Shown here in pieces: positions 1-64,000 of a stretch of DNA of 64,000 nt; position 1 is the stretch's first letter, and every line of letters starts with the position of its first letter. The translations under genes and the position numbers were made by a program. The stretch comes from an uncultured Chloroflexia bacterium (GTDB lineage: Bacteria > Chloroflexota > Anaerolineae > Anaerolineales > UBA4823). Location of the stretch: contig CAWELB010000007.1 in NCBI GenBank assembly GCA_963809805.1, positions 458,837 through 522,836 on the forward strand, given 5' to 3'. The notes beneath the pieces are model-generated. The model was not told where the DNA came from. It saw nothing but the letters and a program-made list of their open reading frames with translations, and made no database searches.

Positions 1-467
1 TTCGTACCACAATCGGGACAGAACTTGGTCTCCACGGGCATCTCTTTACCGCAATTCGGGCAGAATTTGGTTGTAGCAGCTGCGGGTGCGGGAGCTGAGG
101 GGGGATTATATTGGGTTGTCGAGGTTGTGGATGGAGACGGTGCGGGCTCAGAAGCGGGTTGAGCTGCAGGTTGAGCCGCATGCGGTGAGTAGGTTTCTGC
201 ATTAATCCGCTGTATCTCTTCATTTTTGGCATTAGCCTGGTTTTCCAGATCCATGATTACCTGGCAGATTTCATCATATGCTGGACCGGTTACACCCGTC
301 ATCGTGCGCTGGGTGTAATACATTTCACCAAGTTTTGAATACTGACTTTGGATCTGACTTTTTATTTTTTCCAGCTCGCCTTTTGCACGGTTCAGGTGGG
401 TCATCTTATCCGCTTCGAAAGCTACCTTTTCAGCACCGCTTTTTAGCCTACCAAAAAAATCACTCAT
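1..467 (-). CDS. zinc-ribbon domain protein (partial; C-terminus runs off window start)
   Basis: Absent from the ORF track because it is open at the window edge. Reverse-strand ATG at 467..465, with GGAGGT 5 nt upstream (472..477 rc). Translation is MSDFFGRLKSGAEKVAFEADKMTHLNRAKGELEKIK..., then a Pro/Ala/Ser-rich linker, then FCPNCG..(9)..FCPDCG, a double CxxC zinc ribbon. Confidence 0.6.
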   Translation of the reverse strand, partial: MSDFFGRLKSGAEKVAFEADKMTHLNRAKGELEKIKSQIQSQYSKLGEMYYTQRTMTGVTGPAYDEICQVIMDLENQANAKNEEIQRINAETYSPHAAQPAAQPASEPAPSPSTTSTTQYNPPSAPAPAAATTKFCPNCGKEMPVETKFCPDCGT

Positions 468-558
468 AATTACCTCCAATTCGTTTCAATAAGTATAATC
501 GCAATCGCGCTTCTGCGTTGCTAATCCAAAACAAATTAGCAGAGAAACAAAATCCAAT

Positions 559-960
559 TTAATGATTGGATTGACTGTTTATGGGTCGTGGGGAGAAGCG
601 TTCCTCTAATATCGTAATAACTTGTAGCTGCAATTTTTGATACTCTATTTCAGTCGCCTCGATATCTCGGGTAAATTTCGCCCTGCGCAGGAAAGCGATG
701 ATGATCATGATCACACCGATCAGTCCCATAAACCCGGAAACGCTGGCACAAATCGTATTAAACACGCCATCACTGGTGGTCGTTGATGAGCTTTCTGCTT
801 GCTCCTCACCAGCAATTGCTAGACCCATAAAGGCGTAAAATAAAATCCCAAACACAAGGATGATACTTCCCATGACGATCAGCGTAGTATTAATCCCTCT
901 GGTTTTCAGTGATAGTTTCTTTTCTTTGCCTGCGAGCTTCCATTTGGGTAAGAAGTCCAA
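559..960 (-). CDS. small 2-TM membrane protein, paralog A (N-terminus apparently frameshifted; see findings)
   Basis: 133-aa ORF with two hydrophobic helices flanking a Ser/Thr-rich loop and a C-terminal EYQKL helix. Clearly homologous to the adjacent 1045..1419 ORF. The track start is TTG with no SD. An ATG at 967 has a GGAGG SD but lies in another frame. Confidence 0.55.
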   Translation of the reverse strand: MDFLPKWKLAGKEKKLSLKTRGINTTLIVMGSIILVFGILFYAFMGLAIAGEEQAESSSTTTSDGVFNTICASVSGFMGLIGVIMIIIAFLRRAKFTRDIEATEIEYQKLQLQVITILEERFSPRPINSQSNH

Positions 961-1044
961 AAGTCATTGGTTGCCTCCACAAATTTGACTGCTAATCAGT
1001 ATTTCGTGTGCATTAATACAGGTGAAAACAAGTCAATGGTACTT

Positions 1045-1419
1045 TTAGCGAATCCCACTGTCTTCCATCGAAGATATCACCTGTGATCGTAATTTTTGGT
1101 ATTCACCTTCTTCGGCTTGAAGCTCGCGATGGGATTTTGATGCGCGCACAATACCAAAAAGCAGCATTACAAACCCGAGCGCTCCAATCAGACAGGCAAC
1201 GCTGGTACAAATTATATTACCCCCGGAATCACTCGTCGCTGTTGAACTACTCTCTCCCTGGCCCGCAATTAGTAATCCTGTAAACGCCAGCAAGAGAATG
1301 CCCACCAGCAGGGCCATGCCTCCTATTGTTAGTACTGGAGTCGTAAGCTCCTTATTTTTCAGCAGCTTTTCTTTCCTTTTTCTGCTCTCATCCATTTGAG
1401 ATAGGATTCCGATAGCCAT
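1045..1419 (-). CDS. small 2-TM membrane protein, paralog B
   Basis: Start moved to the ATG at 1419 (MAIGILSQMDESRKRKEK...), which follows a GGAGG SD. Same architecture as 559..960: TM, SSSTATSDSG loop, TM, EYQKL helix. Confidence 0.6.
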   Translation of the reverse strand: MAIGILSQMDESRKRKEKLLKNKELTTPVLTIGGMALLVGILLLAFTGLLIAGQGESSSTATSDSGGNIICTSVACLIGALGFVMLLFGIVRASKSHRELQAEEGEYQKLRSQVISSMEDSGIR

Positions 1420-1655
1420 TTTCAAACCTCCAGGATATAGATATCAGTTAGTTATTCATCTGCCTTGAAAAGGATGGGGAATACCTTGATTCTATAATAG
1501 CGTGAATCGCTCATAATGCAATAGCAGGCCTTGTGAATATTTTATTATTAATTTTTTGTACTGTCTGATATTTGATGTGGTGAAGATATTCTGAATGTCA
1601 TCCATGCGATCTGCTGGCGTGCGGCATATAGTCTGCATTCTTAAGTTAATACATT

Positions 1656-1687
1656 ACAGCCTGCATCAATATTTTGATGCAGGCTGT
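1656..1687. terminator. 14-bp perfect stem-loop downstream of the lipoprotein gene
   Basis: acagcctgcatcaa (1656-1669), loop tatt, ttgatgcaggctgt (1674-1687). Lies 32 nt past the stop of 1719..3353. There is no clear U-tract on the minus strand. Confidence 0.4.
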
Positions 1688-1718
1688 TCGATTATTCTTG
1701 GTGAATATTAATCCCACT

Positions 1719-3353
1719 TCATGGCAGGAAGGTTAGGGAGCTGAGCACTGTTTGATATAAATCCTCAACATCAGCCGCGGTTTCAGTAACCACCGATGGA
1801 GCCGGCCAAAAGGTGAAATGGAAGAGCTTTCCATCATGGATGATGAGCACATCGCGTGACCCAAGCATCCCGGGCACCACTTCCAGCATGATCGATGGTT
1901 CTCCAGGCAACGCCCCCGCCAGCCGGGTTTGAGGCATGGGAACATCACCGAGCTGAGCAAGAAACGCATTCGCCGCTTCATCGAGGGTTTGACCTTCCGG
2001 CAGGCTTGAGATTTCGACAGTTAATGCGGCATATAATGGTTCTGGACCAGGTCCATACGCCGGTCCATAGATCGCGATTGGACCGCGTTCATCTGTGCGA
2101 TGGAAACGTACCGGATAGGCGAAGCAATAACCATCTTCAGGGCTGTAAATCAGGCTGGTACCATTAATGTTGCATGCGTCAGGACCAGCAACAGTCACCG
2201 GCCCGCTATAAGAGATCAGGCTTCCATCCGCAGTTGCCCGATACTCATGGGTATGACCAACCGCATTCAGAATAATACGCCAGCCAGGAACGATATTTTT
2301 GGTACATTCCTGATTTGGTGTTGGAGCTAATCCCAGGCACACATCTGGCCAATCCTGCGGAGAGACCTGCAAAACACTGATCGAGGCGAAATCTACCCCC
2401 AGGCGGGTAGACAAATCTTCACGCGTTTTATCCGCAAGCACACCTTCGAGTGGTGCGGGAATGAATATTTCGGGTGTAGTAGTCGCTTCAAACGGTGGAA
2501 TAGTGATCGAACTGAGCAGTGCATCCAATTTGCTCAAATCAGGTGTAAAGCCATCGGCAGGCTGCTGATCCAGCAAGGTGATTGTTTGGGAAATGTAGTC
2601 CTGGTAGAAGCCTGGCGTATCCGTCAGCCCTTTAATAAACTCAGCACTTTGCTCAGCACCAGCTGGCAGCTCAGGGTTGGTGACAGGCAAGATTGCTGAA
2701 ATATAGTAATTACCATCGTTGGACAGGCCCTGGAAGGTGAAGATCAGCTCTTGATTGTTGATCGGAACCAGGCCCTGGTTGAGCTGGGTCAGGTAGCGGA
2801 CACCCTTACCGCTGACGAAATCCAGGTACTGCACCTGGGCCTGGAATGCCTGCTGGGAATTGATCAGCGGCAGGAAGGGCAGAGGGTGGCTGGTCTGTTG
2901 GCTTTGCAGTAAGTCCTGCAGGTCGGTGGCTACCTCATCCATGAGTTTGTTGGCTAAGGCGAGGTCACCAACAGGGTAGATAAAAAGCTGCGGCTTGTAG
3001 TTATGATTGCTGATGGGGTAGCCTTGCAGCGTCAGCCGGCGGTATTGGGGTGCAGTCGGGCTTACCGGACCACTGGCAATGAGTGGCACTGCCGCCACGG
3101 TTTCGACAGTCACATCCTGGGCAACAGCAGAGTAGTCAAGGGTAATATCGGCCTGCTCTCCACTGGTGGGCGGGATGAGGGTCGGGGTAGCTGCTTCGGT
3201 TGGAGGGATGGTCGCTGAAGGCTGTATCTTTATCGTTGTGGCAGAGGGCTGAGGCATTGTTGGCGGCGTAGAGGTTTCGATATTGGCTGAAGTACAAGCT
3301 GTCATAAGCACAGACATGACCAAAGTTATGAGCAAAGCATTTTGGATTTTCAT
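1719..3353 (-). CDS. secreted lipoprotein, unknown function
   Basis: 544-aa ORF. N-terminal signal peptide with a lipobox-like LMTAC, followed by a Pro/Thr/Ala-rich linker. AAGGAG SD upstream of the ATG at 3353. Confidence 0.7.
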   Translation of the reverse strand: MKIQNALLITLVMSVLMTACTSANIETSTPPTMPQPSATTIKIQPSATIPPTEAATPTLIPPTSGEQADITLDYSAVAQDVTVETVAAVPLIASGPVSPTAPQYRRLTLQGYPISNHNYKPQLFIYPVGDLALANKLMDEVATDLQDLLQSQQTSHPLPFLPLINSQQAFQAQVQYLDFVSGKGVRYLTQLNQGLVPINNQELIFTFQGLSNDGNYYISAILPVTNPELPAGAEQSAEFIKGLTDTPGFYQDYISQTITLLDQQPADGFTPDLSKLDALLSSITIPPFEATTTPEIFIPAPLEGVLADKTREDLSTRLGVDFASISVLQVSPQDWPDVCLGLAPTPNQECTKNIVPGWRIILNAVGHTHEYRATADGSLISYSGPVTVAGPDACNINGTSLIYSPEDGYCFAYPVRFHRTDERGPIAIYGPAYGPGPEPLYAALTVEISSLPEGQTLDEAANAFLAQLGDVPMPQTRLAGALPGEPSIMLEVVPGMLGSRDVLIIHDGKLFHFTFWPAPSVVTETAADVEDLYQTVLSSLTFLP

Positions 3354-3439
3354 TTTGGTAATTCATTCTCCTTATTATTACTGCTCTAAGTTTACTTCGT
3401 GGATCCCTCAGCAACATCCTCCCATTAGCTGGTTTTAAA

Positions 3440-3455
3440 CTATCCAAATGGATAG
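3440..3455 (-). promoter_or_regulatory. dyad CTATCC-AAAT-GGATAG followed (minus strand) by TTTAAAAC; candidate promoter/operator of 1719..3353
   Basis: Perfect 6-N4-6 inverted repeat read directly. Its centre is 94.5 nt upstream of the start codon at 3353. Member of the motif family listed in findings. Confidence 0.4.
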
Positions 3456-3574
3456 GTTCATCCCCTCCTCCTGGCAGTGGAAAAGCAACGGTGGGTCGGA
3501 TAAGATGGTATTGTCCGAAAATCGCATGGGCTTTGTTAGAGAGATTCACATCCGTTTGTTGCATGGAGTAGAAG

Positions 3575-3673
3575 ATGAAAAAATTCCTAAAAATCCTGGC
3601 AGGATTGGCCGGTATCCTGGTACTGATCGTATTGATCGATATTTCGACCCTGTCGGTCTATTGGATGGTGTAA
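3575..3673 (+). CDS. 32-aa single-TM peptide (hypothetical)
   Basis: ATG at 3575 with GGAG 6 nt upstream. Translation MKKFLKILAGLAGILVLIVLIDISTLSVYWMV. Below the ORF-track length cutoff. Confidence 0.3.
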   Translation: MKKFLKILAGLAGILVLIVLIDISTLSVYWMV

Positions 3674-3684
3674 AGGTTCGCCTG

Positions 3685-4040
3685 ATGAAATTCTCCAACT
3701 GGTTTTTCCTGCTCGTGGGTGTATCGATATTCGGTCAATGGGGATTTTCCCTGGCCAGTGGAGCAGTGCCAGAGTTAAAAACTGCCCCCTGCAGCTTGCA
3801 TTTCATCTGGTGGCAGAATTTGCCACCGCGATCAGTTTGATCGTTAGTGGGGTTGGGCTGCTACGGAACGATGTATGGGGAAGGCACTTTGGTCTGATTG
3901 CTGCAGGTTTATTGGGTTATACAGTGGTCGTCAGCCCGGGTTATTTTGCCCAATAAGGACAATGGCCATTGGTGGGCATGTTCGCTCTACTGCTGGTACT
4001 GGATGTGGTCTGCGCCACACGATTAATTGTGGACAGGTAA
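3685..4040 (+). pseudogene. multi-TM membrane protein gene disrupted by a frameshift at a C5 run and an in-frame TAA
   Basis: Frame 1 reads MKFSNWFFLLVGVSIFGQWGFSLASGAVPELKTAP. Helical membrane sequence then continues in frame 0 (LQLAFHLVAEFATAISLIVSGVGLL...GYFAQ). After the TAA at 3954-3956 it continues in-frame as GQWPLVGMFALLLVLDVVCATRLIVDR. One extra C at 3785-3789 would restore the frame. Confidence 0.45.
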
Positions 4041-4059
4041 CAATTTCCAGTTACCTGTC
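4032..4059. terminator. 10-bp perfect hairpin between convergent genes
   Basis: gacaggtaac (4032-4041), loop aatttcca, gttacctgtc (4050-4059). It overlaps both convergent stop codons. Confidence 0.45.
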
Positions 4060-4200
4060 TTTGGCAATTAATTTATAGACACCAAGTGCCACCAATGCTA
4101 CGATGGCTAAACCAGCCGAAACCCAGGGGCTTAGCATAGCTGTAAAAAGCACAAACAGCGCAACGATGATGGCAATGATTCCCTCAGTTTTAGAATTCAC
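4051..4200 (-). CDS. 49-aa 2-TM membrane peptide (hypothetical)
   Basis: GTG at 4200 with a GAGGAG SD (4207-4212 rc), immediately downstream of the SDR gene. Translation VNSKTEGIIAIIVALFVLFTAMLSPWVSAGLAIVALVALGVYKLIAKDR. Below the ORF-track cutoff. Confidence 0.35.
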   Translation of the reverse strand: MNSKTEGIIAIIVALFVLFTAMLSPWVSAGLAIVALVALGVYKLIAKDR

Positions 4201-4213
4201 AGATTTCTCCTCT

Positions 4214-5413
4214 TCATTTTAGAATATTTTCAAGCTCGTTCACTTCATCCCGCCAACCATACACATGGCGCAGGTTTTCTTCAAGCCTGGCAGCATTCTT
4301 TTCATAGCCTTTTGCCAATTCAGCCAGATGGTCATAATAGCTGGCAAGCTTTGATAGTGGCAGCAAGGTGATGTTGCCGTCACCTTGTAAACTCGTTCCC
4401 AATCGCGTCAGTGCATCGAGCCATTCTTCCGCACTCATGCCAGCGGTTTTTCTAAAATCACGGATCACCCACTGCCGTTCAAAGAGCGAGCGTTTCTTCC
4501 AATCACTGGATTGCTCAGCAAGCGTGGTCCGCACCCGCTCACAGAGTATTGCAGCTTGTTTCCTCCGGTCAGCACCAAACTTCTCAGTGCCCTGAGCAGC
4601 CTCCAGGGCGCCATAGTTTATATTGGCGGCTCTCAACGCCTGCATGGATGATATCTCCATCCCTTTGAACCGCTCGGCGAAGACGATGGATACGGCGAAG
4701 CCTGCCCCGGCTTCTTCCGGAGTTAAAATGGCATTTTTGTTCAGCGTATAAAACTCCTCCAGGCTCATGCCCATCAGAGGGGCAAGCTGTCTCACCGCAC
4801 TGGTGGCGGTTTCTGTCGGTACCAGACCCGGACCGATGGTGTAGGCAATCACGCCGCTGCCTTCCAACTCTGCGTCCAGGGTGTTTGCCAGGTGGACTTG
4901 TGCAGCTTTGAAAGTTTCGTATCCACCGAGATACGCAGTACCCGTAGATGAAACACATACGAATGTTCCGTGCCTGCGGGCGATCATATCCGGCAAAAAC
5001 ACCCTTGCCATTAATACCGGACCGCGCAAATTGACCCGGTAGCTGGAGTCCCATTCCTCGATGGGAAGATCCTTCACCAAGCCGAGTACGGCGATGGTGG
5101 CATTATTGATGACTGCATCCACTTTACCAAATTGTTTGCACGATTCTTGGTACAGGTGCATCACACTGGATTCATCTCCAACATCAATATTAATGAAGGA
5201 CACACGCTGAGGATCGAATTCCGCGGAGAGGTGCTCCGCCGCGGAGGCACCAATCGCATGGTTGATTTCCGCAATGACTACGCTCGCTCCCAACCAGAGC
5301 AGTGCCCTCGCAGCTTCATAACCAATCCCTCCCCCCGCACCGGTGACAATAACCACCTCACCGGAAAGAGAACCGGGCTTTAATCCAAGCTGTGAAATGA
5401 CGAGAGTATTCAT
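4214..5413 (-). CDS. SDR-family oxidoreductase with a ~130-aa C-terminal helical extension
   Basis: TGAGGGIG Rossmann motif near the N-terminus, an NNAT-type motif, and a catalytic YETFK (YxxxK). Confidence 0.8.
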   Translation of the reverse strand: MNTLVISQLGLKPGSLSGEVVIVTGAGGGIGYEAARALLWLGASVVIAEINHAIGASAAEHLSAEFDPQRVSFINIDVGDESSVMHLYQESCKQFGKVDAVINNATIAVLGLVKDLPIEEWDSSYRVNLRGPVLMARVFLPDMIARRHGTFVCVSSTGTAYLGGYETFKAAQVHLANTLDAELEGSGVIAYTIGPGLVPTETATSAVRQLAPLMGMSLEEFYTLNKNAILTPEEAGAGFAVSIVFAERFKGMEISSMQALRAANINYGALEAAQGTEKFGADRRKQAAILCERVRTTLAEQSSDWKKRSLFERQWVIRDFRKTAGMSAEEWLDALTRLGTSLQGDGNITLLPLSKLASYYDHLAELAKGYEKNAARLEENLRHVYGWRDEVNELENILK

Positions 5414-5478
5414 GATATATGAATGCCTCTATTCAATAAGATACAATCCGACCATCGTTACGCTAACTACGAACCAGC

Positions 5479-6471
5479 TTATAACTGAGCTCGCAGCCAT
5501 GAAGTAATTGTATCAACCGAATCCGGGTCTAGCATTACATCATCCGCACTATAAGAAGCCATGGCATCGGCAGGTGTGATCTGCGACCGGGGCTTGGGTT
5601 CGAATTTCAAGACATGGTTGGCATTTTCCATGTAGGCTATGGTGATATTCGTGAGCTCTTTGGCGACCGCTTCGAAAAGGGGTCCATCAGTCTGCCAGTC
5701 TACCTGGATATCTTTCTTGCCGATAACAATCAAAACAGGAACTGAAGTTTCGTCTAGCTTTGTTGCCGGATTAAATATCCACAATTCTCGGGCAAAAGGT
5801 TGATTGATGGGTTGGGTGACTGCCTGGATCACCTGCTGTAATAATGTGGGTAGATTTTCGTCCACTGGCACGGGACGCCCCGCGATGAATTCATTTATTG
5901 CGGTCTCGTAGGCAGTGAGCAATGAGTCCCCACCGGGAACTGCTGCCAGTTGAGCCGCGATTTGGCTGTGCGCCAGCTCGCCAGTGGCACGCGCGAATGG
6001 GGAAGTGAGTACCATTCCTGCAAATGGATGATTCTTTCCCTGGGTTTGATAGTTGAGTGCATGCACGCAACCTTCACTGTTGGTCAAGGCAAATATCTTT
6101 GCTGGATCCACGTCTTTTTCACCGAGAAGCAAGTTCACTCCGCCTGCCAATTCAGCACTATGACCTTGCATGCTGATTTTGCCTGCCAAAAGTTTCATAT
6201 TTTCAACTACATGGGGACCAGACGCACGCTTATCATACCGCAAGGTTATGAAACCATGCTTGGTTAACTCCTGCGCGAGTAAAGCCGCACTGCCGTTGGT
6301 GCCCGGGATTATGGGTGTGTTCCAATTACGGTCCGTTGGACCACTACCAGCTACAAAAATCACTGCCGGGAAGGGTCCTAAACCCTGAGGGCGGGTTAGG
6401 GAAGCAAAGACCTCAATGTCATCCACTATCCAGGATACGGATTCTTCGTTAGTATGATTATTATGGGACAT
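5479..6471 (-). CDS. alpha/beta hydrolase family protein
   Basis: 330 aa. Alpha/beta-fold-like pattern with a nucleophile-elbow-like TNSEGC and a late His (NANHVL). Confidence 0.65.
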   Translation of the reverse strand: MSHNNHTNEESVSWIVDDIEVFASLTRPQGLGPFPAVIFVAGSGPTDRNWNTPIIPGTNGSAALLAQELTKHGFITLRYDKRASGPHVVENMKLLAGKISMQGHSAELAGGVNLLLGEKDVDPAKIFALTNSEGCVHALNYQTQGKNHPFAGMVLTSPFARATGELAHSQIAAQLAAVPGGDSLLTAYETAINEFIAGRPVPVDENLPTLLQQVIQAVTQPINQPFARELWIFNPATKLDETSVPVLIVIGKKDIQVDWQTDGPLFEAVAKELTNITIAYMENANHVLKFEPKPRSQITPADAMASYSADDVMLDPDSVDTITSWLRAQL

Positions 6472-6501
6472 GTCATTCTCTTTTCTTGAACGGAGTGATG
6501 T

Positions 6502-8013
6502 TCAGTTATTTATTCCTGGCTCACTTGTTTTACTCGGGTTTGTCACTTCCAACCCACATCGGTTGATCACCAGGTTTCCATCCATGAACAGCGCCTGGAC
6601 GGGCTTTCCGACCAGATGGAAATCCTGTAAAGGATCACCATCCAGCACTACTAGATCGGCGGTTTTACCTGTTCGGATGGACCCAAACTGAGCATCCAAT
6701 CCCATCGAACAGGCGCTTTGGATCGTTGCTGCGCGCAGGAGGTCCGCGGGTGTTATGGCTGGTTTTCCTTCAAAATTGAGCAAGAAATCCAGCATGGCAA
6801 GTTCATAGCGGATATCCGCCGCCGAACAGTTCGTGGGTCCGGCATCATTACCTGTTCCCAGGCGAGAGATCGCTCCATGCTTCACCAGCAGCCTGAGGTT
6901 TTGACCGCCGGTTGGGATCAATTTGGCAAAATACCGGAAAGGTTCACTGATATCCATAATTCCGTAAACCTTCAGCTTTCCCTTGTTCAGGGCCTCATTC
7001 AGGGCAAGTCGTGTCGGTAAAAGTTCGGGAATCCAGGTCTCTTCCACCATAGATCGATAACTTTGCTCCCTGAAATGATCCAGACGCTGAAGCTCGGGGT
7101 GACCCGAAAATGGACTGCCTTTGATGTTGTAACTCATGAAGTACCCTACAGAAAGGGTGGGCTCGAGGCGAGTAGTAGAGTTCTCCAATAAGGTAGCATC
7201 AGACTCATCAAGGTCATGATCAATTGGAATGTGAGCCAGCGAACCGATTCCCGCCTTGATTCCATGACGGAACCCGGCTGCCGTTACATTGTGCATCGTA
7301 GTCGGCATTCCTCGTCGTTCTGCCTGGTCAACCGCTGCGATAAGCTGTTCAGCTGACATCACCTGTGCGCCGGGTTTGTAGCTCATAAAATGCTCGGGCT
7401 GGTCGCAAAACTTGATGGCTGCCGCGCCACGTTCATCGACCGCCCGATTGACTGCATCGCGCACCTCTTGTAAGGATGCATCTGGTCGAAAGACTACCAC
7501 CCCGGAAGTGGGCAATTTATAATCAATAACCTTGAGACCGATCAATGAAAAGGAGAATCGGGTCATGATACTGGGGCGGGGGGCGTAGGTGCCACCCAAT
7601 GGGCTGACATGGACTGCCTGGTGGATGCGAGGACCCAAGATCTCGCCTTTATTAATTCGCCCAATCCAATTCCGGTTAAGCTGGAGGTCATAACACAGCG
7701 TATCGCGCACGTTGGTTACCCCCCGCTTGATACAGTCATGAAGGTTCTTTGCAATTTGCTTCTGGCCAATCTCATCCTGCTGTAGGAACTGTAAATGGCA
7801 GTGAGTATTGAACAATCCTGGGATCAAAGTCATGCCATGCAGATCTATCACCGCCTCGGCGGGCGCCTGGTCCGATTCCCCCGCTTGTCCTGGCATGGCA
7901 AGGATTTTTCCATTTTGGATAACCAGGCTAACCTGGTCAGGAAAGTAACAGCCATTCTCGACATCGACAATACGAGCGTTTATCAATTGGATCCGGTCAT
8001 GGATAGCAGGCAT
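6502..8013 (-). CDS. metal-dependent amidohydrolase family protein
   Basis: N-terminal LIPGLFNTHCHL (HxH metal motif) and a C-terminal ...GKTADLVVLDGDPL... typical of the amidohydrolase superfamily. Confidence 0.8.
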   Translation of the reverse strand: MPAIHDRIQLINARIVDVENGCYFPDQVSLVIQNGKILAMPGQAGESDQAPAEAVIDLHGMTLIPGLFNTHCHLQFLQQDEIGQKQIAKNLHDCIKRGVTNVRDTLCYDLQLNRNWIGRINKGEILGPRIHQAVHVSPLGGTYAPRPSIMTRFSFSLIGLKVIDYKLPTSGVVVFRPDASLQEVRDAVNRAVDERGAAAIKFCDQPEHFMSYKPGAQVMSAEQLIAAVDQAERRGMPTTMHNVTAAGFRHGIKAGIGSLAHIPIDHDLDESDATLLENSTTRLEPTLSVGYFMSYNIKGSPFSGHPELQRLDHFREQSYRSMVEETWIPELLPTRLALNEALNKGKLKVYGIMDISEPFRYFAKLIPTGGQNLRLLVKHGAISRLGTGNDAGPTNCSAADIRYELAMLDFLLNFEGKPAITPADLLRAATIQSACSMGLDAQFGSIRTGKTADLVVLDGDPLQDFHLVGKPVQALFMDGNLVINRCGLEVTNPSKTSEPGINN

Positions 8014-8017
8014 CAGG

Positions 8018-9562
8018 TTATTCTCCTTTTATTACTGCAACAAACGATTTTTTATCCTTCTTGCATTGTCTCCAGATGACTTCTCTCGCGGTAGCGACAC
8101 CGCTGGGTAGCCCACCTCCAGGATAAACCCAATGACCGGTCATCCAGAAATTCTCCAGCCCTGGCAGGGTCTTGGGGATTTTAGCCAAGGCTTGCGCTGG
8201 TGTCAGCTTCCAGCCAGTGATGCTGCCCTTCAGGTTGCCGGTCATACGCTCGAAAGTGAGGGGGGTGGCAACATTGATCATTTCCACCTGCGCCGAGATG
8301 CCGGGCCAGATTTGCTCAATCGCGTCCAAATAAGCCCGGGAAATGTTCTCTTTCTCGACTTCATACGCACTGCGGTCTGACTCAAGTGATTTCCAAAATT
8401 CGTGGTCGGTGAAGATCGCCGAAGTCAGCACGGTCTTCCCCGTTGGAGCAAAACATGGATCTTCATTGCGGATACGGATTGGGATCATTTTATGCGCTTG
8501 TCCGGCAATCGATACGGGCGTGTGAAGCTCGAAGGCATTTCCTTCCACCGAAAATGGATAGTCGGAGAAAGTCCGCTTTACACCCGCGCTTACGTAGATC
8601 ACCGGCTGGATTGGTACCCAATGATCGTAGCGCTCGTGAATCTCTTTATCGGTGAATTTTCCTTCCAGAAGCTTGAAGATTGTGGTGTATCCATCCGCGC
8701 CAGAAACAACCACATCCGCTCTCTGTTCACTACCATCTTCGAACTGTACCCCCACCGCGCATCCCTCTTCGACCAGGATTTTTTCAACCCGTGACTGGTA
8801 TTTCACCCGTCCGCCAAGCTTCTTATATTGCTTTTCAAGAGTAAGCGCCATTGGCAAGGACCCACCCAGAGGATATGCGGCTTGATTTCTATACATGAAG
8901 CCCATTTGTGATAAGATCATGTAGAAGACGGAGAAGTCTGGCTCGAATGAATAGAGTAAGGCATTGCGTAGCAGCGGACTTTTAAAGCGTTCCGCAAGCT
9001 CCTTAACGGTGAGCTTGCTCCACTTTTGCACATCTTTCAAAAGTGGGAGAATCCCAAAGACGAATTTCATCCAGGCAAATGTCCCCGCCTCATATTGTTC
9101 CTTCATAGGCGGTTTGAAGCGGATGGCAAGCCGTATCCCATCGGCCAATTCATGGATTACGCTGGCATCTTCCGGCGCAAGATCCAGCAGGTGGGCCTCG
9201 AGCCGGTCGGGATCACAGTAAAAATTAACCCTTTGCCCATCCTTAGAATGGTATACGCCATAACGGTCGTGCTGTAGAAAATTACGACCTTCAAGCAAGC
9301 CGATTTCGTTCCAATAACGGTTCAGAAAGAATCCCGGACCGGATCCAGCCAGCCAATGGATGCACAGATCGATCAGGTAGCCTTTGCGCCGCCAGGCAGT
9401 AACCAGCCCACCCGGGATTTTGTGTTTCTCAATGATCTGCGTCTTATAGCCATTCATTTGCCCATAGATGCCGGTACATAGCCCGGCGACCCCGGCGCCA
9501 ATGATCAGGATGGATTTATCGGTCACAGCTGCGCCACCTTTCTCGAGGTCAAGACATCGCAA
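8018..9562 (-). CDS. FAD/NAD(P)-dependent oxidoreductase, phytoene-desaturase (CrtI)-like
   Basis: ILIIGAGVAGL dinucleotide-binding motif. The ~510-aa length and the C-terminal GHWVYPGGGLPSG are typical of CrtI-type amine-oxidase-fold enzymes. Its stop lies 4 nt upstream of the next gene's start. Confidence 0.75.
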   Translation of the reverse strand: MRCLDLEKGGAAVTDKSILIIGAGVAGLCTGIYGQMNGYKTQIIEKHKIPGGLVTAWRRKGYLIDLCIHWLAGSGPGFFLNRYWNEIGLLEGRNFLQHDRYGVYHSKDGQRVNFYCDPDRLEAHLLDLAPEDASVIHELADGIRLAIRFKPPMKEQYEAGTFAWMKFVFGILPLLKDVQKWSKLTVKELAERFKSPLLRNALLYSFEPDFSVFYMILSQMGFMYRNQAAYPLGGSLPMALTLEKQYKKLGGRVKYQSRVEKILVEEGCAVGVQFEDGSEQRADVVVSGADGYTTIFKLLEGKFTDKEIHERYDHWVPIQPVIYVSAGVKRTFSDYPFSVEGNAFELHTPVSIAGQAHKMIPIRIRNEDPCFAPTGKTVLTSAIFTDHEFWKSLESDRSAYEVEKENISRAYLDAIEQIWPGISAQVEMINVATPLTFERMTGNLKGSITGWKLTPAQALAKIPKTLPGLENFWMTGHWVYPGGGLPSGVATAREVIWRQCKKDKKSFVAVIKGE

Positions 9563-9592
9563 ACCAGTAGGATAGACATTGAATTCAACGTT

Positions 9593-10159
9593 TTACACAG
9601 CTATTCTCTTTTGCTGCTTCTGCTCATCAAGGATAATTAATCGCCCTACCACGGCCGCGATTAGTAATAAAACACCCGTTATCCACCCGCCGGTGCTGAA
9701 TCCAACGGGCAGATATTGTGCAAACAAGACACCTCCGCCGATCATCAAACCAGCTAGAATACTGAACTGCCACATTCCATACAAATAGCAAAAAGGTAGG
9801 TAGTGTGCACCGACTACAATCATGGCTGCCGGGTAGAACCAGTTTAGCTTAGCCAGGGTGGCAGCACCCACCAGAAGGAATCCGATCGGCACGGTAAATG
9901 CTATTTGCATCGCCAGCTGGTTCAGAGTGTTTCCTGGGCTGAGATTGGGTCTGCGCCCGATCAAATGTAACATCAGCTGAGTAAGTGGAAATATGAATAA
10001 ACCACCCAAGAATAACCCAAGCATTCCATAAATTGGGGCAACCCAGGTAGCTAGAGCTGCAGAGGCCAACCAAATAATCCCGGAAACCATTTGCCCGGCG
10101 AAGCCCCCCAGGAAGACGGTGCGCATTTCTCGCTGAGCTTCGTTTATGTTCATGTTCAT
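9593..10159 (-). CDS. polytopic membrane protein, unknown function
   Basis: 188 aa with about 5-6 hydrophobic helices. GAGGAG SD upstream of the ATG at 10159. Confidence 0.6.
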   Translation of the reverse strand: MNMNINEAQREMRTVFLGGFAGQMVSGIIWLASAALATWVAPIYGMLGLFLGGLFIFPLTQLMLHLIGRRPNLSPGNTLNQLAMQIAFTVPIGFLLVGAATLAKLNWFYPAAMIVVGAHYLPFCYLYGMWQFSILAGLMIGGGVLFAQYLPVGFSTGGWITGVLLLIAAVVGRLIILDEQKQQKRIAV

Positions 10160-10309
10160 TTCTCCTCAGGTATGTCAGTATATTGACTCGTCAGTGTAAT
10201 CATTGTTTTTCGGTTGGTAGAAGTCCCTGCGACGAAAATGTGAATGAAATGCGATGGCTTGATCATAGCTGGTTGACGTGGTGAATACCTCCGCCAATAG
10301 GGGAGTATT

Positions 10310-10329
10310 TACTGTCCAGGTGGACAGTA
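10310..10329 (-). promoter_or_regulatory. perfect 20-bp dyad TACTGTCC-AGGT-GGACAGTA with TAAATACT box (minus strand); candidate promoter/operator of 9593..10159
   Basis: Read directly. On the minus strand: GAAC-N20-TAAATA, with the dyad filling the spacer. Confidence 0.4.
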
Positions 10330-10353
10330 CAGTTCGACTTTGGAAAAATACCT

Positions 10354-10812
10354 TTACGGACCGGGCTGCCGGATGTAATCGCTCACATCCACGTTGTAGT
10401 CCATCTCTTCAAGCGTGAATACCGCCCAGGCCTTTCCTTGATCGAACCAGGTAGCTGATCCTGTCGTGCTTAGTTGGGTACCGGGGATGTTTTTGCCTGG
10501 CAGGTTTTTGGTGATCCAAAGGATTTTCCTGGCTTGTGTGCCAGCATCCCTGTAGCGCATGGCCTCCATGGTGTCTAATAAACCTGTGGCGGGATCGAAA
10601 CGCGTGACGAAATTTTCTTCATTTTCACCAAATGGAATATAGAGTAAGGCTGTCTTTTCATCCACAGGCTCCCAGTGGACACGTTTGTCAGTCAGCCATA
10701 TCGAAGGGAACCAGGCTGCCTCTGCCCACAGACCTAGTACTGCCCCCTGAGTGATGCTGGGATCGTTGTCAAAAGTCCCAATGGGCAGCTCAAAATGGCT
10801 GTTGCCGTCCAC
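10354..10812 (-). CDS. hypothetical protein, possibly a 5'-truncated remnant
   Basis: 152-aa ORF. The only in-frame start is a GTG with no SD, and an in-frame TGA lies 6 codons upstream. The sequence looks like a soluble beta-rich domain. Confidence 0.45.
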   Translation of the reverse strand: MDGNSHFELPIGTFDNDPSITQGAVLGLWAEAAWFPSIWLTDKRVHWEPVDEKTALLYIPFGENEENFVTRFDPATGLLDTMEAMRYRDAGTQARKILWITKNLPGKNIPGTQLSTTGSATWFDQGKAWAVFTLEEMDYNVDVSDYIRQPGP

Positions 10813-10898
10813 GTAGCTCTCATTGGAAAATCAATGGTTTCATAATCAGTATATTGGTTTTTAAATCGAAACTCCCCCACCTAAGGGGGAGTTTTATA

Positions 10899-10914
10899 CT
10901 GTCCGAATGGATAG
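10899..10914 (-). promoter_or_regulatory. dyad CTGTCC-GAAT-GGATAG with TATAAAACT box (minus strand)
   Basis: Read directly. Its centre is 94.5 nt upstream of position 10812. Transcription from the box would run straight into a perfect 10-bp hairpin (10869-10878/10885-10894). Confidence 0.4.
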
Positions 10915-10929
10915 GTTGTTTAGCGCAGC

Positions 10930-11679
10930 TTATTTATTTCCAAGCGATTTGAATTGTCCTATCCCTGATGAATTTGTGCTGGTCTGCGGACTGCCATAAT
11001 AGGAGACATTCCCGGCACCGCTGATATTACCAGTCAGCTGGTTTGTCACCCACAGGGTGGTTCCACCCAATCCCGAGATGGTTACGTTAGCAGTCTGGAT
11101 TTTTAAGTCTGGTGCATTCACATTGCCCGCACCAGATATATCTATAGAAGTCTGGGTAGCCTGACCAGACACATCAATTCCTCCCAGCCCACTGATGGAT
11201 ATTTTGAGATTATCGGTCGTGATCTGGTTTTGTGTAACTTTGCCAGCTCCACTCAGGTTTATTGCCATGCTAGGGGTTGATAGCGTTTCAACCTGGACGT
11301 CTCCAGCCCCACTGACTGCCAGGGAGGTGAGGTCTTTGACCACGATGGTGAAGGTCAACATATTCTCGCTGGTTAATGTGGAGACGGTAATATTATCTTT
11401 GGTCTTGATAATGAGGGTTTTGTTATTTACCGTGGTGGTGATTTCCGGTACCAGGTTGTCGGGTCCTGATATGTTAAGCGATTCTTGATCACCCTGCATG
11501 ATGTTGACTTTTCCAAATGTACTAAATTCTATCGCATTAAAACCACTGACATTGCGATTCTCACTGATGAGTACATTGGACGGAGTGAGCACCTTGACAC
11601 CCGCTTGCGATAAAATGCCGCAGCTTACGAGTAGTGTGGATATGAGTAACAAGGAAATAACGCTGGTTCGTGTTTTCAT
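10930..11679 (-). CDS. lipoprotein with DUF2807/GIN (putative adhesin head) repeats
   Basis: Signal peptide plus LVSCG lipobox. Repeated ISGAGNV / LSGAGKV / ISGLGG beta-helix-like motifs characteristic of the GIN/DUF2807 family. Confidence 0.7.
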   Translation of the reverse strand: MKTRTSVISLLLISTLLVSCGILSQAGVKVLTPSNVLISENRNVSGFNAIEFSTFGKVNIMQGDQESLNISGPDNLVPEITTTVNNKTLIIKTKDNITVSTLTSENMLTFTIVVKDLTSLAVSGAGDVQVETLSTPSMAINLSGAGKVTQNQITTDNLKISISGLGGIDVSGQATQTSIDISGAGNVNAPDLKIQTANVTISGLGGTTLWVTNQLTGNISGAGNVSYYGSPQTSTNSSGIGQFKSLGNK

Positions 11680-11789
11680 TCTATATATCCTTTCAGATGA
11701 TTGAATTGATTGAAGATCACGTATATTATTATAATAATATACCTGCGAAATTAGTACCCCTATCGATGGGGGAGTTATTACCTGTCCGG

Positions 11790-11809
11790 ACGGACAGGTG
11801 TTTGGATAG
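11790..11809 (-). promoter_or_regulatory. perfect 20-bp dyad ACCTGTCC-GGAC-GGACAGGT with TAATAACT box (minus strand); candidate promoter/operator of 10930..11679
   Basis: Read directly. On the minus strand: AAAC-N19-TAATAA, with the dyad in the spacer. Confidence 0.4.
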
Positions 11810-11919
11810 GGCTAAGAATTCCGGGATGAATTGACCCAATCTTAATACAAGACCAGAATTTTTCGAGACCCGGTATGATCTTGAGAGGCTCTGGGATCAA
11901 TGCATTTCAGGTAAATTTT

Positions 11920-12627
11920 CTAAAACATAATGACGACCAGGTTCATGGCAGCATGCAGGAATATCGAAGGATACACACTTTCGGTCTTTGAACGGGCAAT
12001 ACCATATACGATCCCCCAAATCGTAGCATTGAGCACCTGGATAACAATGAACTGGAGCGGAACACCAGCATTCAGGTTGTTGGCATGCAGCAGACCGAAT
12101 GCAATTCCGCTAAGCACTACTGTCAGGCGGTTGCTGGTGGTCTCTGGAAAAATCCTGCGTAGAACTTGAAGGAGGATGATGAAGACGAGACCTCGCCAGA
12201 ACAGCTCTTCCACGAATGGAACGGTAACCACTTCCGTTACAAGCCATTGATTGCCGCTGTACGGAGTTGTGCTGCCAGTTAACCACAGGTACGCCGCAAT
12301 CACACCGCAATTGGCGAGCAGCATGATCAATAGCATACGCCAGTGCTGCCAGATTTTGCCAATTTGGAGACCAAATGAACGCGGCCGCCAGATGGCGAGT
12401 GGTATTATGAAGATGAGCAGATGGAGGCGTTGGACTACTCCCCACGCCAGGGCGAGCCAGGCAGATGTTCCAACATTGGGAAACCACGAGTTGCTGAACT
12501 TGTAATACACATTATCGACCACCAGGAAGAGTGCGACGAACGCTAATAATCCTGTGAATACGAGAATGGTTAACCAGAATCGTCTCGACCTTGGTAATGA
12601 ATTTGTCTCCAGCGCATAATTATTCAT
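11920..12627 (-). CDS. CPBP-family intramembrane glutamic endopeptidase (CAAX protease/Abi-like)
   Basis: Motifs EELFWRG, FGLLHANN and FLHAAMN in a 7-8 TM protein. Confidence 0.8.
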   Translation of the reverse strand: MNNYALETNSLPRSRRFWLTILVFTGLLAFVALFLVVDNVYYKFSNSWFPNVGTSAWLALAWGVVQRLHLLIFIIPLAIWRPRSFGLQIGKIWQHWRMLLIMLLANCGVIAAYLWLTGSTTPYSGNQWLVTEVVTVPFVEELFWRGLVFIILLQVLRRIFPETTSNRLTVVLSGIAFGLLHANNLNAGVPLQFIVIQVLNATIWGIVYGIARSKTESVYPSIFLHAAMNLVVIMF

Positions 12628-12749
12628 CGTTAATCCTTAAAAAAAGTGATCTCCTACCGCAAGGGTAGCTTTCATCTGTTGATAAAAAGTGGTTTAGAAC
12701 GATTTCTACTGCTAGAACCCACTCCGAACTGGAAGAGTTTCGACCTTGA

Positions 12750-13214
12750 TTAACGAATACAACAAGCCAGGCGCACTTTGGTAATTTCAGCTTCAATATA
12801 CGCCTGACCCAGGCAGCGTGCCACCGAGATCCGATGGTGACCGTCACGGACATAGTACTCTCCATCCACTTCAACCAGCTCAACTGGAGGCAGCACATGA
12901 CCACGCAAGTTTTCGGCGGCGATATTCAACCATCGATTGCGGGAAATTTCCTTGGTGGGGAAAAACCTTGCATCGAAGGCATCGCCCTTGCCTTCTGAGC
13001 CGTGAATCTGATCGATTGGAACCGGGTGGATCCCGATGTAATGACTGTTTTGAATGCTGTTACAGCATAATGCCCCTGCGAGATTAAGTAAATGTATCGG
13101 CTGGTGAACAAAGCGAGCCCAAAGGCGGTGAAACCAACCCTTTACAGTTGATCGCCAATAGAGGGACACGGTTTGGCTAATTGGGGTTGGGGGATTTAGG
13201 CTGTCTGAGATCAT
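12750..13214 (-). CDS. ParB N-terminal-domain (ParB/sulfiredoxin-like) protein
   Basis: PPVELVEVDGEYYVRDGHHRISVAR, a DGHHR-type ParB-like nuclease-domain motif. GGAGGAAACC SD upstream of the ATG at 13214. Confidence 0.6.
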   Translation of the reverse strand: MISDSLNPPTPISQTVSLYWRSTVKGWFHRLWARFVHQPIHLLNLAGALCCNSIQNSHYIGIHPVPIDQIHGSEGKGDAFDARFFPTKEISRNRWLNIAAENLRGHVLPPVELVEVDGEYYVRDGHHRISVARCLGQAYIEAEITKVRLACCIR

Positions 13215-13301
13215 GGTTTCCTCCGTGTCATCGATCTATTCACGATGCTAAGTCTACAACCTGGCGGGATTTTATCCCTCCGGCGCAAGTCCAGTATTTA
13301 C

Positions 13302-13317
13302 CTATCCAAATGGTTAG
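13302..13317 (-). promoter_or_regulatory. imperfect dyad CTATCC-AAAT-GGTTAG with TAAATACT box (minus strand), in the divergent region between the ParB-like gene and the kinase operon
   Basis: Read directly. Its centre is 95.5 nt upstream of the start codon at 13214. Confidence 0.35.
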
Positions 13318-13411
13318 TTAATGGTATTATTGCATCTTGTGTTAGAAGCATTACTGGTATGGCGCGATTAGCTAGCGTTGGTGTTAATCACGTTATAGGT
13401 AATAGTTTCCC

Positions 13412-15013
13412 ATGTCTAAAATCACAAACGATAACAACCCTGAGCCTCTGAAAATAGAAAAATTCAATCATTCCGATATGCGCTTTAGGATCATGTTCGA
13501 TACCGCCGCAGTTGGGATTGGGATGCTTAGCCTGGATCGCAAGCTAATGGATGCCAACCCGGCTTTATGCCGTATGTTTGGATACACACGCGAAGAGTTC
13601 ATCGGTGAAAACCCCTCATTGGTCACTTATTCCGAGGATGCTGCTGTCTCTGCACGACAGTTTACTGAATTGTTGTCCAGCAAGGACGATTATTTCTGGG
13701 GTGAAAGACGCTACGTTCGCAAGAACGGAGAAGTTTTTTGGGCTCAAGTCACCATGTCGGTCGTGCGTGACGAGATCGGCAAGCCCCTTTACATCGTGGG
13801 AATGCTGATAGATATCAACGAACAGAAAAGAACGGTGGGTGAATTACAACAATCCGAGGCACGTTTCAAGGCTATCTTCGATAATACCTCAGTTGGAATT
13901 GCCCTCACCGACCTCAACCGCAAGATTATACAAGTTAATGAAGCAGCCGCTCGTATCACCGGATATTCCCGTGATGAGCTGGAAAAAATTGATCCGGTAG
14001 AGCTCTCTATACCAGAGGATCGCTTGATTGGACAGGAAGCATTGCAGGAAATGCTTGCGGGTCGACGCGATGGTATGACCGTTGAACGCCGCTATATGCG
14101 TAAGAACCATGAGATATTTTGGGGGCGGGTTACCTATTCATTGGTGCGAAATCGGATCGGTAAACCACTTTACCTGATCGGTTTAATCGAAGATATCAAC
14201 GAGCAAAAACTGGCAGAAGTAAAATTAGATGAACAGCAAGCAGAGTACCGTCGAAACCTGGAACAAAGAGTTGAAGCCAGGACCCGTGAATTAAGCGAAA
14301 CCAATCTACAGCTGGTCAACGAAATTGAACAACGCCAGCAAGCCGAAGATGCTCTGGCTGCCAAGGCTGTCGAGGAAGCCATCCTGGCAGAGCGCACCCG
14401 CCTGGCACATGATCTCCACGATGCTGTAACGCAGACTCTTTTTTCCGCCAGCCTGATTGCTGAAGTTCTCCCTGAGCTATGGGAGATAAATCCCGAGGAA
14501 GCACGTAAGAGCAACGAGGAATTGCGCCAGCTCACCCGCGGAGCATTGGCCGAGATGCGCACCCTGCTTTTTGAGCTGCGCCCGGCTGCATTAACCCAGG
14601 CACGTTTCCCCGACCTGGTCAGGCAATTATGTGATGCGGTGATTGGGCGGGCACGCCTGAGCGTAAACCTTTCGGTCAGTGGTAATTATGAGCTGCCAGC
14701 TGATATCAAAGTGTCATTTTATCGAATTGCTCAGGAGAGCTTGAATAATATTGTGAAGTATTCCCGCGCTACCCAGGTTGATATTTCGATTTCCTTAGAT
14801 TGCTGTGACGTACGCATGGATGTCATCGATGATGGCGTCGGATTCGATAGCGCCAATATCAAGCCAACCAGCCTGGGTATGCGCATCATGCGTGAGCGGG
14901 CGGAAGCCATCCATGCACGATTGAATATCTCGAGCACGCCCGGCAAGGGCACACGGGTGGGCGTGGTATGGAATGAAGATGAGTTGATCCCAATCTCTAA
15001 GCTTACAAAATAA
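13412..15013 (+). CDS. soluble sensor histidine kinase (PAS-PAS-coiled coil-HisKA_3-HATPase_c)
   Basis: No N-terminal TM segment. Two PAS-like repeats (...RYVRKNGEVFWAQV..., ...RYMRKNHEIFWGRV...). H-box LAHDLHDAVTQTL, N-box QESLNNIVKYS, and DDGVGF. Confidence 0.85.
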   Translation: MSKITNDNNPEPLKIEKFNHSDMRFRIMFDTAAVGIGMLSLDRKLMDANPALCRMFGYTREEFIGENPSLVTYSEDAAVSARQFTELLSSKDDYFWGERRYVRKNGEVFWAQVTMSVVRDEIGKPLYIVGMLIDINEQKRTVGELQQSEARFKAIFDNTSVGIALTDLNRKIIQVNEAAARITGYSRDELEKIDPVELSIPEDRLIGQEALQEMLAGRRDGMTVERRYMRKNHEIFWGRVTYSLVRNRIGKPLYLIGLIEDINEQKLAEVKLDEQQAEYRRNLEQRVEARTRELSETNLQLVNEIEQRQQAEDALAAKAVEEAILAERTRLAHDLHDAVTQTLFSASLIAEVLPELWEINPEEARKSNEELRQLTRGALAEMRTLLFELRPAALTQARFPDLVRQLCDAVIGRARLSVNLSVSGNYELPADIKVSFYRIAQESLNNIVKYSRATQVDISISLDCCDVRMDVIDDGVGFDSANIKPTSLGMRIMRERAEAIHARLNISSTPGKGTRVGVVWNEDELIPISKLTK

Positions 15014-15025
15014 AAAAGGAATACT

Positions 15026-15655
15026 ATGTCTCCCATTCGCGTAATATTGGTGGATGACCACGCCGTCGTCAGGAGCGGGTTAAGTAAGTTTTTGATGGTT
15101 AATAAGGATATGGAGCTGGTTGGTGAAGCTTCAGATGGTATGGAAGCTGTGCAAGCGGCAGGAATGTACAAACCTGATGTGATCTTGATGGACCTGTTGA
15201 TGCCCGGGATGGATGGTATTACTGCCACGCGTGAAATCCACCAGAAATATCCTCATGTCAAGATCATTGCTCTCACCAGCTTCTCCGAGCAAAATATGGT
15301 CCAGGGTGCTTTACAAGCCGGTGCGGTAGGATACCTGCAAAAGAATGTAACTGCAATGGAGCTTGCGAACGCGATCCGCTCGGCGTATACCGGTCGAATG
15401 GTGCTTTCACCGGAAGCGACCCAGGTATTAGCGCAAGCAGTGACTCAATCGCACCTGCCGGGAAACGGTCTCACCGAACGTGAACGGGATGTGTTGCGCT
15501 GCATGGTCGAAGGGATGAATAATAATGAGATCGCCGAGAAGCTGGTGGTCAGTCTGGGCACAGTCAAGTTTCACATCTCAAATATCTTTCAGAAATTGGG
15601 TGTGGGTAGCCGTGTCGAAGCAGTGAAGATGGCGATAGAGCAAAAAATTGTTTGA
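15026..15655 (+). CDS. NarL/FixJ-family response regulator (REC + LuxR-type HTH)
   Basis: DDH...DVILMDLLMPGMDG receiver motifs. C-terminal LTERERDVLRCMVEGMNNNEIAEKLVVSLGTVKFHISNIFQKLGV. Starts 12 nt after the kinase stop. Confidence 0.9.
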   Translation: MSPIRVILVDDHAVVRSGLSKFLMVNKDMELVGEASDGMEAVQAAGMYKPDVILMDLLMPGMDGITATREIHQKYPHVKIIALTSFSEQNMVQGALQAGAVGYLQKNVTAMELANAIRSAYTGRMVLSPEATQVLAQAVTQSHLPGNGLTERERDVLRCMVEGMNNNEIAEKLVVSLGTVKFHISNIFQKLGVGSRVEAVKMAIEQKIV

Positions 15656-15679
15656 TGGCTTTACCTGTATGAGGAGTCA

Positions 15680-15710
15680 AGAGCGATGGAAAGCACCATC
15701 GCTCTTTTAT
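15680..15710 (+). terminator. rho-independent terminator of the kinase/regulator operon
   Basis: agagcgatgg (15680-15689), loop aaagca, ccatcgctct (15696-15705), followed by tttatttaa. Confidence 0.6.
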
Positions 15711-15782
15711 TTAACCTATCCATCTGACTAGGAGGAAACCCGACTTATGATAGATGCATTCAGATTGGCATACAGATAGACT

Positions 15783-16193
15783 ATGGATGAGGAAAAAATG
15801 ACTCGAATATTGATCGCAGATCCCGACTCTGCCAGTCGAAATGCATTAAGCCTGTTGCTCATCCAAAAATTGGGAATTACCGACCTATATGAAGCTGTTG
15901 ACACAGAGACCCTGATCAAATCTTTGGCGGAGCATCCACTTGATATCCTGCTGCTTGATTGGAGACTTTACGGCGCTCCAGCACCTGAAACATGCCGCCT
16001 GATCCTAAAAGCATATCCAAATATTAGGATCGTCTTGCTCAGCGTGGATGCTAATGATTGCTGCACTGCCCTGGAAGCCGGAGCGGGATTCATTCATAAG
16101 GGCTCCTCACCTTGGGACGCACTGGCGGTGCTTGAACCTTTGGTGAATAAGCAGGATAAAGAGCGAGAGAAAGACGAACAACCTGACGAATAG
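15783..16193 (+). CDS. stand-alone receiver-domain protein (single-domain response regulator)
   Basis: ILIADPD..., LLLDW (phospho-acceptor Asp), LLSVD, IHKG. No output domain, and an acidic/basic tail. The start may be the internal ATG at 15798. Confidence 0.75.
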   Translation: MDEEKMTRILIADPDSASRNALSLLLIQKLGITDLYEAVDTETLIKSLAEHPLDILLLDWRLYGAPAPETCRLILKAYPNIRIVLLSVDANDCCTALEAGAGFIHKGSSPWDALAVLEPLVNKQDKEREKDEQPDE

Positions 16194-16266
16194 CTCTTCC
16201 ACGAGTTCGCCTTCTCCCCATGATGTATCAAAATATTTGCTCGAAAAAGGGAAAAATTAGATATCT

Positions 16267-17181
16267 ATGAAACAGACCCATTCCAATTCAAAGGCGGGAG
16301 ATAAGCTAATCATCAGCGTTGCCTGGATCATCACCCTGAGTATTTCCTTGCTCCCAGACATCCTCTTCAAGGAATTGACTGGCAGCCTGCCCACCTGGGT
16401 ATTCTGGGGTAAAGTCGGGTTGATCGCTATCTTGTTATTGGTCAGCTTGCTGTGGAGACGCATGCGCCCATTATGGCTTTATTCGGTGGTGCTCCTGGTG
16501 GTCTACCTGCTGGAATGGGCTGTTCCTCGCTTCTACCAGTCTGTATCATACACATCCTGGTTTACTGGTCGAAGTGCTTTCATCCGGGATATGACTTCTG
16601 TGCAAATTCCACGCTTCACAGTTGGAATTCTATTGGTGCTGATCATGCTGGCATTGTTCCGGGGGTTTGATAAATTTTTCTTTGTGAAGGGAAAACTGGA
16701 TGCACAGGCTGCCCCAATTCCGTGGATCACAGACAAGCCTCACTCGTGGCGTATCCTGGGTCCAGCCATTGCAGGTGCCATGTGCCTGGGTCTCATCGCC
16801 TTTAGCCTGATTTTTGGCGGTTTACCCTCTTTACAATCCTTAAAATTTGCATTCCCGGTAATCCTTCTGGTCCCGGTCTTCGCAGCCAGCAATGCTTTCG
16901 GAGAGGAAATGCTCTATCGAGCTCCCTGGCTGGGTGCCCTGGAAAACCCGATTGGTCCAATTCATGCTCTGCTGATGACCGCAGTATATTTTGGCCTCGC
17001 CCATTTCTACGGTGTGCCGTACGGCATCCTTGGTGTGATCCTGTCATTTATACCTGGCTGGTTGATCGGTAAATCTATGCTGGAAACGCGGGGTTTCTTC
17101 TGGGCATGGTTCATCCACTTTTGGATGGACGTGGTGATATTCTTTTTCATTGCCCTTGGCTCGATAACCCCAGGTGGATAA
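16267..17181 (+). CDS. CPBP-family intramembrane protease (second copy)
   Basis: Polytopic protein with EEMLYRAPWLG, FGLAHF and FIHFWMD motifs. Confidence 0.75.
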   Translation: MKQTHSNSKAGDKLIISVAWIITLSISLLPDILFKELTGSLPTWVFWGKVGLIAILLLVSLLWRRMRPLWLYSVVLLVVYLLEWAVPRFYQSVSYTSWFTGRSAFIRDMTSVQIPRFTVGILLVLIMLALFRGFDKFFFVKGKLDAQAAPIPWITDKPHSWRILGPAIAGAMCLGLIAFSLIFGGLPSLQSLKFAFPVILLVPVFAASNAFGEEMLYRAPWLGALENPIGPIHALLMTAVYFGLAHFYGVPYGILGVILSFIPGWLIGKSMLETRGFFWAWFIHFWMDVVIFFFIALGSITPGG

Positions 17182-17227
17182 ACGAGAAGACAGGTTCGTA
17201 ATTTTGTCGAAATTCCTTTACGATATC

Positions 17228-17257
17228 AAAAGGACCTGCCGAGAAGCAGGTCCTTTT
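17228..17257. terminator. bidirectional rho-independent terminator
   Basis: aaa-aggacctgc (17231-17239), loop cgagaa, gcaggtcct (17246-17254), then tttt. An A-tract on one side and a T-tract on the other, between convergent genes. Confidence 0.6.
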
Positions 17258-17289
17258 ATAATCCGCGCAGACATTGGTGCTAAAGAACG

Positions 17290-18375
17290 CTACTGGACTT
17301 CTAATATCACCGGTCGGGCGATGCCATCGATAATGATCGTTGGCCAGTTGGGTATCTCGGTGAGAATCTGATTCTCGGTCTCCCGAACCAGGATGGTATC
17401 TTCAGATTTACAGCCGGTGATCGAGGGATTCCAGGCGTATGCCTGCCCAACGATGACCCGGTCGGTCGATCCAGGCACCGCCAGGTACTCACGCGGTTCA
17501 TAACCCGAAGTACCACCCTGGTGGTGCTTTTGCCATTCATCAGGAAAGCCGGTTGCCGCATAGGTTGCCGCGGCCTTGCTAAAAATATCTCCCAACGTAG
17601 TCCCCGGCCGGGTGGACCTGATAAAGGTCGCATCGACCCTGGCACAGGCTTCCATCTTCTGCCTCAATTCATCCGGCAGCTTGCCAAAATGCACCAGGCG
17701 TGTGAGCGAGCAAACCAGACCATGTTTCCTCCCGCATAGGATCAGCATGGCATATCTCTCGAGCTTTTTGGCGGTCGGTAATGGGTGGCGATAGGAGGAT
17801 ATGCGTTCGTCGGTAGCGATCAGATTAACAGTTGCCTGCACACCCTCCCCTTCTGCTTCCTCAGCCAAACTGGCAGCAATTTCAAACTCCGTTTGCCCCG
17901 GTCTGACCGTTTTGATGGCAGCATCCATCGCATGAGCGCAAATTTTCCCTAAATCCTGGAAGCGCCCCCCCTCTTCAGGCGTCAGGTTGGCGCGTAACCT
18001 GGCCAGGTCAGCTGATAGATCAACCGCCCCTGGGAAGGGTGCATCTGAGGCGAGGTTTGCACCACGGCACAATTCCCGAATATCGGCCTGGCTGGCGGCA
18101 TACCATGGCGTCACCTGAAACTCCCAACCCTGGGTACCCAATTGTTCTTCTTTTTCAAGGCGTGGTGCCTCAATATTAGTTGTGATCAAATATTGGTGAT
18201 CCATAGTAATAAGCAATGCTGCGAGGCCGTTGGTGGAAGCTGTATTTATGTAAGAAGCTGCTCCGCCTGTAGCCCAGGCGAAACTGCCTACGCTCTGCAT
18301 GTACAGGGCTCCCAGATTGCGTCCGGTCATCCAGGTACGAATGATCTCAAGTTTGCGTTTTTGTTCACTCACCAT
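17290..18375 (-). CDS. M24-family metallopeptidase (Xaa-Pro aminopeptidase/creatinase-like)
   Basis: 361 aa. Pita-bread-fold-like C-terminal half (HHQGGTSGYEPREY..., SEDTILV). Confidence 0.65.
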   Translation of the reverse strand: MVSEQKRKLEIIRTWMTGRNLGALYMQSVGSFAWATGGAASYINTASTNGLAALLITMDHQYLITTNIEAPRLEKEEQLGTQGWEFQVTPWYAASQADIRELCRGANLASDAPFPGAVDLSADLARLRANLTPEEGGRFQDLGKICAHAMDAAIKTVRPGQTEFEIAASLAEEAEGEGVQATVNLIATDERISSYRHPLPTAKKLERYAMLILCGRKHGLVCSLTRLVHFGKLPDELRQKMEACARVDATFIRSTRPGTTLGDIFSKAAATYAATGFPDEWQKHHQGGTSGYEPREYLAVPGSTDRVIVGQAYAWNPSITGCKSEDTILVRETENQILTEIPNWPTIIIDGIARPVILEVQ

Positions 18376-18481
18376 ATCACCTCAATAGTTTAAGAGCGCA
18401 GTGACAAAGTGTTTTACTCACAGAGCGATACGAAGATGATGAATTCACACCCGATCTGTGCAGCTCACTTTAATTTTGAAA

Positions 18482-19444
18482 TTAAGCCCAGAACATTTTC
18501 CCTGGGTTTTCCACCGTAACCGCCTCACGTAATGCTGCCAGACCCTTTTTGACACCCTCATCAAAAGACATCATTCCATCTTCGTGTTCGAGCGACATCA
18601 CATGATCGTATCCAACCATACGTAATGCTGAAACAATATCCTTCCACACTTTTAGGTCGTGACCGTAACCAATCGTGCGGAAAGTCCAGGATCGGTGGGG
18701 AATATCGGAGTAATTCTTATGGTCATTACAGCCGTTCACGGCAATGTTATATGGATCGACGTAGCAATCTTTGGCGTGTACGTGCACAATTGCATCCCCC
18801 AGCTTGCGAATGGCAGCCACCGGGTCAACCCCATTCCAAAACAAATGGCTGGGGTCAAAATTACATCCCATCGCCTCGCCACACGCCTCGCGCATGCGCA
18901 GCATGGTCTCAACATTGTAAATAAGCATGCCGGGGTGCATCTCCACTCCGATTTTCACGTGACGCTCTTCGGCAAATTTAGACGCGCGCCTCCAATAAGG
19001 GATGGCTACTTGGTTCCATTGGTACTCCAGGATCTCAAGAAAATAGGGTGGCCAGGGGCAGGTGACCCAATTGGGCGTTTTATCGGTAGGTGAGCCTGCC
19101 GGGAGACCAGCCATCAGGTTTATCGCCGGCACGCCGCACATTTCAGCCAAACGTACTGTTTTCCTGAACAGCTCATCCGAATCCGTTGCGATTTGCTTGT
19201 CCGGATGGAGGGGATTCCAATGACAGCTGAAAGCACTGATGATCATGCCGCGTTCTTCTACTGCTTTTAGATAAGCTCGACGTTTTTCTTCGCTTGCCAA
19301 CAGCTCGTCAATGGGACAGTGATGCGCCCCAGGGAACCCGCCGGTGCCGAACTCTACGGCTGTAGCGCCGAACGACAAAATCTTATCCAGGGCTGCTTCA
19401 AAGGGAAGCTGTTGGAAAATCACTGAAAGGACACCGATCCGCAT
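18482..19444 (-). CDS. sugar phosphate isomerase/epimerase (xylose-isomerase-like TIM barrel) 1
   Basis: MRIGVLSVIF... with AP-endonuclease-2/XI-like TIM pattern (E..H..D..E metal-ligand spacing: GVEMHPG, HVHAKD, LEHED). Confidence 0.8.
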   Translation of the reverse strand: MRIGVLSVIFQQLPFEAALDKILSFGATAVEFGTGGFPGAHHCPIDELLASEEKRRAYLKAVEERGMIISAFSCHWNPLHPDKQIATDSDELFRKTVRLAEMCGVPAINLMAGLPAGSPTDKTPNWVTCPWPPYFLEILEYQWNQVAIPYWRRASKFAEERHVKIGVEMHPGMLIYNVETMLRMREACGEAMGCNFDPSHLFWNGVDPVAAIRKLGDAIVHVHAKDCYVDPYNIAVNGCNDHKNYSDIPHRSWTFRTIGYGHDLKVWKDIVSALRMVGYDHVMSLEHEDGMMSFDEGVKKGLAALREAVTVENPGKMFWA

Positions 19445-19470
19445 AGTTACTCCTGTCTAAAAATCTGGTA

Positions 19471-20298
19471 TCAGATAAGCTTACTGAGATGCTCAAAACT
19501 CCGCATGGCATCAGGAACTGAGCCGCATTCGACGCTGAAGACGATATCATTGGGGCATTGTTTCACGATATCAATCATCCGCTTCCAGTCCACAACCCCA
19601 TCACCACAGGCACATCCGGTCGGCGTGCCGGTAACTTTCCCAAGTTTTTCATCACTCTGCGCCATGCTGATATCTTTGGCATGCAGATGCACCAGGTGAT
19701 CCAACACGTGGGTGAGCCACTCATAGGTATCCGTGGTTCCCGCCAGATAGCTGTTGCCAGTATCGTAATTGATCCCAATGGCAGGTGATTTAACCAGGTT
19801 ATAGATGCTATCCAGCCCCTCCATAGATTTTGAATACTGCTGGTGCGGTTCGAGACCAATTTTAATCCCATGCCTTTCTGCCACTCGAGCAGCTTCAGTC
19901 AGGGTATAAGTCATCAAGGTGTAATCCATCTCTTTGGTGGTCCACAAAGGCTTCGGACCCTCATCGGTATTTACAACTGGTGCGCCTGCATCAGCCGCCC
20001 AGCGGATTGCCTGCTTTAGATATTCAACACCAATCTCAGGTTTGCACAATGTCGTGTGCGCGGATAGACCTGAGAGTTTGATATGATGCCTGTCACACAG
20101 CTCGCGCACCCCTAATGGATCGTCATACATGGATACGCTGTGAAAATAACCAGCTTCACTTAGCAATTCCCGACCCCAATGAACCATGGGCTCTATGTAT
20201 TGATAGCCAATTTCTGCAGCTTTCTCAACCCCCCAGGCGAAGGGTTTATCGTGCGAGCGAACAAATTCCATATTCACGCCAAGATATATTTTTCCCAT
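19471..20298 (-). CDS. sugar phosphate isomerase/epimerase (XI-like TIM barrel) 2
   Basis: GLEPH, HLHAKD and SVEC motifs; 275 aa. Confidence 0.8.
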   Translation of the reverse strand: MGKIYLGVNMEFVRSHDKPFAWGVEKAAEIGYQYIEPMVHWGRELLSEAGYFHSVSMYDDPLGVRELCDRHHIKLSGLSAHTTLCKPEIGVEYLKQAIRWAADAGAPVVNTDEGPKPLWTTKEMDYTLMTYTLTEAARVAERHGIKIGLEPHQQYSKSMEGLDSIYNLVKSPAIGINYDTGNSYLAGTTDTYEWLTHVLDHLVHLHAKDISMAQSDEKLGKVTGTPTGCACGDGVVDWKRMIDIVKQCPNDIVFSVECGSVPDAMRSFEHLSKLI

Positions 20299-20335
20299 TT
20301 TTCCTCCTGTTGAACTTGATTAAAAATACGACCTA

Positions 20336-21208
20336 TCAGGCAGCCAATCGTTTATTAGCGTCATTAACCAGATCGCGTACAAAAGCCAGGCTCTTTTCAA
20401 TCATCGGCCCACCTTGTCCTTCACACTCCAGGCTGACCACCCCGTTATAACCGATATCCACCAATACATCGAAGCATTTTTTGATGTTATCCTTATTGAC
20501 CCCATCACCGATGGCGCATTGACTGACTGCAATACCGGTTAATTCACCCCGTAATGAAGCCGCTAATGTCTCACTGACATCTTTAATGTGGACATGGCTG
20601 ACTTTGTCCTGGAACTTTTTCAGAAAAGCGACCGGATCCTGCCCGGCGATGAAGGTATTGCCGGTATCCATATTCATCCGCAGGTAGCGACTGTCGACGA
20701 AAGCGAGCATTTTTTCCATGAACTCGGGCTTGGTGGTGAAATAACCATGCGGCTCGATATCGATGGTCATTTTGTAACGCTCGGCAGTTTCAATGATTTG
20801 CTCGTAAGCGCGCTTCATGATTTCAAGGGATTTCTCAGTTGTGATCCCCTGCGGGGCAAAGCGATCGTCTGTAGTATCTATGTGGTCGCATCCTGCCAGA
20901 TAGGCCCAGCGGATCGTCCTCAGCACATATTCCACACCCAGGCTGGTCCCATTCGGCAAAGACAAAGGAAAGGCAGCATCAATTTGCGAGAACTTGACAC
21001 CGTAGCTGGCAGCTTTATCGCGCCACATGAAAGGGTCTTCCCACATGGCAACATGCGGTTGGTAACCCAATCCATGGATCCAGCTTACCCCATCAATCAT
21101 CCCACACTCGATCCAATGAACATCATTCTTTTGCGCCCACTGTAAGCTTTGCTCAAAACTCCAGTAGCTGCTGTTGAAGGCATCCGTATGAAATCCTATC
21201 TCAATCAT
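20336..21208 (-). CDS. sugar phosphate isomerase/epimerase (XI-like TIM barrel) 3
   Basis: DIEPHG, HVHIKD and SLECE motifs; 290 aa. Confidence 0.8.
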   Translation of the reverse strand: MIEIGFHTDAFNSSYWSFEQSLQWAQKNDVHWIECGMIDGVSWIHGLGYQPHVAMWEDPFMWRDKAASYGVKFSQIDAAFPLSLPNGTSLGVEYVLRTIRWAYLAGCDHIDTTDDRFAPQGITTEKSLEIMKRAYEQIIETAERYKMTIDIEPHGYFTTKPEFMEKMLAFVDSRYLRMNMDTGNTFIAGQDPVAFLKKFQDKVSHVHIKDVSETLAASLRGELTGIAVSQCAIGDGVNKDNIKKCFDVLVDIGYNGVVSLECEGQGGPMIEKSLAFVRDLVNDANKRLAA

Positions 21209-21304
21209 GGGTCTTAAGCTCCTTGATATAAAATTCCATATATTTTAGATGAGCCTGCTCAAAGATCGAGCAGGCTCAAATTTAGAACGAAGTGAAATCG
21301 AGTC

Positions 21305-22615
21305 TTACGGCATCACGTCCACGTACTTGTTGATGTCGGGCTTTTCCCAAGAGGCTGGATAGTTGGTCATATCTTCACAGCCGCACAAGGCGTAGTGTAG
21401 CGGGGGCATGGCGGGATTGATATAAGTATCCAGATTGGCTGCAGTAACTTCCGGCTGGGGCATGGTCCAATGGTGCTGGACGGTCTTGCCCTGCAAGAAC
21501 ATGACGGCAGACAACACTGCTGTGCGCCACTGGAAGGTCGGGAAGGTGGGTGCAACTGCAGTTAGACTGTTGGCTTTCCAATACTGCAGGTAATCTTCCT
21601 GATCTTCACCAACCATGGCCTTCGGATATGGAGCTCCGGCGTCCTTGAAGGCTTCCAGGATGGTTACAGCGGTACCGCCAGCGTCCATCCATACTGCATC
21701 GATCGTGCCGTATTTCGCCAGGTAATCGCTCACCACGGTGTTGGCTTTGAAGGAGTCGTAGCCTACGAATTCCACACCGATGATATTGAGCTGTGGGTTG
21801 GCTTCGAAGATCTTTCGAGCTGCACCCCAACGCTGCTCAAGCACATCCACACCCGGTAGGATGCGGAAGGCGAGTACGTTACCGCCCTGGGGTAGATTGT
21901 CAACAATGAACTTGGCGCCGGTGATACCGAAGGCATATCCACCGATGGTGCGTTCAGAAATGACTGGGCAGTCGGTCTGGGCAAAGCGGTCGAATTGGAC
22001 CACAGGCATGACCGCGCAGGCCTTTTCGACCATGGGGGTCAGGGCTTCACTGGTGTTAGAGGCGACGATTAAGATGTCGCATTTCCCAGGTGTATTGATG
22101 ATATCCTGAATGTCAGCGATTTGCTTGGCATCATTGCCCTGGGCATCCAGGTGGTAGAAGTTCTTGACCAGACCCTGAGTGCGGAGCTCTTCGACCTGCT
22201 CACGGATATCGATATAACCGACCACACGCCATGGATTGTTGACGCCAGCATTGGAGAAGCAGACGTTATAAGGAGGCGCCTTTTTCGCGAACTCAGCGTA
22301 TTGTGGGTACTTGGAAATGTCGGTCGGATTGTCGACCAGGTATTGCAGATAGATGGGGTCGCTTGGATTCAACGCTGCCATGGACATTTCTTTCAGCGAT
22401 TCTTCATAATCAGCATCGGTGAAGAATTGGGCGGCTACTTTGGCTGCATCCAATGCCAGGCCGGGGTTTTTCGCCGCAGCCGGGGGATTTGTTGCTGCCG
22501 CTGCGGGCGGATTTGTTGCCGCTGCGGGAGCGGTGGTGGCGGTCGTCCCGCATGCTGCCAGCAGCATGCTGAAGATCACCAGCAAAGAAACGACGTACAA
22601 AATACTCTTTTTCAT
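21305..22615 (-). CDS. sugar ABC transporter substrate-binding lipoprotein (type I PBP)
   Basis: Signal peptide plus LAACG lipobox and a repetitive ATNPPAAA linker. The body is periplasmic-binding-protein-like. Sits next to the ribose-type permeases. Confidence 0.75.
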   Translation of the reverse strand: MKKSILYVVSLLVIFSMLLAACGTTATTAPAAATNPPAAAATNPPAAAKNPGLALDAAKVAAQFFTDADYEESLKEMSMAALNPSDPIYLQYLVDNPTDISKYPQYAEFAKKAPPYNVCFSNAGVNNPWRVVGYIDIREQVEELRTQGLVKNFYHLDAQGNDAKQIADIQDIINTPGKCDILIVASNTSEALTPMVEKACAVMPVVQFDRFAQTDCPVISERTIGGYAFGITGAKFIVDNLPQGGNVLAFRILPGVDVLEQRWGAARKIFEANPQLNIIGVEFVGYDSFKANTVVSDYLAKYGTIDAVWMDAGGTAVTILEAFKDAGAPYPKAMVGEDQEDYLQYWKANSLTAVAPTFPTFQWRTAVLSAVMFLQGKTVQHHWTMPQPEVTAANLDTYINPAMPPLHYALCGCEDMTNYPASWEKPDINKYVDVMP

Positions 22616-22767
22616 TTGTAATTCTCCTCCAACAAATTTAAAAATTTTTGAATATCCAATCTCAACGTGCTTTGCCTTAATTTTATTCTATGGGCACCTC
22701 CTATATTCTCTCTTATTCTCGCATGTCATTCTATCAGACCATTGGGGATAGCGAGATTATAACGCCT

Positions 22768-23784
22768 TTACCGTTTTTTCATTGATGTAAGCCCCACATA
22801 TGCCACGGCACCGATAATGATCAAACCTTGAACTGCATCGGTGTAAGGTTTAGGCAGACCGAGCAAGTTCAGCAAGTTAACAATCGCTTGAAGGGTGAAT
22901 GCGCCAAAAATGGCATTTGGCACTGAGCCCTTACCTCCTCCCAATAACACTCCACCAACTACGCAGGCTGCGATGGACTGCATTTCGTAACCCTCACCAA
23001 TAGTTACGTTAACCCCACCGTAACCGCCGGTCATCACGCCCCCGATGATCGCAAAGACCGCGCACAGGATGAAGGTAACGATTCGTACCAGCTTGACCTT
23101 AACCCCCGATAAATGGCTGGCACGAACGTTATCTCCGATGGCCAGGATTTGTTTTCCAAAGTTGGTCCGATTGAATATGATGTAAGTAATGATCGCAAGA
23201 ATTATCAGAATAATCAATGCATATGGAACTCTGCTTAATACCGGAACGTTTTCAATGTAATTTCGTCCAAAAGCGCGCCAGTTATCCGTTAGATAACCTT
23301 GTGGCGCACCACCTACCCAATATAAGGCGCCACCACGAACAAGCAACATCATTCCAAGGGTTCCAATAAAAGAAGGAACTCTAAGATAACTGACCACCAG
23401 GCCGTTCACCAACCCAATAATGACGCCAAATCCCAACATGATCAGGATGGCAGGATAGGCATTGGCGGGATCATTTGCCAGCAGCTTTGAGCTTACCAGG
23501 ACTACAAAAGTGACAATCGCTCCAATCGACAAATCGAAACCACCCGATGCCAGCACCAACATCTCGCCAACCGCAAGCACTGCCAACGGTGAAGCGGTGC
23601 GTAGGAATGCCATGATGCCGTTCATCGATTGATATTTAACCGGATTGATGAATCCTAATGTGAGAAAAATGATGAAGAAGACAGGGTAAACCGGTGGGAT
23701 CTTTTTGATCCAAGCCCAGATTTTCCCCGCGGCACTGGAGAATTCATTTTGGGAGCCAATATGGGTAGTCGTCATTCGCTCCAC
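22768..23784 (-). CDS. sugar ABC transporter permease (ribose/xylose type, BPD_transp_2)
   Basis: 338 aa, about 9-10 TM, with Gly-rich C-terminal helices typical of RbsC-like permeases. Confidence 0.85.
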   Translation of the reverse strand: MERMTTTHIGSQNEFSSAAGKIWAWIKKIPPVYPVFFIIFLTLGFINPVKYQSMNGIMAFLRTASPLAVLAVGEMLVLASGGFDLSIGAIVTFVVLVSSKLLANDPANAYPAILIMLGFGVIIGLVNGLVVSYLRVPSFIGTLGMMLLVRGGALYWVGGAPQGYLTDNWRAFGRNYIENVPVLSRVPYALIILIILAIITYIIFNRTNFGKQILAIGDNVRASHLSGVKVKLVRIVTFILCAVFAIIGGVMTGGYGGVNVTIGEGYEMQSIAACVVGGVLLGGGKGSVPNAIFGAFTLQAIVNLLNLLGLPKPYTDAVQGLIIIGAVAYVGLTSMKKR

Positions 23785-23787
23785 TCC

Positions 23788-24783
23788 TTAAGCTGCTTCT
23801 TTCTTTGAGCGTATCGTATAGCTGGCTACAGCCATGACGATGATGGCACCTTGAAAGACCGTTTTTAGATATGGGTTTACACCCAACTGGTTGAATACCG
23901 TTTCCAGAACACCAAATATCAAAACCCCACCTAACGTACCCCATACCCCACCTTTACCCCCCGCAAGGGCAGTGCCGCCGATCACGGTTGTGGCGATCGA
24001 GTTTAGATCATACACGCCATTTGGGCCTACCCAGGGGGCACCAGACCGCATTTGACTGACCAGAAAAAAACCCGCCAGGACTGCGGTCATACTGCAAATA
24101 ATATGGGCACCGATTAAGACTCGATCTGTTCTAACCCCGGAGAGACGTGCAACTTCAGAATTTCCCCCCACTCCATATAGGTGAGATCCAAATTTAGTCC
24201 TGGCAAGTAAGAACCAGCCTGCAAAAACAATGAGTCCCAGAATGATGATGGAGACAGGTATGGGACCGATCGTGCCATAGCCGAAATATTCAAAGCTCTT
24301 TGGAACGCTACCGGTGTAATTGGAGAATGTAGCATTGATGATCCCTTTAATGATCAAGCTGGTTCCCAAAGTGGCGATAAAAGGATTAACACGCAATTTA
24401 GTGACAACTAGCCCGTTTACCAAACCGATCGCAGCACCGATAGCAAAGACAGACACAATCGCCGTGGGCACATTGGCAGGGTCTCCTTGCATGATGTACG
24501 AAGACATGACGGCGGTAATACTGATGGTGTAGGCTACCGAAAGGTCAATCGATGCACCAATAATCACCAGGCTCTGACCGACTGCTACAATGCCCAATGC
24601 CACAGATCGGACTATGATGTTCATCATGATGGCTGGATTCTTAAAAATCTGACCATCTGCGAGGATCTGATCCAATATTCCACCTGCAACGAAGACAATG
24701 ATCAGAAAGTAGTAGACCGGTGGAATATGGATGGAACGCAGGATTCTTCGGAGCCCATTTCCTGACACAGTGGCAGTCGTCAT
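23788..24783 (-). CDS. sugar ABC transporter permease (RbsC-like), second subunit
   Basis: 331 aa and paralogous to 22768..23784. Its stop is 3 nt from the next start. Confidence 0.85.
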   Translation of the reverse strand: MTTATVSGNGLRRILRSIHIPPVYYFLIIVFVAGGILDQILADGQIFKNPAIMMNIIVRSVALGIVAVGQSLVIIGASIDLSVAYTISITAVMSSYIMQGDPANVPTAIVSVFAIGAAIGLVNGLVVTKLRVNPFIATLGTSLIIKGIINATFSNYTGSVPKSFEYFGYGTIGPIPVSIIILGLIVFAGWFLLARTKFGSHLYGVGGNSEVARLSGVRTDRVLIGAHIICSMTAVLAGFFLVSQMRSGAPWVGPNGVYDLNSIATTVIGGTALAGGKGGVWGTLGGVLIFGVLETVFNQLGVNPYLKTVFQGAIIVMAVASYTIRSKKEAA

Positions 24784-24784
24784 G

Positions 24785-26371
24785 TCATACCTCTCCTACC
24801 GGGGTTGCAACCTGCGGGGTGTAACTTTTCGAATGGCCGGTTGCCATCATCATGATCTCTTGTTCACTAGATTTTGCAGGTAGCTCACCAGCGATCCGGC
24901 GTTCTGCCATCACAATGATCCGGTCGCTCATTCCAATGATTTCCGGTAACTCAGATGAAATCATCAATACCGCAGTGCCTTTTTTGGTTAATGCGCGGAT
25001 CATATCGTGGATGCTTGCCTTTGATTCCACGTCGATGCCGCGCGTGGGCTCATCAAAAATAAACACATCCGCATCTGATGCAAGCCATTTAGCCAGCACC
25101 ACTTTTTGTTGATTCCCACCGCTCAGGTATTGCGTCTCGCGATCAAACGAGTCGGTGCGGATGTCAACCTGTTGACCCAACATGGGAACGAGCCTGCGCG
25201 ACTTCCCGGTCCCATCCTTGTGGATGAGGCCAAATAGCGCTTGGACTGCCCTGACTGTTAAGAGCATATTATCCCGAATTGGTTGGCGGGGAGCAATTCC
25301 TTCCGATTTACGGTCTTCGGTGACAAACCCCATCTTATTCTTGATCGCTTTAGAGGGGCTTTTAATCGCGATTGCTTTTTCATGCAGTTCAATCTTGCCC
25401 GTTTTGAATGGCACCACACCGAATAAGGATTGTGCCAGCTCAGTTCGTCCTGAGCCCTGCAGCCCGGCGATACCCAGCACTTCCCCTTTCCGAAGCTCAA
25501 AACTGATGCCGGTGAGGATTTGGTTGGAAGCATCCTGAACCCTTAATACCACCTCACCAAAGTCCTCCGGCTTGCCCAATGGTGGGAAGTAATGGTCAAG
25601 GGCGCGTCCCACCATTAGGTATACCAGGTCAGAAGGGGTGACATCCCTCTTGTTCACTGTTTTGATGAACTTCCCATCCTTTAGGACTGTGATTTTTTCA
25701 GCAATATCGAAAACCTCTTTCAAGCGATGGGAAATGAATATGATTGACATTCCTCTTTGTTTCAAACGACCCACCAGATCGTTGAGTAAATTTACCTCGG
25801 TATAGGTAAGAGCAGCAGTAGGCTCATCCATGATCAGCACTTTGGCTTTAAAGGATATTGCTTTCGCAATCTCAACCAGCTGCTGCTCTGCAACTGATAG
25901 ATTGCTGACCATGGTGGTTGGTGAGAACATTCCCTCGACACCAATCTCTTTTAGCACCTCGATTGCCTGTCTATTCATCTTTCCAATATCGAGTGTCCCC
26001 GCTCGTGTGGGCTCACGACCAAGAAAAATATTATGCGCTACAGTTCTCTCAGGCAGCAGATTGAATTCTTGGTAGATGATGCTGACCCCTTTCAACTGAG
26101 CTTCTTTAGGATGAGAGAAGGAAACTTTTTCACCACTCAGGTAAATCGTTCCAGAGTCAGGCGTATAAGCACCGGACAAGATTTTCATCAGGGTAGACTT
26201 GCCTGCACCATTCTCACCTACCACGGCATGGATCTCACCCGGGAAGAATTGCACGGAAACATCGTCAAGCGCCACCACACCGGGGAAGCGCTTGGAAATG
26301 TGTTGTACTTCCACCAACGGCTGGATACCTTCAAGTGGCTTTGGATTTATTTCATCCGTTTCATTTGCCAT
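24785..26371 (-). CDS. sugar ABC transporter ATP-binding protein (duplicated ATPase, RbsA/MglA-like)
   Basis: Walker A GENGAGKST, signature LSVAEQQ / LSGGNQQK, and Walker B ILIMDEPT / VFIFDEPT. Two nucleotide-binding domains in 528 aa. Confidence 0.9.
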   Translation of the reverse strand: MANETDEINPKPLEGIQPLVEVQHISKRFPGVVALDDVSVQFFPGEIHAVVGENGAGKSTLMKILSGAYTPDSGTIYLSGEKVSFSHPKEAQLKGVSIIYQEFNLLPERTVAHNIFLGREPTRAGTLDIGKMNRQAIEVLKEIGVEGMFSPTTMVSNLSVAEQQLVEIAKAISFKAKVLIMDEPTAALTYTEVNLLNDLVGRLKQRGMSIIFISHRLKEVFDIAEKITVLKDGKFIKTVNKRDVTPSDLVYLMVGRALDHYFPPLGKPEDFGEVVLRVQDASNQILTGISFELRKGEVLGIAGLQGSGRTELAQSLFGVVPFKTGKIELHEKAIAIKSPSKAIKNKMGFVTEDRKSEGIAPRQPIRDNMLLTVRAVQALFGLIHKDGTGKSRRLVPMLGQQVDIRTDSFDRETQYLSGGNQQKVVLAKWLASDADVFIFDEPTRGIDVESKASIHDMIRALTKKGTAVLMISSELPEIIGMSDRIIVMAERRIAGELPAKSSEQEIMMMATGHSKSYTPQVATPVGEV

Positions 26372-26401
26372 ATTACTAGCCTCATCAACAAAGACTGATG
26401 G

Positions 26402-27250
26402 TCACGCAAATAATGATTGCAAGAATTGCAGACCTTGCTGTGCAATCGCATCCTGGCTGGGAGCGATTTCGCGCCAGATACTGACTGCCCGGGCAATCTC
26501 TTTTACCTGGGAGGTAAAGGATTCGATCACAATCGGACCTTGATAATGCACACTTTTCAAAGCCGCCGAAATTCCCTGCCAATGCACCTGACCCATCCCA
26601 GGCACCCCCCTGTCATTTTCGCAGGCATGGAAGTGATAGATTTTACTGCCTGCCATACGAATGGCATCCGGGCTGCTTTTTTCTTCCAGGTGCATATGGA
26701 ATGTGTCAAGGTGCAGCCCAATATTATCCCGGTCCACATCCTTGATAAAATCCAACCCCTGCGATACCGTATTGATCATATCGGTTTCAAAGCGGTTCAG
26801 AGGCTCAAGGGCTAATTTTATGCCCTTCTTGGCGGCATAATCAGATAATTCACGCAACTCAGATACGGCTAATTTCCATTCTTCTCTTCTGGCTTCGGTG
26901 TCCTCGAGGTGAGCTTTACCCACTGCTGAATATAAGGGTCCACATACCACCGGCGAGCCAAGTTGAGCAGCAGCCTCGATTAACCAGAGGATATACTTGC
27001 GTGCGTTTGCGCGAATCATTGGGTCGGAGCTGCAAATATTACGATCGGCACCGAATACACCACAAATGATAGCCGCCAGCCGATTTTTTTTGATCGTTTC
27101 TTTAATCGTGGATAGATCGAGTAAATCGGGATTTTCGCAGGCAATTTCAAGGATATCGAATCCCATGGATTTTACTTTAGGCGCCAATTCATCTACTGCC
27201 TCAGTTGTGCAGGGCGATACCCAAACGAATGAATTGATTCCAAATTTCAT
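26402..27250 (-). CDS. sugar phosphate isomerase/epimerase (XI-like TIM barrel) 4
   Basis: Start moved to the ATG at 27250 (MKFGINSFVW...), which has a GAGGAG SD. ALEPLNRFE, HFHACEND and VIESF motifs, resembling ketose 3-epimerases/hydroxypyruvate isomerases. Confidence 0.8.
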   Translation of the reverse strand: MKFGINSFVWVSPCTTEAVDELAPKVKSMGFDILEIACENPDLLDLSTIKETIKKNRLAAIICGVFGADRNICSSDPMIRANARKYILWLIEAAAQLGSPVVCGPLYSAVGKAHLEDTEARREEWKLAVSELRELSDYAAKKGIKLALEPLNRFETDMINTVSQGLDFIKDVDRDNIGLHLDTFHMHLEEKSSPDAIRMAGSKIYHFHACENDRGVPGMGQVHWQGISAALKSVHYQGPIVIESFTSQVKEIARAVSIWREIAPSQDAIAQQGLQFLQSLFA

Positions 27251-27260
27251 CCAATGCTCC

Positions 27261-28574
27261 TCATCCTGCGTTTGTCTCGACCCGGTTGGTTGCAATCGTA
27301 AATATATTGTCCATGGCAAGATTGATTGCACCGATCACTCCGGCATCCGCTCCAATTTCCGAAAATACAATCAGCAGATCGCGGGTTGCCAAAGGTAGAG
27401 AGCGGTGTAAGACGGTCTGGCGTATCGAGGATAGCAGCTGGTCACCCAGGTTACTCACCCCTCCACCAATCACAATCATGCCCGGGTTATAGAAATTGAC
27501 CAAACCCGCCAGCACATCACCTATAAATTGTCCGCTCTCTCGAATTATTTCAATTGCCGCAGCATCGCCTTCTCTGGAGGCACTGCCTACATCATCTGCT
27601 CGCAGGACATTTCCGTTTCTTTCATAATACTGCAACATAATCGGGCTCTTACCCGCCTGGGCTGCGCTCAATGAGCGTTCGGCGATTGCCGGACCGGCCG
27701 CAACTGCTTCCAAACAACCATGGTTACCACAATGGCACAACGGACCAGTTTTGTCTACACAGATATGACCGATATCACCCGCACATCCACTGGCGCCGCG
27801 GTAGATTTTCCCTTCGCAGATAATTCCAGCGCCAATACCGGTTCCGATTTTTATAAAAATCAAGTTTTCCACGCCTCTGCCGGCGCCTTGATACCTTTCT
27901 CCTAGGGCCATCACGTTAACATCATTATCAACGACGACATTTGATGACGGGAACCATTGTTGCACGGTTTGTATGATTGGATATCGATCCCAACCTGGCA
28001 TGATGGGTGGTGATACCAGCGAACCCACCGAAAAATCCACCGGTCCCGGCACACCAATTCCGATACCGTTTAATTTATCTGAATTCAAACCGTTTTGGTG
28101 CAGCAAATCTTCAAGCAGGGTACATACGCGTCCCAATATGATGATCGGTCCATCTTTAACCGAGGCAGGTTCTGAATGTCGCATAAGCAGCCTGCCAGAA
28201 AAATCTGCAATGCCCAGATCAATGCTGGTGGCGCCAATATCTACCCCCGCTACCAGACCAAAATTGCCGTTCAGGCTGAACTTCTTCGAGCGCCTCCCCC
28301 CGGTGTATTCAGTGACATTATTTGCTACGATGATATTCTTATCGAGCAGCGAGTCGATGCAGCTTGTGATCTTGGTGCGCGAATAGTCGGTGAAGCTGAC
28401 CAGGTCCGATTTTGAAAACTCCCCATATTTACGGATCAGATCAACCAGCATTTTCTCCGAGCTGGAGATGAAATATTGGTTGGATGAAGCCTCCACCTGC
28501 AATTGCCTCACCGGTTTATCCAGTGAGGAGATGGTCCTTAATTTCTTATTCAGCACTTCGCGTGCTATTCCCAT
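27261..28574 (-). CDS. ROK-family transcriptional regulator
   Basis: N-terminal winged-HTH region, then a ROK sugar-kinase-like body with GIGVPGPVD and the Zn motif CHCGNHGCLE. Confidence 0.85.
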   Translation of the reverse strand: MGIAREVLNKKLRTISSLDKPVRQLQVEASSNQYFISSSEKMLVDLIRKYGEFSKSDLVSFTDYSRTKITSCIDSLLDKNIIVANNVTEYTGGRRSKKFSLNGNFGLVAGVDIGATSIDLGIADFSGRLLMRHSEPASVKDGPIIILGRVCTLLEDLLHQNGLNSDKLNGIGIGVPGPVDFSVGSLVSPPIMPGWDRYPIIQTVQQWFPSSNVVVDNDVNVMALGERYQGAGRGVENLIFIKIGTGIGAGIICEGKIYRGASGCAGDIGHICVDKTGPLCHCGNHGCLEAVAAGPAIAERSLSAAQAGKSPIMLQYYERNGNVLRADDVGSASREGDAAAIEIIRESGQFIGDVLAGLVNFYNPGMIVIGGGVSNLGDQLLSSIRQTVLHRSLPLATRDLLIVFSEIGADAGVIGAINLAMDNIFTIATNRVETNAG

Positions 28575-28733
28575 TTATAATAAGGCTCGCTTTTCAGCTA
28601 GAAGGATAGTCTTTATCGATCAACGTACCTGCACAGATATATCTCATGATACAGCCATCACTCGATCAGCTCGTTTGAACCTTAGCAAATTCAAGGCCTG
28701 GAAATTGAACCGAATATATCCCTTATGAAGAAG

Positions 28734-28784
28734 TGTTAATTACAGGATTACATATCATTATAGCGATTTGTGCTCAGATGTCAA
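28734..28784 (-). promoter_or_regulatory. sigma70-type promoter (TTGACA-16-TATAAT) plus downstream operator TGTAATCCTGTAATTAACA for the ROK/ABC operon
   Basis: On the minus strand: -35 at 28784..28779, -10 at 28762..28757, operator at 28753..28735. Read directly. Confidence 0.55.
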
Positions 28785-28895
28785 TATCTTTTGCGCAAAT
28801 CAGTACTACTTATGACATATTCGGTTATTAGTTTGCCTTATATTGTGTTTTACTCTGGCTGCTTAGTATCCTTGAAAAATCTATCTTCCCTTGGA

Positions 28896-30227
28896 TTAGA
28901 GGGTGACGCATTCCATATCGAATACTTTTGATACCATTTCCAGCTCGCTCAAGTTATGACCATTGGTGATAATATAGTGATGTGAAACCAGGTCATTGAC
29001 GAGCTTTTTTCCGTTAGGCACGCGAATGACGGCACCATTCAGGCAGTCTGAATTTTCGAACTGCGCATATTTCGGCAGCTCAGCCTCCACAATGGACCAG
29101 CGATCAAAAGGCGGCATCAGTTTTACCAGCGTAATATCACCTTCTGCAAAGCGACCATTGATGGCGGTCGCATTATCATCCACAATCGCCAGCACCTTCT
29201 TCTCCAGCTTCCATTCCGTCGAGAAAGATTGTGGGACCACGCCAAAATATCCACAGTGGGCGGCCAGGATATAATTTTCAGGCGCACCCTCGACCTCGGG
29301 AAAGTATGGGATATGTTCATGCTTTAACGCTGCATATCCCATCTGGAACGGGTACAGGTTGGTCATCATGAAAGGTACTCCGATGGTCTTCCCAATCAGG
29401 ACCTTGGTGAGCATGGATACCAGGTCAGCTTCGCAGCCCCAAACCAGACATTGATCTTCATAGAGGAAATTCCAGGCCAGGCAAGGGGTTGTATCCGAGA
29501 ACATGGATTCATTCAGACAATTGATCCCGGCCGCGATGATGTCCGGGTCCTGGTCCAGGTCTCTCTTGACCGCCATGTAGAGTTTCACCGCGCTTAAGAT
29601 CGCTCGTTTGGTCATTTTTCCAATGGGGGTTTTCGCTTTGCGCTGTTCCCATACCTTTTCAGCTGCTTCATCAGAAATAGCATTGGCGTCCTGCCCCAAC
29701 TTCTTGAAGCTCTTTTTTATGACTGTAACACCATACTTTTTCTCAATCGCATCAATACACTCCGGTTCCCACCAGTAGAATCGTTTGAAGATATCATCTT
29801 GTTTGCCTGTACCACTGGCTGGGTTATCCTGGTAGGCTAAGATCTTAGATTGTCTCAGCTGGCGTTTTAGTGCGAAAGCCCGGCACACCTGTTTGGTTTT
29901 TTCGAGATCTGTGGGACCAATGACCTTTACGCCTTTAGCGGTCAGGTAGCTGTTGATCTCCCAATCCCACATAGAGACTGTTCCAAATTCGGAGGTCACA
30001 ATCAAGAGTGGTTGAGGCAGCCTCTTGATTTTATCCAGCAATCGATAGGCTTGCCCCAGCATCTCCGGGAAAATAACTCCGTCTGTATCGGGTAGTTTTT
30101 CTCCTAATAAGACCGGATCTAAAATTTGAGCTTCGTCTGCCAGCAGTTCATGTAGTTTTTTCAATTGGGTGGAAAATGCGGGATCATCGACGGTTTTAAA
30201 GTAAATCGGAACAAGTTTTGCTTTCAT
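28896..30227 (-). CDS. L-fucose/L-arabinose isomerase-family protein (putative sugar isomerase)
   Basis: 443 aa. The WGCEADLVSM motif resembles the (E)GD catalytic-loop region of AraA/FucI-like isomerases. C-terminal HHYIITNGH. The assignment is tentative. Confidence 0.45.
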   Translation of the reverse strand: MKAKLVPIYFKTVDDPAFSTQLKKLHELLADEAQILDPVLLGEKLPDTDGVIFPEMLGQAYRLLDKIKRLPQPLLIVTSEFGTVSMWDWEINSYLTAKGVKVIGPTDLEKTKQVCRAFALKRQLRQSKILAYQDNPASGTGKQDDIFKRFYWWEPECIDAIEKKYGVTVIKKSFKKLGQDANAISDEAAEKVWEQRKAKTPIGKMTKRAILSAVKLYMAVKRDLDQDPDIIAAGINCLNESMFSDTTPCLAWNFLYEDQCLVWGCEADLVSMLTKVLIGKTIGVPFMMTNLYPFQMGYAALKHEHIPYFPEVEGAPENYILAAHCGYFGVVPQSFSTEWKLEKKVLAIVDDNATAINGRFAEGDITLVKLMPPFDRWSIVEAELPKYAQFENSDCLNGAVIRVPNGKKLVNDLVSHHYIITNGHNLSELEMVSKVFDMECVTL

Positions 30228-30284
30228 AATTAGCTCCTTATCGCACGTAATTGACGGATCACCATTCGAAGGTCAAACAAAGGA

Positions 30285-30314
30285 GGGGCAGGAGGCTAAA
30301 GCTACCTGTCCCCC
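30285..30314 (-). terminator. terminator-like hairpin after the Gfo/Idh/MocA gene
   Basis: The minus strand reads ggggacagg-N11-cctgcccc followed by tcctttgttt. Confidence 0.45.
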
Positions 30315-30356
30315 CTTGTGATATTACCAGTAATCTATCTGCTGCCTATCCAAGCT

Positions 30357-31520
30357 TTACTTGATGTCGGAGACGGTTACTTTTCGACCTGTGGTTGCTG
30401 ATTTAATCGCCGCTTCCAAAACTTGCATCGCTTTCATGCCATCATAAAAGTTCGGCGAAATCTTGGTTCCTTTATCAATCGCGGTCAGGAAATCTGCGAT
30501 GGCATGCGAGAAGGCGTGCTCATAGCCGATGATGTGCCCGGGTGGCCACCAGGCTGCCACGTATGGATGGGTGGAATTCGTCACCAGGATTGTTCGGAAT
30601 CCCTGCTCATCTGCTGCATCCGCCAGGTTCAAATATTGAAGCTCGTTCATGCGCTCGAGGTTGAAAATCAGGCTGCCTTTGCTGCCATATATTTCAAAGT
30701 AGTTGTAATTCTTCCGCCCGCTGGCAAACCGGCTGGCTTCAAACGATCCCAGGGCACCATTTTCGAACTCTGCCAGCATAAACGCGGCATCGTCCACCGT
30801 CACCTGCGCCTTATCGGTAGCTCCGGTACCAGCTTTGAAGGTGCCGGCACCCTTACCAGGTAATGGTCGTTCGGTGATGAAAGTCTTCATCATCGCCGTC
30901 ACTGCCTGGATTTCGCCCACCAGGTATCGTCCCAGGTCAACGCTGTGGGAGTTCAAATCGTAGTGCGGTCCGGCGCCTGCGAATTTCTTTTGTAAATGCC
31001 AGGTGAGTGGGAATTTGGGATCAGTGATCCAATCTTGCAGGTAAGTCCCACGCCAATGATAGATCGTGCCAATCTTTCCCTCATCGATCAATTGCCTGGC
31101 AAATGTAATTGCTGGAGCCCGGCGGTAGTTATGGTTGAGGTAGTGCACCACACCAGCTTTTTCCGCGGCTTCGTACATTTCTTTGGCACCCGCATAGGTC
31201 AGGGTGATGGGTTTTTCGCAAAAGATATGCTTCCCATTCTGAGCCGCCGCGATCGCCATCTCCTGGTGCAGCCAGGTTGGCACGCAGATATCTACAATAT
31301 CAACGTCTTTGCGTTCAACCACCTTACGCCAATCCGTCTCAATCGTCTCCCAACCCCAATTGTTTGCGAAAGTGGTGGTGCAATCAACTTCTGTGTCACA
31401 TGCCACTTTCATCACCGGCTTTATACCCAGCTGGAAAAACTTGGGTGTTCTTTCCCAGGCATTACTATGGGCTTTGCCCATAAAGCCGGTTCCGATAATT
31501 GCTACATTTAGTGTTTTCAA
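30357..31520 (-). CDS. Gfo/Idh/MocA-family oxidoreductase
   Basis: VAIIGTGFMGKAH Rossmann N-terminus and the EKP motif (FCEKPIT); 387 aa. Confidence 0.85.
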   Translation of the reverse strand: MKTLNVAIIGTGFMGKAHSNAWERTPKFFQLGIKPVMKVACDTEVDCTTTFANNWGWETIETDWRKVVERKDVDIVDICVPTWLHQEMAIAAAQNGKHIFCEKPITLTYAGAKEMYEAAEKAGVVHYLNHNYRRAPAITFARQLIDEGKIGTIYHWRGTYLQDWITDPKFPLTWHLQKKFAGAGPHYDLNSHSVDLGRYLVGEIQAVTAMMKTFITERPLPGKGAGTFKAGTGATDKAQVTVDDAAFMLAEFENGALGSFEASRFASGRKNYNYFEIYGSKGSLIFNLERMNELQYLNLADAADEQGFRTILVTNSTHPYVAAWWPPGHIIGYEHAFSHAIADFLTAIDKGTKISPNFYDGMKAMQVLEAAIKSATTGRKVTVSDIK

Positions 31521-31553
31521 TGCATTCTCTCCTTCAATCGTCAGGCGGGACTA

Positions 31554-32417
31554 TCAATTCAAATCCGCGGCAATTTTCTTCAATTCCTTAACACTCAAAG
31601 CGACTGCTTCATCCTCCCGCCCGGTCCAATCTGCGTGTGGATGGTCAATCTCGACTGCCAGGAACCCTTTGAAGTCGGCTTTGTGGAGCATTTGGGCTAA
31701 AGCCTGGTTATTGATCAAGCCCATTCCAACGGGTACACCGGCGAAAAAGTGCCAATCGGTGGGTCGGGCGCTCTTATCCGGCATCAAATCTTTGACATGC
31801 GTGGCTAGAGTGTAGGGGGCAAGCTTTTCCATCCCTTTCACCGGGTCATCCAGCAGGCGCAGGAAGTTGCCCGTATCAAAATTCAGGCCAAAGTATTCCG
31901 AATCAACCATCTCGAGCAGCTGCAGGATCTCGGCGCTGGTGAAGTCGATGTGATTCTCAACCGCCATTTTTATACCATGGTCTTTGGCAATCGGCACGGC
32001 TTTTTTGAACATTTTTACCAGGGCTTCAATCTGGGGTCCGTGCGGCTCGTGCCTGAACATCAAGCTGCTCCCCACCACACGCATCACATCCGCCCCAATG
32101 GCGACGGCATTCGGAATGCCTGCCACCATCTCGTCATAAGCAGTCCAATTCTGACCGCGCTCAAGCCCATCCGGGTGACCCCAGGCGTATACACGATCCA
32201 ATTTGTAATCATCCAATTGTGCTTTCAGGTCTTTGAACCAGGTCTGGTCAATATTGGGTGGGAAGAAGCATGATTCAAGCGAAACCCCGTCCACATTCAA
32301 TTCCTTGGCGCGGGTGAGAAAATCCTGCATGCTCATATTTTTCGCAGGGGGTTTCTGGTCAGGATATACCTCACCGAAGAAACGATGAAAACAGTAACTA
32401 TCAATTCCGACTTTCAT
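31554..32417 (-). CDS. sugar phosphate isomerase/epimerase (XI-like TIM barrel) 5
   Basis: Start moved to the ATG at 32417 (MKVGIDSYCF...), which has an AGGAGG SD. AVENH, THVKD and AVEIDH motifs. Confidence 0.8.
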   Translation of the reverse strand: MKVGIDSYCFHRFFGEVYPDQKPPAKNMSMQDFLTRAKELNVDGVSLESCFFPPNIDQTWFKDLKAQLDDYKLDRVYAWGHPDGLERGQNWTAYDEMVAGIPNAVAIGADVMRVVGSSLMFRHEPHGPQIEALVKMFKKAVPIAKDHGIKMAVENHIDFTSAEILQLLEMVDSEYFGLNFDTGNFLRLLDDPVKGMEKLAPYTLATHVKDLMPDKSARPTDWHFFAGVPVGMGLINNQALAQMLHKADFKGFLAVEIDHPHADWTGREDEAVALSVKELKKIAADLN

Positions 32418-32540
32418 TTTGAGCCTCCTGAGATTAGATTGGTGAACCTGTTTATATTTGAGTCCGGGTGATGCTACTTTGCTATTCTTCCACAAGGAAT
32501 AACAACAGCTTTTGTCGATTGTTTAGCAAGAATTAAAAAC

Positions 32541-32590
32541 CTGTCATTACAGGATAACATTATTATAACGATTAATATCTCATACTTCAA
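32541..32590 (-). promoter_or_regulatory. sigma70-type promoter (TTGAAG-18-TATAAT) plus operator TGTTATCCTGTAATGACA for the 32417..30357 operon
   Basis: On the minus strand: -35 at 32590..32585, -10 at 32566..32561, operator at 32558..32541. Read directly. Confidence 0.5.
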
Positions 32591-32677
32591 GACATTGGTG
32601 CATGATCGCTGTGTTTACTTCAATAATACGGTATTCTATTCCGGCTTCCAATAGTCTGAATTTTACCAATTATTCTA

Positions 32678-32729
32678 TTGACAGGTTAGGGGTTTCTTTC
32701 TATAATGAGTTGTAATCACAGGATTACAA
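32678..32729 (+). promoter_or_regulatory. consensus sigma70 promoter TTGACA-17-TATAAT followed by perfect palindrome TTGTAATC-ACAG-GATTACAA (operator)
   Basis: -35 at 32678-32683, -10 at 32701-32706, 20-bp dyad at 32710-32729. Lies 23 nt upstream of the GntR-family gene start. Confidence 0.65.
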
Positions 32730-32751
32730 CAAAATCTGTTGATCTTAAGGG

Positions 32752-33585
32752 ATGGATTCCATGAAAGAATCGATCAATTTCGAGAGCCATATTCCATACT
32801 ACCTTCAATTAATCGATATTTTGAAGGAAAAGGTACAGCAAGCTGAATGGGCGCCAGGCGATCAAATTCCGGGTGAACAGGATCTCTGCGAGCATTATCA
32901 AGTCAGCCGCACTGTCGTCAGGCAAGCACTGCGCGAATTGGAATACGAAGGTGTGATCACGCGCCAAAAGGGTAAAGGCACTTTCATCTCCCTGCCTAAA
33001 ATCAGTGAAGGGCTGGTGCAAAAGCTGACTGGGTTTTACCAAGACATGGTGGAACGCGGGCTAAAACCTGGCTCAAAAGTGCTTTACCAAAATGTCAGCC
33101 CAGCCTCTGAGAAAGTTGCCCGTTTCCTCAACATCAATCCGTCTGATCGGGTAATTGATATTCAACGCTTGAGATACATCAATGATGAGCCCATCCAATT
33201 GGTCACCACCTACGTTCCATTTGAGATTTGCCCGGGTCTCGCCAGTGTCGATCTGACCAATCGCTCACTCTATGAATACCTGGAAAAAGAATGCGGTATT
33301 TTTATTGCCAAGGGGCAGCGGTATATCGAAGCTGTTCTGGCAAATGAGCATGAAGCCACCTTGCTCGGTATCGACCGCGGAGCCCCATTGTTGATGTTGG
33401 ATAGTGTTAGTTTTTCCGAGGATGGACGACCAATAGAATACTATCATGCCCTCCATCGCGGTGACCGGTCGCGCTTTGAGGTCGAGCTGGTCAGATTGCG
33501 TGAACCGGGCTCAAGGACCAGCGAGCTCGCAGGTAACTTTTCTGCTGCCTCAAAGATGCGCTCCACAGATGGCGGTTTCAAATGA
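32752..33585 (+). CDS. GntR-family (HutC subfamily, UTRA domain) transcriptional regulator
   Basis: The wHTH PGEQDLCEHYQVSRTVVRQALRELEYEGVITRQKGKGTF, followed by a ~150-aa UTRA-like effector domain. Confidence 0.85.
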   Translation: MDSMKESINFESHIPYYLQLIDILKEKVQQAEWAPGDQIPGEQDLCEHYQVSRTVVRQALRELEYEGVITRQKGKGTFISLPKISEGLVQKLTGFYQDMVERGLKPGSKVLYQNVSPASEKVARFLNINPSDRVIDIQRLRYINDEPIQLVTTYVPFEICPGLASVDLTNRSLYEYLEKECGIFIAKGQRYIEAVLANEHEATLLGIDRGAPLLMLDSVSFSEDGRPIEYYHALHRGDRSRFEVELVRLREPGSRTSELAGNFSAASKMRSTDGGFK

Positions 33586-33638
33586 TCACAATGCAGATGA
33601 TAGCTCGCATGGTGTGCTAACAGATTGCGGAGTAGAGA

Positions 33639-35174
33639 ATGCCCAAGAAATACTTGATCGGCGTTGATCTTGGAACCAGTGCTACCAAGGCAGCGCTGTA
33701 TCAGATTAACGGGAAGCTTATTTCGGAAGCCTCCGTGGAGGTGCCACTTTTTTATCCCTCGCCGGGTGTGGTCGAGCAGGATAATGAAGATTTCTATACT
33801 TCCGCAGCCCAAACCGTGCGGAAGTGCGTGGAATCCAGCGGCGTAGACCCGCATGCCATTGCGGCAATTGCATTTGATTCACAGATGGCCGGCGTGGGAC
33901 TGCTTGGGGAAGATTTCAAACCCGTCGCCAGGTTTGACTCCTGGTTGGATATGCGCTGCCAACCCTATATCGAGTGGATGGATAAGGAAGCTGGGGATCG
34001 CATTACCCAGCTCACCGGTTGCCCTCCCACCTGTGACCATGGTCCCAAGATGCTGTGGTGGAAGCACGAACAGCCTGAGGTTTACCGGCGGACGGCGAAA
34101 TTTGTCATGCCCGGGACGTATGTAGCCGGCAGGATCGCAGGATTAACCGCTGCTGAGGCATTTATCGATTATACCTACATCCATTTTTCCGGGTTTTCTG
34201 ATGCCCAATCGGAGACCTGGTCCGACGAATTATGTGGGCTCTTCGGGCTGGACAAGGACAAACTCCCCCGCATCATCGATTCCTGTACCATCATCGGTGA
34301 AGTGCAGGGTGAATCCGCCAGAGAGTTTGGGTTGGCTCCCGGTACCCTGGTTGCCGCCGGTGCTGGAGATACGGCTGCCAATGCCTTGGGTGCAGGTATT
34401 GTGAACCCGGGGATGCTTTTTGATGTCGCTGGCACAGCAGCCGTCCTGGCAGGGTGCACCGATAAATTTGTGGCAGATACCAGGCACCGTGCCTTGATCA
34501 CCATGCGTTCGGTCATCCATGGATTATGGAATCCGCTGGCGTATATCGGGGGCGGTGGGATTGCATTACGCTGGTTCCGCGATCAATTCTACAATTGTGC
34601 CCGCGGCCAAAACATGCCCAAAACGGATGAAGATCTGTATCCGCAAATGATCTCGCAGGTTGATGGGGTGGCACCGGGTTCGGATGGTTTGTTCTTTTCG
34701 CCCCACCTGGGAGGTCGCATTTGTCCATCCAGCCCCGCTATGCGCGGCGCATGGCTGGGAGTGTCATGGTCGCATACCCAGGCTCATTTTACGCGTTCGA
34801 TTTTGGAAAGCATCGCCTATGAATACGCCTATTATTTAAAAATTCTCAGGGAATCATTGCCAGATTTAGTGCTGGTGGAAGCGCGTGTGGTCGGTGGTGG
34901 GGCGCGCAGTGAAGCATGGAACCAGATCAAAGCTGACGTGCTCAATGTGCCTTATCAGAGACTGAAGGGCAACGAGTTTGGTGCCTGGGGCGCCGCCATG
35001 ATCGCCGGCAAGGCCGCTGGTTTGATCGATGACCTGGCTTCCCATGCTGAGCAGACCGCCATCTTGAGCGGCAAGCCATTCCGCCCAGCGCAAGAAAAGC
35101 ACGCCATCTATGCTCCCTTGATAGAAAAATATATCTTGCTAGAAGAGACTTTGAACCGGTTTTATCAATCGTAG
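33639..35174 (+). CDS. FGGY-family carbohydrate kinase 1 (xylulokinase-like)
   Basis: The N-terminal YLIGVDLGTSATKAALY, GAGDTAANALGAG and a C-terminal GGGARS pattern. Confidence 0.85.
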   Translation: MPKKYLIGVDLGTSATKAALYQINGKLISEASVEVPLFYPSPGVVEQDNEDFYTSAAQTVRKCVESSGVDPHAIAAIAFDSQMAGVGLLGEDFKPVARFDSWLDMRCQPYIEWMDKEAGDRITQLTGCPPTCDHGPKMLWWKHEQPEVYRRTAKFVMPGTYVAGRIAGLTAAEAFIDYTYIHFSGFSDAQSETWSDELCGLFGLDKDKLPRIIDSCTIIGEVQGESAREFGLAPGTLVAAGAGDTAANALGAGIVNPGMLFDVAGTAAVLAGCTDKFVADTRHRALITMRSVIHGLWNPLAYIGGGGIALRWFRDQFYNCARGQNMPKTDEDLYPQMISQVDGVAPGSDGLFFSPHLGGRICPSSPAMRGAWLGVSWSHTQAHFTRSILESIAYEYAYYLKILRESLPDLVLVEARVVGGGARSEAWNQIKADVLNVPYQRLKGNEFGAWGAAMIAGKAAGLIDDLASHAEQTAILSGKPFRPAQEKHAIYAPLIEKYILLEETLNRFYQS

Positions 35175-35222
35175 CCCTGCAGTATCCGTTTGGAGAAATC
35201 ACTTGGTATTGAGGAATTTTTG

Positions 35223-36260
35223 ATGAATAAACAAATCCGAATTTGCATGATCGGTGGTGGCAGAGTGGGGAAAAATCACTCGCGCGCCATCACCCGTTAT
35301 GTTCCTGGCGCGAAAATAGTCGCGCTGGTTGAAACGATGGAACAAGTGCGCCAGGACACCTCCAATGAATTTGGGATCGAGAACCAATTCGATTCGCTTG
35401 AGGCTGCACTTGGCAAGGTTGATTTTGATGCCGTGGTGATCACTACTCCCACCCCCACGCACCTGCCGATTACCAGACTGGCAGCTGAAAACAAGAAGCA
35501 CGTTTTCCTGGAAAAACCGATGGCTCTTACTCTGGCGGAATGTGATGCAATCCTCGGAGTGGTTGAGCAGAATGCGGTATTTTTACAATTGGGCTTCATG
35601 CGTCGTTTTGACCCGGAGTTTATGGCGGCATCTCAACGCATCCAGGCGGGCGAGATTGGCCAGCCCATGATGATCAAAACCAATACGCATGGGCCGGGTC
35701 TGCCGCCCCCCTGGGCGCGTGACTTGCGCACCTCCAATGGCATGCTGGCGGAAGTGAACAGCCATGATTGGGATACCCTGCGCTGGTTTATGGGCTCTAA
35801 CCTCGATCGCGTCTATACCGAAGTGGCAAACTTTAAAGGTTCAGCCAACAACGTTGATACTCCCAATTTCTACGATAATGTGCTGGTCAACGTCAAATTT
35901 GAGAATGGTGGCTTGGGGATGATTTCGGGCATTTGCCCCTGCGGATATGGGTATGATGCACGCGTCGAAATTGTGGGTGAAAAGGGGATCATGCAGATCG
36001 GCGAGCTTAAAGGTCAATCGATCCTCGTCTGTACCGACCGTGACCACGGTTTGGTCACGCCCATATTTAGGACCTGGCCAGAGCGCTTCAAGTGGGCATA
36101 TATCAATGAATTGGAACACTTTGTGGACTGCATCCTGACTGGAACTCCTCCGCGGGCAGGCGGTATTGACGGCCGTTGGGCGGTGGCGGGTGTCTTAGCC
36201 GGGACGAAATCCTTTTTGGAAGAGCGTCCGGTTTATCTGAAAGAAATTTTGGATGCTTGA
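35223..36260 (+). CDS. Gfo/Idh/MocA-family oxidoreductase (inositol-dehydrogenase-like)
   Basis: Start moved to the ATG at 35223 with a GAGGA SD. IRICMIGGGRVGKNH and FLEKPMA (EKP motif). Confidence 0.85.
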   Translation: MNKQIRICMIGGGRVGKNHSRAITRYVPGAKIVALVETMEQVRQDTSNEFGIENQFDSLEAALGKVDFDAVVITTPTPTHLPITRLAAENKKHVFLEKPMALTLAECDAILGVVEQNAVFLQLGFMRRFDPEFMAASQRIQAGEIGQPMMIKTNTHGPGLPPPWARDLRTSNGMLAEVNSHDWDTLRWFMGSNLDRVYTEVANFKGSANNVDTPNFYDNVLVNVKFENGGLGMISGICPCGYGYDARVEIVGEKGIMQIGELKGQSILVCTDRDHGLVTPIFRTWPERFKWAYINELEHFVDCILTGTPPRAGGIDGRWAVAGVLAGTKSFLEERPVYLKEILDA

Positions 36261-36282
36261 GGTTAACCGAGAGCGAGGCGAA

Positions 36283-37326
36283 ATGCTTGCAGCCGTATAT
36301 CATGGTCCGAATGATTTGCGCGTAGAAAACGTACCAGTACCAGAAATTGGTAGAGGTGAAATCCTGGTTAAGGTGCTTAGCGCCAGTATCTGTGGGACCG
36401 ATTTACGCATCTATCACGGCAATCACCGCATGTACCCACCCGGGACGGTACGTATCCCTGGTCACGAAGTGGTAGGGACGATCGCAGATATCGGCCCACA
36501 GGTCAGCGGCTATACCCTCGGGCAGCGCGTATTTTGCGCCCCAAACACCGGTTGCGGTCACTGCGAGCAATGCGTGACGGGTAATAACAACCTGTGTGCC
36601 AATTATGACGCCATCGGGGTGACTTCCGATGGAGGTTTCGCCGAATATGTCCGTATTCCAGCCAACTCCGTCCAACAAGGAAATGTGATCCCGGTGAGCG
36701 AAAGCGTTGACCCAGCCGTCGCCGCCCTGGTGGAACCGTTCGCCTGCGTGCTCAGGGGACAAAATGCGCTGCACATAAAACCCGGTGAAATCGTGCTCAT
36801 CATAGGCGCCGGACCGATTGGGGTGATGCACATCAAGCTTGCCAGAGCGCAGGGAGCCGGGCGCATCATCGTCAGCGAGCCAATGCCCACCCGCGCTGCC
36901 CAGGCAAAACGGATGGGTGCCCAGCGCGTGATTGATCCTGGTGTTGAGGATATAAAGGCAATTTTGAGTGCAGAAACCCTCGGCCATGGAGCAGATGTGA
37001 TCATTATTGCCGCGCCGGTCCATGCAGCCCAGGAAAGTGCCATCGAGCTTGCTGCCATCGGGGGAAGGATCAACTTTTTTGGCGGGCTTCCGAAGGATCG
37101 ACCCAATATCAATTTTAATTCCAACCTGGTGCATTACAAGGAGCTGGTGGTCACGGGTACAACCGCATGCAGCACTGCGGATTGCTGGCAGGCGACCCGG
37201 ATTGTTGATTCTGGCCTGGTAGATCTATCGGATATTGTCAGCCAGCGATTGCCGCTAAAAGACGCACTGCAGGCTTTCGCAGCCGCCGAAGACGGGAATT
37301 CTTTAAAAATCGTTCTGGAACCCTGA
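36283..37326 (+). CDS. zinc-dependent alcohol/polyol dehydrogenase (MDR family) 1
   Basis: CGTDLRIY, GHEVVGTI, structural-Zn CGHCEQCVTGNNNLC, and GAGPIG. The track start at 36253 overlaps the upstream gene, so the ATG at 36283 (MLAAVYHGP) is preferred. Confidence 0.85.
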   Translation: MLAAVYHGPNDLRVENVPVPEIGRGEILVKVLSASICGTDLRIYHGNHRMYPPGTVRIPGHEVVGTIADIGPQVSGYTLGQRVFCAPNTGCGHCEQCVTGNNNLCANYDAIGVTSDGGFAEYVRIPANSVQQGNVIPVSESVDPAVAALVEPFACVLRGQNALHIKPGEIVLIIGAGPIGVMHIKLARAQGAGRIIVSEPMPTRAAQAKRMGAQRVIDPGVEDIKAILSAETLGHGADVIIIAAPVHAAQESAIELAAIGGRINFFGGLPKDRPNINFNSNLVHYKELVVTGTTACSTADCWQATRIVDSGLVDLSDIVSQRLPLKDALQAFAAAEDGNSLKIVLEP

Positions 37327-37331
37327 TCTAT

Positions 37332-38294
37332 ATGACCTCTTCCTCAGCTTCCATGATGCCGCGACCCGTAATGACTGTTCAAGGACCCCTGCCTTATGAT
37401 CAATTGGGTGTTACTGACGCGCATAATCATGCTTGGATCGATGCCATCCCAGGTGCAAGTGAAGGCAGTCCGGTTCTGAATCATTATGATCTTATCCTGA
37501 GGGAGCTGGTCGAGTACCGTGAGAATGGTGGAGCATCCCTGCTGGATTGTCAACCTGGCGGGTGTGGTCGAGATGGTAACAGGCTATTGCAGCTCTCTTC
37601 GGCTTCCAGAGTCAATTTAATCGCCTGTACCGGCTTCCACCGGAAAAAATACTACCCTACCGATTATTGGCTGTGGGATGCGAGCGCTCAAAAAGTGAGT
37701 GATACCCTGATCACCGAGCTCCAGCGAGGGTTGGATGAGACCTTGGATACTCCCAATCCTATCAAGGCCGGGTTTATCAAGATCGCCTTCGAAGCTGCCT
37801 GGGAAGATTGTCCGTTGGCTGCCCTGGAAGGCGCGGCTTCAGCTGCTTACGATTCCAAAGCATTAATCGAAATTCATACCGAAAAAGGTTCCCTGGCAGA
37901 AAAAGCCTGTGTTTATTTTATGAATAAGAATGTGTCGCCCCAACAGCTGGTGTTGTGCCACATGGATAAGAGGCCAGACCTCAGCCTGCATAAAGCGCTT
38001 GCCAATCTTGGAGTATTGCTCGAGTATGACACCTTTTATCGCCCGAAGTACAAGCCCGAAACCAACTTGTGGCCGTTGATGGATCAAATGGTCAGCGCAG
38101 GTTTATCCAACCGGGTTGCCCTCGCCACTGATATGGCTGAGCCTGCTCTCTACCATAATATTGGCGGCGGACCGGGCTTATCCAGCCTGCCTGGTGAGAT
38201 CCAGCGAAAGCTAATCGAAAAAGGATACCCGGAAGCTGCCCGAAAGCAGATGCTGGGAGAGAATATTGCCCGCCGGCTTGCCGGGATAGATTGA
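37332..38294 (+). CDS. phosphotriesterase-related (PTE/amidohydrolase-fold) protein, possible lactonase
   Basis: GVTDAHNHAWID (HxH) near the N-terminus, and the ~320-aa length typical of PTE-like proteins. Confidence 0.6.
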   Translation: MTSSSASMMPRPVMTVQGPLPYDQLGVTDAHNHAWIDAIPGASEGSPVLNHYDLILRELVEYRENGGASLLDCQPGGCGRDGNRLLQLSSASRVNLIACTGFHRKKYYPTDYWLWDASAQKVSDTLITELQRGLDETLDTPNPIKAGFIKIAFEAAWEDCPLAALEGAASAAYDSKALIEIHTEKGSLAEKACVYFMNKNVSPQQLVLCHMDKRPDLSLHKALANLGVLLEYDTFYRPKYKPETNLWPLMDQMVSAGLSNRVALATDMAEPALYHNIGGGPGLSSLPGEIQRKLIEKGYPEAARKQMLGENIARRLAGID

Positions 38295-38313
38295 TGCGAA
38301 TCAGGAGAAATAA

Positions 38314-38886
38314 ATGGTTGACTTACCTTTTGCGTTCACACTTCCTATGCCACAGGTGATTCCTTCCAGGGTGGATAATCACATTGAGCGCCACCTCTCC
38401 GCACTGAAAGGCCAATTTTTAGATCAAGATACTTATCACAAAATGCTTGCGGACGGCGACAGGTTGATCTATGAAGTGTATGAAATCAAGCGGCCAGAGG
38501 TCGAAGGTGAGTTATTGATGGGCATCTCGATTGTCCATCCAGGCAAGGTAGGCAATGAATTCTTCATGACCAAGGGGCATTTTCACTCTATCCTCGATAC
38601 CGCGGAAGTCTATTATTGCTTGCGCGGTGAAGGTTACATGGTGATGGAAACTCCCGAAGGTGATACTTCCGTTGAAGCGCTCTCCCCTGGGAAAGTCTTA
38701 TATGTCCCGCCACGCTGGGCTCACAGGTCCGTTTGCACCTCGCGCCAGGAAGACCTGGTGACATTCTTCGCTTATCCGGGCAACGCCGGTCATGACTATG
38801 GCACGATCGAACGCCAGGGTTTTCGGAAGCTGGTGGTCGAAGGTGCAAATGGTCCTGAAATCATTGATAACCCGCGCTGCTTATGA
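38314..38886 (+). CDS. cupin-type glucose-6-phosphate-isomerase-like protein
   Basis: 190 aa. The TKGHFHSILDTAEVYYCLRGEGYMVM motif matches the TxGHxH...E cupin metal site of archaeal-type cPGI. Confidence 0.6.
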   Translation: MVDLPFAFTLPMPQVIPSRVDNHIERHLSALKGQFLDQDTYHKMLADGDRLIYEVYEIKRPEVEGELLMGISIVHPGKVGNEFFMTKGHFHSILDTAEVYYCLRGEGYMVMETPEGDTSVEALSPGKVLYVPPRWAHRSVCTSRQEDLVTFFAYPGNAGHDYGTIERQGFRKLVVEGANGPEIIDNPRCL

Positions 38887-38919
38887 CCAGGAGGTTGAAT
38901 AAATCTTAAAGAATGCCGC

Positions 38920-39864
38920 TTGTTGGTCACACCCACCTCCTATGGCAAAAACGATTCCCGCCTCAAAACGGAATTGGAGGCGCAGGTAGGGGAAGTAATC
39001 TACAACCCAACCGGCAAGCCGCTCACGTCTGCTGAAGTTGCGCGCTTATTACCAGGCATGGATGGCTATATTGCCGGGTTGGATGGCATCGATGCTGCCG
39101 CATTAAGCGCGGCTGACCGCCTTAAAGTGATCTCACGCTATGGAGTTGGGATCGATAATGTGGACCTGGTTACGGCGCGCGCAATGGGGATCGTGGTGAC
39201 CAATACTCCCGGAGCGAATTCCGTCTCGGTTGCTGAGCTTGCCCTGGGATTGATCCTGGCACTGGCGCGCCAGATCCCCGAAGCGGTCGAGGCAGTTCAC
39301 CAGGGCAAGTGGCCTCGCTATGCCGGGATCAGTCTTGAAGGCAAAACCATTGGGATCCTCGGGCTGGGCGCAATCGGCAAACAGCTCGCCCGCCGTCTCT
39401 CTGGTTTCGATTGCAAGCTCCTGGCGTTCGACCCGTTTGCGGATGCAGGTTTTGCGGATGCCAATCAGGTCGAGCTTGCTAGTATGGATGAGGTGGTCCA
39501 ACGCTCCGATTTTATCAGCCTGCACCTGCCTCTATTACCGGAGACGCGCAACCTGGTGAACGTGAGCTTCTTGAACAGGATGAAGAAAGGCTCTTTCCTG
39601 GTGAATACCTCCCGTGGAGAAGTGGTGGATGAATCTGCGCTGTTAAATGCACTCCAGACTGGTCAGCTCAAAGGAGCAGGGCTGGATGCGTTCGCCAGCG
39701 AGCCTCCTGATCCAAAGAACCCACTTTTGGCGTTACCGCAGGTGATTGCCACCCCTCATCTGGGAGCGCAAACCGATGGCGCCACCAGTAACATGGGTTG
39801 GTTCGCCATGCGTGATTGCCTGGCAGTGTTAAATAACGAAGAACCAATTTATCGGGTTGTTTAG
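38920..39864 (+). CDS. D-isomer-specific 2-hydroxyacid dehydrogenase (phosphoglycerate/glyoxylate reductase-like)
   Basis: GILGLGAIGKQLARRL NAD motif, RGEVVDE and TPHLGAQT. TTG start. Confidence 0.85.
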   Translation: MLVTPTSYGKNDSRLKTELEAQVGEVIYNPTGKPLTSAEVARLLPGMDGYIAGLDGIDAAALSAADRLKVISRYGVGIDNVDLVTARAMGIVVTNTPGANSVSVAELALGLILALARQIPEAVEAVHQGKWPRYAGISLEGKTIGILGLGAIGKQLARRLSGFDCKLLAFDPFADAGFADANQVELASMDEVVQRSDFISLHLPLLPETRNLVNVSFLNRMKKGSFLVNTSRGEVVDESALLNALQTGQLKGAGLDAFASEPPDPKNPLLALPQVIATPHLGAQTDGATSNMGWFAMRDCLAVLNNEEPIYRVV

Positions 39865-39896
39865 TTATTATTCTAGATATCTTTAGCGGAGGATTT

Positions 39897-40541
39897 ATGC
39901 AGAAAACAGAAGTGTTAGAAAAAGTAAAGCAGCTTGGTCTGCTGGCGGTGATCCGCGGTCCATCTCCCGAATTAACCGTCAAAATGGTTGGCGCCTTGGT
40001 CGAAGGTGGAGTCTTGGGCATTGAAATCACTTACAGCACACCCAATGCAGAGGAAGTGGTCCGAACCCTCGCCAAATTATTTGCGGATAAAATCCTGCTT
40101 GGTATGGGAACCCTGACCAAACCCGAGCAAGCACAGGCTGCCAAAGCTGCCGGTGCAAGCTTCGTGGTCAGCCCGGTTTGTGAGCCCAATTTGGTGAAAA
40201 GCATGGCCGCGAGTGGATTGTTGAACATGGCGGGAGCATTAACCCCCACCGAAGTCTTGCAAGCATACAACCTGGGAGCAGACGTCGTAAAAATCTTCCC
40301 CGGCTCCCTGGGTGGACCCGCTTATATCAAAGCCCTCAAAGGACCCTTCCCGTACATCCCCATGATGCCTACGGGTGGTGTAAGCGCCGGGAATGTGGCC
40401 GATTGGTTTTCCGCCGGGGTTGTAGCCGTGGGTGCTGGAAGTGAGCTCTGCCCACCCCAGCTGGCTAAAGAAGGAAAATTTGATGAAATCTCAAAACGCG
40501 CCGCTGAGTTCGTGCAGATCGTAAAATCCGCCAGAGCATAG
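39897..40541 (+). CDS. eda: 2-dehydro-3-deoxyphosphogluconate / 4-hydroxy-2-oxoglutarate aldolase
   Basis: 214 aa. LLAVIRG, GIEITYSTPNA and VVKIFPG (Schiff-base Lys context) are typical of the KDPG aldolase family. Confidence 0.8.
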   Translation: MQKTEVLEKVKQLGLLAVIRGPSPELTVKMVGALVEGGVLGIEITYSTPNAEEVVRTLAKLFADKILLGMGTLTKPEQAQAAKAAGASFVVSPVCEPNLVKSMAASGLLNMAGALTPTEVLQAYNLGADVVKIFPGSLGGPAYIKALKGPFPYIPMMPTGGVSAGNVADWFSAGVVAVGAGSELCPPQLAKEGKFDEISKRAAEFVQIVKSARA

Positions 40542-40571
40542 CGGCATGACACCAGGAAAACGATCATAATT

Positions 40572-41525
40572 ATGGAAAATTATCCGGTGATTACAAAATC
40601 GGTGCCCACGTTTTATTTCATTGGTGTGACCACCACTAAGTCTTCAATCATGAAAGTGTTCCCTTTGTGGATGAAGATCCTGGGTCGGGAAGAGGTGGTC
40701 ATGGAGGGTGTCGATTGCAAAATCCATGACGACCCTGAGGCCTACCGTAGAGCGGTTGCGCAGATCAAATATGACCCGCTTTCATTGGGCTCACTCGTGA
40801 CCACACATAAGATTGACCTGCTCAATGCCGCCCGTGACATGTTTGAGTATCTCGATCCATACGCCGTGATCACCGGTGAGGTTTCAAGCATATCCAAACT
40901 GGATGGTCGTTTGGAGGGGCACGCCAAGGACCCCATCACATCAGGTTCCAGCCTGGACGCGATCATCGGGTCAGGTTATTTTGGCAGGACCCATGCTGAG
41001 GTGCTGTGTTTTGGAGCAGGAGGCTCGGGTGTTGCCACCCTGTTGCACCTGATCAATAAAAAAGATAAAGGCGACCAGCCGCATAAATTCACATTCGTAA
41101 ACCGTTCTCAAGGTCGGTTGGACCACGCCAGGGAAATGGTTGGCGGATTAAAAACCGATATCGAGATCGAATATATTTGCAACTCAGATCCAACGGTCAA
41201 CGATAAAATTATGGAGAAATTTCCGCCTCACAGCATCATCATCAACGCCACCGGGATGGGCAAAGACACCCCTGGTTCACCCATCACCTGGCAGGGAAAA
41301 TTTCCGGAACACAGCATCGCCTGGGAATTCAACTACCGCGGAGAATTGGATTTCATGCACCAGTCCCTGGCACAGGTGGAAAGCCGTCACGTCAAGGTCG
41401 AAGATGGATGGTTGTATTTTGTGCATGGCTGGACGCAGGTGGTGGCGCAAGTCTTGCATTTTGACCTCACCCCCGCCTTGTTTGACCAGCTGAATCAAGC
41501 CGCTTCATCCGTCAGAGGAAAATAG
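40572..41525 (+). CDS. shikimate/quinate dehydrogenase-like NAD(P) oxidoreductase
   Basis: IGVTTTKSSIMKVFPLWMKILG and LVTTHKIDL resemble the AroE substrate-domain motifs. VLCFGAGGSGVA is a Rossmann motif. Confidence 0.55.
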   Translation: MENYPVITKSVPTFYFIGVTTTKSSIMKVFPLWMKILGREEVVMEGVDCKIHDDPEAYRRAVAQIKYDPLSLGSLVTTHKIDLLNAARDMFEYLDPYAVITGEVSSISKLDGRLEGHAKDPITSGSSLDAIIGSGYFGRTHAEVLCFGAGGSGVATLLHLINKKDKGDQPHKFTFVNRSQGRLDHAREMVGGLKTDIEIEYICNSDPTVNDKIMEKFPPHSIIINATGMGKDTPGSPITWQGKFPEHSIAWEFNYRGELDFMHQSLAQVESRHVKVEDGWLYFVHGWTQVVAQVLHFDLTPALFDQLNQAASSVRGK

Positions 41526-41846
41526 AGTTTTTTAGGATGCAATCATCCATGGCAATTGGAAATACTGACCTTCCGGCAAAACATCGGACAATCATAAAAA
41601 GATCATGTCATTGCGGAATCCCACCTAGTTTTGGTGGGAACAAGCAAGTGCTCTTCTTGCGACGAACCTGTCCCCGCTGGTATTCGGGGAGCAATCTCCG
41701 ACGAGACGCTTTTTTAATTGGCATACCTTCTAATATAACCACTAATATGTATTTGTCCGAACTCGTGTCCGAAACTAAGGTAGTATTGATGAACGAATCC
41801 ATTCACGGCTCGCGAAATTGTCCACTCAGCGTGAAAGGTTGAGAGA

Positions 41847-42548
41847 ATGCTCCTGACGGCTAAAGACATTGCCAGGATGATCGATCTGTCGTGTGTGCGC
41901 ACGGTATCCAGTAAGGCCGATATCGATGAAATGGTGACGGCCGCCCATAAATATGGTTTCGGTCATGTTTCGGTCCTGCAGTGCTTCATTCCATACACGA
42001 AGCAGCTTTTACAACGGGTTCCAGACGTCTGCCTGGTGGGGAATGTGAGTTTCCCTTCCGGTTCCGATTCCACTTCACTAAAAGTAGCTCAGGCGAAGGA
42101 GATGCTGGCTGCAGGTTGTGATGAGATCGATATGGTCATGAATATAGGCAAGCTGCGTTCAGGTGAGGTAACTGAAGTAGAGAATGATGTGCGGGCGGTT
42201 ATCGAGACCGTACGTCCGACCCCGGTGAAGGTGATCATCGAGATCATGGTTTTAACCACCGAGGAGACCGTTCAAGCTTGCGGTATCTGCCTGCGCACAG
42301 GCGCTGCATTTATAAAAACTGGTACCGGTTGGGCAGACCGTGGCACCACCGCACAGGATGTACGTTTGATTAAATCTTTGGTAGGCGACCATATCCAGAT
42401 CAAGGCTTCAGGCGGCATCCGCAGCCTGGATATGCTGGTGGAAATGTATGCAGCTGGAGCAACGCGCTTTGGTGTGAACCTTAAAAGCGGCCTCCAAATC
42501 GTGGAGCAGTGCCTGACTCAAGGTTCAGTAGTGGTAGGGTCAGAATAG
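41847..42548 (+). CDS. deoxyribose-phosphate aldolase (DeoC) family class I aldolase
   Basis: 233 aa. IDLSCVRT..., FIKTGTGW and IKASGGIRS (the catalytic Lys region of the DeoC family). Confidence 0.7.
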   Translation: MLLTAKDIARMIDLSCVRTVSSKADIDEMVTAAHKYGFGHVSVLQCFIPYTKQLLQRVPDVCLVGNVSFPSGSDSTSLKVAQAKEMLAAGCDEIDMVMNIGKLRSGEVTEVENDVRAVIETVRPTPVKVIIEIMVLTTEETVQACGICLRTGAAFIKTGTGWADRGTTAQDVRLIKSLVGDHIQIKASGGIRSLDMLVEMYAAGATRFGVNLKSGLQIVEQCLTQGSVVVGSE

Positions 42549-42565
42549 TAAATCATGGATGTCCT

Positions 42566-44104
42566 ATGAGTAAGAAAATCATCTCTTTTGATCTCGGAAC
42601 CGGCGGTAATAAAGCCTATTTATACGACCAGCAAGGTAATTGCCTGGCAAGTGCCTTTGTCGCCTACGGTACGCAGTATCCACAAGTGGGATGGCATGAA
42701 CAGCGCCCGGAAGAATGGTGGAACGCAGTTGTGGAAAGCACTCGCAGCCTGCTTCAATCCAGTGGTGTGGATAAAGATGATATCGCCTGCCTGGGCATCT
42801 CCGGGCACAGCCTGGGTGCTGTGCCGGTTGACAGCAAGGGGAATTTGCTGAGGGATGAGACCCCGATTTGGTCCGATATTCGCGCCCAGGCGGAAGCACA
42901 GGAATTCTTCAAAAAGGTCGACCCGGATGAATGGTATTTAACCACCGGGAACGGTTTCCCGGCCGCCTGCTACACCATTTTCAAGGTGATGTGGTACAGG
43001 CAGCACGAGCCTGAGATGTTCAGTAATATTTATAAAATCCTGGGCACCAAAGATTATATTAATTTTATACTCACCGGGAGGATGCTCACGGATTACTCCT
43101 ATGCATCGGGTAGCGGGGTCTATGACCTCACTGCCTGGAAATATTCGGACGCCTTTATCGCAGCCAGCGGAATTTCAGCAGAGCTTTGGCCTGAAATCGT
43201 GCCATCAACGCACATTCTCGGCTGCCTGAAACCAGAAATCGCCAGCCTGTTGGGGCTGAGCAGTGATGTGCAGGTGGTCTGTGGCGGGGTGGATAACTCG
43301 TGTATGGCACTGGGTGCCAAGAACATCCGCGATGGGCGGGTTTACACCTCATTAGGCTCGTCGGCTTGGATCGCGGTTTCATCCGAAAAGCCGGTCCTCG
43401 ACAGGCAATATAAACCTTATGTCTTTGCTCACGTGATCCCCAATATGTTCACCTCCGCGGTCAGCATCTTTTCCGCCGGCACCTCGTTTGCCTGGGTGAA
43501 GGACAATATTTGCAATGATTTGGTAGCAGAAGCTGATGCTAATGGTAAGGACATCTATTCCTTGATGAACGAGGTCGCTGAGAGGGCTCCGCTGGGCTCG
43601 AATAAATTGCTGTTCAACCCCAGCCTGGCTGGCGGTACCTCCCAGGATGCCAGCGTGAATATTCGTGGCGCATTCATCGGATTAGACCTGAAACACGGCA
43701 AACCTGAGCTCATCCGGTCTGCGATGGAAGGCATCGCCATGAACCTGCGTCTGCGCCTGGACCTTTTACGCAAATATACCCGCCTGGAGGATGATATCCT
43801 GTTTGTGGGTGGAGGGGCCAAAAGCCGTTTCTATCTGGGTATCTTCGCCGATGTTTTCAACACCCGCATCTTAAAAACCAACATTGATCAGGATGCCGCC
43901 GCCCTGGGTGCAGCCGCAATTGCAGCTGTAGGTTGTGGGTTCTGGCCAAATTTCGAGAAAATCGACGCGATCCACAAAATCGTCGAGGTGGTAGAGCCTG
44001 ACGAGGCGAACAACCGTAAATACGAGCAGCTGCTGCCGATATTCAGCCTGGCAGCTGAACACCAGGCTGAGGTAAGCGATGCATTGTATGGAGTTAATTT
44101 ATAG
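42566..44104 (+). CDS. FGGY-family carbohydrate kinase 2
   Basis: Start moved to the ATG at 42566 (MSKKIISFDLGTGGNKAYLY). The C-terminal half has FVGGGAKS. Confidence 0.85.
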   Translation: MSKKIISFDLGTGGNKAYLYDQQGNCLASAFVAYGTQYPQVGWHEQRPEEWWNAVVESTRSLLQSSGVDKDDIACLGISGHSLGAVPVDSKGNLLRDETPIWSDIRAQAEAQEFFKKVDPDEWYLTTGNGFPAACYTIFKVMWYRQHEPEMFSNIYKILGTKDYINFILTGRMLTDYSYASGSGVYDLTAWKYSDAFIAASGISAELWPEIVPSTHILGCLKPEIASLLGLSSDVQVVCGGVDNSCMALGAKNIRDGRVYTSLGSSAWIAVSSEKPVLDRQYKPYVFAHVIPNMFTSAVSIFSAGTSFAWVKDNICNDLVAEADANGKDIYSLMNEVAERAPLGSNKLLFNPSLAGGTSQDASVNIRGAFIGLDLKHGKPELIRSAMEGIAMNLRLRLDLLRKYTRLEDDILFVGGGAKSRFYLGIFADVFNTRILKTNIDQDAAALGAAAIAAVGCGFWPNFEKIDAIHKIVEVVEPDEANNRKYEQLLPIFSLAAEHQAEVSDALYGVNL

Positions 44105-44220
44105 CCATATCCATAACCTTTAATAACGCAAATAGAGCAAAGTAAACTAAGACAAGCCAACGGCATAATTGAATGTCAAAGCCATAGTTCAAAATCTACT
44201 TCTCGAAAGGATAATAAATT

Positions 44221-45192
44221 ATGAAAATCGGATTATTCACGGCCACATTTTTGGATATGCAAATTGAAGAAGTCTTCAAGCTGGCCTCGGGTCTGGGCTA
44301 CGAAGCGGTTGAAATGCCCGCATTTGCCAACAACCCGCACCTGGATATCGAAAAGATAGTCAAAGGTAAGAACGCAGCTGCATTGAAAAAGCTGGTTAAA
44401 TCATATGGGCTGATCATCTCCGCCTTGGCTAACCATCCGGAAGGTCAGATCGTGCTCGGACCATATGGGAAAGACACCGATGCGATTTTCAAGGGTTCCA
44501 AGGAAGAGAAGATCAAGTTTGGCACCGAGCGCATGATCAAAACTGCCCAGGCAGCCAACGCCCTTGAGGTCCCCGTGGTGACCGGGTTCATCGGTTGCGA
44601 GAATTTTGGTCGTTTCTTCCCCTGGCCTTATTCGAAAGGCTGGGCGGATATGGAAGTGGAATTCGTTGAGCGCTGGGGCAAAATCCTGGACAAATTTGGC
44701 GAGTATGGCGTCAAATTCGCCCATGAACCGCATCCCAACGAGCTGGTCTACAATGTGGAAACCGCTCTACGTGCCGTTGAGCTGATGGGAGGTCGCAAGG
44801 AGTTCGGTTTCAACTTCGACCCTGCCAACCTGATCTACCTGGGCATCGATGTGGAGAACTTCGTCGACGCCCTGGCAGGGCGTATCTTTCACGTGCATGC
44901 CAAGGATGGTGAAGTGGTCGTCCACAACGTCCGTCGTTCAGGTGTGATTCCGCAAGGTGACTGGCAGCGACTGGGACGCGGTTTCCGCTTCAGGATCCCC
45001 GGCTGGGGTACCGTGCCCTGGAAGAAAGTAATCACCGAGCTTTCGATGATTGGGTACAATTACGTCATGTCGTATGAGCACGAAGACGTCACCATGAGTC
45101 GTCACGACGGAATCACCAAGACGATTGCCTATTTGAAGCCGCTGATGATTGAGAATCCCTATGAAGGTCGGAACGACGTTTTATTTCAATAA
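44221..45192 (+). CDS. sugar phosphate isomerase/epimerase (XI-like TIM barrel) 6
   Basis: AHEPHPN, HVHAKD and SYEHED motifs; 323 aa. Confidence 0.8.
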   Translation: MKIGLFTATFLDMQIEEVFKLASGLGYEAVEMPAFANNPHLDIEKIVKGKNAAALKKLVKSYGLIISALANHPEGQIVLGPYGKDTDAIFKGSKEEKIKFGTERMIKTAQAANALEVPVVTGFIGCENFGRFFPWPYSKGWADMEVEFVERWGKILDKFGEYGVKFAHEPHPNELVYNVETALRAVELMGGRKEFGFNFDPANLIYLGIDVENFVDALAGRIFHVHAKDGEVVVHNVRRSGVIPQGDWQRLGRGFRFRIPGWGTVPWKKVITELSMIGYNYVMSYEHEDVTMSRHDGITKTIAYLKPLMIENPYEGRNDVLFQ

Positions 45193-45221
45193 TCAAAAAT
45201 AATGACCAAGGAGCAGATGTT

Positions 45222-46280
45222 ATGGCAAATATGATGAAAGCCGCTGTTTTTGAGAAAGTTGGTGAGATCAAGGTCAAGGAAGTGCCGGTGCCTGAGATTG
45301 GTGACAATGATGTGCTGATCAAAGTGAAATATACTGGGATTTGCGGGACCGATTGGAGCATCTATAACGGCTGGTATTCGGCCGATAAATTACCCATGAT
45401 CCCTGGGCATGAGTTTTCAGGTGTGATTGCCAAACTCGGCAAGAATGCCAGGGACTTGCAGGAGGGTGATCGGGTCACAGCGGATATCAATATGAGCTGC
45501 GGCACCTGCTTTTACTGCCTGCGCGGTGAAAAATTACTATGTGATAGTTTCACCCAATTGGGCATCCACACAGATGGCACATTTGCAGAATATGTAAAAG
45601 CCCCGGCAGCACAGGTGCACAAGCTGCCTGATAACCTGAGTTTCGAAGAGGGTGCTTTCATCGAGCCCGTCTCGTGCGTCATCCACGCCGCCAAAGCCAT
45701 GGACGCACGCCTTGGTAGCAGCGTCGCCATCATCGGCTGCGGTCTGGGCGTGCTGCACGCCCGCATGGCAGTGTTGCGCGCCTGCGCCCCGGTCATCATC
45801 TTTGGCGATAATCGTAAACGCTTGAAGATAGCCAAAGAGATGGGCGCCGATTATGCCATCCATATCGATGATATCTCCGACCCGGTTGCCGACGTGATGC
45901 GCATCACCGGCGGCAGGGGTGCCGACTACGTCATTGAAGCCGTCGGGACGGTTAAAACCTATGAGCAGGCATTTGCTATGCTGCGCCGTGGCGGTAAACT
46001 CTCCTCGTTTGGCATCGTCGGTGAACAGGATACGATGAAAATACGCCCGTTTGAGTTCGTGTTGGGTGAAAAGAAAATTACCGGTTCGTGTGCAGGTGTA
46101 GGCGCGGATTGGCCGGATGCGATGACCCTGATCTCAAATGGGCGCATCAACCCTAAGCCGTTGTTCTCAATGAAAATCCCGCTGGAAGACCTGGATTGGG
46201 CACTGCACGAGCTGCGCACAGACCCGAGCCTGTTCAAGATTTTCGTCTCACCCGAGATCACTCAAAGGGAAGCCATGTGA
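45222..46280 (+). CDS. zinc-dependent alcohol/polyol dehydrogenase (MDR family) 2
   Basis: CGTDWSIY, GHEFSGVI, CGTCFYCLRGEKLLC and IIGCGLG. Confidence 0.85.
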   Translation: MANMMKAAVFEKVGEIKVKEVPVPEIGDNDVLIKVKYTGICGTDWSIYNGWYSADKLPMIPGHEFSGVIAKLGKNARDLQEGDRVTADINMSCGTCFYCLRGEKLLCDSFTQLGIHTDGTFAEYVKAPAAQVHKLPDNLSFEEGAFIEPVSCVIHAAKAMDARLGSSVAIIGCGLGVLHARMAVLRACAPVIIFGDNRKRLKIAKEMGADYAIHIDDISDPVADVMRITGGRGADYVIEAVGTVKTYEQAFAMLRRGGKLSSFGIVGEQDTMKIRPFEFVLGEKKITGSCAGVGADWPDAMTLISNGRINPKPLFSMKIPLEDLDWALHELRTDPSLFKIFVSPEITQREAM

Positions 46281-46566
46281 TAATCATGATGGGGCAGTCT
46301 AAAATGTCACAATATTGTGGAAAAAATCCTAATCGTAGCGGCGTAACAAGTCCGGTCGGCCATTGACCGGAGGGGTGGCATTTGAACAAAATACACCAGA
46401 AAAGTTTCCCCTACGCCCACATGGTGCGCCTTCGGTCAGGCGCATGGGTAATCAATCATGATATTATCGGAATTCCACCCATCAGGTCAAAAACTAACTG
46501 GGCTGGTCGCCCATCTACATTTGGGACAGCCCCCACATATTTGAAACCGCCATTCGGAGCTACGCT

Positions 46567-46956
46567 TTGAAAATCAGTCGCATCGATCACGTCTCTATCA
46601 ATGTCATTGACCTCGCTAAATCACTGGATTTTTATGCGCGCATTTTGGGGTTCAAGCAGCTGCAGACGGTGGATTGCGGCGATTTCGATATTACCTATTT
46701 CGCACTACCAGATGGCTCACGCCTGGAGCTGTTTGATTATCATGGTAAAAACCATGTGATTTTACGCCAGGAGAGCGATGTGGGTCTCAGGCACATCGCC
46801 TTCCAGGTGGAAAACGTGGCGGAACACGAAAAGCTGCTTCGCGCGGCGGGGGTGGAGATCACCCTGTCCACTTGCGACCTGCCAAACCTCGAGGCGCGGG
46901 TGTTGTTATTCCTCGACCCGAATGGTGTGACGCTTGAATTCTGCGAAAAATTATAA
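46567..46956 (+). CDS. VOC/glyoxalase-family protein
   Basis: 129 aa. IDHVSINVIDLAKSLDFYARILGF and GLRHIAF are typical of VOC. TTG start with a GGAG SD. Confidence 0.7.
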   Translation: MKISRIDHVSINVIDLAKSLDFYARILGFKQLQTVDCGDFDITYFALPDGSRLELFDYHGKNHVILRQESDVGLRHIAFQVENVAEHEKLLRAAGVEITLSTCDLPNLEARVLLFLDPNGVTLEFCEKL

Positions 46957-47029
46957 GTTGATAGCCTATATTGTGTTTTCGTTTCGCAATAAACCCAAGA
47001 TGATTAATTCTTAATGGAGGTAACTGCAC

Positions 47030-48272
47030 ATGGACAATAAAGAGATCCTGCTTTCACCGATAAAGATTGGCACACGCACCTGTGAAAATCGATTTTTCAG
47101 CCAACCCATGGAGTGCACCGATGCAGATGCAGACGGTAATCCTACCGACCTGACCTATGCGCGCTATGAGAACCTGTTCAAGGGTGAGGCTGGCATGGTC
47201 TGCCTGGAAGCGATCACCATCACCGACAAGAACCGCGGGCGCTTGAACCAGTTATTCATCATGCCCCAAAACTTGCCTGCGTTAACGAAATTTGTCAGAC
47301 GCTTGCGGGAAGTGAACCCCAAGACCATATTCATCTACCAGCTAACCCACTCGGGTGAGCTGAGCAACCCTGAATTTTCAAAACGCCTTGCGGTAAAGCC
47401 ACTGCCCGGCTTTGATGCGGAAGTGTTCACCGAGGATGAGTTTGAAAAGATCATGGACGATTTCGTCCTGGCTGCCAAGATCACCTACGATTCGGGTGCG
47501 GATGGGATCGACATGAAATTCTGCCATGGCTATCTCGGGTCTCAAATCCTCAGGCCCTACAACACCCGCCAGTGGAAGTACGGCGGGAAGTGGGAGAACC
47601 GGCGCCAGTTTGCCTTCGACTTATACGAACGCATTCAGAAAGCTGTACCCGATAAGAACTTCCTGATCGGTTCGAAGATCTCCGTTTGGGAAGGCTTCCC
47701 GGGCGGGTTCGGCACCGCCGGACCAGATACACCGGTGATTGACCTGATCCGAGCCGATTGACCTGGTAAAAGGTCTGGAGGAACGTGGCGCCCAGTATTT
47801 CGTGCAATCTGCAGGCAGCCCCTCAATCACCATCAGCCTCACCCAGGCGGATAAAGACCATCCATATTTCGCCTACCTGCACCAGTACTTTGCCAAAGTA
47901 TTGCGGGAAAACCTCAAGAAGGAAACCGTTGTGATCGGCTCGAACTATTCGGTGTTCGGTAAGGGCAGGAGTAAGCTGGCAGCAGTCAGCCACAAGGATA
48001 GTGCTTTGCTGGCGTATGGTGCCCAGAATATCGCCAAGGGTTACACCGATATGATCGGTCTCGGTCGCCAGTCACTGGCTGACCCGTTGCTCCCACTCAA
48101 GCTGCGTGAAGGCCGCGAGAAGGAAATTCATTACTGCACCACCTGTGATAACTGCCTCGAGCTGCTCATCCGCCAGAGCCCGATTGGTTGCTGCACCTAT
48201 AACAAGTTTTACACCAAGGTGTTGGTCAATACGCGCAAAGAAAAAGGCAGCCTGGTGGAAAAACATACCTAG
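47030..48272 (+). pseudogene. Old-Yellow-Enzyme-like NADH:flavin oxidoreductase, split by a 19-bp insertion
   Basis: ORFs 47030..47761 and 47802..48272 are two halves of one OYE-like TIM barrel (FCHGYLGSQILRPYNTRQWKYGGKWENRRQF ... IGLGRQSLADPLLP). Deleting 47747-47765 fuses them in frame. Confidence 0.7.
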
Positions 48273-48296
48273 CATAAAATCACTACCAGTTAGAGA

Positions 48297-49286
48297 TTGG
48301 GAAAGGGAAAGTTTGTGAAATATCGAAAGTTTGGCAGGACGAAACTCCTGGTGAGTGAGGTTGGACATGGTTTATGGGGGATGAGCGGCTGGACGGGTTC
48401 GGATGACAGGCAATCCTTCGAGACCTTACAAAAATCACTCGAGCTGGGCTGCAATTTTTATGACAGCGCCTGGGCATACGGGAGAGGCCATAGTGATGAG
48501 CTGCTGGGGAAGCTGATCAAAGATAACCCCACTGCTCAGATTATTGCCGCCAGCAAGATACCACCCAGGAACTTTAAATGGCCTGGCTCGTCGAAAGATA
48601 AATTGAAGGATGTCTTTCCACGCCAACATATCCTCGATTATGCGGAAAGGATCCTGGAAGGCATTGGGACTGCTCCCTTGGACTTGCTGCAGTTCCATGT
48701 GTGGGACGATTCTTGGACTGAAGATGATGATTGGAAACAGGCTATTGCCGATCTTAAGGCTAAAAAGCTGATCCGCTTTTTTGGCTTGAGCATTAATCGC
48801 TGGGAACCATGGAACGGGTTGAAAGCCATCCGAACGGGTCTGGTGGATGCAGTGCAGGTTATCTATAATATCTTCGACCAGGCGCCTGAGGATGAGCTGT
48901 TCCCACTGTGCGAGAAAATGGACGTGGGTGTGATTGCCCGCGTGCCCTTGGATGAAGGCGGTTTATCCGGTAAACTGACTGATGATACGCATTTTCCGAG
49001 GGACGACTGGCGTGCCAGGTATTTCGGACCAGAGAACCTGCGCCAAACGGTTGTGCGGGCGAATGCGCTGAAAGAGTTATTGCCCGGAGATATGAGCCTG
49101 CCCGAAATGGCGCTGCGTTTTACCCTGACCAACAAGAATGTGTGCACTTCCATTGTCGGTATGCGGAATTTGGATCACCTGCAGGAGGACCTGAGGGTGA
49201 GCGATGGAATCGGCTTGCCTGAGGACTTAATCAGCCAATTACGTCCCCACAGGTGGGATCGAAAGGTGGCTCCCTGGTCGGATTAA
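48297..49286 (+). CDS. aldo/keto reductase
   Basis: FYDSAWAYGRGHSDELLG and the length and pattern of the AKR superfamily. The true start may be the GTG at 48315 (VKYRKFGRT...). Confidence 0.85.
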   Translation: MGKGKFVKYRKFGRTKLLVSEVGHGLWGMSGWTGSDDRQSFETLQKSLELGCNFYDSAWAYGRGHSDELLGKLIKDNPTAQIIAASKIPPRNFKWPGSSKDKLKDVFPRQHILDYAERILEGIGTAPLDLLQFHVWDDSWTEDDDWKQAIADLKAKKLIRFFGLSINRWEPWNGLKAIRTGLVDAVQVIYNIFDQAPEDELFPLCEKMDVGVIARVPLDEGGLSGKLTDDTHFPRDDWRARYFGPENLRQTVVRANALKELLPGDMSLPEMALRFTLTNKNVCTSIVGMRNLDHLQEDLRVSDGIGLPEDLISQLRPHRWDRKVAPWSD

Positions 49287-49378
49287 TCCATCTTCAGCAG
49301 CAGGTCTGGTCAAAAAAACCAGTCCCTGTAAATTAACCCTTCATATACCTATATCCGCTTTCGTAACGCGAAATCGAT

Positions 49379-49762
49379 CTAGCCAGTGAAACGTTCCCGT
49401 ACTTTTGCCGCGATCTGGCGATCGGTCATCTTGTCTGCGGTCTCAACAGCCAGGATATGTCCCTTGTAATTACCGTTCTCAAGGCGTTTTTTAAGCTCGC
49501 CTTTAGCCTCACCCGGGCCGAATATCTGCACCGTGTCTCCATCACGAATAACCGCAACGACTGAATCGTAAAAACTGTTCAGGCTATTTCCAAACTGGCG
49601 ATCGCGCACATCCTCCGCAGAGCCACCCTCGGACGCGTCATCGGAATATCTGACATGCTTTTCCATGTGGGAGGTGATTTCCTTAACTTCTTCGCCTTTA
49701 TCGCTCACAATAACCACCACAGCCTTGCGGTGGTCAATCCACAAACCGATATCTTTCTTCAT
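49379..49762 (-). CDS. hypothetical 127-aa soluble protein
   Basis: Start moved to the ATG at 49762 (MKKDIGLWIDHRKAVVVIV...), which has an AAGGAG SD. Lies 10 nt downstream of the RNB gene stop. Confidence 0.5.
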   Translation of the reverse strand: MKKDIGLWIDHRKAVVVIVSDKGEEVKEITSHMEKHVRYSDDASEGGSAEDVRDRQFGNSLNSFYDSVVAVIRDGDTVQIFGPGEAKGELKKRLENGNYKGHILAVETADKMTDRQIAAKVRERFTG

Positions 49763-49772
49763 AAGGATCTCC

Positions 49773-51278
49773 TTATCTGTTTTTAGGAAAATTGACTTTC
49801 TTGAAATCGATAAACCCCCGCTCAACATTCGTATCGATTAATTGGACACGTATTCGGTCACCTACATCGATACCGTCAAACCCCTGCATCAATTTGCCTT
49901 CGACCGGCATGCTGAGAAGCCGCACCCAGGTGCCTTTCTCGGATGCCCCGGTGACAATCGAATCAAACTGCTCCCCGATCCTCGATTCGAGCAGTAGCGC
50001 CGCTGCAGATTTTTCGACCTGGCGTTCCACTTTCGTAGCAGCATCTTCTGCTTCCGTGCAATGAGCAGCCAGGTCATTTAGCTCATCAAACTTGTATGGC
50101 ACCGGTTGAGTAGATAAGGCTGCTTTCAGTAATCGTTGAGTGATCAGGTCTGGATAGCGGCGATTAGGTGCCGTCGAATGAGCATAGTCTTTGACCGCCA
50201 GACCAAAATGTCCCGGGGCATTTCCTTCAGGGAGTTCGGCAATATATTCACCGTTTCCGAGAAGTTTGATCACTGCCAATGATAAATCGGGGAAACGCAC
50301 AGGGTCGGTGGATTTCTCCTTGATGAGAAACTCCTCCAAGGCTTTTGAATCTGGATGATCAGGAAGCTCGCTGCCGTGCTGGTTGGCAATCTCAACAATC
50401 CGCTCCCATCGTTTGGGCGTGCGTACGACGCGGCGGATGGAGGGGAATTTTCTTGCCGAGAGATATCGGGCGGTCACTCCGTTCGCTGCGATCATCACAT
50501 CCTCGATAATCTCCTTCGCACGGTTCTTTTGTTCTATTTCAAGCGCACGGATTTGATCGCCATCGAATACTGGTTTAGCCTCGATGGTTTCCAGGGTAAG
50601 TGCCCCGTGAATGTGGCGTAAATTCTTCATCCTTTGGGCCGCCTTATCTTGCAGCCGCAAGTTCTCTTCCAGCCCCTTTACAATCGAAACTGCCTCAGGA
50701 ATATCTCCATTCCCTTCCAGCCAGGCGGCCAGGCTGTTATAAGCCAGCTTGGCATGATTGCGTACCCATCCATGGTAGATATCCGCATCCTGAATAGATC
50801 CGTCCGCTCCAACCACCATTTCGATGACAATAGCCAGGCGCTCCTCATTGAGATTCAAGGAGGTAATACCGGTCGAAACTTCTTCAGGCAGCATCGGGAA
50901 GGTCTCCGCGGCGGTATACACCGATGTCGTATTATGGCGCGCGTGCTGATCAATGGCTGAATCATTTTTGATCACTGAGTCTACATCCGCGATGGCCACC
51001 AGGATCTTTACTATTTCCGCAGGTATGGCTTCGGCAACCGTCAGCTGGTCCAGGTCGCGCGAGTCATCGTTATCAATAGATGCCCATAGAAGCTCCCGCA
51101 GGTCACGAATCTGGCTCTCCGTACCAGCTGGCGCACCATTTTTCATCGCAGGCGACTGGAGCCCGCCTAATTCTGCCAGGGCTGCGGAAGAAAAATCAGG
51201 CAGCAAACCTCGCTCGAGCATTGCCCGGTGAGCAATGCTTTGTAACAATGCGTGGTGGTTTTGATCATGGGTAAGCAA
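49773..51278 (-). CDS. RNB-domain exoribonuclease (RNase II/R family) with C-terminal S1 domain
   Basis: SIDNDDSRDLDQL (RNB motif I), HFGLAVKDYAHSTAPNRRYPDLITQRLL (motif IV) and a C-terminal S1-like segment. N-terminal cold-shock domains appear to be absent. Confidence 0.8.
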   Translation of the reverse strand: MLTHDQNHHALLQSIAHRAMLERGLLPDFSSAALAELGGLQSPAMKNGAPAGTESQIRDLRELLWASIDNDDSRDLDQLTVAEAIPAEIVKILVAIADVDSVIKNDSAIDQHARHNTTSVYTAAETFPMLPEEVSTGITSLNLNEERLAIVIEMVVGADGSIQDADIYHGWVRNHAKLAYNSLAAWLEGNGDIPEAVSIVKGLEENLRLQDKAAQRMKNLRHIHGALTLETIEAKPVFDGDQIRALEIEQKNRAKEIIEDVMIAANGVTARYLSARKFPSIRRVVRTPKRWERIVEIANQHGSELPDHPDSKALEEFLIKEKSTDPVRFPDLSLAVIKLLGNGEYIAELPEGNAPGHFGLAVKDYAHSTAPNRRYPDLITQRLLKAALSTQPVPYKFDELNDLAAHCTEAEDAATKVERQVEKSAAALLLESRIGEQFDSIVTGASEKGTWVRLLSMPVEGKLMQGFDGIDVGDRIRVQLIDTNVERGFIDFKKVNFPKNR

Positions 51279-51362
51279 TGTTTTTGTTTCCTCCTTCTTT
51301 TCTTTCTTACGATTTTAACGGCTTGGTAAAATTTCCTGGCATCGAATTTGTTTGGGTAGCCC

Positions 51363-54300
51363 CTATTTCTGTGGTTTTTCCTTAAGGCTCTCTCCCTGGT
51401 CTCCCATCATCACCTCAACCATGTGTATCTTTCCATCGTTAACCAGCGGAATGGCCTGTGGGTCCAGTATATTTCCATCCAATTTCACCAGCTGGACATT
51501 GTGCGCAATATGCGTGGGATTGGTCACCTTTATTTGATAGCTTGTGGCTCCAAATTGATAAGAAATCTCAAACCCGTCCCAGCTTGGTGGAATGACAGGG
51601 TCGATGTGCAATATATCACCAGTCTTCTTAAAGCCCAGGAGAGCCGTCAGACCAAAGCGGTACATCCACGCTGCCGATCCCGTATACCAGGTCCATCCCC
51701 CGCGATGTGTGTAGGGCGGTTTGCTGTAGATATCGGCACAGATCACGTATGGTTCGACACGATATTCAGCCGCCTTCTCCTCTGTCTCTGAATGGAAGAT
51801 GGGATTAAGCAGATCGAACTGCTCGCCAGCTCGCTTCCCATCTCCCAACTGGGCAAAAGCCCAGGCCGTCCAGATGGCAGCGTGAGTATACTGTCCGCCA
51901 TTCTCGCGTATGCCTTGTAGGTACCCTTTGATATAGCCAGGATCATGCTCAGTTTTGTCAAAAGGCGGTGTGAACAGCAGCATTAACCGCTCCTGCGGGA
52001 GAACCAGCCGTTCCAGCACTGACTCCATCGCCTGCTGGCTGCGAATTGGATCGCCAGCACCACTCAATACCGCCCAAGACTGGGCAATTCCGTCGATCTG
52101 GCATTCAAGCTCCTGGTTCGAGCCGAGGGGGAAGCCATCATCATAATATGCTCGACGGTACCATGCACCATCCCAGGCGGTTTGTTCGACTGCGGCAGCA
52201 TATTCCTTGGATCGCGACCGGTAATATTCAGCTATTTCACCATCTCCCCGCTGGTCACATATCCTTGCGAAGCGCTCAAGGATATCGCATAGGAACCATG
52301 CCAGCCAGACACTTTCCCCTTTTCCTTCTATGCCCACCCGGTTCAGGCCGTCATTCCAATCGCCGGTACCGATCAAAGGCAAGCCGTGCATTCCACTGGT
52401 GGCGCCTTTTTTGATTGCCCGGTGGCAGTGTTCTATCAGGGGATACGCTTCTTTCGTCTGAGGATATTCGTTATAGCGTTCTTTTTCATCCTCATTCAAA
52501 GGCGGCGCCTCAAGGAAAGGAATTTTTTCTTCGAGAATACTCACATCACCGGTAGCTTCCAGGTATAGAGCTGTGACATACGGAAGCCACAGCAGGTCGT
52601 CTGAGATGCGCGTTCGCACACCGCGACCGGAAGGTGGATGCCACCAATGCATCACATCGCCCTCGGTGAATTGGAACTGAGCAGCATTGAGTATCTGGCC
52701 GCGGGAAATGGCCGGATCGATTGCCAGTAATGCCAGCACATCCTGGAGCTGGTCGCGAAAACCAAATGCTCCGCTGGGTTGATAGAAAGCCGATCGACCC
52801 CAGATCCGGCAGGAGAGGCTCTGGTACAGCATCCAATGGTTAAGTATCAAATCGGAGGCTGGTTCGGGAGTGTGCACCTGGATAGTATTGAGTAAATGGT
52901 TCCACAAAGCCCGGGTGCGCTCCAGAGCTGCTCCCACATATGCCGAGTCATGATATTTCTTGGCCAGCTCAAGCGCGTGTCCCTTGTTATTCCCCTGCCC
53001 CAGTACAAAGTAAATCTCTTCTACGCCGCCAGGCAGTAAATCGAGATGTAGCTGCAGCACCGCGCAAAGGTCTTCACTGGGTGAAAGGCGTGTTTCCAGC
53101 CCGATACGATGCAAAGCAGCCGGATACTCGAGTGTGCCGCCCCGCCCCAGAAACTCGGTCCGGTCGGTGGTCAAACCATGCACCGGTTTATTAGCGATGA
53201 GGAAAGCGGTTCTCTCACCAAATTCGTGGTTGTATGGGTTGGTAGCCAGCAGGCAGAACTCAGCCGCATCATACTCTGGAATGATATATGGCAGTGATGC
53301 AGCATGAGTAGTTCCCAACACCCATTCGACGTACTGGGTGGCCGTAATCCGGCGGTTGTGATTCCAGGTGTTTTCAACCCGCAAGTGGATAATTTTAACC
53401 GGGTCCTCCGGGCTGGCGAACAGCGTCAGGCGCTGGCGTAGACCGTGGGAATTATGCTCGAAGATGGTGTAGCCCGCACCATGGGTTACGCGATAGGGTT
53501 GGTCTGCACCGGCAGGCAGAGGCGTGGGTGTCCAAACATCACCGGTTTCTTCATCTCGCAGGTAGAGGGCTTCACCGGTTGGGTCGCGTACCGGGTCGTT
53601 GGACCATGGCGTAAGGCGGTTTTCACCGCTGTTCACTGCCCAGGTGCACTGGCTGCCTGATTCGCTAACCATAAATCCAAAATAGGGATAACCGATCACG
53701 TTGACCCACGGGGCTGGAGTGAGCCTGCCGGGACTCAGCTCAATGATATATTCGTGGCCGTCTGCACTAAAACCGCCATATCCGTTATAGAACTGCAAGG
53801 GTCCTGCTGCAGGGAGTGGATCCTCCTCATTGGGGACGACAGTGCTTTCGGGGGACCTGGTTGGAATAAATTCGGGCAGATGAGCAGCCTGGATGGTATA
53901 CGCAGGTATTTGATCATTCATCGATCCGCGATCACCCTTAAAAAGGATGCATCCCGCGGTTTGCAGCAAAGTGTTTTCTTCGGGAGTAATCTGATCCGCA
54001 TAAAGGATGAAAATCCCCCCGCGCTTGTTCAACCACTGCTCGCTGTTCAAACGGTTTACCAGGCGGTAGAGCATCCCATTCAGCTCAGCGCCGTAATCGG
54101 TCTGTTGATAATTGAGAATGACGATATCCACCATCATACGACGGCTGCGTAAAAATTCATGTACTTGCAAAACCTCGCGGATCAGGTCTATCTGTTTAGA
54201 TTCCCTGATCTCGACCAGCAAGATCGGATAATCACCTGAAATACCAAAACGCCATAATCCTGACTGACCAAGCCGGTTTGAGGCGATCGTTTCAGGTGAA

Positions 54301-57300
54301 GCACGCAATAACTTGAACGGATAGAGTAGTGCTGAGAGAACCTGCAAGGTATTTTTGAATGCCTGAGAATTATAGTTTTGCTTCCCCAGCCAGGTCTGGA
54401 CGGAAATATTTGCTTGATGATAGGAACGCTCAATCAGTGACCAGCTGGAATATCGCCCGGCTAATGCCATAACCGCTTCTCGGCTTTCTCCGGCGAAGGT
54501 CAGATATGCCAGCTCAGCGCTTTCGTGCGGGTTTAGTTTGACTTCCTGGCCAAGTGAAAAGATTGGGTCAAGTGTCGCCCCAGTTGTTCCCGTGAGGTAC
54601 TCCTCAGAATTGAGCGCGGCTGGGTTGTTGAGAGTACCGCCTCGACCCACAAATCGATTGCGATCCGCTTCATGACGTGCCGTTGGCTGGTTATCTTGAG
54701 ATTCCGCTTTATGATCGACCACCAGCATATGACCCAGAAAGATGGGCTTTTCGTCGCTGGAACGGAGTCTCCGAGAGAAAATTTGTAAATTAAGCTCAGG
54801 TACAAATTCGCTCTCGATAAACAGCTTATTGTAAGCTGGGTGGCGCCGGTCTGCAGCCTGTTGTGTGAGGATCACTTCCCCGTAAGAAGTCAGGCGCAGG
54901 TGGCGCACTTGGCTGTCTGTATTGTGCAAATGGATGCGCCGGATCTCCACTGGGTCATCAGGGCACACCGTGATTTCCATGGTGGATGCGATATCATTAT
55001 CTGTGCGGTGGAAAACCGCCATGTGGGCAAAGAAAGTCACCTGCATATTCTCTGCTTGGGTGGGGATGGGCAGATATCCTGTCGACCATAGCTTTCCAGT
55101 GGACGGTTTCCCAAGGTTGGTGAGATTCATGTCCTGGATATAGATCCAGGTCCCCCAAGGGTCGAGCACCCCATCAGCCTGCCAGCGCGTCAGGTCTATA
55201 TCGCGCCAGGTGCTGTACCCACCTCCCATATTGGAAATCAAAACACCATAATTGCCATTTGACAGGAGATTCACCTGTGGGATCGCCGTCTCAACCGGCA
55301 CACTCCAGGGAACTATTTCGATTGGGGCAACTGATGACCGCAGTATTCCTTTTATATCCGTTGCATACGGATTTTGTAGGGGAGCTGCCTGTGGGATCTG
55401 CTCTTGTAAAAGCAGCTCGACACTCTGGATGCGTGGATCAGTGTGCATCCGGCGCACCATTTTGTCTTTATAAAAATAATTTACCAGAGCCATTAAGATC
55501 ATGCCCTGGTGATGGGCCATATACTCACGCACTATAGAAGAAGTTTCACCCACCAGCAATCGGTCTGCGGTGAAATCAATCGACTCATACAGGCCATATA
55601 ATCCGAAGACGTTAAGCTCCATCAGGCTTTCCAGATTTTGGGCAACGGTTTGAGGGTTGTAATTAATGGCCATGAGCGAGGCATAAGGCGCAACTACCAA
55701 ATCGTCTCCCAATCCGCGTTTAAAGCCCAGCCCTGGAACCCCGAATGCGCGATATTGGTAATTTTGATTGGCGTCAAACAGGTAAAAGCCAGATTCGGAG
55801 ATACCCCACGGCACACCTTTAGTCTTTCCATATTCGATTTGATGTAAGACTGCTCCCTGTGCGCTATCTGCCAACAATGTGCCTGGGTAGGAGCGCAGGA
55901 AAAGCGTCGGCATCAGGTATTCAAACATGGTCGCACCCCATGAAAGCAAGACGTACATCCCTTCTACCCGGGTTAACGGCCTGCTTAATTGCATCCAGTG
56001 AGATTGCGGGACATCTCCCTTTGCCAGGGCAATGATGGAAGCGATCCGTGCTTCAGAGGCCAGTAGATCGTAATAATTATTGTCGAGCTGACCCGTGTCA
56101 AGGTTAAAACCAAGGTGGAAAACGCGCCGCTGTGAGGAATAAAGGAACCCAAAATCCATCTCCATCACAAACCGCTCAGCGCGAGCTGCACTTTGAGTGT
56201 ATTCATTCAGCAGGGCATCAGCATTGTCTGCGGCCTGTTTCAAAGCCTGGTCCATTGCATCCAGCCATTCCAACGCTTCATGTTCCTGGCTAGATTCAGA
56301 AACAGATGTAGGTTGAGTTTCCTTTAGAAGATCGCGTAATGCGCCTGTGCTGGTTAAGTCAGCAGTGGCGTAGGTGCGAACCTGACCCAGGCGTGGATTG
56401 TAAGGTAAATTTTCTCTTAATGTGCTCAACCCTGGTAAAAAACGAGACTCATTGAAAAGCACAGGCAACTGCTCTAGCAAGTGAATCCAGGGTACCATTT
56501 CGGTAAGCGTTCGCTGTATGGCCTGATGGTGGCGTTCTACCTGGGCTGCAACTTCTTGTAGCTTGCGTAGGGCTTCCAAATCGAAAGCTGCACTACCCAC
56601 CTCAATCAGCTCAATCAGGCGTTTTGAGAGATCCGGCCAAAATAGTCCATTTACTGTCTGAAAGAGTGCAAACCAACGCGTGGGTTCCATCCGTACAGCC
56701 AGGATTTTTTCCTTCATCTCGGCAATTTTTTGATCGATTTCCTGTACCAGGCTGTTATATTCAGCCTTTCGCATTCCCGACAATATCTCAGTCAGATTGG
56801 AAAGGGTATCCAGGTAACCCTGCCATAGATCCCAACGAAATATCCGTTCTGTTGGCATGTTCTTACATGCCTGGGCAGTTACCACCAGGCTGGCAGCCAG
56901 GTTGCCGCTGTCTACAGTAGAAATGTAGCGTGGCTTGAGCGGCTGTAGGGTCAGCGTATCATACCAATTTAAGAAGTGACCGCGGAAGCGCTCCAGCTGT
57001 TCCAGGGTGTCCATTGTGATGCTCAGGCGGGTCGCCAGCCCGAGTTGATCCAGGTAGCCAAGGTCGTAAGCAGCCAGTGTGGAGGTCAGTAGCAATCCAA
57101 TATTGGTAGGTGAGGTGTGATGAGCGATTATCCCAACGGGTGCTTCCTGGAAGTGATCGGGTGGCAGCCAATGGTCTTCAGGACCAACGAAGCGCTCAAA
57201 GAAGCCCCAGGTACGCCGGGCAACCTGTCGAAACAGGATGGTTTGATCCTTGGTCAACGGTTTCGTACGCTGCTTGATCGGCCGATCGATCCATTGGGCG

Positions 57301-60257
57301 ATTAACGGTGAGAACATCCAAATCAACAGCAAGGGCATGCCGAAGGCTAAGGCGGGTGACAATCCATGTCCTGCAATGCCATAAACCAGCTGGATTCCAC
57401 CGGCCAAAATCATCACGATAAGCGTCGATGCGATCATCCTCAGCCAGGCCGTATTCCGGTAGACCTGTAAGCCAAACAGGCGCGCAGTTTGGGCAGCAGT
57501 AGTCCACTGTAATAGGTTGCGGTGGCTGATGAAAAGGCGGTAGAGCGTGGTCAGGATGGCGTCCAGGGCGTTATACGCCTCGTAGGGTAGGAAAGCTACT
57601 GCTAATGCCCAGCGCACGAAAGACCATCTCATAGGATGAAATGCTGCGCCGAAATTCTCGCCTCCCAGGGTTTGTATAGCACTCCTTGCGAGACCTGTCA
57701 GTACCGCAGTGCCCAACGAAAGCAGGACAATTGCCATCCAGAGCCCGATGAGATCAGGCATGGAAATTGTGCCAAAAAAGAAGATAAACAGTAGGGAAGG
57801 AGCAAGCATTGCCCGCAGCAGGTTATCAATCATTTTCCAACGATCAATACCTGTGAATTTAATCCGGAATTTCCCTGGATGTAGCAGCCAGGGAAGGAGC
57901 TGCCAGTCTCCGCGGTTCCAGCGCTGTTGGCGTTTGACCTGCACGATATAGTTCGATGGGTAATCCTCGACCATGGTGATATCAGTGACCAGACCGGCGC
58001 GGCCCAAGATTCCTTCCAATAGATCGTGGCTGAGCACAGTGTTCTCGGGAATATGTCTGTCCACGCTGCGTTCGAAGGTGTCTACCTCGTAAATTCCTTT
58101 GCCAACGTAGCTTCCCTCACCGAACAGGTCTTGGTAAGCATCGGAGACTGCCCGTGTATACAAATCCAGCCCGGTATCTCCAGCAAAAATTCGGGTAAAC
58201 CACGAATAATTAGCGCTTCTGGGATGAATCTCCATGCGGGGCTGTAATATGGTGTAGCCGGAATATACATGGCCGGTCGTGTCATTGAACCTGGCGTGGT
58301 TCAATGGATGGGCCAGTGTACCAACCAGGCGCCTGGCTGCACCGCGTGGTAGGATGGTGTCTGCATCCAGGGTGATTACGTATCGCACACATTGTAATTC
58401 TGCACTGCCCGCTCTCTCTCCAGTGACGGTTGAAAACGATGTGTCCATACTGCCCCGCAGCAGCTTGTTCAATTCATGCAGTTTGCCGCGTTTACGTTCC
58501 CATCCCATCCACCTGCCTTCAGATTGGTTCCATAAACGTTTGCGGTGGAGCAAATAAAACAATTTATCACCTTCGACGATGGGTGGTTGCATTCGTTCAT
58601 CAGATTCAAGGCTCCCGGCCTCCACCAGCTGAGAAACGCTGCTGTCAGTGGTCGTGTCACAGTCAGGGATCGAACGGCTGTATTTGGCGTTCAATTTCTC
58701 GATCTCTGCTGTGGCGTACTGTATCATTTCTTCATCTTCGGGTAATGTTTCGCTGTCAGCATCAGCGAAATCTGTCAGTAAAGCAAAAAGCAGACCCCGG
58801 TCTGTATTGCGCAGATAAGTCATTTCGATCTGGCGCGTCAGGCTGTCAATCTCTCTTTGATTGGTGATTAAGGCAGGGATGACTACCAGCGTACGGAACG
58901 GGGCTGGAATCCCATCTATGAAATTCAGCTTGGGAAGGATGCGCGGTTTTTTCCTCAATGTGATCAACCAATTGACCAGGCTGCCGGAGACCGTCAAAAT
59001 GGGAGCCAACAATGCAATCGCCAGCACGAGCATCGAGATCCACTGATATGGCGATCCTGACTGAAATATCTCCCGCAGATCGCTTACAAGTGAGATAAGC
59101 CCTAGGATTAGTAAGCTAAGGAAAAAGATGCTTCCAAGGTATAAGGCACTGACATGCCCCAACCCCCACCGTTTGAGGGTTGTTTTCACATCCGGATGAT
59201 AGCCAATCTTCACTTCCAATAAAGACCGGCTTTTCCCAAATAAATATTCGCCTACGTGTGGAACCGGATCCTCGAGAGCACTTTCAAGTCCAGCTGTGCC
59301 CGGAGCCATTCCAGCCGATTTGGTTTCACCTGTGGCCCTTTCTTGGGCCAGTTCGACTGTAATTTTTGCCAGCTCATTTTCTTCTTGCCCGCTTGCAAAC
59401 GAGAGCAATTCGATCTCTTTTCGGTATAGATCGCGGGTTTTAAAATCCATCAATGGATATATTCCAGCCGGGTCTTGGCGCAGCGTCCGTTCCAGGCTGC
59501 TTACTGCCTCAAAAAAGTCGTTCCAGTTTTGTTCAGTGATGGTACGTAAGCTGATGATGATATTAGCCACGATGCCACTGGCTAACGTGTCAACCGTCGC
59601 AGTTTGATCTTTTATAAATGGATTGCCAGTCTCTACAAGCTGTGGTGGGAAGATAGGTAAGTTCGGTGAAGTTTGAGGATGGATTAACCATTCGAGTGTG
59701 TGTGCCAGGGTCTCTATCAGGCAGTAGCGCAGGAAAATTGGCAGCGCCCATAATTCACCCATTGTCAGAGGCACTTGTTCCTGGACCAGGATCAGGATGG
59801 CTTGAAGGTCCATCACATTCAACAAATAATTCTGGAAGAAAAGCATGCCCCGCCCAATTGCATAAATGCGTGGTAGGCCTTTCAATGCTCCTCCTGCCAG
59901 TTTAGGCAGCTGTTTATTAAATCCAGCGGGCAAATCTTCACCGATTTGCCGGAGGGCTTGCCGGATGATGTAGTAATTGTCCAGCACCCATTCTGAGGCA
60001 AGAGTAAGCGTCAGGTCCTTAGTCGAAGCCTCCCGGAAGTAGGCATGTGCCTTTTCCAGCCAGTCTTCAAACACCTTGAGCTCGCTCCCCCCGATAATGG
60101 TCCTCTTCCCCCACTCCTTGGGAAACCGGCTAATTTCCTGATAATTACTTACCAGAAAATCGACCAGCGCCTGCATTTGTTCAGTTTTTGACAAAGATGA
60201 ATTTCCCGAGACAGGAAAGCCCTGTTCATGGATTATATTTTCGTGATCTTCCGGCAT
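51363..60257 (-). CDS. cgs: cyclic beta-1,2-glucan synthase-like giant protein (N-terminal membrane GT domain + C-terminal GH94 glucan phosphorylase domain)
   Basis: 2964-aa single ORF. N-terminal WVLDNYYIIRQALRQI. TM clusters flank a GT2/GT84-like domain (ITLDADTILP = DxD; RQQRWNRGDWQ = QxxRW). The C-terminal third carries GH94-type motifs (GTGDWNDGLN, WTWYTGSAAWMY). Confidence 0.85.
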   Translation of the reverse strand: MPEDHENIIHEQGFPVSGNSSLSKTEQMQALVDFLVSNYQEISRFPKEWGKRTIIGGSELKVFEDWLEKAHAYFREASTKDLTLTLASEWVLDNYYIIRQALRQIGEDLPAGFNKQLPKLAGGALKGLPRIYAIGRGMLFFQNYLLNVMDLQAILILVQEQVPLTMGELWALPIFLRYCLIETLAHTLEWLIHPQTSPNLPIFPPQLVETGNPFIKDQTATVDTLASGIVANIIISLRTITEQNWNDFFEAVSSLERTLRQDPAGIYPLMDFKTRDLYRKEIELLSFASGQEENELAKITVELAQERATGETKSAGMAPGTAGLESALEDPVPHVGEYLFGKSRSLLEVKIGYHPDVKTTLKRWGLGHVSALYLGSIFFLSLLILGLISLVSDLREIFQSGSPYQWISMLVLAIALLAPILTVSGSLVNWLITLRKKPRILPKLNFIDGIPAPFRTLVVIPALITNQREIDSLTRQIEMTYLRNTDRGLLFALLTDFADADSETLPEDEEMIQYATAEIEKLNAKYSRSIPDCDTTTDSSVSQLVEAGSLESDERMQPPIVEGDKLFYLLHRKRLWNQSEGRWMGWERKRGKLHELNKLLRGSMDTSFSTVTGERAGSAELQCVRYVITLDADTILPRGAARRLVGTLAHPLNHARFNDTTGHVYSGYTILQPRMEIHPRSANYSWFTRIFAGDTGLDLYTRAVSDAYQDLFGEGSYVGKGIYEVDTFERSVDRHIPENTVLSHDLLEGILGRAGLVTDITMVEDYPSNYIVQVKRQQRWNRGDWQLLPWLLHPGKFRIKFTGIDRWKMIDNLLRAMLAPSLLFIFFFGTISMPDLIGLWMAIVLLSLGTAVLTGLARSAIQTLGGENFGAAFHPMRWSFVRWALAVAFLPYEAYNALDAILTTLYRLFISHRNLLQWTTAAQTARLFGLQVYRNTAWLRMIASTLIVMILAGGIQLVYGIAGHGLSPALAFGMPLLLIWMFSPLIAQWIDRPIKQRTKPLTKDQTILFRQVARRTWGFFERFVGPEDHWLPPDHFQEAPVGIIAHHTSPTNIGLLLTSTLAAYDLGYLDQLGLATRLSITMDTLEQLERFRGHFLNWYDTLTLQPLKPRYISTVDSGNLAASLVVTAQACKNMPTERIFRWDLWQGYLDTLSNLTEILSGMRKAEYNSLVQEIDQKIAEMKEKILAVRMEPTRWFALFQTVNGLFWPDLSKRLIELIEVGSAAFDLEALRKLQEVAAQVERHHQAIQRTLTEMVPWIHLLEQLPVLFNESRFLPGLSTLRENLPYNPRLGQVRTYATADLTSTGALRDLLKETQPTSVSESSQEHEALEWLDAMDQALKQAADNADALLNEYTQSAARAERFVMEMDFGFLYSSQRRVFHLGFNLDTGQLDNNYYDLLASEARIASIIALAKGDVPQSHWMQLSRPLTRVEGMYVLLSWGATMFEYLMPTLFLRSYPGTLLADSAQGAVLHQIEYGKTKGVPWGISESGFYLFDANQNYQYRAFGVPGLGFKRGLGDDLVVAPYASLMAINYNPQTVAQNLESLMELNVFGLYGLYESIDFTADRLLVGETSSIVREYMAHHQGMILMALVNYFYKDKMVRRMHTDPRIQSVELLLQEQIPQAAPLQNPYATDIKGILRSSVAPIEIVPWSVPVETAIPQVNLLSNGNYGVLISNMGGGYSTWRDIDLTRWQADGVLDPWGTWIYIQDMNLTNLGKPSTGKLWSTGYLPIPTQAENMQVTFFAHMAVFHRTDNDIASTMEITVCPDDPVEIRRIHLHNTDSQVRHLRLTSYGEVILTQQAADRRHPAYNKLFIESEFVPELNLQIFSRRLRSSDEKPIFLGHMLVVDHKAESQDNQPTARHEADRNRFVGRGGTLNNPAALNSEEYLTGTTGATLDPIFSLGQEVKLNPHESAELAYLTFAGESREAVMALAGRYSSWSLIERSYHQANISVQTWLGKQNYNSQAFKNTLQVLSALLYPFKLLRASPETIASNRLGQSGLWRFGISGDYPILLVEIRESKQIDLIREVLQVHEFLRSRRMMVDIVILNYQQTDYGAELNGMLYRLVNRLNSEQWLNKRGGIFILYADQITPEENTLLQTAGCILFKGDRGSMNDQIPAYTIQAAHLPEFIPTRSPESTVVPNEEDPLPAAGPLQFYNGYGGFSADGHEYIIELSPGRLTPAPWVNVIGYPYFGFMVSESGSQCTWAVNSGENRLTPWSNDPVRDPTGEALYLRDEETGDVWTPTPLPAGADQPYRVTHGAGYTIFEHNSHGLRQRLTLFASPEDPVKIIHLRVENTWNHNRRITATQYVEWVLGTTHAASLPYIIPEYDAAEFCLLATNPYNHEFGERTAFLIANKPVHGLTTDRTEFLGRGGTLEYPAALHRIGLETRLSPSEDLCAVLQLHLDLLPGGVEEIYFVLGQGNNKGHALELAKKYHDSAYVGAALERTRALWNHLLNTIQVHTPEPASDLILNHWMLYQSLSCRIWGRSAFYQPSGAFGFRDQLQDVLALLAIDPAISRGQILNAAQFQFTEGDVMHWWHPPSGRGVRTRISDDLLWLPYVTALYLEATGDVSILEEKIPFLEAPPLNEDEKERYNEYPQTKEAYPLIEHCHRAIKKGATSGMHGLPLIGTGDWNDGLNRVGIEGKGESVWLAWFLCDILERFARICDQRGDGEIAEYYRSRSKEYAAAVEQTAWDGAWYRRAYYDDGFPLGSNQELECQIDGIAQSWAVLSGAGDPIRSQQAMESVLERLVLPQERLMLLFTPPFDKTEHDPGYIKGYLQGIRENGGQYTHAAIWTAWAFAQLGDGKRAGEQFDLLNPIFHSETEEKAAEYRVEPYVICADIYSKPPYTHRGGWTWYTGSAAWMYRFGLTALLGFKKTGDILHIDPVIPPSWDGFEISYQFGATSYQIKVTNPTHIAHNVQLVKLDGNILDPQAIPLVNDGKIHMVEVMMGDQGESLKEKPQK

Positions 60258-60259
60258 GC

Positions 60260-61285
60260 TTAGCGTCTCCCGGATTTTTCTGCCGCAACCTCCGCCGCGC
60301 TTGGTCTCACTTGAGAACGCGGTACATCCTGAATGACCAGGAGGGGTTTGGTGCCATGCTCAATGTAATTCCATGTAACGGTTCCGTAAGGCCAGGTGAC
60401 CTGCCCGGAATAACCATGCGCGCAAAGGATTACCAGATCGATAGCTTCCTGCTCTGCTAATTCATGGAGTGCGGAAGGTACACTGCCACTCTCCACCACA
60501 CAGGTATCACAATCTACCGGCAAACGCTCTTTCATTTCATAAAGGTATCGTTCAACAGCCTGGTGGCTGAGTCGTAATAGTTTTTCTGTAAGTTGGCTAA
60601 TTTCGATCGGGTAGGGTTCCGGTATAGGCAATTCGGGTGGTCGAATCACTGCCGCTAGGAAGAGTGTCGATTTGTTGCCCGCCGCTTCCGGTGTGCTATC
60701 GGTAGGCATTTCACCTCGCGTCAGCTCAATCCCGGCAGAGAGGGAACACTCGGCGCGACGTGAGCTGTCAATCGGTAGTAGAATTCGGCGATATCGTTTG
60801 ATGGTTTCATCGATGATGGTTTGGTCGTAGGCGCGCACGAGCAGGACCGGCAGATAAATTAAGTTGATCACTTTTTGAGTGACACTGCTGATATTCCAAC
60901 GACTCAATCCGCTCGAGCCATGTGTACTGATGACGAGAAGGTCGATATTCTCGGTATGTGCAAAGTCGACGATATTTTCCGCAGCTTTTCCTTCGCGGAC
61001 GGAATAATCGACACGGCTCTTTTCTCCTTCACCCAGCACGAGATTTTCCCCTAGATTTTCTCTGACTCTGTCCGCGATGCTTTGCATATATGCATCAGCC
61101 TCAGCCTTGTGAAGTTGCCAGCGTAGTGGATCAACAGCAGCAGGGTTTTCGTGATAAGAAATAGGCTCAAGAACCCGTAATAAATGGATGCTAGCTCCAA
61201 AGATTCGAGCGAACAGCTCAGCATGAGGAATCGTTACTTCAGCGAGCGGTGAGCCATCCAATGGCACCAGGATTCGGGTAAACAT
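60260..61285 (-). CDS. universal stress protein, tandem UspA domains
   Basis: Start moved to the ATG at 61285 (MFTRILVPLDGSPLAE) with an AGGAGTG SD. A second Usp repeat (RRILLPIDSS...VILCAHGYSG). Its stop is 2 nt from the cgs-like start codon. Confidence 0.8.
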   Translation of the reverse strand: MFTRILVPLDGSPLAEVTIPHAELFARIFGASIHLLRVLEPISYHENPAAVDPLRWQLHKAEADAYMQSIADRVRENLGENLVLGEGEKSRVDYSVREGKAAENIVDFAHTENIDLLVISTHGSSGLSRWNISSVTQKVINLIYLPVLLVRAYDQTIIDETIKRYRRILLPIDSSRRAECSLSAGIELTRGEMPTDSTPEAAGNKSTLFLAAVIRPPELPIPEPYPIEISQLTEKLLRLSHQAVERYLYEMKERLPVDCDTCVVESGSVPSALHELAEQEAIDLVILCAHGYSGQVTWPYGTVTWNYIEHGTKPLLVIQDVPRSQVRPSAAEVAAEKSGRR

Positions 61286-61744
61286 GAGATCACTCCTTCC
61301 TGTCAAGAAAACTTAAAAAGGGAGCCGTAATTGTTCGATGATTGCTCCCTGATGCGCACGAATGAGCATCGTTTGAGCTCGCCTAACATCGGTAATAGGC
61401 TGCAGCGCCATAAAGAAAATCACCTGAACAAAACTTGTGACGGGGTTAGCTGTATGAACCCAAAAATCGGTGACCGGGCTGGAAGGTAAAACAACGATTT
61501 TGGTAGCGCCGCTATAACCCCGAGAGTTTCTCCCCAGAAGGCCCAAGATTCCCTGTGTTCGCCATCTGACTGGACCAAAGCCGACGTGATCAGCGAAGAG
61601 AGATAAATTATTCCGACCAACCCCCATTGTATCAGCAATGCCGCCATCAGCGCCGCGTGGATTGAAAATCCGACCTGGCAGCCTGGCTGGGGAACAAACC
61701 CGGTGCTCAAGCTACCTTGAGAACGCGGGTGAGAAACGAGTCGG

Positions 61745-61858
61745 CTATTTGTGGACCGGGCTGGTTTTACCCGCCTCTTGCTTCAGCCGCCGTACGTGTG
61801 TGCGCTGTCCTTTGGATAGTCGTTTAACCTTTGTGGTCTTACTTTTTTTGTCTGCCAT
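61745..61858 (-). CDS. 37-aa highly basic peptide (hypothetical)
   Basis: ATG at 61858. Translation MADKKSKTTKVKRLSKGQRTHVRRLKQEAGKTSPVHK. Lies 47 nt downstream of the radical SAM gene. Below the track cutoff, with a weak SD. Confidence 0.3.
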   Translation of the reverse strand: MADKKSKTTKVKRLSKGQRTHVRRLKQEAGKTSPVHK

Positions 61859-61905
61859 AGATTTTATTCTTCTTTCACGAACCATCGATTAATCTCAGTA
61901 GATGC

Positions 61906-63384
61906 TCATCCTACGTGGAGCTCCACCACCTGGCGGAAGTGGAAGCCCATGATCGCCAGAGTGATGGCTAATGGGAACAGGCGGGGGTGGTGGAATAGCG
62001 TCCAGAAAAACAGCTTCCAATACTGGACGCGCTCAACCCCGCGGATGCCTAATTGGTAAATCGAGCGACCAAAAGCCAGGATGTACTGTAAATTCAGCTG
62101 AAACTGGATCTGAGGCGGATGGTACTCACGCAGGAAGGTTACAACCCGCTCGTAATATGCCTTGGGGGCATAAATTTGCGCCAGGAGCTTGCGATACCCC
62201 TCCCGCAGGGGTTCGAGCCCCATCCTGGGGATGATATTGGTCGAGCCATCCACGTTATCGCCAGACATATCATTGGTCAAGCGACCTTCTCTTTGCAAGC
62301 GCTCATACAACTTTGTCCCGGGAGGGGCTTGCAGCAAGCCAACCATGGCGGTTACAATTCCGCTCTTTTGGATAAAATCGATCTGCTGTTGGAAGATGGA
62401 TGGAGGATCGTTGTCAAAGCCGACAATGAAGCCTCCTTGCACCTGAAGACCGGCGCGTTGCAGCTGCTTGACGCTTTCAACCAAATCGCGGCCTTTGTTT
62501 TGATTCTTGCTGCATTCGGTCAGGCTGCCTTCGTTGGGCGTCTCGATGCCGACGAACACCATGTTGAACCCGGCCTGCGTCATCAGGCTGAGCAGCTCGG
62601 GGTCGTCAACCAGGTTGATGGAGACCTCTGTGTTGAAGGGCACACCGGACTTACCTTTGCGCCATTCGATCAAGGCTGGCAGGATTTCAGACTTGATCTG
62701 CTTTTTGTTGCCGATGAAGTTATCATCCACGAAGAAGATGCTGCTGCGCCAGCCCAAGGCGTACAGGCTATCCAGCTCTGCGATGATCTGCGCAGCGGTC
62801 TTGGTGCGCGGGCGATGCCCGAGCAGGGCGGTCACATTGCAAAAGTCACAGCTGTAAGGGCAGCCGCGTGAGAACTGGATACTGAAGGTGTCGTAGTGCT
62901 TGAAATTGACCAGCTGCCAAAGTGGCGCAGGGGTTTGGCGGATATCAGCGTACTCGGTAGTGGAATACACCCGTTGGGCGGTGCCGTTAGCCAGATCTGT
63001 CAGGAATAATGGCAGGGTGAGCTCAGCTTCGTTGAGCACGAAATGGTCAACATCGGGGAACTGGTCATGTTCCATGGTGAAGAGCGGCCCACCTGCCACC
63101 ACTTTCTTGCCAGCTTCCTTGCAGCGGGCGATCGCAGCATGGGCGGCATCCCGCTGAACGATCATGGCGCTGATGAAGACGTAATCCGCCCATGCCAGGT
63201 CTTTGGGTGTCAGGCTGGTCGCATTGAGGTCCACCAGCCGCTTTTCCCACTCCGCAGGCAGCAGGGCTGCTACGGTTAACAAACCCAAGGGGGGAGAACC
63301 GGCTTTTTTACGGATGAAGCGCAGGGCGTGCTTGAAACTCCAGAAGGTGTCGGGGAACTCGGGGTAAACCAGTAAGATTCGCAT
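61906..63384 (-). CDS. B12-binding-domain radical SAM protein (DUF4070-type C-terminus)
   Basis: N-terminal cobalamin-binding-like Rossmann region (RILLVYPEFPDTFW...), the radical SAM cluster motif FSRGCPYSCDFCNV (CxxxCxxC), and a ~120-aa C-terminal extension. Confidence 0.85.
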   Translation of the reverse strand: MRILLVYPEFPDTFWSFKHALRFIRKKAGSPPLGLLTVAALLPAEWEKRLVDLNATSLTPKDLAWADYVFISAMIVQRDAAHAAIARCKEAGKKVVAGGPLFTMEHDQFPDVDHFVLNEAELTLPLFLTDLANGTAQRVYSTTEYADIRQTPAPLWQLVNFKHYDTFSIQFSRGCPYSCDFCNVTALLGHRPRTKTAAQIIAELDSLYALGWRSSIFFVDDNFIGNKKQIKSEILPALIEWRKGKSGVPFNTEVSINLVDDPELLSLMTQAGFNMVFVGIETPNEGSLTECSKNQNKGRDLVESVKQLQRAGLQVQGGFIVGFDNDPPSIFQQQIDFIQKSGIVTAMVGLLQAPPGTKLYERLQREGRLTNDMSGDNVDGSTNIIPRMGLEPLREGYRKLLAQIYAPKAYYERVVTFLREYHPPQIQFQLNLQYILAFGRSIYQLGIRGVERVQYWKLFFWTLFHHPRLFPLAITLAIMGFHFRQVVELHVG

Positions 63385-63488
63385 GCATCTATTCCTTTAA
63401 GTTGGAGCCAGTCATGGGGAAAGAGTAAACTTAAATTATTGTAACAGCTTTAGGGGCAGGAAGGGTTAATGATAGATGTGAGCCCGGT

Positions 63489-64000
63489 TGTAGAGACGCC
63501 ATAGTATCGCGTCTGTACACCTGTTTTCTGTAGGTTGGTGTTGAGGGCAATGTTCGTTTGCCCGAAACCCAACAAGATGTTTGAACGGGGACGGTCGCAA
63601 GGATCACCCCTTTTTTTGATCTGTAGAGACGCCCCAGTGGGGCGTCTTCGTGCAGGATGGACAATGGTAAGATTGCAACCCGCTTGTTTGTAAGGGCGAC
63701 CCGTCGTAGGATATCGGAACACATGGGTGCCCATGGTAAGGTTATAAAAGAGACACGTGATAATCTTGGTGCGTCGCTCCTACGCCCGCGCTTTGTAGAG
63801 ACGCCCCGCCGGGGCGTCTCCGTGCAGGATAGACAATGGTAAGATTGCAACCCGCTTGTTTGTAAGGGCGACAAGTCGTAGGATATCGGAACACATGGGT
63901 GCCCACGGTAAGTTGATAAAAGAGACACGTGATAATCCTGGTGGGTCGCCCATACGTTTAAATCCGCGACCCTACATTGACCTTTCGTAGAGACTCCCCA
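63489..64000. repeat. array of GTAGAGACGCCCC..GGGGCGTCT hairpin elements, including two tandem ~172-bp units
   Basis: Hairpins at 63489-63519, 63627-63647 and 63798-63820, plus a partial one from 63986. Units 63622-63776 and 63794-63948 align with about 12 mismatches by manual alignment. The array continues beyond the window. Confidence 0.7.

Follow-up and report, generated by a model that had tools for sequence, protein, structure and literature searches.

Helix-turn-helix (HTH) domains of the NarL/FixJ type bind as dimers to inverted repeats of 16-20 bp, such as the 7-2-7 heptamer pairs of NarL and the 20-bp palindrome of DosR. The boxes recognized by LiaR and CesR are 25 bp long and combine a 16-bp inverted repeat with an A-stretch (PMC4447274). 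A central lysine in the NarL-type recognition helix reads guanines, those of C-N4-G in the case of LiaR, and the footprints of LiaR and VraR reach secondary sites and involve tetramers (PMC4482077). For CviR, a LuxR-type regulator, the ideal site is CTGNCC-N4-GGNCAG, and its csuI site CTGTCCGATAGGACAG lies at -69 to -84 (PMC12114271).

A dyad of closely similar form, CTRTCC-N4-GGAYAG, is repeated in the 64-kb stretch of DNA analyzed here (the window), where it is most likely the predicted binding site of a neighboring two-component response regulator. The repetition, already reported by the first-pass annotation, is real: with at most one mismatch allowed, the window contains five matches versus 0.37 expected, and none of 100 shuffles reached five or more. 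These dyads (A, 3440-3455; B, 10312-10327; C, 10899-10914; D, 11782-11797; E, 13302-13317) are all intergenic and form a cluster spanning 3.4-13.3 kb. A weaker sixth copy with two mismatches (F, 15716-15731) has the regulator gene on one side and a single-receiver gene on the other. The minus-strand strings quoted in the annotation agree with the sequence; its third copy, placed at 11790-11809, is dyad D at 11782-11797. Of its distances from dyad center to start codon, 94.5, 94.5, 95.5 and 160.5 nt hold, while the 120.5 nt given for the start at 11679 is really 110.5 nt.

We scanned the window with an ungapped position weight matrix trained on sites of other genomes only, for which the best of 20 shuffles reached 1.6 bits. 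Five of the six window dyads, in six promoter orientations, scored 26-64 bits, dyad A serving both directions. Site B, with an A-box 1 nt shorter, was left unscored by the ungapped matrix, and there were zero matches at 16-64 kb of the window. Several alike copies of ~30 bp inside 13 kb might also be a REP- or MITE-like selfish element spread within the locus, which we consider extremely improbable. Only functional positions are common to the copies, the intervening sequences being unrelated; between genomes with protein identities of just 68-87%, the copies precede orthologous genes at orthologous positions; and there are none in coding sequence of the window or in its other 50 kb.

We then considered 27 sites, taken from the window and from ten related metagenomic lineages. 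In 25 of them, a [TG]AnnnT hexamer (TAnnnT-type) follows the dyad at exactly 45 nt, and in the other two at 44 nt. Other offsets are occupied by 0-4 sites each, except for a secondary GAnnnT peak (nine sites) at offset 24, which falls within a conserved linker skeleton: A+7, C+8 (27/27), C+13 (26/27), G+18 (27/27), G+22 (25/27) and G+25 (26/27). The skeleton is also kept in the 14 sites that have no co-directional upstream gene. The sole copy lacking the hexamer belongs to a module interrupted by an IS insertion in lineage L011. From its conservation, we infer that the +45 hexamer is the -10 element of the module promoters; a sigma-70 consensus scan of these called none, and there is no -35 element. 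In our best model, each element would be the upstream half of an activator-dependent promoter module of ~67 bp. If the hexamer is the -10, an imperfect palindrome of 16-20 bp, (AC)CTRTCC-N4-GGAYAG(GT), would extend from about -73 to -58 (center about -65.5), and an A-rich box AAWAC(T/C), 3 nt past the palindrome (the 'TAAATACT box'), would lie at about -54/-49. What is observed in this model is the conserved sequence, the fixed spacing and the co-occurrence with the regulator. A dyad center at -65.5 is non-canonical for a class I position.

The first-pass annotation had read the TAAATACT box itself as the -10, with the dyad filling an over-long -35/-10 spacer of 19-20 bp under a MerR-type activator, and with transcription starting at a CCCC hairpin; in a variant of this model, a repressor would sit in the spacer. 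As in MerR-type promoters, the dyad adjoins an A/T-rich hexamer-like box, kept at a constant 3 nt in all sites, and an AAC-like triplet frequently precedes it. We nevertheless regard this arrangement as distinctly unlikely. The invariant bases of the box, A+7 and C+8, are unlike T1/A2/T6 of a -10 signature, and in 10 of 27 sites it ends in C, whereas the properly patterned TAnnnT at +45 is far better conserved; the box is probably not a -10. The upstream 'AAC' is the outer portion of the 20-bp palindrome, and at several sites (such as L010:4801, L011:1729 and L012:6231) transcripts starting at the box would hit T-tract terminator hairpins within 30 nt. Furthermore, no MerR-family gene was found among the screened window genes, nor did any of the syntenic loci contain one. 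Given the conserved hexamer 45 nt downstream, the dyad would thus lie ~65 bp upstream of the predicted transcription starts, outside the promoter spacer. It would not occupy a gap of 19-20 bp, which removes the parallel with MerR.

In the linker, C+8-N4-C+13-N4-G+18...G+22..G+25 resembles a second, degenerate dyad centered at about -42.5, the usual location of a -35. The best fit of the primary-dyad matrix within the linker is at offset +8, and the score of this second site is negative; it could instead be a contact element for sigma or alpha. The two site centers are separated by 23 bp, slightly off helical phase. The CCCC..GGGG region would be this degenerate second site, with a strong terminator hairpin only where the upstream gene is co-directional: linker hairpins of -10 to -21 kcal/mol are confined to sites with a co-directional upstream gene (some, not all, of these) or uncertain upstream context (L018). 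Between head-to-tail genes, the weakly symmetric second site would have grown into the upstream gene's intrinsic terminator, so that terminator and next promoter overlap.

Since the dyad and the stem are both self-complementary, they might also be read as two transcribed hairpins, a 3'-UTR terminator or stabilizer or a 5'-UTR attenuator; the second stem is strong at several tandem sites and, with the T's that follow, was called terminator-like at site C. However, the first dyad conserves sequence and not pairing, with mismatched pairs in 6/27 and 11/27 sites at two dyad positions. The joint counts at positions 3 and 14 (AT 11, GT 8, AC 6, GC 2) fit independence. The arms thus vary independently and there is no RNA-type covariation between them, and the compensatory G>A/C>T change claimed earlier does not appear: site C reads CTATCC/GGACAG and site E CTAACC/GGATAG. 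The dyad is also found in divergent regions, where a terminator would have no upstream gene to serve (sites A and E, L010:9712, L011:9885, L012:9828), site A looks functional in both orientations, the linker skeleton is kept where the hairpin is absent, and no Rfam match was found. An RNA-level element is, in our view, highly improbable.

Under the activator-dependent promoter model, the window would contain seven modules. Dyad A (CTATCCAAATGGATAG) is an exact match common to two divergent promoters, scoring 35.4 bits (minus strand) and 29.6 bits (plus strand). Module A-minus (3389-3457, minus strand), with dyad, A-box, linker skeleton and predicted -10 TAAACT (3389-3394), targets a 544-aa gene (1719-3353); module A-plus (3438-3506, plus strand; -10 TAAGAT, 3501-3506) faces small membrane ORFs at 3575-3956. 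The latter are divided among reading frames. The other modules up to the kinase gene are on the minus strand. Module B (10262-10329; -10 TATGAT, 10262-10267, offset 44) targets a DUF7010 gene (9593-10159) and, judging from dyad-free gaps of 4-65 nt, probably also drives the closely packed genes down to 4051: amine oxidase (8018-9562), amidohydrolase (6502-8013), hydrolase (5479-6471), SDR (4214-5413) and a 49-aa membrane ORF (4051-4200). Module C (10848-10916; -10 TATACT, 10848-10853; 63.8 bits) faces a DUF6544 C-terminal fragment (10354-10812); its linker (10872-10891) forms a 10-bp stem of -18.6 kcal/mol followed by TTTCGATTT, a terminator that is nested in the module and belongs to the DUF2807 gene upstream. 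That DUF2807/Toastrack lipoprotein gene (10930-11679) is the predicted target of module D (11731-11799; -10 TATTAT, 11731-11736; 45.0 bits), and in L004, L006, L011 and L012 DUF2807 is likewise preceded by the orthologous dyad. Module E (13251-13319; one mismatch; -10 TAGACT, 13251-13256; 25.8 bits) would drive a 154-aa gene (12750-13214), whose earlier 'ParB-like' label is without family support, and probably also a CPBP/Rce1-like gene (11920-12627). This module is located in the divergent region shared with the kinase gene. Finally, module F (15714-15782, plus strand; dyad CTATCCATCTGACTAG; -10 TAGACT, 15777-15782; 51.8 bits) targets the single-receiver gene, and has an equivalent after the regulator gene in L004, L006, L010, L011, L012, L015 and L017. 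Transcription is predicted to start near 3382, 3513, 10255, 10841, 11724, 13244 and 15789.

The two-component genes lie on the plus strand beside module E. The sensor histidine kinase (13412-15013; PAS-PAS-HisKA_3-HATPase_c) is presumably cytoplasmic, because it has no space for a transmembrane sensor. It is followed by a NarL/FixJ-type response regulator with REC and GerE HTH domains (15026-15655), the candidate dyad binder. Its closest solved structures are VraR/LiaR (5hev, E = 6e-49), and it retains the lysine equivalent to that which LiaR places at the C-N4-G guanines. The regulator gene is followed by its intrinsic terminator (15679-15706, plus strand; 11-bp stem, then TTATTT), directly upstream of dyad F. 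Next comes the stand-alone receiver-domain protein (15798-16193, plus strand; start at 15798 and not 15783, from orthologue comparison), whose gene is a conserved dyad target in all lineages examined. No module of this type faces the kinase gene, so there is no evident sign that the kinase-regulator operon controls itself.

In a phylogenetic footprint of five syntenic lineages (68-76% identity for the kinase, 76-87% for the regulator), DUF2807, beta-lactamase-family, LiaF-TM-like, CPBP and receiver genes are again preceded by the dyad, while the intervening sequence varies freely. The recognition helix SLGTVKFHISNIF(Q/H)KLGV is unchanged across six orthologues. Loci whose regulator has this helix contain 25 dyads in 181 kb, versus five in 634 kb, approximately chance, at loci with other NarL-type regulators. 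In a sister clade with helix SLSTVKYHISNIL, a variant dyad, CTGTCC-ACTT-GACCAG, is found within the same module type. This co-occurrence across metagenomes makes the regulator, named by the first-pass annotation as a possible binder, the best candidate. The 6-N4-6 arrangement is indeed GerE-type HTH dimer geometry (PMC12114271, PMC4482077), as in the CviR site.

Another transcription factor encoded elsewhere might bind the module, the adjacent regulator being a mere target or neighbor, or the regulator might repress, e.g. by looping; to either we assign a small chance. Binding of the regulator to the dyad is deduced from sequence, our view of the source genome covers 64 kb, and L045 has two perfect dyads without the remaining module next to a regulator of only 55% identity whose recognition helix differs, so the link from helix to dyad is not one-to-one. 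Yet no regulatory genes other than those of kinase, regulator and receiver are conserved in all dyad-carrying loci, the dyad persists even on contigs of 1-4 kb holding little besides the regulator gene, and the missing -35 element favors activation over repression.

We therefore favor activation by the regulator, and consider it probable that in its phosphorylated form it activates the seven window promoters without a -35 element; the identity of the binder, whether it activates or represses, where transcription starts and which signal is sensed are the inferred side of this scheme. The PAS histidine kinase would phosphorylate the VraR/LiaR-like regulator, a dimer of which would bind the strong palindrome, with a second dimer probably recruited to the weak promoter-proximal site. 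Jointly, the two dimers would replace the missing -35 contact and switch on the 544-aa gene, the divergent small membrane ORF, the operon of DUF7010 with oxidase, amidohydrolase, hydrolase and SDR, the DUF6544 remnant, the Toastrack/DUF2807 lipoprotein, the 154-aa and CPBP protease genes and the stand-alone receiver. The compact local regulon of predicted protein-binding operators proposed earlier is thus supported within the 64-kb window; it would be a tidy, fairly ordinary new bacterial regulon with a small local gene set.

NarL and DosR differ from the present case in their half-sites, their well-studied signals (nitrate, hypoxia) and their genome-dispersed regulons. There is also a resemblance to the LiaFSR and VraSR cell-envelope-stress systems of Firmicutes. 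The LiaR/VraR/CesR boxes share the 16-bp inverted repeat, the C-N4-G core and the adjoining A-rich stretch, ~25 bp in all (PMC4447274); the region recognized by LiaR and VraR extends to a weaker neighboring site, with tetramer models (PMC4482077); and a Toastrack-domain protein is among the predicted targets here, the relatives also having a LiaI-LiaF-TM-like protein (PMC11237479). In contrast, the half-site skeleton here is C(X)4C(X)4G(X)4G and not T(X)4C(X)4G(X)4A, the counterparts of recognition-helix residues K174 and T178 of LiaR are G and F, a soluble PAS-PAS kinase takes the place of intramembrane-sensing LiaS, and the host belongs to the Chloroflexota (Anaerolineae-like). The kinase-regulator operon has no LiaF gene, and no PspA/LiaH target was seen. 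The quorum-sensing box of CviR/CsuR comes from an unrelated organism, Chromobacterium, and it is bound by a receptor for acyl-homoserine lactones instead of a phosphorylated response regulator; the fixed 45-nt module and the second-site skeleton are not described for CviR. Its palindrome is nonetheless practically identical to the one found here (PMC12114271), and CviR likewise has the GerE HTH DNA-binding fold and, as proposed for the regulator here, is an activator acting upstream of the core promoter.

Allowing at most one mismatch, the 64-kb window contains five copies of the dyad CTRTCC-N4-GGAYAG, against 0.37 expected, and none of 100 shuffles reached five. These copies start at 3440, 10312, 10899, 11782, and 13302 (sites A to E), and all five fall between open reading frames. 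A sixth, weaker dyad at 15716-15731 (site F) is flanked by a response-regulator gene and a single-receiver gene. These counts confirm the recurrence described in the first-pass annotation, which now covers six dyads serving seven predicted promoters. The strings quoted there were correct; the third copy was relocated to 11782-11797, with its centre 110.5 nt, not 120.5 nt, from the start codon. Alignment of the sites lengthened the palindrome to the consensus ACCTRTCC-N4-GGAYAGGT, and its geometry is that of a NarL/FixJ-type operator (16-20 bp inverted repeat, half-sites of 6-8 bp, 6-4-6 or 7-2-7 spacing). An initial degenerate pattern combining a dyad arm with the adjoining A-rich box missed real sites and returned only near-chance matches.

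It had been argued that paired G>A and C>T changes in the two arms reveal selection on the symmetry itself. Counted jointly, dyad positions 3 and 14 gave AT 11, GT 8, AC 6, and GC 2, where independence predicts approximately 12, 7, 5, and 3, and at positions 4 and 13 the pair was mismatched in 11 of 27 sites. The arms are conserved in sequence, yet they vary independently, and the covariation argument is therefore refuted. A structured RNA family was rejected on the independence of the arms, the presence of A-C and T-C mismatches, and an Rfam scan of the window that gave no match; a tRNA scan of the window was likewise empty. The independent variation is as expected for a pair of half-sites (CTRKCC) contacted by protein.

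Genes around the sites were assigned with Pfam and NCBIfam. On the minus strand lie genes for a 544-aa protein (1719-3353), a DUF7010 protein (9593-10159), the C-terminal half of a DUF6544 protein (10354-10812), a DUF2807 lipoprotein (10930-11679), a CPBP/Rce1-like protease (11920-12627), and a 154-aa protein (12750-13214). The plus strand carries a PAS-PAS-HisKA_3 kinase lacking a membrane segment (13412-15013), a REC + GerE regulator (15026-15655), and a stand-alone receiver (15798-16193). No Pfam or NCBIfam family was returned for the 544-aa protein, the 154-aa protein, or the small plus-strand ORFs, which leaves the earlier "ParB-like" label for 12750-13214 without family support. DUF2807 is the "Toastrack" domain, whose fold is shared with LiaF and LiaG (PMC11237479). 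Past the DUF7010 gene, four tightly spaced genes (amine oxidase, amidohydrolase, hydrolase, and a 399-aa SDR) probably form one operon. A hairpin, ACAGGTAAC-N7-GTTACCTGT, at 4030-4056, right after a 49-aa membrane ORF (4051-4200, minus strand), is the probable terminator of the long operon begun at promoter B.

Several of these genes required closer delimitation. The DUF6544/DUF6920 gene at 10354-10812 encodes a C-terminal fragment matching profile positions 105-219 of 221, its relatives being proteins of 187-271 aa; a 7-codon ORF separates its promoter from its GTG start, and the site C module in front of it is the top-scoring one in the window. Facing the plus-strand promoter of dyad A is a 32-aa hydrophobic ORF (3575-3673, plus strand), and beyond it, in a different frame, lies a 72-aa ORF faintly similar to DUF2127/DUF7144; the region 3575-3956 looks like a membrane-protein gene split by frameshifts or assembly errors. 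The mechanical start of the receiver ORF at 15783 overlaps the predicted -10 hexamer, and alignment of orthologues moves it to 15798. The centre of dyad F is 74.5 nt from that start, a distance equal in four of five related lineages and 73.5 nt in the fifth (L011). Between 16 and 64 kb of the window come sugar-utilisation genes, which have ROK and GntR regulators of their own, and genes for RNase II, a 2964-aa protein, and a radical-SAM enzyme. The 2964-aa ORF occupies 51363-60257 on the minus strand; in two related loci (L004 and L012), proteins of 2103-2432 aa with CLIPPER/Big_5-type repeats adjoin the two-component system.

An identical copy of the kinase is present on a 546-kb contig, and many homologues are annotated as Anaerolineales or Anaerolineae. 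When a species-representative genome collection was scanned with the kinase, the matches were distant Pseudomonas kinases only (24-25% identity), with no close relative among them, and an exact look-up of the DUF2807 protein gave no record. Metagenomic contigs with kinases 68-76% identical were grouped into five syntenic lineages (L004/5, L006-9, L010, L011, and L012/13). Kinase, regulator, and receiver lie on one strand in all five, and no other regulatory gene is conserved throughout the loci. The divergent genes come from a common pool: DUF2807, DUF7010, DUF6544, CPBP, beta-lactamase-family, amidohydrolase, LiaF-TM-like, amine oxidase, and SDR. The dyad recurs throughout the syntenic loci with 0-2 mismatches. 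It stands upstream of the DUF2807 gene in every lineage possessing that gene, upstream of the beta-lactamase-family, LiaF-TM-like, and CPBP genes, and always in the gap between regulator and receiver. As the sequence around the dyads is unconserved, the sites are not recent repeat copies. The genes that flank the regulon, at 17290-26371 in the window and 13583-22328 in L010, are also syntenic (an M24 peptidase, three AP_endonuc_2 TIM-barrel proteins, a periplasmic sugar-binding protein, and an ABC transporter), and the regulon therefore occupies a conserved chromosomal position.

In all syntenic loci, the sites adjoin the pair of regulator (Response_reg + GerE, 15026-15655) and kinase (HisKA_3 + HATPase_c, 13412-15013). 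The orthologous regulators are 76-87% identical and their recognition region, SLGTVKFHISNIFQKLGV, is invariant. A metagenome scan with the regulator added 80 further loci (39-80% identity). Every locus whose regulator carries the helix of the SLGTVKFHISNIFQKLGV region has the dyad, 1-4 kb contigs included, which amounts to 25 dyads over 181 non-redundant kb, versus 5 dyads in 634 kb, approximately the chance rate, for 75 loci with other NarL-type regulators. This comparative evidence supports the earlier proposal of a local regulon governed by the neighbouring NarL-type regulator, which becomes the candidate dyad binder, with activation as the predicted direction of regulation.

One exception is L045, a more distant kinase-regulator-receiver locus. 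Its regulator is 55% identical, with the helix SINTVRHHVRNILAKLEV, and it has two perfect CTATCC-N4-GGATAG dyads at corresponding relative positions, one preceding the kinase and the other closely following the regulator gene (8060 and 10642); the A-box, linker skeleton, and downstream hexamer described below are absent there. A sister clade of regulators with the helix SLSTVKYHISNIL is associated with an asymmetric variant in which the right arm is changed, CTRTCC-ACT(T/C)-GACCAG (the CTGTCC-ACTT-GACCAG form included). The variant dyads (L021 4935 and 5644, L030 9406, L032 2440, and also L010 4801) keep skeleton and hexamer intact, and helix and half-site may have changed together in this clade.

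The solved structures closest to the regulator are VraR and LiaR (E = 6e-49 and 5e-44), and its best NCBIfam matches are MadR and NarL, all below cut-offs. In LiaR, a lysine contacts the guanines of the C-N4-G core (PMC4482077). The equivalent lysine is kept here and the equivalents of K174 and T178 are G and F, as would fit a common core flanked by different outer bases. In the kinase, residue 21 onward is occupied by PAS domains, and there is no transmembrane region.

An ungapped alignment anchored on the dyad, of 24 and later 27 sites, revealed a rigid module of ~67 bp. Counting from the end of the dyad, the A-box AAWAC(T/C) begins 3 nt past the palindrome (A+5 and A+7 in 24/27 sites each, C+8 in 27/27) and is followed by a linker skeleton of C+13 (26/27), G+18 (27/27), G+22 (25/27), and G+25 (26/27). 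A hexamer [TG]AnnnT, usually TATACT, TATGAT, TATCCT, TAGACT, or GATACT, stands precisely 45 nt past the dyad in 25 of 27 sites; in the other two, the A-box is shortened by 1 nt and the hexamer stands at 44 nt. At the remaining offsets from 0 to 79, [TG]AnnnT was seen in 0-4 sites, except for a GAnnnT peak of nine at offset 24, which falls within the linker skeleton. The sole dyad without the +45 hexamer is L011:7915, where an IS element has replaced the downstream part. This rve-family element (L011 7027-7930) lies directly downstream of dyad and A-box, the rest of the module being lost.

The first-pass annotation had taken the A-box for the -10 element and placed the dyad inside an over-long, MerR-like promoter spacer; neither assignment was borne out. 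The A-box has invariant A and C bases, ends in C in 10 of 27 sites, and shows no T1/A2/T6 signature, and in several relatives a start at the A-box would be met by a perfect terminator within 30 nt, such as AAAACTCCTCC...GGGGAGTTTTTTT in L010. The +45 hexamer has the fixed offset and the T1/A2/T6 signature of a sigma-70 -10 element and lies 21-108 nt upstream of the start codon. For these reasons, the predicted -10 was put at the +45 hexamer and not at the A-box. A MerR-type promoter was rejected because the A-box lacks that signature and the conserved -10 is at +45, and no MerR-family gene was seen among the window genes screened or in the syntenic loci. ECF-sigma and sigma-54 promoters were set aside on the TAnnnT hexamer and the absence of GG-N10-GC and CGT motifs.

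With the -10 at +45 and the start sites predicted from it, the dyad comes to lie at approximately -73 to -58 (centre ~ -65.5) and the A-box at ~ -54 to -49. The modules contain no -35 consensus and are not called as promoters by a sigma-70 consensus scan, a failure that we read as absence of a -35 element rather than of promoters. A matrix built solely from sites outside the window gave scores of 26-64 bits to five of the six dyads in the window (six promoter orientations), with shuffles reaching at most 1.6; site B went unscored because its A-box is 1 nt shorter, and no match was found across 16-64 kb of the window. Divergent intergenic regions carry the element too, and by the matrix site A is predicted to function in both orientations, its second, plus-strand promoter having TAAGAT at 3501-3506. 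A module from site E facing the kinase gene was set aside on inspection, as no hexamer stands at the required offset. The receiver-gene promoters (window 15748-15757, L004, L006, L010, L011, and L012) have in common (T/C)(A/G)GATGC at +20 to +26, a stricter version of the linker skeleton placed where a -35 element sits.

The linker itself resembles the dyad: C+8-N4-C+13-N4-G+18-N4-R+23 has the spacing of the primary C-N4-C-N4-G-N4-G. Applied to the linker, the primary-dyad matrix fitted best at +8 (mean score -16.9 versus ~ -32 elsewhere), whether the site was a tandem one or one of the 14 with no co-directional gene upstream. This weak second site is centred 23 bp past the first, at ~ -42.5, where a class II activator would be expected. 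For the primary dyad itself, a class II position (-41.5) was set aside, as no -10-like hexamer stands 21 nt past it. Strong hairpins with T-tracts (-10 to -21 kcal/mol) are found in some sites only, those with a co-directional gene or unknown context upstream, and intrinsic terminators were recognized at site C (whose linker was also called terminator-like by a terminator scan), L004:3658, L010:4801, L011:1729, L012:6231, and L018:3439. In divergent and receiver sites, the CCCC..GGGG hairpin is weak or absent and the base skeleton is still kept. At site F, the regulator gene's own terminator lies upstream of the dyad, and the linker has no hairpin.

Our reading is that the CCCC..GGGG linker is a predicted weak second regulator site, elaborated into the terminator of the preceding gene in head-to-tail arrays. 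A bolder version, which we consider rather unlikely, makes the 67-bp unit a distinct, rigid two-site promoter cassette, with a strong dyad at ~ -65 and a cryptic one at ~ -42, exactly 23 bp apart, the latter doubling as -35 substitute and upstream-gene terminator. If so, every gene in a tandem array would be both insulated and activated by the same DNA, a modular terminator-promoter unit that spread within the locus and was conserved in an Anaerolineae clade, and that could define the wiring of a family of PAS-kinase/LiaR-like systems in Chloroflexota.

To our knowledge, almost no promoters or regulators have been experimentally defined in Anaerolineae-like uncultured bacteria. The analysis provides a testable, sequence-level regulon for an uncharacterised two-component system of this group, with exact predicted positions of operators, -10 hexamers, and start sites. 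It ties the DUF2807/Toastrack, DUF7010, and DUF6544 proteins, the CPBP protease, and the 544-aa lipoprotein-like protein to one signalling pathway resembling Lia-type envelope-stress modules. A NarL-type dimer on an inverted repeat before a promoter without a -35 element is textbook, and specialists would probably find it useful rather than surprising. Less usual are the fixed 45-nt spacing and the terminators overlapping an activator-dependent promoter, the rigid module with its nested terminators being the most interesting part.

Compared with LiaFSR/VraSR, in which LiaS is an intramembrane-sensing kinase with two transmembrane helices and a HAMP domain, the kinase here is a soluble PAS protein. 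The inhibitor LiaF is encoded with those systems, whereas the window has none; a weak LiaF-TM-like protein of 146-147 aa was found in L010 and L012 only. The LiaR box skeleton is T(X)4C(X)4G(X)4A, in contrast to C(X)4C(X)4G(X)4G here, and no PspA-family gene is among the targets, unlike the PspA-like LiaH of LiaFSR. On these differences, a bona fide LiaFSR system was rejected. A Toastrack/DUF2807 target is present here (PMC11237479). LiaR/CesR boxes combine a 16-bp inverted repeat with an adjoining A-stretch, 25 bp in total, and without the A-stretch the inverted repeat is not bound (PMC4447274). LiaR and VraR give extended protection that includes weak secondary sites and have been modelled as DNA-bending tetramers, and VraR contacts sigma (PMC4482077). 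The LuxR-type CviR/CsuR binds CTGNCC-N4-GGNCAG, ideally CTGTCCGATAGGACAG, at -69 to -84 of csuI (PMC12114271), with half-sites identical to those of the window dyad. Taken together, these parallels suggest that the predicted element works like a NarL/LuxR-type activator site.

Follow-up and report, generated by a model that had tools for sequence, protein, structure and literature searches.

The window analysed here, a 64,000-nucleotide stretch of DNA from an uncultured member of the Anaerolineales (Chloroflexota), carries a large sugar-catabolic supercluster without an assigned substrate, which recurs in dozens of uncultured Anaerolineae species. It encodes a GntR/HutC-family regulator (277-aa ORF, 32752-33585, plus strand) with a GntR-type winged helix-turn-helix (wHTH) and a UTRA domain. 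The conserved start codon of this gene is probably the ATG at 32761, which is preceded by GGGGA(T)GG and of which the TG is invariant and the first base is A in 27 of 29 orthologues. Behind the regulator, on the same strand, lie the structural genes of a presumed operon (33639-41525; intergenic gaps of at most 53 nt, synteny in about 40 loci) under a promoter that we call P1. By Pfam, these encode an FGGY kinase (33639-35174), a Gfo/Idh/MocA oxidoreductase, a Zn-ADH, a PTE-family lactonase-like protein, a cupin GPI-like protein, a 2-hydroxyacid dehydrogenase, a KDPG-type aldolase and a 317-aa unknown protein. Beyond a 321-bp gap after 41525, genes for a DeoC-like aldolase, a further FGGY kinase (42509-44104), a TIM barrel and an ADH follow. 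The gaps 41526-41846 and 44105-44220 showed nothing like a promoter or a terminator, and read-through from P1 past 41525 as far as 46280 is therefore possible. The genes are tightly packed as far as 41525, and the 15-kb operon that had been proposed from the sequence alone is unproven.

Two further operons lie on the minus strand, downstream of promoters P2 and P3. The P2 operon (28896-32495, synteny conserved) encodes a TIM-barrel protein, a levoglucosan-dehydrogenase-like Gfo protein and a 443-aa unknown protein; the TIM-barrel gene probably starts at the ATG at 32417, with AGGAGG just before it, and the Gfo protein scores 411 bits against NF052479 (cut-off 650) and matches PDB 6a3f with an E value of 8e-103. 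The P3 operon as listed from Pfam matches (17290-28574, its downstream end being provisional) begins with a ROK-family gene (27261-28574, 437 aa; NCBIfam NagC/Mlc-like match below the cut-off), and further contains TIM barrels, a ribose-type ABC transporter (ATPase, two permeases and a binding protein), three more TIM barrels and an M24 peptidase-like gene. Searches of NCBIfam and PDB to name the pathway returned only sub-threshold likeness to levoglucosan dehydrogenase, inositol 2-dehydrogenase, phospho-furanose lactonase and xylulokinase, and for two conserved proteins of the cluster neither a Pfam family (at an E value of 0.001 or better) nor any PDB sequence match was found.

The intergenic regions of this cluster contain three putative near-consensus sigma70-type promoters, whose start positions are predicted from geometry to fall near 32713 (P1, plus strand), 32555 (P2, minus strand) and 28750 (P3, minus strand). 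P1 (plus strand) consists of TTGACA at 32678-32683 and TATAAT at 32701-32706, separated by a 17-bp spacer, precisely as the sequence-only reading had described it. The divergent P2 (minus strand) has the TTGAAG at 32590-32585 given in that reading; its TATAAT, however, occupies 32567-32562 and not 32566-32561, so that the spacer is 17 bp and not 18 bp. P3 was absent from the earlier description, which had a regulon of two promoters; both of these stand and a third is added. It lies on the minus strand between the gene for the 443-aa protein and the ROK-family gene, with TTGACA at 28784-28779 and TATAAT at 28762-28757, 16 bp apart. The spacing of the hexamers in all three thus falls within the 16-18 bp of sigma70-type promoters, and a consensus promoter scan of 28400-33000 ranked P3, P1 and P2 as its top three matches (12/12, 12/12 and 10/12). 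Perfect TTGACA-N16-18-TATAAT promoters occur twice in the 64-kb window, against 0.03 expected, and both of them, P1 and P3, are followed by the motif described below.

Immediately downstream of each -10 hexamer lies an 18-bp site. O1, TGTAATCACAGGATTACA (32711-32728, plus strand, 26.4 bits), starts 4 nt (GAGT) after the -10 hexamer of P1, so that the predicted +1 position is covered, and with the gene start at 32761 it ends about 32 nt upstream of the regulator gene, a longer distance than the 23 nt that had been counted to 32752. O2 (32542-32559, 27.8 bits, conserved in 27 orthologues) reads TGTCATTACAGGATAACA on the plus strand and TGTTATCCTGTAATGACA on the promoter strand and starts 2 nt (AA) after the -10 hexamer of P2; the earlier description had the same site at the same distance but one position off, at 32558-32541 instead of 32559-32542. 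O3 (28735-28752, 22.7 bits, conserved ahead of ROK orthologues) reads GTTAATTACAGGATTACA on the plus strand and TGTAATCCTGTAATTAAC on the promoter strand; it came from a mismatch-tolerant search, lies ahead of the ROK/ABC-transporter operon and starts 4 nt after the -10 hexamer of P3. With starts 4, 2 and 4 nt behind the -10 hexamers of P1, P2 and P3, all three operators overlap the core promoter, the +1 positions being inferred from geometry. O1 and O2 are identical at 15 of 18 positions when compared on the plus strand. The site is indeed shared by both divergent promoters, as had been proposed, but its orientation relative to them is not, since the two are direct copies on the plus strand and thus stand in opposite orientations to P1 and P2, and are not mirror images. 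For the scan of the window we used a weight matrix trained only on sites of other loci or genomes; after O2, O1 and O3 the next-best match reached 14.4 bits, and the maxima in 20 shuffled windows ranged from 9.3 to 19.0 bits. The coincidence of motif and promoter is real and far beyond chance. The matrix yielded no match for a fourth operator within the window, though relatives have sites ahead of DeoC or TIMf genes (L006, L038, L099, L142 and others).

The conservation of these elements was followed in footprint alignments of 29 (P1), 27 (P2) and 19 (P3) orthologous regions, from genomes whose regulators are 68-92% identical to the one in the window. At P1, the invariant blocks are ATTGACA, TATAAT (both hexamers 29/29) and TGTA(A)T-n-ACAGGATTACAA, while the sequence is scrambled in the 17-bp spacer, in the upstream DNA and in the leader; spacer sequences and flanks are free to vary at P2 and P3 as well. 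At P2, the TTG of the -35 hexamer (the only part of it that is conserved), the 17-bp spacing, TATAAT and most of TGTTATCCTGTAATGACA are invariant in all 27 regions, with variation at positions 4 and 15 of the site. At P3, ATTGACA, TATAATG and TGTAATC(C/A)TGTAATTA(A/C) are conserved; the first five bases of the -35 hexamer, TTGAC, are invariant and the -10 hexamer is nearly so. To judge from these alignments, purifying selection strictly maintains E. coli-like -35 and -10 hexamers in Chloroflexota, which is of use for promoter prediction and heterologous expression in this phylum. The motif, whose absence from orthologous intergenic regions had been named as grounds for giving up the proposed operators, is present in the 29, 27 and 19 orthologous regions.

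Comparison of the sites reveals their internal organisation. The 18-mer, degenerate at positions 4, 7 and 15, is built of three copies of the half-site TGTnAT, namely H1 (positions 1-6, forward), H2 (5-10, reverse) and H3 (13-18, reverse). H1 and H2 together form a 10-bp HutC-type palindrome, TGTnATnACA, with the GT-N4-AC spacing, and H3 (ATnACA) repeats H2 at a register of 8 bp across an almost invariant GG, placing the centre of the third half-site 10 nt from the centre of the palindrome. The GT-N-AC dyad of GntR type suggested by the sequence-only reading is thereby borne out and can be specified as GT-N4-AC, the geometry of the HutC subfamily, whose sites typically have 4 nt between GT and AC (PMC4494728). 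This core is found in O1, O2 and their orthologues; O3 of the window has TT instead of GT in one half, as its H1 is degenerate (G2 to T), while its H2 and H3 are perfect. Given the lost left G of O3, a reading of the site as the direct repeat of H2 and H3 is also tenable. We prefer the 10-bp core with an extra box over a single inverted repeat TGTAAT-N6-ATTACA, a reading disfavoured because it would place the key G 8 bp from the dyad, as against 4 bp in NagR and other HutC sites. Among distant relatives, L048 carries a symmetric version with four half-sites (CCTGTTAT-AA-TGTAATTACA-AC-ATAACAGG), and L038 carries three tandem 8-bp units. A simple dimer sitting on a palindrome does not account for the asymmetric centre ACAGG, which is invariant, or for the third half-site.

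The perfect 20-bp palindrome that had been reported at O1 dissolves on comparison into two 8-bp arms around a non-palindromic ACAG. Its eighth arm pair, C32717/G32722, is peculiar to this genome and its closest relative (L001), as the other 27 orthologues have A, G or T in place of the C. Operator position 7 thus takes all four bases among the P1 orthologues while its would-be partner G12 is invariant, from which it follows that the extra arm pair is accidental and that the constraint acts on the sequence and not on a hairpin. This bears on the possibility that the sites act at the RNA level, as a 5'-terminal stem-loop affecting mRNA stability or translation, and not as DNA operators. The 5' end of the P1 leader can indeed form a hairpin of 7-9 bp in the window and in orthologues (-8 to -14 kcal/mol, z scores of -1.3 to -2.6). 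However, covariation is lacking in what would be its closing pair, and its 'loop', ACAGG, does not vary either. Transcription crosses O2 and O3 in the other direction, and an operator hairpin is absent from their leaders (z scores of -0.5 and +1.5); distant relatives such as L038 extend the site as 8-bp direct repeats with no hairpin. An Rfam search of 28400-33000 returned no family at E values up to 1. We regard an RNA-level role as extremely unlikely.

The distribution of the sites links them to the regulator gene. Relatives of the regulator, 54-92% identical, were collected from 80 species-level genomes, all of them metagenome-assembled genomes of Anaerolineae or other Chloroflexota with the exception of one labelled Bipolaricaulia, and the gene order around the regulator is largely kept across them. 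About 60 of the 80 species, among them clades in which the genes are arranged differently, have a site upstream of the regulator's start codon, at a distance of up to about 130 nt. Where the regulator gene is the last of its operon, a site was found ahead of the first gene in L074, and none was found in that position in L062, L069, L077 and L078. A TAnAAT hexamer lies at most 22 nt, and mostly 2-5 nt, to either side of 113 of the 118 strong sites in these 80 loci, and none of the 118 is inside a homology-defined coding region. These first 80 loci were chosen through the regulator, so that linkage in that set is partly built in; we therefore set beside them a regulator-independent scan of metagenome contigs for exact matches to TGTAATNACAGGATTACA, which occurred at no fewer than 120 loci. 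Among the 120 matches listed, 63 are on DNA that also carries the regulator or cluster genes, a further 5 are truncated P1-type promoters, and sites were seen ahead of DeoC, TIMf, GfoB, FGGY1, PTE, TIMa and ROK genes. About 52 of the listed matches have no cluster gene nearby and may be chance occurrences or additional members of the regulon; of eight that were inspected, three have unrelated surroundings (in L088 and L125 the match seems to fall inside a coding sequence) and give the impression of chance matches. In two loci of this set (L102 and L188) the site lies between TIMa and GfoB with the ROK gene present and no regulator gene in the 7-13 kb available, and the linkage between site and regulator is accordingly strong, not absolute.

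Such cases raise the question of whether the sites belong to another trans-acting factor encoded elsewhere, for instance a global carbon regulator, with the GntR gene merely one of its targets. The link between protein and site rests on sequence, and the motif is sometimes found with no GntR gene nearby, as such a factor would allow. On the other hand, strong sites occur only at promoters of this one cluster, both in the 64-kb window and in about 1.07 Mb of related loci, the regulator-independent scan again gave the same cluster, and the pairing of a HutC-type core with a neighbouring HutC-type gene, seen in more than 60 species, is how a local autoregulator normally shows itself. We therefore consider a factor encoded elsewhere unlikely.

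The properties of the regulator protein are in keeping with such a local role. Pfam assigns residues 17-79 to the GntR wHTH (PF00392, E 5e-20) and residues 101-239 to the UTRA domain (PF07702, E 3e-46), which places the protein in the GntR/HutC family, and it aligns over its full length to NagR and DasR, the closest solved structures (E about 1e-44). No NCBIfam equivalog cut-off was reached, so that the regulator is one without a named orthologue. In the NagR-DNA structures, the two DNA-binding domains occupy a 14-bp palindrome next to each other, with Arg48 reading the G at -4, Arg38 the G at -5 and Gly69 of the wing contacting the minor groove (PMC4333415). The equivalents of Arg48 (R53, at the N-terminus of the recognition helix) and Gly69 (G74) are invariant in 78 orthologues of the present regulator, whereas the equivalent of Arg38 (Q43) is variable and never Arg; Gln or another non-Arg residue at this place fits an operator that has G at -4 and T, not G, at -5. 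In the effector domain, the phosphate binders of NagR (Arg133, Arg135, Ser165, Ile166 and Tyr167) correspond to R139, R141, S172, L173 and Y174, all invariant in the 78 orthologues, and its sugar contacts (Glu145, Arg211 and Tyr228) correspond to V151, S218 and H235, which are essentially fixed (V151 is Thr in 4 of 78). Phosphate binders that are invariant, together with sugar contacts that are unlike those of NagR and yet fixed, point to one common phosphorylated effector, predicted to be other than GlcNAc-6-P. The recognition-helix variants VSRTV and VSRPV track the operator variants ACAGGAT and ACAAGAT; we dropped this co-variation as independent evidence, as both follow phylogeny.

A second DNA-binding protein of the cluster has to be weighed as the owner of the sites, i.e. 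the ROK-family regulator (27261-28574; NagC/Mlc/XylR-like). Its 437 aa align to NagC/Mlc over residues 45-420, which makes a DNA-binding N-terminus probable, O3 lies at the promoter of its own gene, and L102 and L188 have sites and a ROK gene with no GntR gene within reach. Operators of ROK repressors are, as a rule, AT-rich palindromes of greater length and another type, which counts against this protein as the binder. Many loci, moreover, combine the site with a GntR gene and have no ROK gene within 8 kb (L017, L033, L038, L043, L045 and the L053-L076 group), the most invariant position of the site is the promoter of the GntR gene itself, and the core of the motif obeys the HutC rule of GT-N4-AC (PMC4494728). 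That the ROK protein is the binder is, in our estimation, very unlikely. The position of O3 ahead of the ROK/ABC operon would instead place the ROK gene under the GntR regulator.

Taken together, the three 18-bp sites are very probably the operators of an autoregulated GntR/HutC repressor (32752(32761)-33585) that would be released by a sugar phosphate. What the sequences show is the elements themselves, how well they are conserved and that they are linked with the regulator gene; binding and repression, together with the start sites, the effector and the stoichiometry, we infer. The proposal of the sequence-only reading, an autoregulated GntR repressor that coordinates both arms of the cluster from operators over the predicted +1 positions, is thereby supported by comparative evidence, as the hexamers and operators are the only invariant blocks in 27-29 intergenic regions and the motif co-travels with the regulator. 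We propose the following series of events. When the inducer is absent, the regulator would sit on each operator, with the palindrome TGTnATnACA probably held by one dimer, and would cover roughly -4 to +16, thereby blocking RNA polymerase at P1, P2 and P3. Repression of P1 would amount to autoregulation along with control of the kinase/oxidoreductase/aldolase operon, that of P2 would silence the TIM-barrel and levoglucosan-dehydrogenase-like operon, and that of P3 would form a cascade onto the operon of the ROK regulator and the ABC transporter. A phosphorylated pathway intermediate, plausibly the product of the FGGY kinase encoded just downstream of the regulator, would then bind the UTRA domain and cause the regulator to leave the DNA. 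Cooperative looping between O1 and O2 was considered and rejected, as their spacing in orthologues ranges from 115 to 403 bp with no helical phasing, and the two look like independent operators.

A more far-reaching reading is possible, though we hold it only tentatively and think it rather doubtful. It takes the site as an obligatory unit of three half-sites (four, spanning 26 bp, in some relatives) bound by a higher-order assembly, with O3 deliberately weak and the regulon marking an uncharacterised sugar pathway. If so, two dimers offset by 8 bp, or one dimer and an extra DNA-binding domain, could occupy each operator, somewhat like NanR on (GGTATA)3. The defective left half of O3 would make it a weaker operator, and the leaky transporter/ROK operon would admit the inducer. 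The pathway marked by the regulon, with its levoglucosan-dehydrogenase-like and phospho-lactonase-like enzymes, would then be one widespread in uncultured Anaerolineae.

The regulatory logic of the autoregulated local repressor proposed above, which occludes its promoters, is textbook. What is mildly unusual is the strict third half-site, the strict conservation of E. coli-type hexamers in Chloroflexota and the association with a widespread uncharacterised pathway. The predicted regulon, in which one regulator with a phosphorylated effector, likewise predicted, would serve three promoters through three operators, offers an entry to this uncharacterised metabolism, and the effector of the regulator would be a direct route to the substrate of the cluster. 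It also brings in a HutC-subfamily motif from a phylum for which the family-wide survey of 2015 had none, as the survey of Suvorova et al. includes no HutC-subfamily regulator from Chloroflexi (PMC4494728); our own literature search, with the motif string and for GntR operators of Anaerolineae, found nothing relevant. An additional half-site that is as conserved as the core bears, finally, on how GntR-family proteins assemble on DNA.

The systems that most resemble the present one are NagR (YvoA) of Bacillus subtilis and DasR of Streptomyces, GntR/HutC-subfamily proteins with the same wHTH and UTRA architecture. Like the regulator proposed here, they are local repressors of sugar-utilisation operons, their own genes included, with operators in promoter regions and a palindromic core that has 4 nt between GT and AC; the DNA contacts of Arg48 and Gly69 and the phosphate binders of NagR are conserved in the present protein. 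The differences are equally clear. The half-site of their dre operator is (G)TGGT, whereas it is TGTnAT here, where the equivalent of Arg38 is not Arg; and NagR and DasR regulate nag genes, whereas the genes found here are for a kinase, an oxidoreductase, a lactonase-like protein and an aldolase, and the site has an obligatory third half-site. Membership of the NagR/DasR orthologous group itself, which is defined by dre, a GTGGTCTAGACCAC-like operator, was rejected, as the protein reaches no equivalog cut-off, its half-site is TGTnAT, its effector contacts are Val, Ser and His, and no nag genes are present. HutC, the histidine utilisation repressor and founder of the subfamily, likewise has a palindromic operator of TGT...ACA type; the match of the present regulator to TIGR02018 (HutC; E 1.5e-40, 139 bits), however, is far below the equivalog cut-off of 220, and its regulon contains no hut genes.

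With regard to the third half-site, the closest parallels are regulators that bind direct repeats. FarR and NagQ, both of the HutC subfamily, do so (PMC4494728), and the repeats of FarR/MngR (TGTATTAWTT), NagQ (TGGTATT) and NanR ((GGTATA)3) resemble the arrangement of H2 and H3, which form the direct repeat ATnACA-GG-ATnACA (TGTnAT-CC-TGTnAT on the other strand) and are extended to three units in some relatives. NanR occupies three hexamer repeats through the cooperative assembly of three dimers (PMC8012715). In contrast to FarR, NagQ and NanR, a true inverted repeat, GT-N4-AC, is also present here and is kept in O1 and O2; NanR is, furthermore, of the FadR subfamily, unlike the present HutC-type regulator. 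Many GntR-family palindromes are known to be accompanied by an extra half-site box 7-12 nt from their centre (Suvorova et al. 2015, PMC4494728). Those extra boxes are weaker, with about half the score of true half-sites (PMC4494728), whereas in the present cluster the third half-site is no less invariant than the core, in each of the three operators.

The regulator, the GntR/HutC-family protein encoded behind promoter P1, was listed as an open reading frame beginning at ATG 32752 (MDSMKES...; window 32752-32763). A second ATG, at 32761, is kept in 27 of the 29 orthologues and replaced by GTG in the other two; the first is not kept, and lies inside a Shine-Dalgarno-like GGGGA(T)GG block upstream of the second. 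The true start is probably 32761, which would give a protein of 274 aa. One metagenome contig, L143, carries a perfect P1-type promoter and operator (1015-1250) followed by a disrupted regulator reading frame with fragments of 44% identity; this is a pseudogene, or else the contig is misassembled there.

A similar revision is suggested for the minus-strand operon behind promoter P2. Its TIM-barrel gene was listed with a TTG start at 32495 (window 32415-32495); an ATG at 32417 (MKVGID...), with AGGAGG upstream at 32430-25, seems to be where translation really begins, in which case the P2 leader would measure about 140 nt. Between promoter P3 and the ROK gene lies a leader of about 160-175 nt (window 28575-28735). 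In many orthologues it contains a small conserved palindrome or hairpin, (C)CGG-N8-(C)CGGT (columns ~108-127 of A3, the alignment of P3 regions ahead of ROK orthologues), which is weaker in the window (TTCGGTTCAA region). This element could be an operator for the ROK protein itself, or an RNA structure.

Further promoter-operator modules were found in relatives, both upstream of the DeoC-like aldolase gene and upstream of the TIM-barrel gene located just after the second FGGY kinase. Their sites lie at 16152-16169 in L006, 188-205 in L038, and 3719-3736 and 6398-6415 in L099; L142, L149 and L188 likewise carry extra modules. The window has no such sites in 41526-41846 or 44105-44220, and thus the number of promoters in the regulon varies by species.

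Past the last ADH gene, a 750-bp 'gap' holds a short plus-strand ORF (46550-46960; IDHVSINVIDLAKSLDFY...), outside the ORF list with its minimum of 150 aa, whose predicted product resembles the glyoxalase/VOC family, as judged by eye. Two plus-strand ORFs that lie next to each other, 47030-47761 and 47802-48272, each hit the Oxidored_FMN profile (Old Yellow Enzyme), over positions 2-231 in one case and 307-342 in the other, and look like a split or frameshifted gene. A very large minus-strand ORF of 2964 aa (51363-60257) also lies downstream of the sugar cluster.

Two cluster proteins present in most related loci, of 443 aa (28896-30227, minus strand) and 317 aa (40572-41525, plus strand), gave no match to a Pfam family at an E-value of 0.001 or lower, nor to any sequence in the PDB; the sole NCBIfam match of the 317-aa protein is faint and shikimate-dehydrogenase-like. 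In the P2 operon, the Gfo/Idh/MocA gene (30357-31520, minus strand) is close to levoglucosan dehydrogenase, scoring 411 bits against NF052479, below the cut-off of 650, and matching PDB 6a3f at E 8e-103. Given this and the many xylose-isomerase-like TIM barrels encoded nearby, the substrate of its predicted product may be an anhydro- or 3-keto-sugar.

What the first reader, a model, noticed from the sequence alone, without database searches (positions are those of the whole stretch)
51363..60257. Giant 2964-aa cyclic beta-1,2-glucan synthase-like gene in a non-proteobacterial-looking context
**What the ORF contains.** A single uninterrupted 8.9-kb ORF combines:
- a Cgs/NdvB-type N-terminal region (WVLDNYYIIRQALRQI);
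- a membrane-embedded GT domain (DxD ITLDADT; QRWNRGDWQ);
- a long middle region;
- a GH94 phosphorylase-like C-terminal domain (GDWNDGLN; WYTGSAAWMY).

**Why it stands out.** This is the domain order of the Agrobacterium ChvB, Sinorhizobium NdvB and Brucella Cgs enzymes, which make periplasmic cyclic glucans used in host interaction and osmoadaptation. Here the genome context (sugar TIM-barrel clusters, ROK regulators, strong SD usage) looks like a free-living saccharolytic, possibly monoderm or Chloroflexota-like organism. That assignment is low confidence. The gene is also translationally adjacent to a tandem Usp gene.

The product, its cellular location and the role of a cyclic glucan in such an organism would be new biology.
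Basis: partly seen in the sequence, partly recalled or inferred. Interest (0 to 1): 0.6.

Follow-up and report, generated by a model that had tools for sequence, protein, structure and literature searches.

The report
Cyclic glucan synthase gene in Anaerolineae

Summary
[quoted passage not shown] It has the same domain order: N-terminal domain, GT84, six transmembrane helices, GH189 cyclase, GH94 phosphorylase. All 18 residues shown experimentally to matter are present, including the priming tyrosine, the GT aspartates and RW motif, the cyclase nucleophile and acid/base, and the GH94 catalytic acid.

The host guess is also right. Flanking genes and the closest homologues (up to 89% identity) come from Anaerolineae MAGs. 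Cultured Longilinea arvoryzae carries an orthologue at 65%. Proteobacterial enzymes are only 36-42% identical, which rules out recent transfer or contamination.

The "new biology" claim is overstated:
- More than 120 full-length relatives at 62% identity or above exist, many already labelled "cyclic beta-1,2-glucan synthetase" by JGI.
- The cyclase domain of a Firmicute enzyme (Thermoanaerobacter italicus) has been characterised.

The one new point is context. A tandem-Usp gene sits 2 nt upstream of cgs in every Anaerolineae-clade locus that has upstream sequence (34 genome loci plus 5 metagenome contigs). The ChvA/NdvA exporter gene that neighbours cgs in Rhizobiales is absent nearby. Product, location and role remain untested.

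Verdict: new member of a known kind, interest 0.35.

The parts
51363..60257 (-). [quoted passage not shown]
   Evidence: Single ORF. Full-length match to A. tumefaciens Cgs 8RF0/8RF9, 1810 bits. 89% identical to an Anaerolineae-clade MAG protein.
57297..60257 (-). Residues 1-987: N-terminal scaffold domain, GT84 glycosyltransferase and six transmembrane helices (374-392, 410-428, 813-831, 836-854, 941-959, 969-987). Key residues: D496, R588, D631/D633, priming Tyr700, D745, R779-W780, R782.
   Evidence: Alignment to 8RF0 residues 82-1246. Residue mapping to At D527, R586, D624/D626, Y694, D739, R773/W774 and R776, described in PMC10901819. Hydropathy scan. These residues are invariant in 43 homologues; D496 is 42 of 43.
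55386..57266 (-). Residues about 998-1624: cyclisation (CY) domain, GH189. Key residues: S1113/D1116, acid/base E1402, E1446, nucleophile E1488, H1582/H1583.
   Evidence: Match to the T. italicus CGS cyclisation domain 8WY1, 411 bits, over query 998-1156 and 1324-1624. Residue mapping to TiCGS E1356, E1400, E1442 and H1536/H1537 (PMC10834661). Pfam PF10091 at 1394-1604. Invariant in 43 of 43 homologues.
51366..55385 (-). Residues about 1625-2964: GH94-type phosphorylase (GP) half. Key residues: D2502 (At D2393), catalytic acid D2636 in GDWND (At D2528), and the GGQYTH motif at 2787-2792.
   Evidence: Pfam GH94 supersandwich x2 and GH94 catalytic domain. 525-bit alignment of residues 2404-2912 to 8RF9, identical at these motifs. 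Cellobiose and chitobiose phosphorylase structures match at E 1e-82 to 1e-55.
60260..61306 (-). Tandem universal-stress-protein (Usp) gene, translationally coupled to cgs. The likely start is the ATG at 61285, giving 341 aa.
   Evidence: Pfam Usp x2, E 9e-38. The junction reads TAA-GC-ATG with GGGAGA upstream. A database protein, P0121, is 100% identical and 341 aa long. An orthologue lies directly upstream of cgs in 34 genome loci and in L077-L081.

Best explanation
[quoted passage not shown] It was inherited within that lineage and is expressed as a two-gene operon behind a tandem universal stress protein.

**Inferred mechanism, by homology with the A. tumefaciens, B. abortus and T. italicus enzymes:**
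1. The protein sits in the cytoplasmic membrane on six helices, with all catalytic domains facing the cytoplasm.
2. The GT84 domain (D496, D631/D633, D745, R779-W780) uses UDP-glucose, first to glucosylate Tyr700 on the IF1-homology loop and then to extend a beta-1,2 chain.
3. The C-terminal GH94 domain (catalytic acid D2636) trims the chain by phosphorolysis and so sets its length.
4. The GH189 domain (nucleophile E1488, acid/base E1402) releases a ring by intramolecular transglycosylation. A primer stays on the tyrosine.

**What is shown:** the architecture, the conservation of every residue that was tested experimentally in the characterised enzymes, the taxonomic placement, and the conserved Usp-cgs coupling.

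**What is inferred:**
- That the product is a cyclic beta-1,2-glucan of about DP 17-25.
- That Usp gates synthesis in response to stress or nucleotide status, by analogy with Usp TeaD in the osmoregulated TeaABC operon.
- That the glucan serves osmotic or stress adaptation.

Where the glucan ends up is unknown. No ChvA/NdvA-type exporter gene lies near cgs, and Chloroflexota are regarded as lacking an outer membrane.
For: **Enzyme identity**
- Full-length alignment to solved Cgs: 1810 bits in 4 stretches covering query residues 80-2912.
- 411-bit match to the GH189 founding structure 8WY1.
- All 18 functionally tested or catalytic residues are present and invariant across 43 homologues from at least 7 phyla; D496 is conserved in 42 of 43.
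- Six hydrophobic helices lie at positions homologous to the six-helix TM domain of At Cgs (PMC10901819).

**Lineage**
- 584 tblastn-confirmed relatives were found in GTDB species genomes. The best are Anaerolineae MAGs at 89%, and cultured Longilinea arvoryzae KOME-1 is at 65%.
- An NJ tree places the window inside a deep Anaerolineaceae clade with 62-91% identity among genera.
- Flanking genes are 75-96% identical to those of Anaerolineae MAG locus L028.
- GC content is uniform across the window.

**Usp coupling**
- A Usp orthologue ends 2-6 nt before cgs in 34 loci, spanning 45-90% Cgs identity. It is absent from the proteobacterial, Firmicute, Planctomycetota and second-Chloroflexota-clade loci.
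- The same arrangement occurs in the independent metagenome contigs L077-L081.
- No other neighbouring gene is shared by more than 9 of 31 loci.

**Exporter**
- A 609-aa ChvA-like gene lies within 2 kb of cgs in 5 of 5 Rhizobiales loci. The window and the Anaerolineae loci give only ATPase-domain-level hits.
Against: - No biochemical evidence exists for any Chloroflexota Cgs, so ring formation, ring size and even activity are extrapolated from enzymes that are 36-40% identical.
- The Pfam GT2-type hit is just under its cutoff (25.4 vs 27 bits). The GT84 call therefore rests on the alignment to 8RF0.
- The Usp partner departs from the canonical ATP-binding motif G-x2-G-x9-G-(S/T). Domain 1 reads S-x2-G-x9-S-S and domain 2 reads C-x2-G-x9-G-T, so nucleotide sensing is uncertain.
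- Co-transcription and any physical or regulatory link between Usp and Cgs are inferred from gene order alone.
- An exporter could be encoded elsewhere in the genome. Only 20-kb neighbourhoods were examined.
Confidence: 0.8

Rival explanations
1. The gene was recently acquired from Proteobacteria, or sits on a mis-binned or contaminant contig, so the 'non-proteobacterial context' is an artefact.
For: Cgs is best known from Alpha-, Beta- and Gammaproteobacteria. Mislabelled records do exist: a 79%-identical protein is labelled 'Zixibacteria' (P0015), and a Stenotrophomonas-like copy sits in a 'Bacillus subtilis' assembly (L075).
Against: - Identity to proteobacterial enzymes is only 36-42%. The gene nests in a clade of about 30 Anaerolineae loci that diverge down to 62%.
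- In L028 the genes on the downstream flank (RNase II onwards) are 75-96% identical to the window's.
- GC content of the gene equals that of the window.
- Cultured Longilinea arvoryzae carries the same Usp-cgs pair (L034).
Confidence: 0.02
2. The enzyme is active, but its glucan stays in the cytoplasm or wall zone as a stress-induced compatible solute or carbon reserve. It would not be an exported periplasmic osmoprotectant or host-interaction factor, because the host is monoderm and has no dedicated ChvA/NdvA exporter.
For: - In At Cgs all catalytic domains are cytoplasmic and the TM domain forms no export channel (PMC10901819).
- No ChvA-like gene occurs in the window or within 10 kb of cgs in the Anaerolineae loci, whereas Rhizobiales have one within 2 kb.
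- The conserved partner is a stress protein, not a transporter.
Against: - Whole genomes were not searched for exporters, and generic ABC exporters could substitute. L018 has a 38%-identical partial match 1 kb downstream of cgs.
- Some Chloroflexota have multilayered envelopes that could retain glucans (PMC13319060 abstract).
- There are no localisation data.
Confidence: 0.3
3. The protein acts mainly in catabolism or remodelling. Its GH94 and GH189 domains would process imported beta-1,2-gluco-oligosaccharides in a saccharolytic organism, with the GT84 part vestigial.
For: The window is rich in sugar-catabolic genes and a sugar ABC importer. Stand-alone GH94 1,2-beta-oligoglucan phosphorylases are catabolic (PMC11842490).
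Against: - Every GT84 catalytic residue and the priming tyrosine are invariant across the clade, which argues for selection on synthesis.
- The sugar genes are not conserved neighbours of cgs.
- The architecture is identical to that of proven synthases.
Confidence: 0.05

Closest known systems
[quoted passage not shown]
   Same: - Same length class (2964 aa here; the deposited 8RF0/8RF9 chains are 2818 and 2799 aa).
- Same domain order: NTD, GT84, six TM helices, CY, GH94 with two supersandwich regions.
- Alignable over residues 80-2912.
- All residues mutated or assigned in that work are conserved: D527, R586, D624/D626, Y694, D739, R773, R776, S1101/D1104, E1300, D2393, D2528.
   Different: - About 36-37% identity to Rhizobiales enzymes.
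- Small clade-specific indels: insertions at residues 43-54, 531-544 and 960-966, and about 51 residues missing after residue 191 in the NTD.
- No adjacent chvA/ndvA exporter gene.
- A translationally coupled tandem Usp gene lies upstream, which proteobacterial loci lack.
- The host is a free-living Anaerolineae, presumed monoderm, with no known host association.
Thermoanaerobacter italicus CGS, whose cyclisation domain TiCGSCy founded family GH189 (8WY1; PMC10834661)
   Same: - 411-bit match over the CY domain.
- Nucleophile E1442, acid/base E1356, E1400 and H1536/H1537 are all conserved, as E1488, E1402, E1446 and H1582/H1583.
- It is also a non-proteobacterial, monoderm host, so it sets a precedent for Cgs outside diderm Proteobacteria.
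   Different: - Only the isolated cyclisation domain of TiCGS was studied.
- It belongs to a different phylum (Firmicutes). Firmicute homologues are 38-39% identical to the window protein and have no Usp gene upstream.
GH94 1,2-beta-oligoglucan phosphorylases, and cellobiose and chitobiose phosphorylases (e.g. 3QDE, 1V7V)
   Same: The C-terminal roughly 800 residues match at E 1e-82 to 1e-55. They carry the GDWND catalytic acid and the GGQYTH motif.
   Different: Those are soluble, stand-alone catabolic enzymes. Here the domain is the length-control and scaffold module of a membrane synthase.
Usp regulators encoded inside osmoadaptation operons, e.g. TeaD of the Halomonas elongata TeaABC ectoine transporter (3HGM), and ATP-binding MJ0577 (1MJH)
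   Same: The upstream gene's first Usp domain matches MJ0577 (E 2e-7) and TeaD (E 3e-7). As with TeaD, it is co-located with a system linked to osmotic adaptation. The biological role of TeaD is stated from my own knowledge; it was not checked in a paper here.
   Different: - It is a tandem two-domain Usp of 341 aa.
- The glycine-rich ATP motif is only partly retained.
- Its partner is a glycan synthase, not a transporter.
- No functional link has been shown.

Membership tests
[quoted passage not shown] | Single polypeptide with the order NTD - GT84 - CY - GH94, alignable along its whole length with a characterised Cgs | tested here: met
   phmmer against 8RF0/8RF9: 1810 bits, with stretches covering query 80-185, 224-527, 562-1256 and 1345-2912.
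[quoted passage not shown] | GT84 active site: UDP-coordinating Asp residues, catalytic base Asp, and the RW motif (At D527, D624/D626, D739, R773-W774) | tested here: met
   D496, D631/D633, D745 and R779-W780 are present, together with R588 and R782. They are invariant in 42-43 of 43 homologues. The Pfam Glyco_trans_2_3 hit alone is just under its cutoff.
[quoted passage not shown] | Autoglucosylated priming tyrosine on the IF1-homology loop (At Y694) | tested here: met
   Y700 in GLDLYTRA aligns with Y694 in GIDPYVFT and is a Tyr in 43 of 43 homologues. Glucosylation itself was not tested.
[quoted passage not shown] | Compact six-helix transmembrane anchor (2 + 4 helices flanking the GT domain) | tested here: met
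   A Kyte-Doolittle scan finds six segments: 374-392, 410-428, 813-831, 836-854, 941-959 and 969-987. They fall in regions aligned to the At Cgs TM regions.
GH189 (beta-1,2-glucanotransferase / cyclisation domain) | Retaining catalytic pair (TiCGS nucleophile E1442, acid/base E1356) with supporting E1400 and H1536/H1537 | tested here: met
   E1488, E1402, E1446 and H1582/H1583 were mapped through the 8WY1 alignment. All are invariant in 43 of 43 homologues.
GH94 phosphorylase domain | Catalytic acid Asp in GDWND (At D2528), a second active-site Asp (At D2393) and the conserved GGQYTH motif | tested here: met
   D2636, D2502 and GGQYTH at 2787-2792 are identical to 8RF9 in the alignment. Pfam PF17167 E 6e-109 and PF06165 E 7e-146.
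[quoted passage not shown] | Produces cyclic beta-1,2-glucan from UDP-glucose | not testable with these tools
   This needs biochemistry: membrane or proteoliposome assays, MALDI-TOF and NMR.
chvA/chvB (ndvA/ndvB, cgt/cgs) synthase-exporter gene pair | ABC exporter ChvA/NdvA/Cgt encoded next to, or in the same genome as, cgs | tested here: not met
   A 609-aa ChvA-like gene lies within 2 kb of cgs in 5 of 5 Rhizobiales loci. The window (64 kb) and the Anaerolineae loci (+/-10 kb) give only nucleotide-binding-domain-level hits of 26-31% over about 200 aa, plus one partial 38% hit in L018. Presence elsewhere in the genome was not testable.

The most novel reading that the evidence does not exclude
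In Anaerolineae, which are presumed to lack an outer membrane, the conserved and translationally coupled Usp-Cgs pair is a stress-gated module. The tandem Usp would bind the giant synthase directly and switch it on or off. [quoted passage not shown] It would be kept in the cytoplasm, or in the wall or sheath of the filament, as an osmoprotectant or desiccation protectant. That would be a physiological role and a mode of regulation not described for any Cgs.
Probability: 0.25. Interest if true: 0.55.

Novelty: new member of a known kind. Interest (0 to 1): 0.35.

Why it matters
Cyclic beta-1,2-glucans have been studied almost only as periplasmic osmoprotectants and host-interaction factors of Proteobacteria such as Agrobacterium, Sinorhizobium and Brucella. 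This window shows that a fully intact synthase is a stable, vertically inherited feature of Anaerolineaceae. These are abundant filamentous fermenters of sediments, soils and anaerobic digesters that have no known host and probably no outer membrane.

If the enzyme is active, two things follow. These glucans have a role independent of a periplasm and of host interaction. And their low but widespread occurrence in nature may come partly from Chloroflexota.

The invariant Usp partner gives a concrete, testable handle on how synthesis is regulated. The cultured strain Longilinea arvoryzae KOME-1, which carries the same pair, makes the experiment feasible.

The gene itself is not a discovery. Homologues are numerous and are already auto-annotated correctly.

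Tried and rejected
- **Source contig.** An exact look-up of the Cgs protein and of the 100%-identical Usp (P0121) found nothing on record. The cluster look-up gave no names, only that P0121 lies on a 546-kb NCBI/ENA contig. The source organism therefore remains unnamed.
- **RNA features.** There are no tRNA genes or Rfam matches in the window to help with taxonomy.
- **NCBIfam.** It gave only a meaningless 19-bit MdoH hit, so no curated NCBIfam model covers this protein.
- **Promoters and terminators.** Consensus matches were at or below the shuffle expectation, so transcription-unit boundaries could not be supported that way.
- **Other conserved neighbours of cgs.** The first clustering was swamped by shadow ORFs inside cgs. 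After masking, no gene family occurred in more than 9 of 31 loci. The RNase II, B12-radical-SAM, DAGK/PAP2 and aldo-keto reductase genes recur only in subsets, so I rejected them as parts of the system.
- **Exporter and modification genes.** I found no cgm-like succinyltransferase, OpgC or phosphoglycerol transferase in the window by Pfam.
- **Literature.** No paper combines '2-glucan synth*' with 'Anaeroline*' or with 'universal stress protein'. Of the 12 papers holding '2-glucan' and 'Chloroflex*', I opened two, and neither discusses Cgs in Chloroflexota.
- **Recent HGT or contamination.** Considered and rejected; see the rival explanations.
- **Structure prediction.** Not run. The protein exceeds the 1200-aa limit and already matches solved structures strongly.
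Full report

Yes. Window 51363-60257 (minus strand) is one uninterrupted ORF of 2964 codons plus a stop, starting with ATG.

Pfam recognises three parts of the protein:
- two GH94 supersandwich regions (E 7e-146);
- the GH94 catalytic domain, residues 2452-2875 (E 6e-109);
- the 'Glycoamylase' fold PF10091, residues 1394-1604 (E 2e-23).

The GT2-type hit at 626-846 is just under its threshold (25.4 vs 27 bits). NCBIfam has no model that fits. GC content of the gene matches the rest of the window.

**2. What is it?**

[quoted passage not shown] They score 1810 bits in four collinear stretches covering query residues 80-2912. The next best is the crystal structure of the Thermoanaerobacter italicus CGS cyclisation domain (8WY1, 411 bits). 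GH94 cellobiose and chitobiose phosphorylases follow, matching the C-terminal third.

I took residue numbers from the two structural papers (PMC10901819; PMC10834661) and mapped them through the printed alignments.

| Domain | Residue(s) in characterised enzyme | Residue(s) in window protein |
|---|---|---|
| GT84 | At D527 | D496 |
| GT84 | At R586 | R588 |
| GT84 | At D624/D626 | D631/D633 |
| GT84 | At D739 | D745 |
| GT84 | At R773-W774 | R779-W780 |
| GT84 | At R776 | R782 |
| GT84, IF1-homology loop | At Y694 (autoglucosylated primer tyrosine) | Y700 |
| Cyclase | At S1101/D1104 | S1113/D1116 |
| Cyclase | Ti E1356 = At E1300 (acid/base) | E1402 |
| Cyclase | Ti E1400 | E1446 |
| Cyclase | Ti E1442 (nucleophile) | E1488 |
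| Cyclase | Ti H1536/H1537 | H1582/H1583 |
| GH94 | At D2393 | D2502 |
| GH94 | At D2528 (catalytic acid, GDWND) | D2636 |

The GH94 GGQYTH motif is also present. A hydropathy scan finds six transmembrane segments, two before and four after the GT domain. This matches the six-helix anchor of the Agrobacterium enzyme.

I aligned 43 full-length homologues from Chloroflexota, Proteobacteria, Firmicutes, Planctomycetota, Myxococcota, Bdellovibrionota and Desulfovibrio. Seventeen of these 18 positions are invariant, and D496 is conserved in 42 of 43.

[quoted passage not shown] It is not a linear-glucan synthase or a phosphorylase fusion lacking the cyclase.

**3. Whose gene is it?**

The window has no tRNA or rRNA genes, so placement rests on protein relatives and synteny.
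- The protein search returned more than 120 full-length proteins at 62-89% identity. Nearly all named ones come from Anaerolineaceae, Anaerolineae or 'Chloroflexi' MAGs (two carry other labels, 'Zixibacteria' and Veillonellaceae), and many carry the JGI name 'cyclic beta-1,2-glucan synthetase'.
- The scan of one genome per GTDB species confirmed 584 relatives by tblastn. The top ones are Anaerolineae-type MAGs at 89%, 87% and 85%.
- Pelolinea, Leptolinea, Ornatilinea, Anaerolinea and the cultured type strain Longilinea arvoryzae KOME-1 lie at 62-68%.
- Stenotrophomonas, Janthinobacterium, Neorhizobium and Desulfovibrio lie at 37-42%.
- A neighbour-joining tree places the window deep inside a large Anaerolineaceae clade.
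- The genes flanking cgs in the window (RNase II, aldo-keto reductase, old yellow enzyme, glyoxalase, zinc alcohol dehydrogenase, TIM-barrel and FGGY kinase genes) are 75-96% identical and collinear with Anaerolineae MAG contig L028.

Recent transfer from Proteobacteria, or contamination, can be dismissed.

It holds seven xylose-isomerase-like TIM-barrel genes, a ROK regulator, a GntR/UTRA regulator, a sugar ABC importer, GFO/IDH/MocA oxidoreductases and FGGY kinases.

**4. Context: what is and is not conserved**

*The Usp partner.* The ORF immediately upstream (60260-61306, minus strand) is a tandem universal stress protein (Pfam Usp x2, E 9e-38).
- Its TAA stop is followed by 'GC' and then the cgs ATG. 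A GGGAGA motif lies 8 nt before that ATG.
- tblastn finds an orthologue of this Usp ending just upstream of cgs, mostly 2 nt before it, in 34 of the 76 genome loci.
- Those 34 include every Anaerolineae-clade locus that has upstream sequence, the divergent members L023, L032 and L040 (45-48% Cgs identity), and one Myxococcota locus (L076).
- No hit, even at E 1e-2, occurs in the proteobacterial, Firmicute or Planctomycetota loci, or in a second, Usp-less Chloroflexota clade (L037, L039, L061).
- A search with the Usp itself returned 2649 homologues. The best 120 are all at least 71% identical, and nearly all are 341-342 aa long. Many sit on contigs whose lengths match those of the Cgs hits, and one pair has adjacent locus tags (A2Z27_05160 and A2Z27_05165).
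- All five independent metagenome contigs I inspected show Usp followed by Cgs with the same 2-nt gap.

*Other neighbours.* After masking usp and cgs, no other gene family is shared by more than 9 of 31 loci. The conserved unit is this two-gene pair.

*The exporter.* Rhizobiales loci carry a 609-aa ChvA/NdvA-like ABC exporter within 2 kb of cgs (5 of 5 loci). Neither the 64-kb window nor the Anaerolineae neighbourhoods contain one. No glucan-modification genes were seen either.

*Nucleotide binding by Usp.* The first Usp domain resembles ATP-binding MJ0577 and TeaD. The canonical G-x2-G-x9-G-(S/T) motif is only partly kept: domain 1 reads S-x2-G-x9-S-S and domain 2 reads C-x2-G-x9-G-T. Both variants are conserved across orthologues. 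Nucleotide binding is plausible for domain 2 and doubtful for domain 1.

**5. How it most likely works**

By homology (PMC10901819, PMC10834661), the steps are these:
1. The membrane-anchored enzyme glucosylates Tyr700 from UDP-glucose.
2. The GT84 site extends a beta-1,2 chain in the cytoplasm.
3. The GH94 domain trims the chain by phosphorolysis.
4. The GH189 domain forms a glycosyl-enzyme on E1488 and closes the ring by intramolecular attack, with E1402 as acid/base.

These steps are inferred. What is shown is that every residue they need is present and under purifying selection across the clade.

Translational coupling to Usp suggests that synthesis is tied to a stress or energy signal. 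This rests on gene order alone.

The fate of the product is open for three reasons. The Agrobacterium enzyme has no export channel. No ChvA-type gene is nearby. [quoted passage not shown] The glucan may therefore be retained in the cell, held in the multilayered envelope, or exported by an unlinked transporter.

**6. Comparison with what is known, and novelty**

The protein passes every testable membership criterion for Cgs (GT84 + GH189 + GH94). It fails only the criterion of an adjacent exporter, which describes the proteobacterial locus, not the enzyme.

Non-proteobacterial Cgs homologues are not new in themselves:
- the GH189 family was founded on the enzyme of a Firmicute;
- CAZy GT84 already lists about 1930 intact CGSs, according to PMC12102758;
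- IMG labels the Anaerolineae proteins correctly.

In the held library I found no paper that discusses Cgs in Anaerolineae, or a Usp-Cgs pairing. The lineage-wide Usp coupling and the lack of a linked exporter are therefore modest new observations.

I rate the finding a new member of a known kind, with interest 0.35. The most novel reading still open is a Usp-gated, non-periplasmic cyclic glucan system in monoderm filaments. I give it a probability of about 0.25.

**7. Limits**

- No biochemistry was possible.
- Whole genomes could not be scanned for exporters or outer-membrane genes.
- The tree is a distance tree without bootstrap support.
- Several long-read MAG loci carry frameshifts in cgs, probably assembly errors.

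Noticed in passing
window 47030-48272 (+): An old-yellow-enzyme (Oxidored_FMN) gene is split into two ORFs, 47030-47761 and 47802-48272. Compared with the intact 415-aa frame in syntenic locus L028, the window has one extra base near 47747. This is either a frameshifted pseudogene or a sequencing error.
   Followed up: partly
L015 and L016 (contigs CAWHGE010000011.1 and CAWHGE010000017.1, the same MAG MFD00709.bin.2.174): One MAG carries two complete Usp-cgs modules, with Cgs 80% and 85% identical to the window. This is either a duplication of the whole module or two strains binned together.
   Followed up: no
L037, L039, L061: A second, distinct Chloroflexota Cgs clade (about 42% identity to the window) has no Usp gene upstream. 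It also lacks essentially all of the roughly 90 residues corresponding to window residues 1256-1345. That stretch lies in the helical insertion of the cyclase domain, which forms the dimer contact in the Agrobacterium structure.
   Followed up: partly
L076 (Myxococcota MAG JBBDXF010000017.1), about 8931-9812 and 9749-18340: A Myxococcota genome has a tandem Usp (31% identical) directly upstream of a Cgs that branches next to the Anaerolineae clade. This suggests the two genes can move together as a module.
   Followed up: no
window 61906-63384 (-); L081 4539-6017; L016 6857-8332; L014 931-2406; L010 19851-21323: A B12-binding radical SAM protein with DUF4070 recurs within a few kb of Usp-cgs in several Anaerolineae loci, at 78-88% identity where measured (L010, L014, L016), but at varying positions and orientations. 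In L077-L081, a DAGK_cat lipid kinase plus a PAP2 phosphatase lie just upstream of Usp instead. No link to the glucan system is established.
   Followed up: partly
P0015/P0184 (contig of 12743 bp, 'candidate division Zixibacteria bacterium RBG_16_50_21') and L075 ('Bacillus subtilis' contig JAHREJ010000006.1): These public labels are probably wrong. The 'Zixibacteria' Usp-Cgs pair is 79-81% identical to the Anaerolineae proteins. The 'B. subtilis' Cgs has the same 2903-aa length as the Stenotrophomonas copies and the same identity to the window protein (41%). Both point to mis-binning or contamination.
   Followed up: no
window 18482-21208, 26402-27331, 31554-32495, 44221-45192: The window is unusually dense in xylose-isomerase-like TIM-barrel (AP_endonuc_2) genes: seven copies. 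They are interleaved with a CUT2-type sugar ABC importer, ROK and GntR/UTRA regulators, GFO/IDH/MocA oxidoreductases and two FGGY kinases. These look like catabolic clusters for rare sugars or inositol-like compounds and are unrelated to cgs.
   Followed up: no
window 61313-61627 (-): A 104-aa ORF with no Pfam match lies directly upstream of usp. It is weakly conserved (44-55% over 51-77 aa) at the same position in only the four closest loci: L001, L013, L015 and L021. It could be a small lineage-specific first gene of the operon, or not a gene at all.
   Followed up: no
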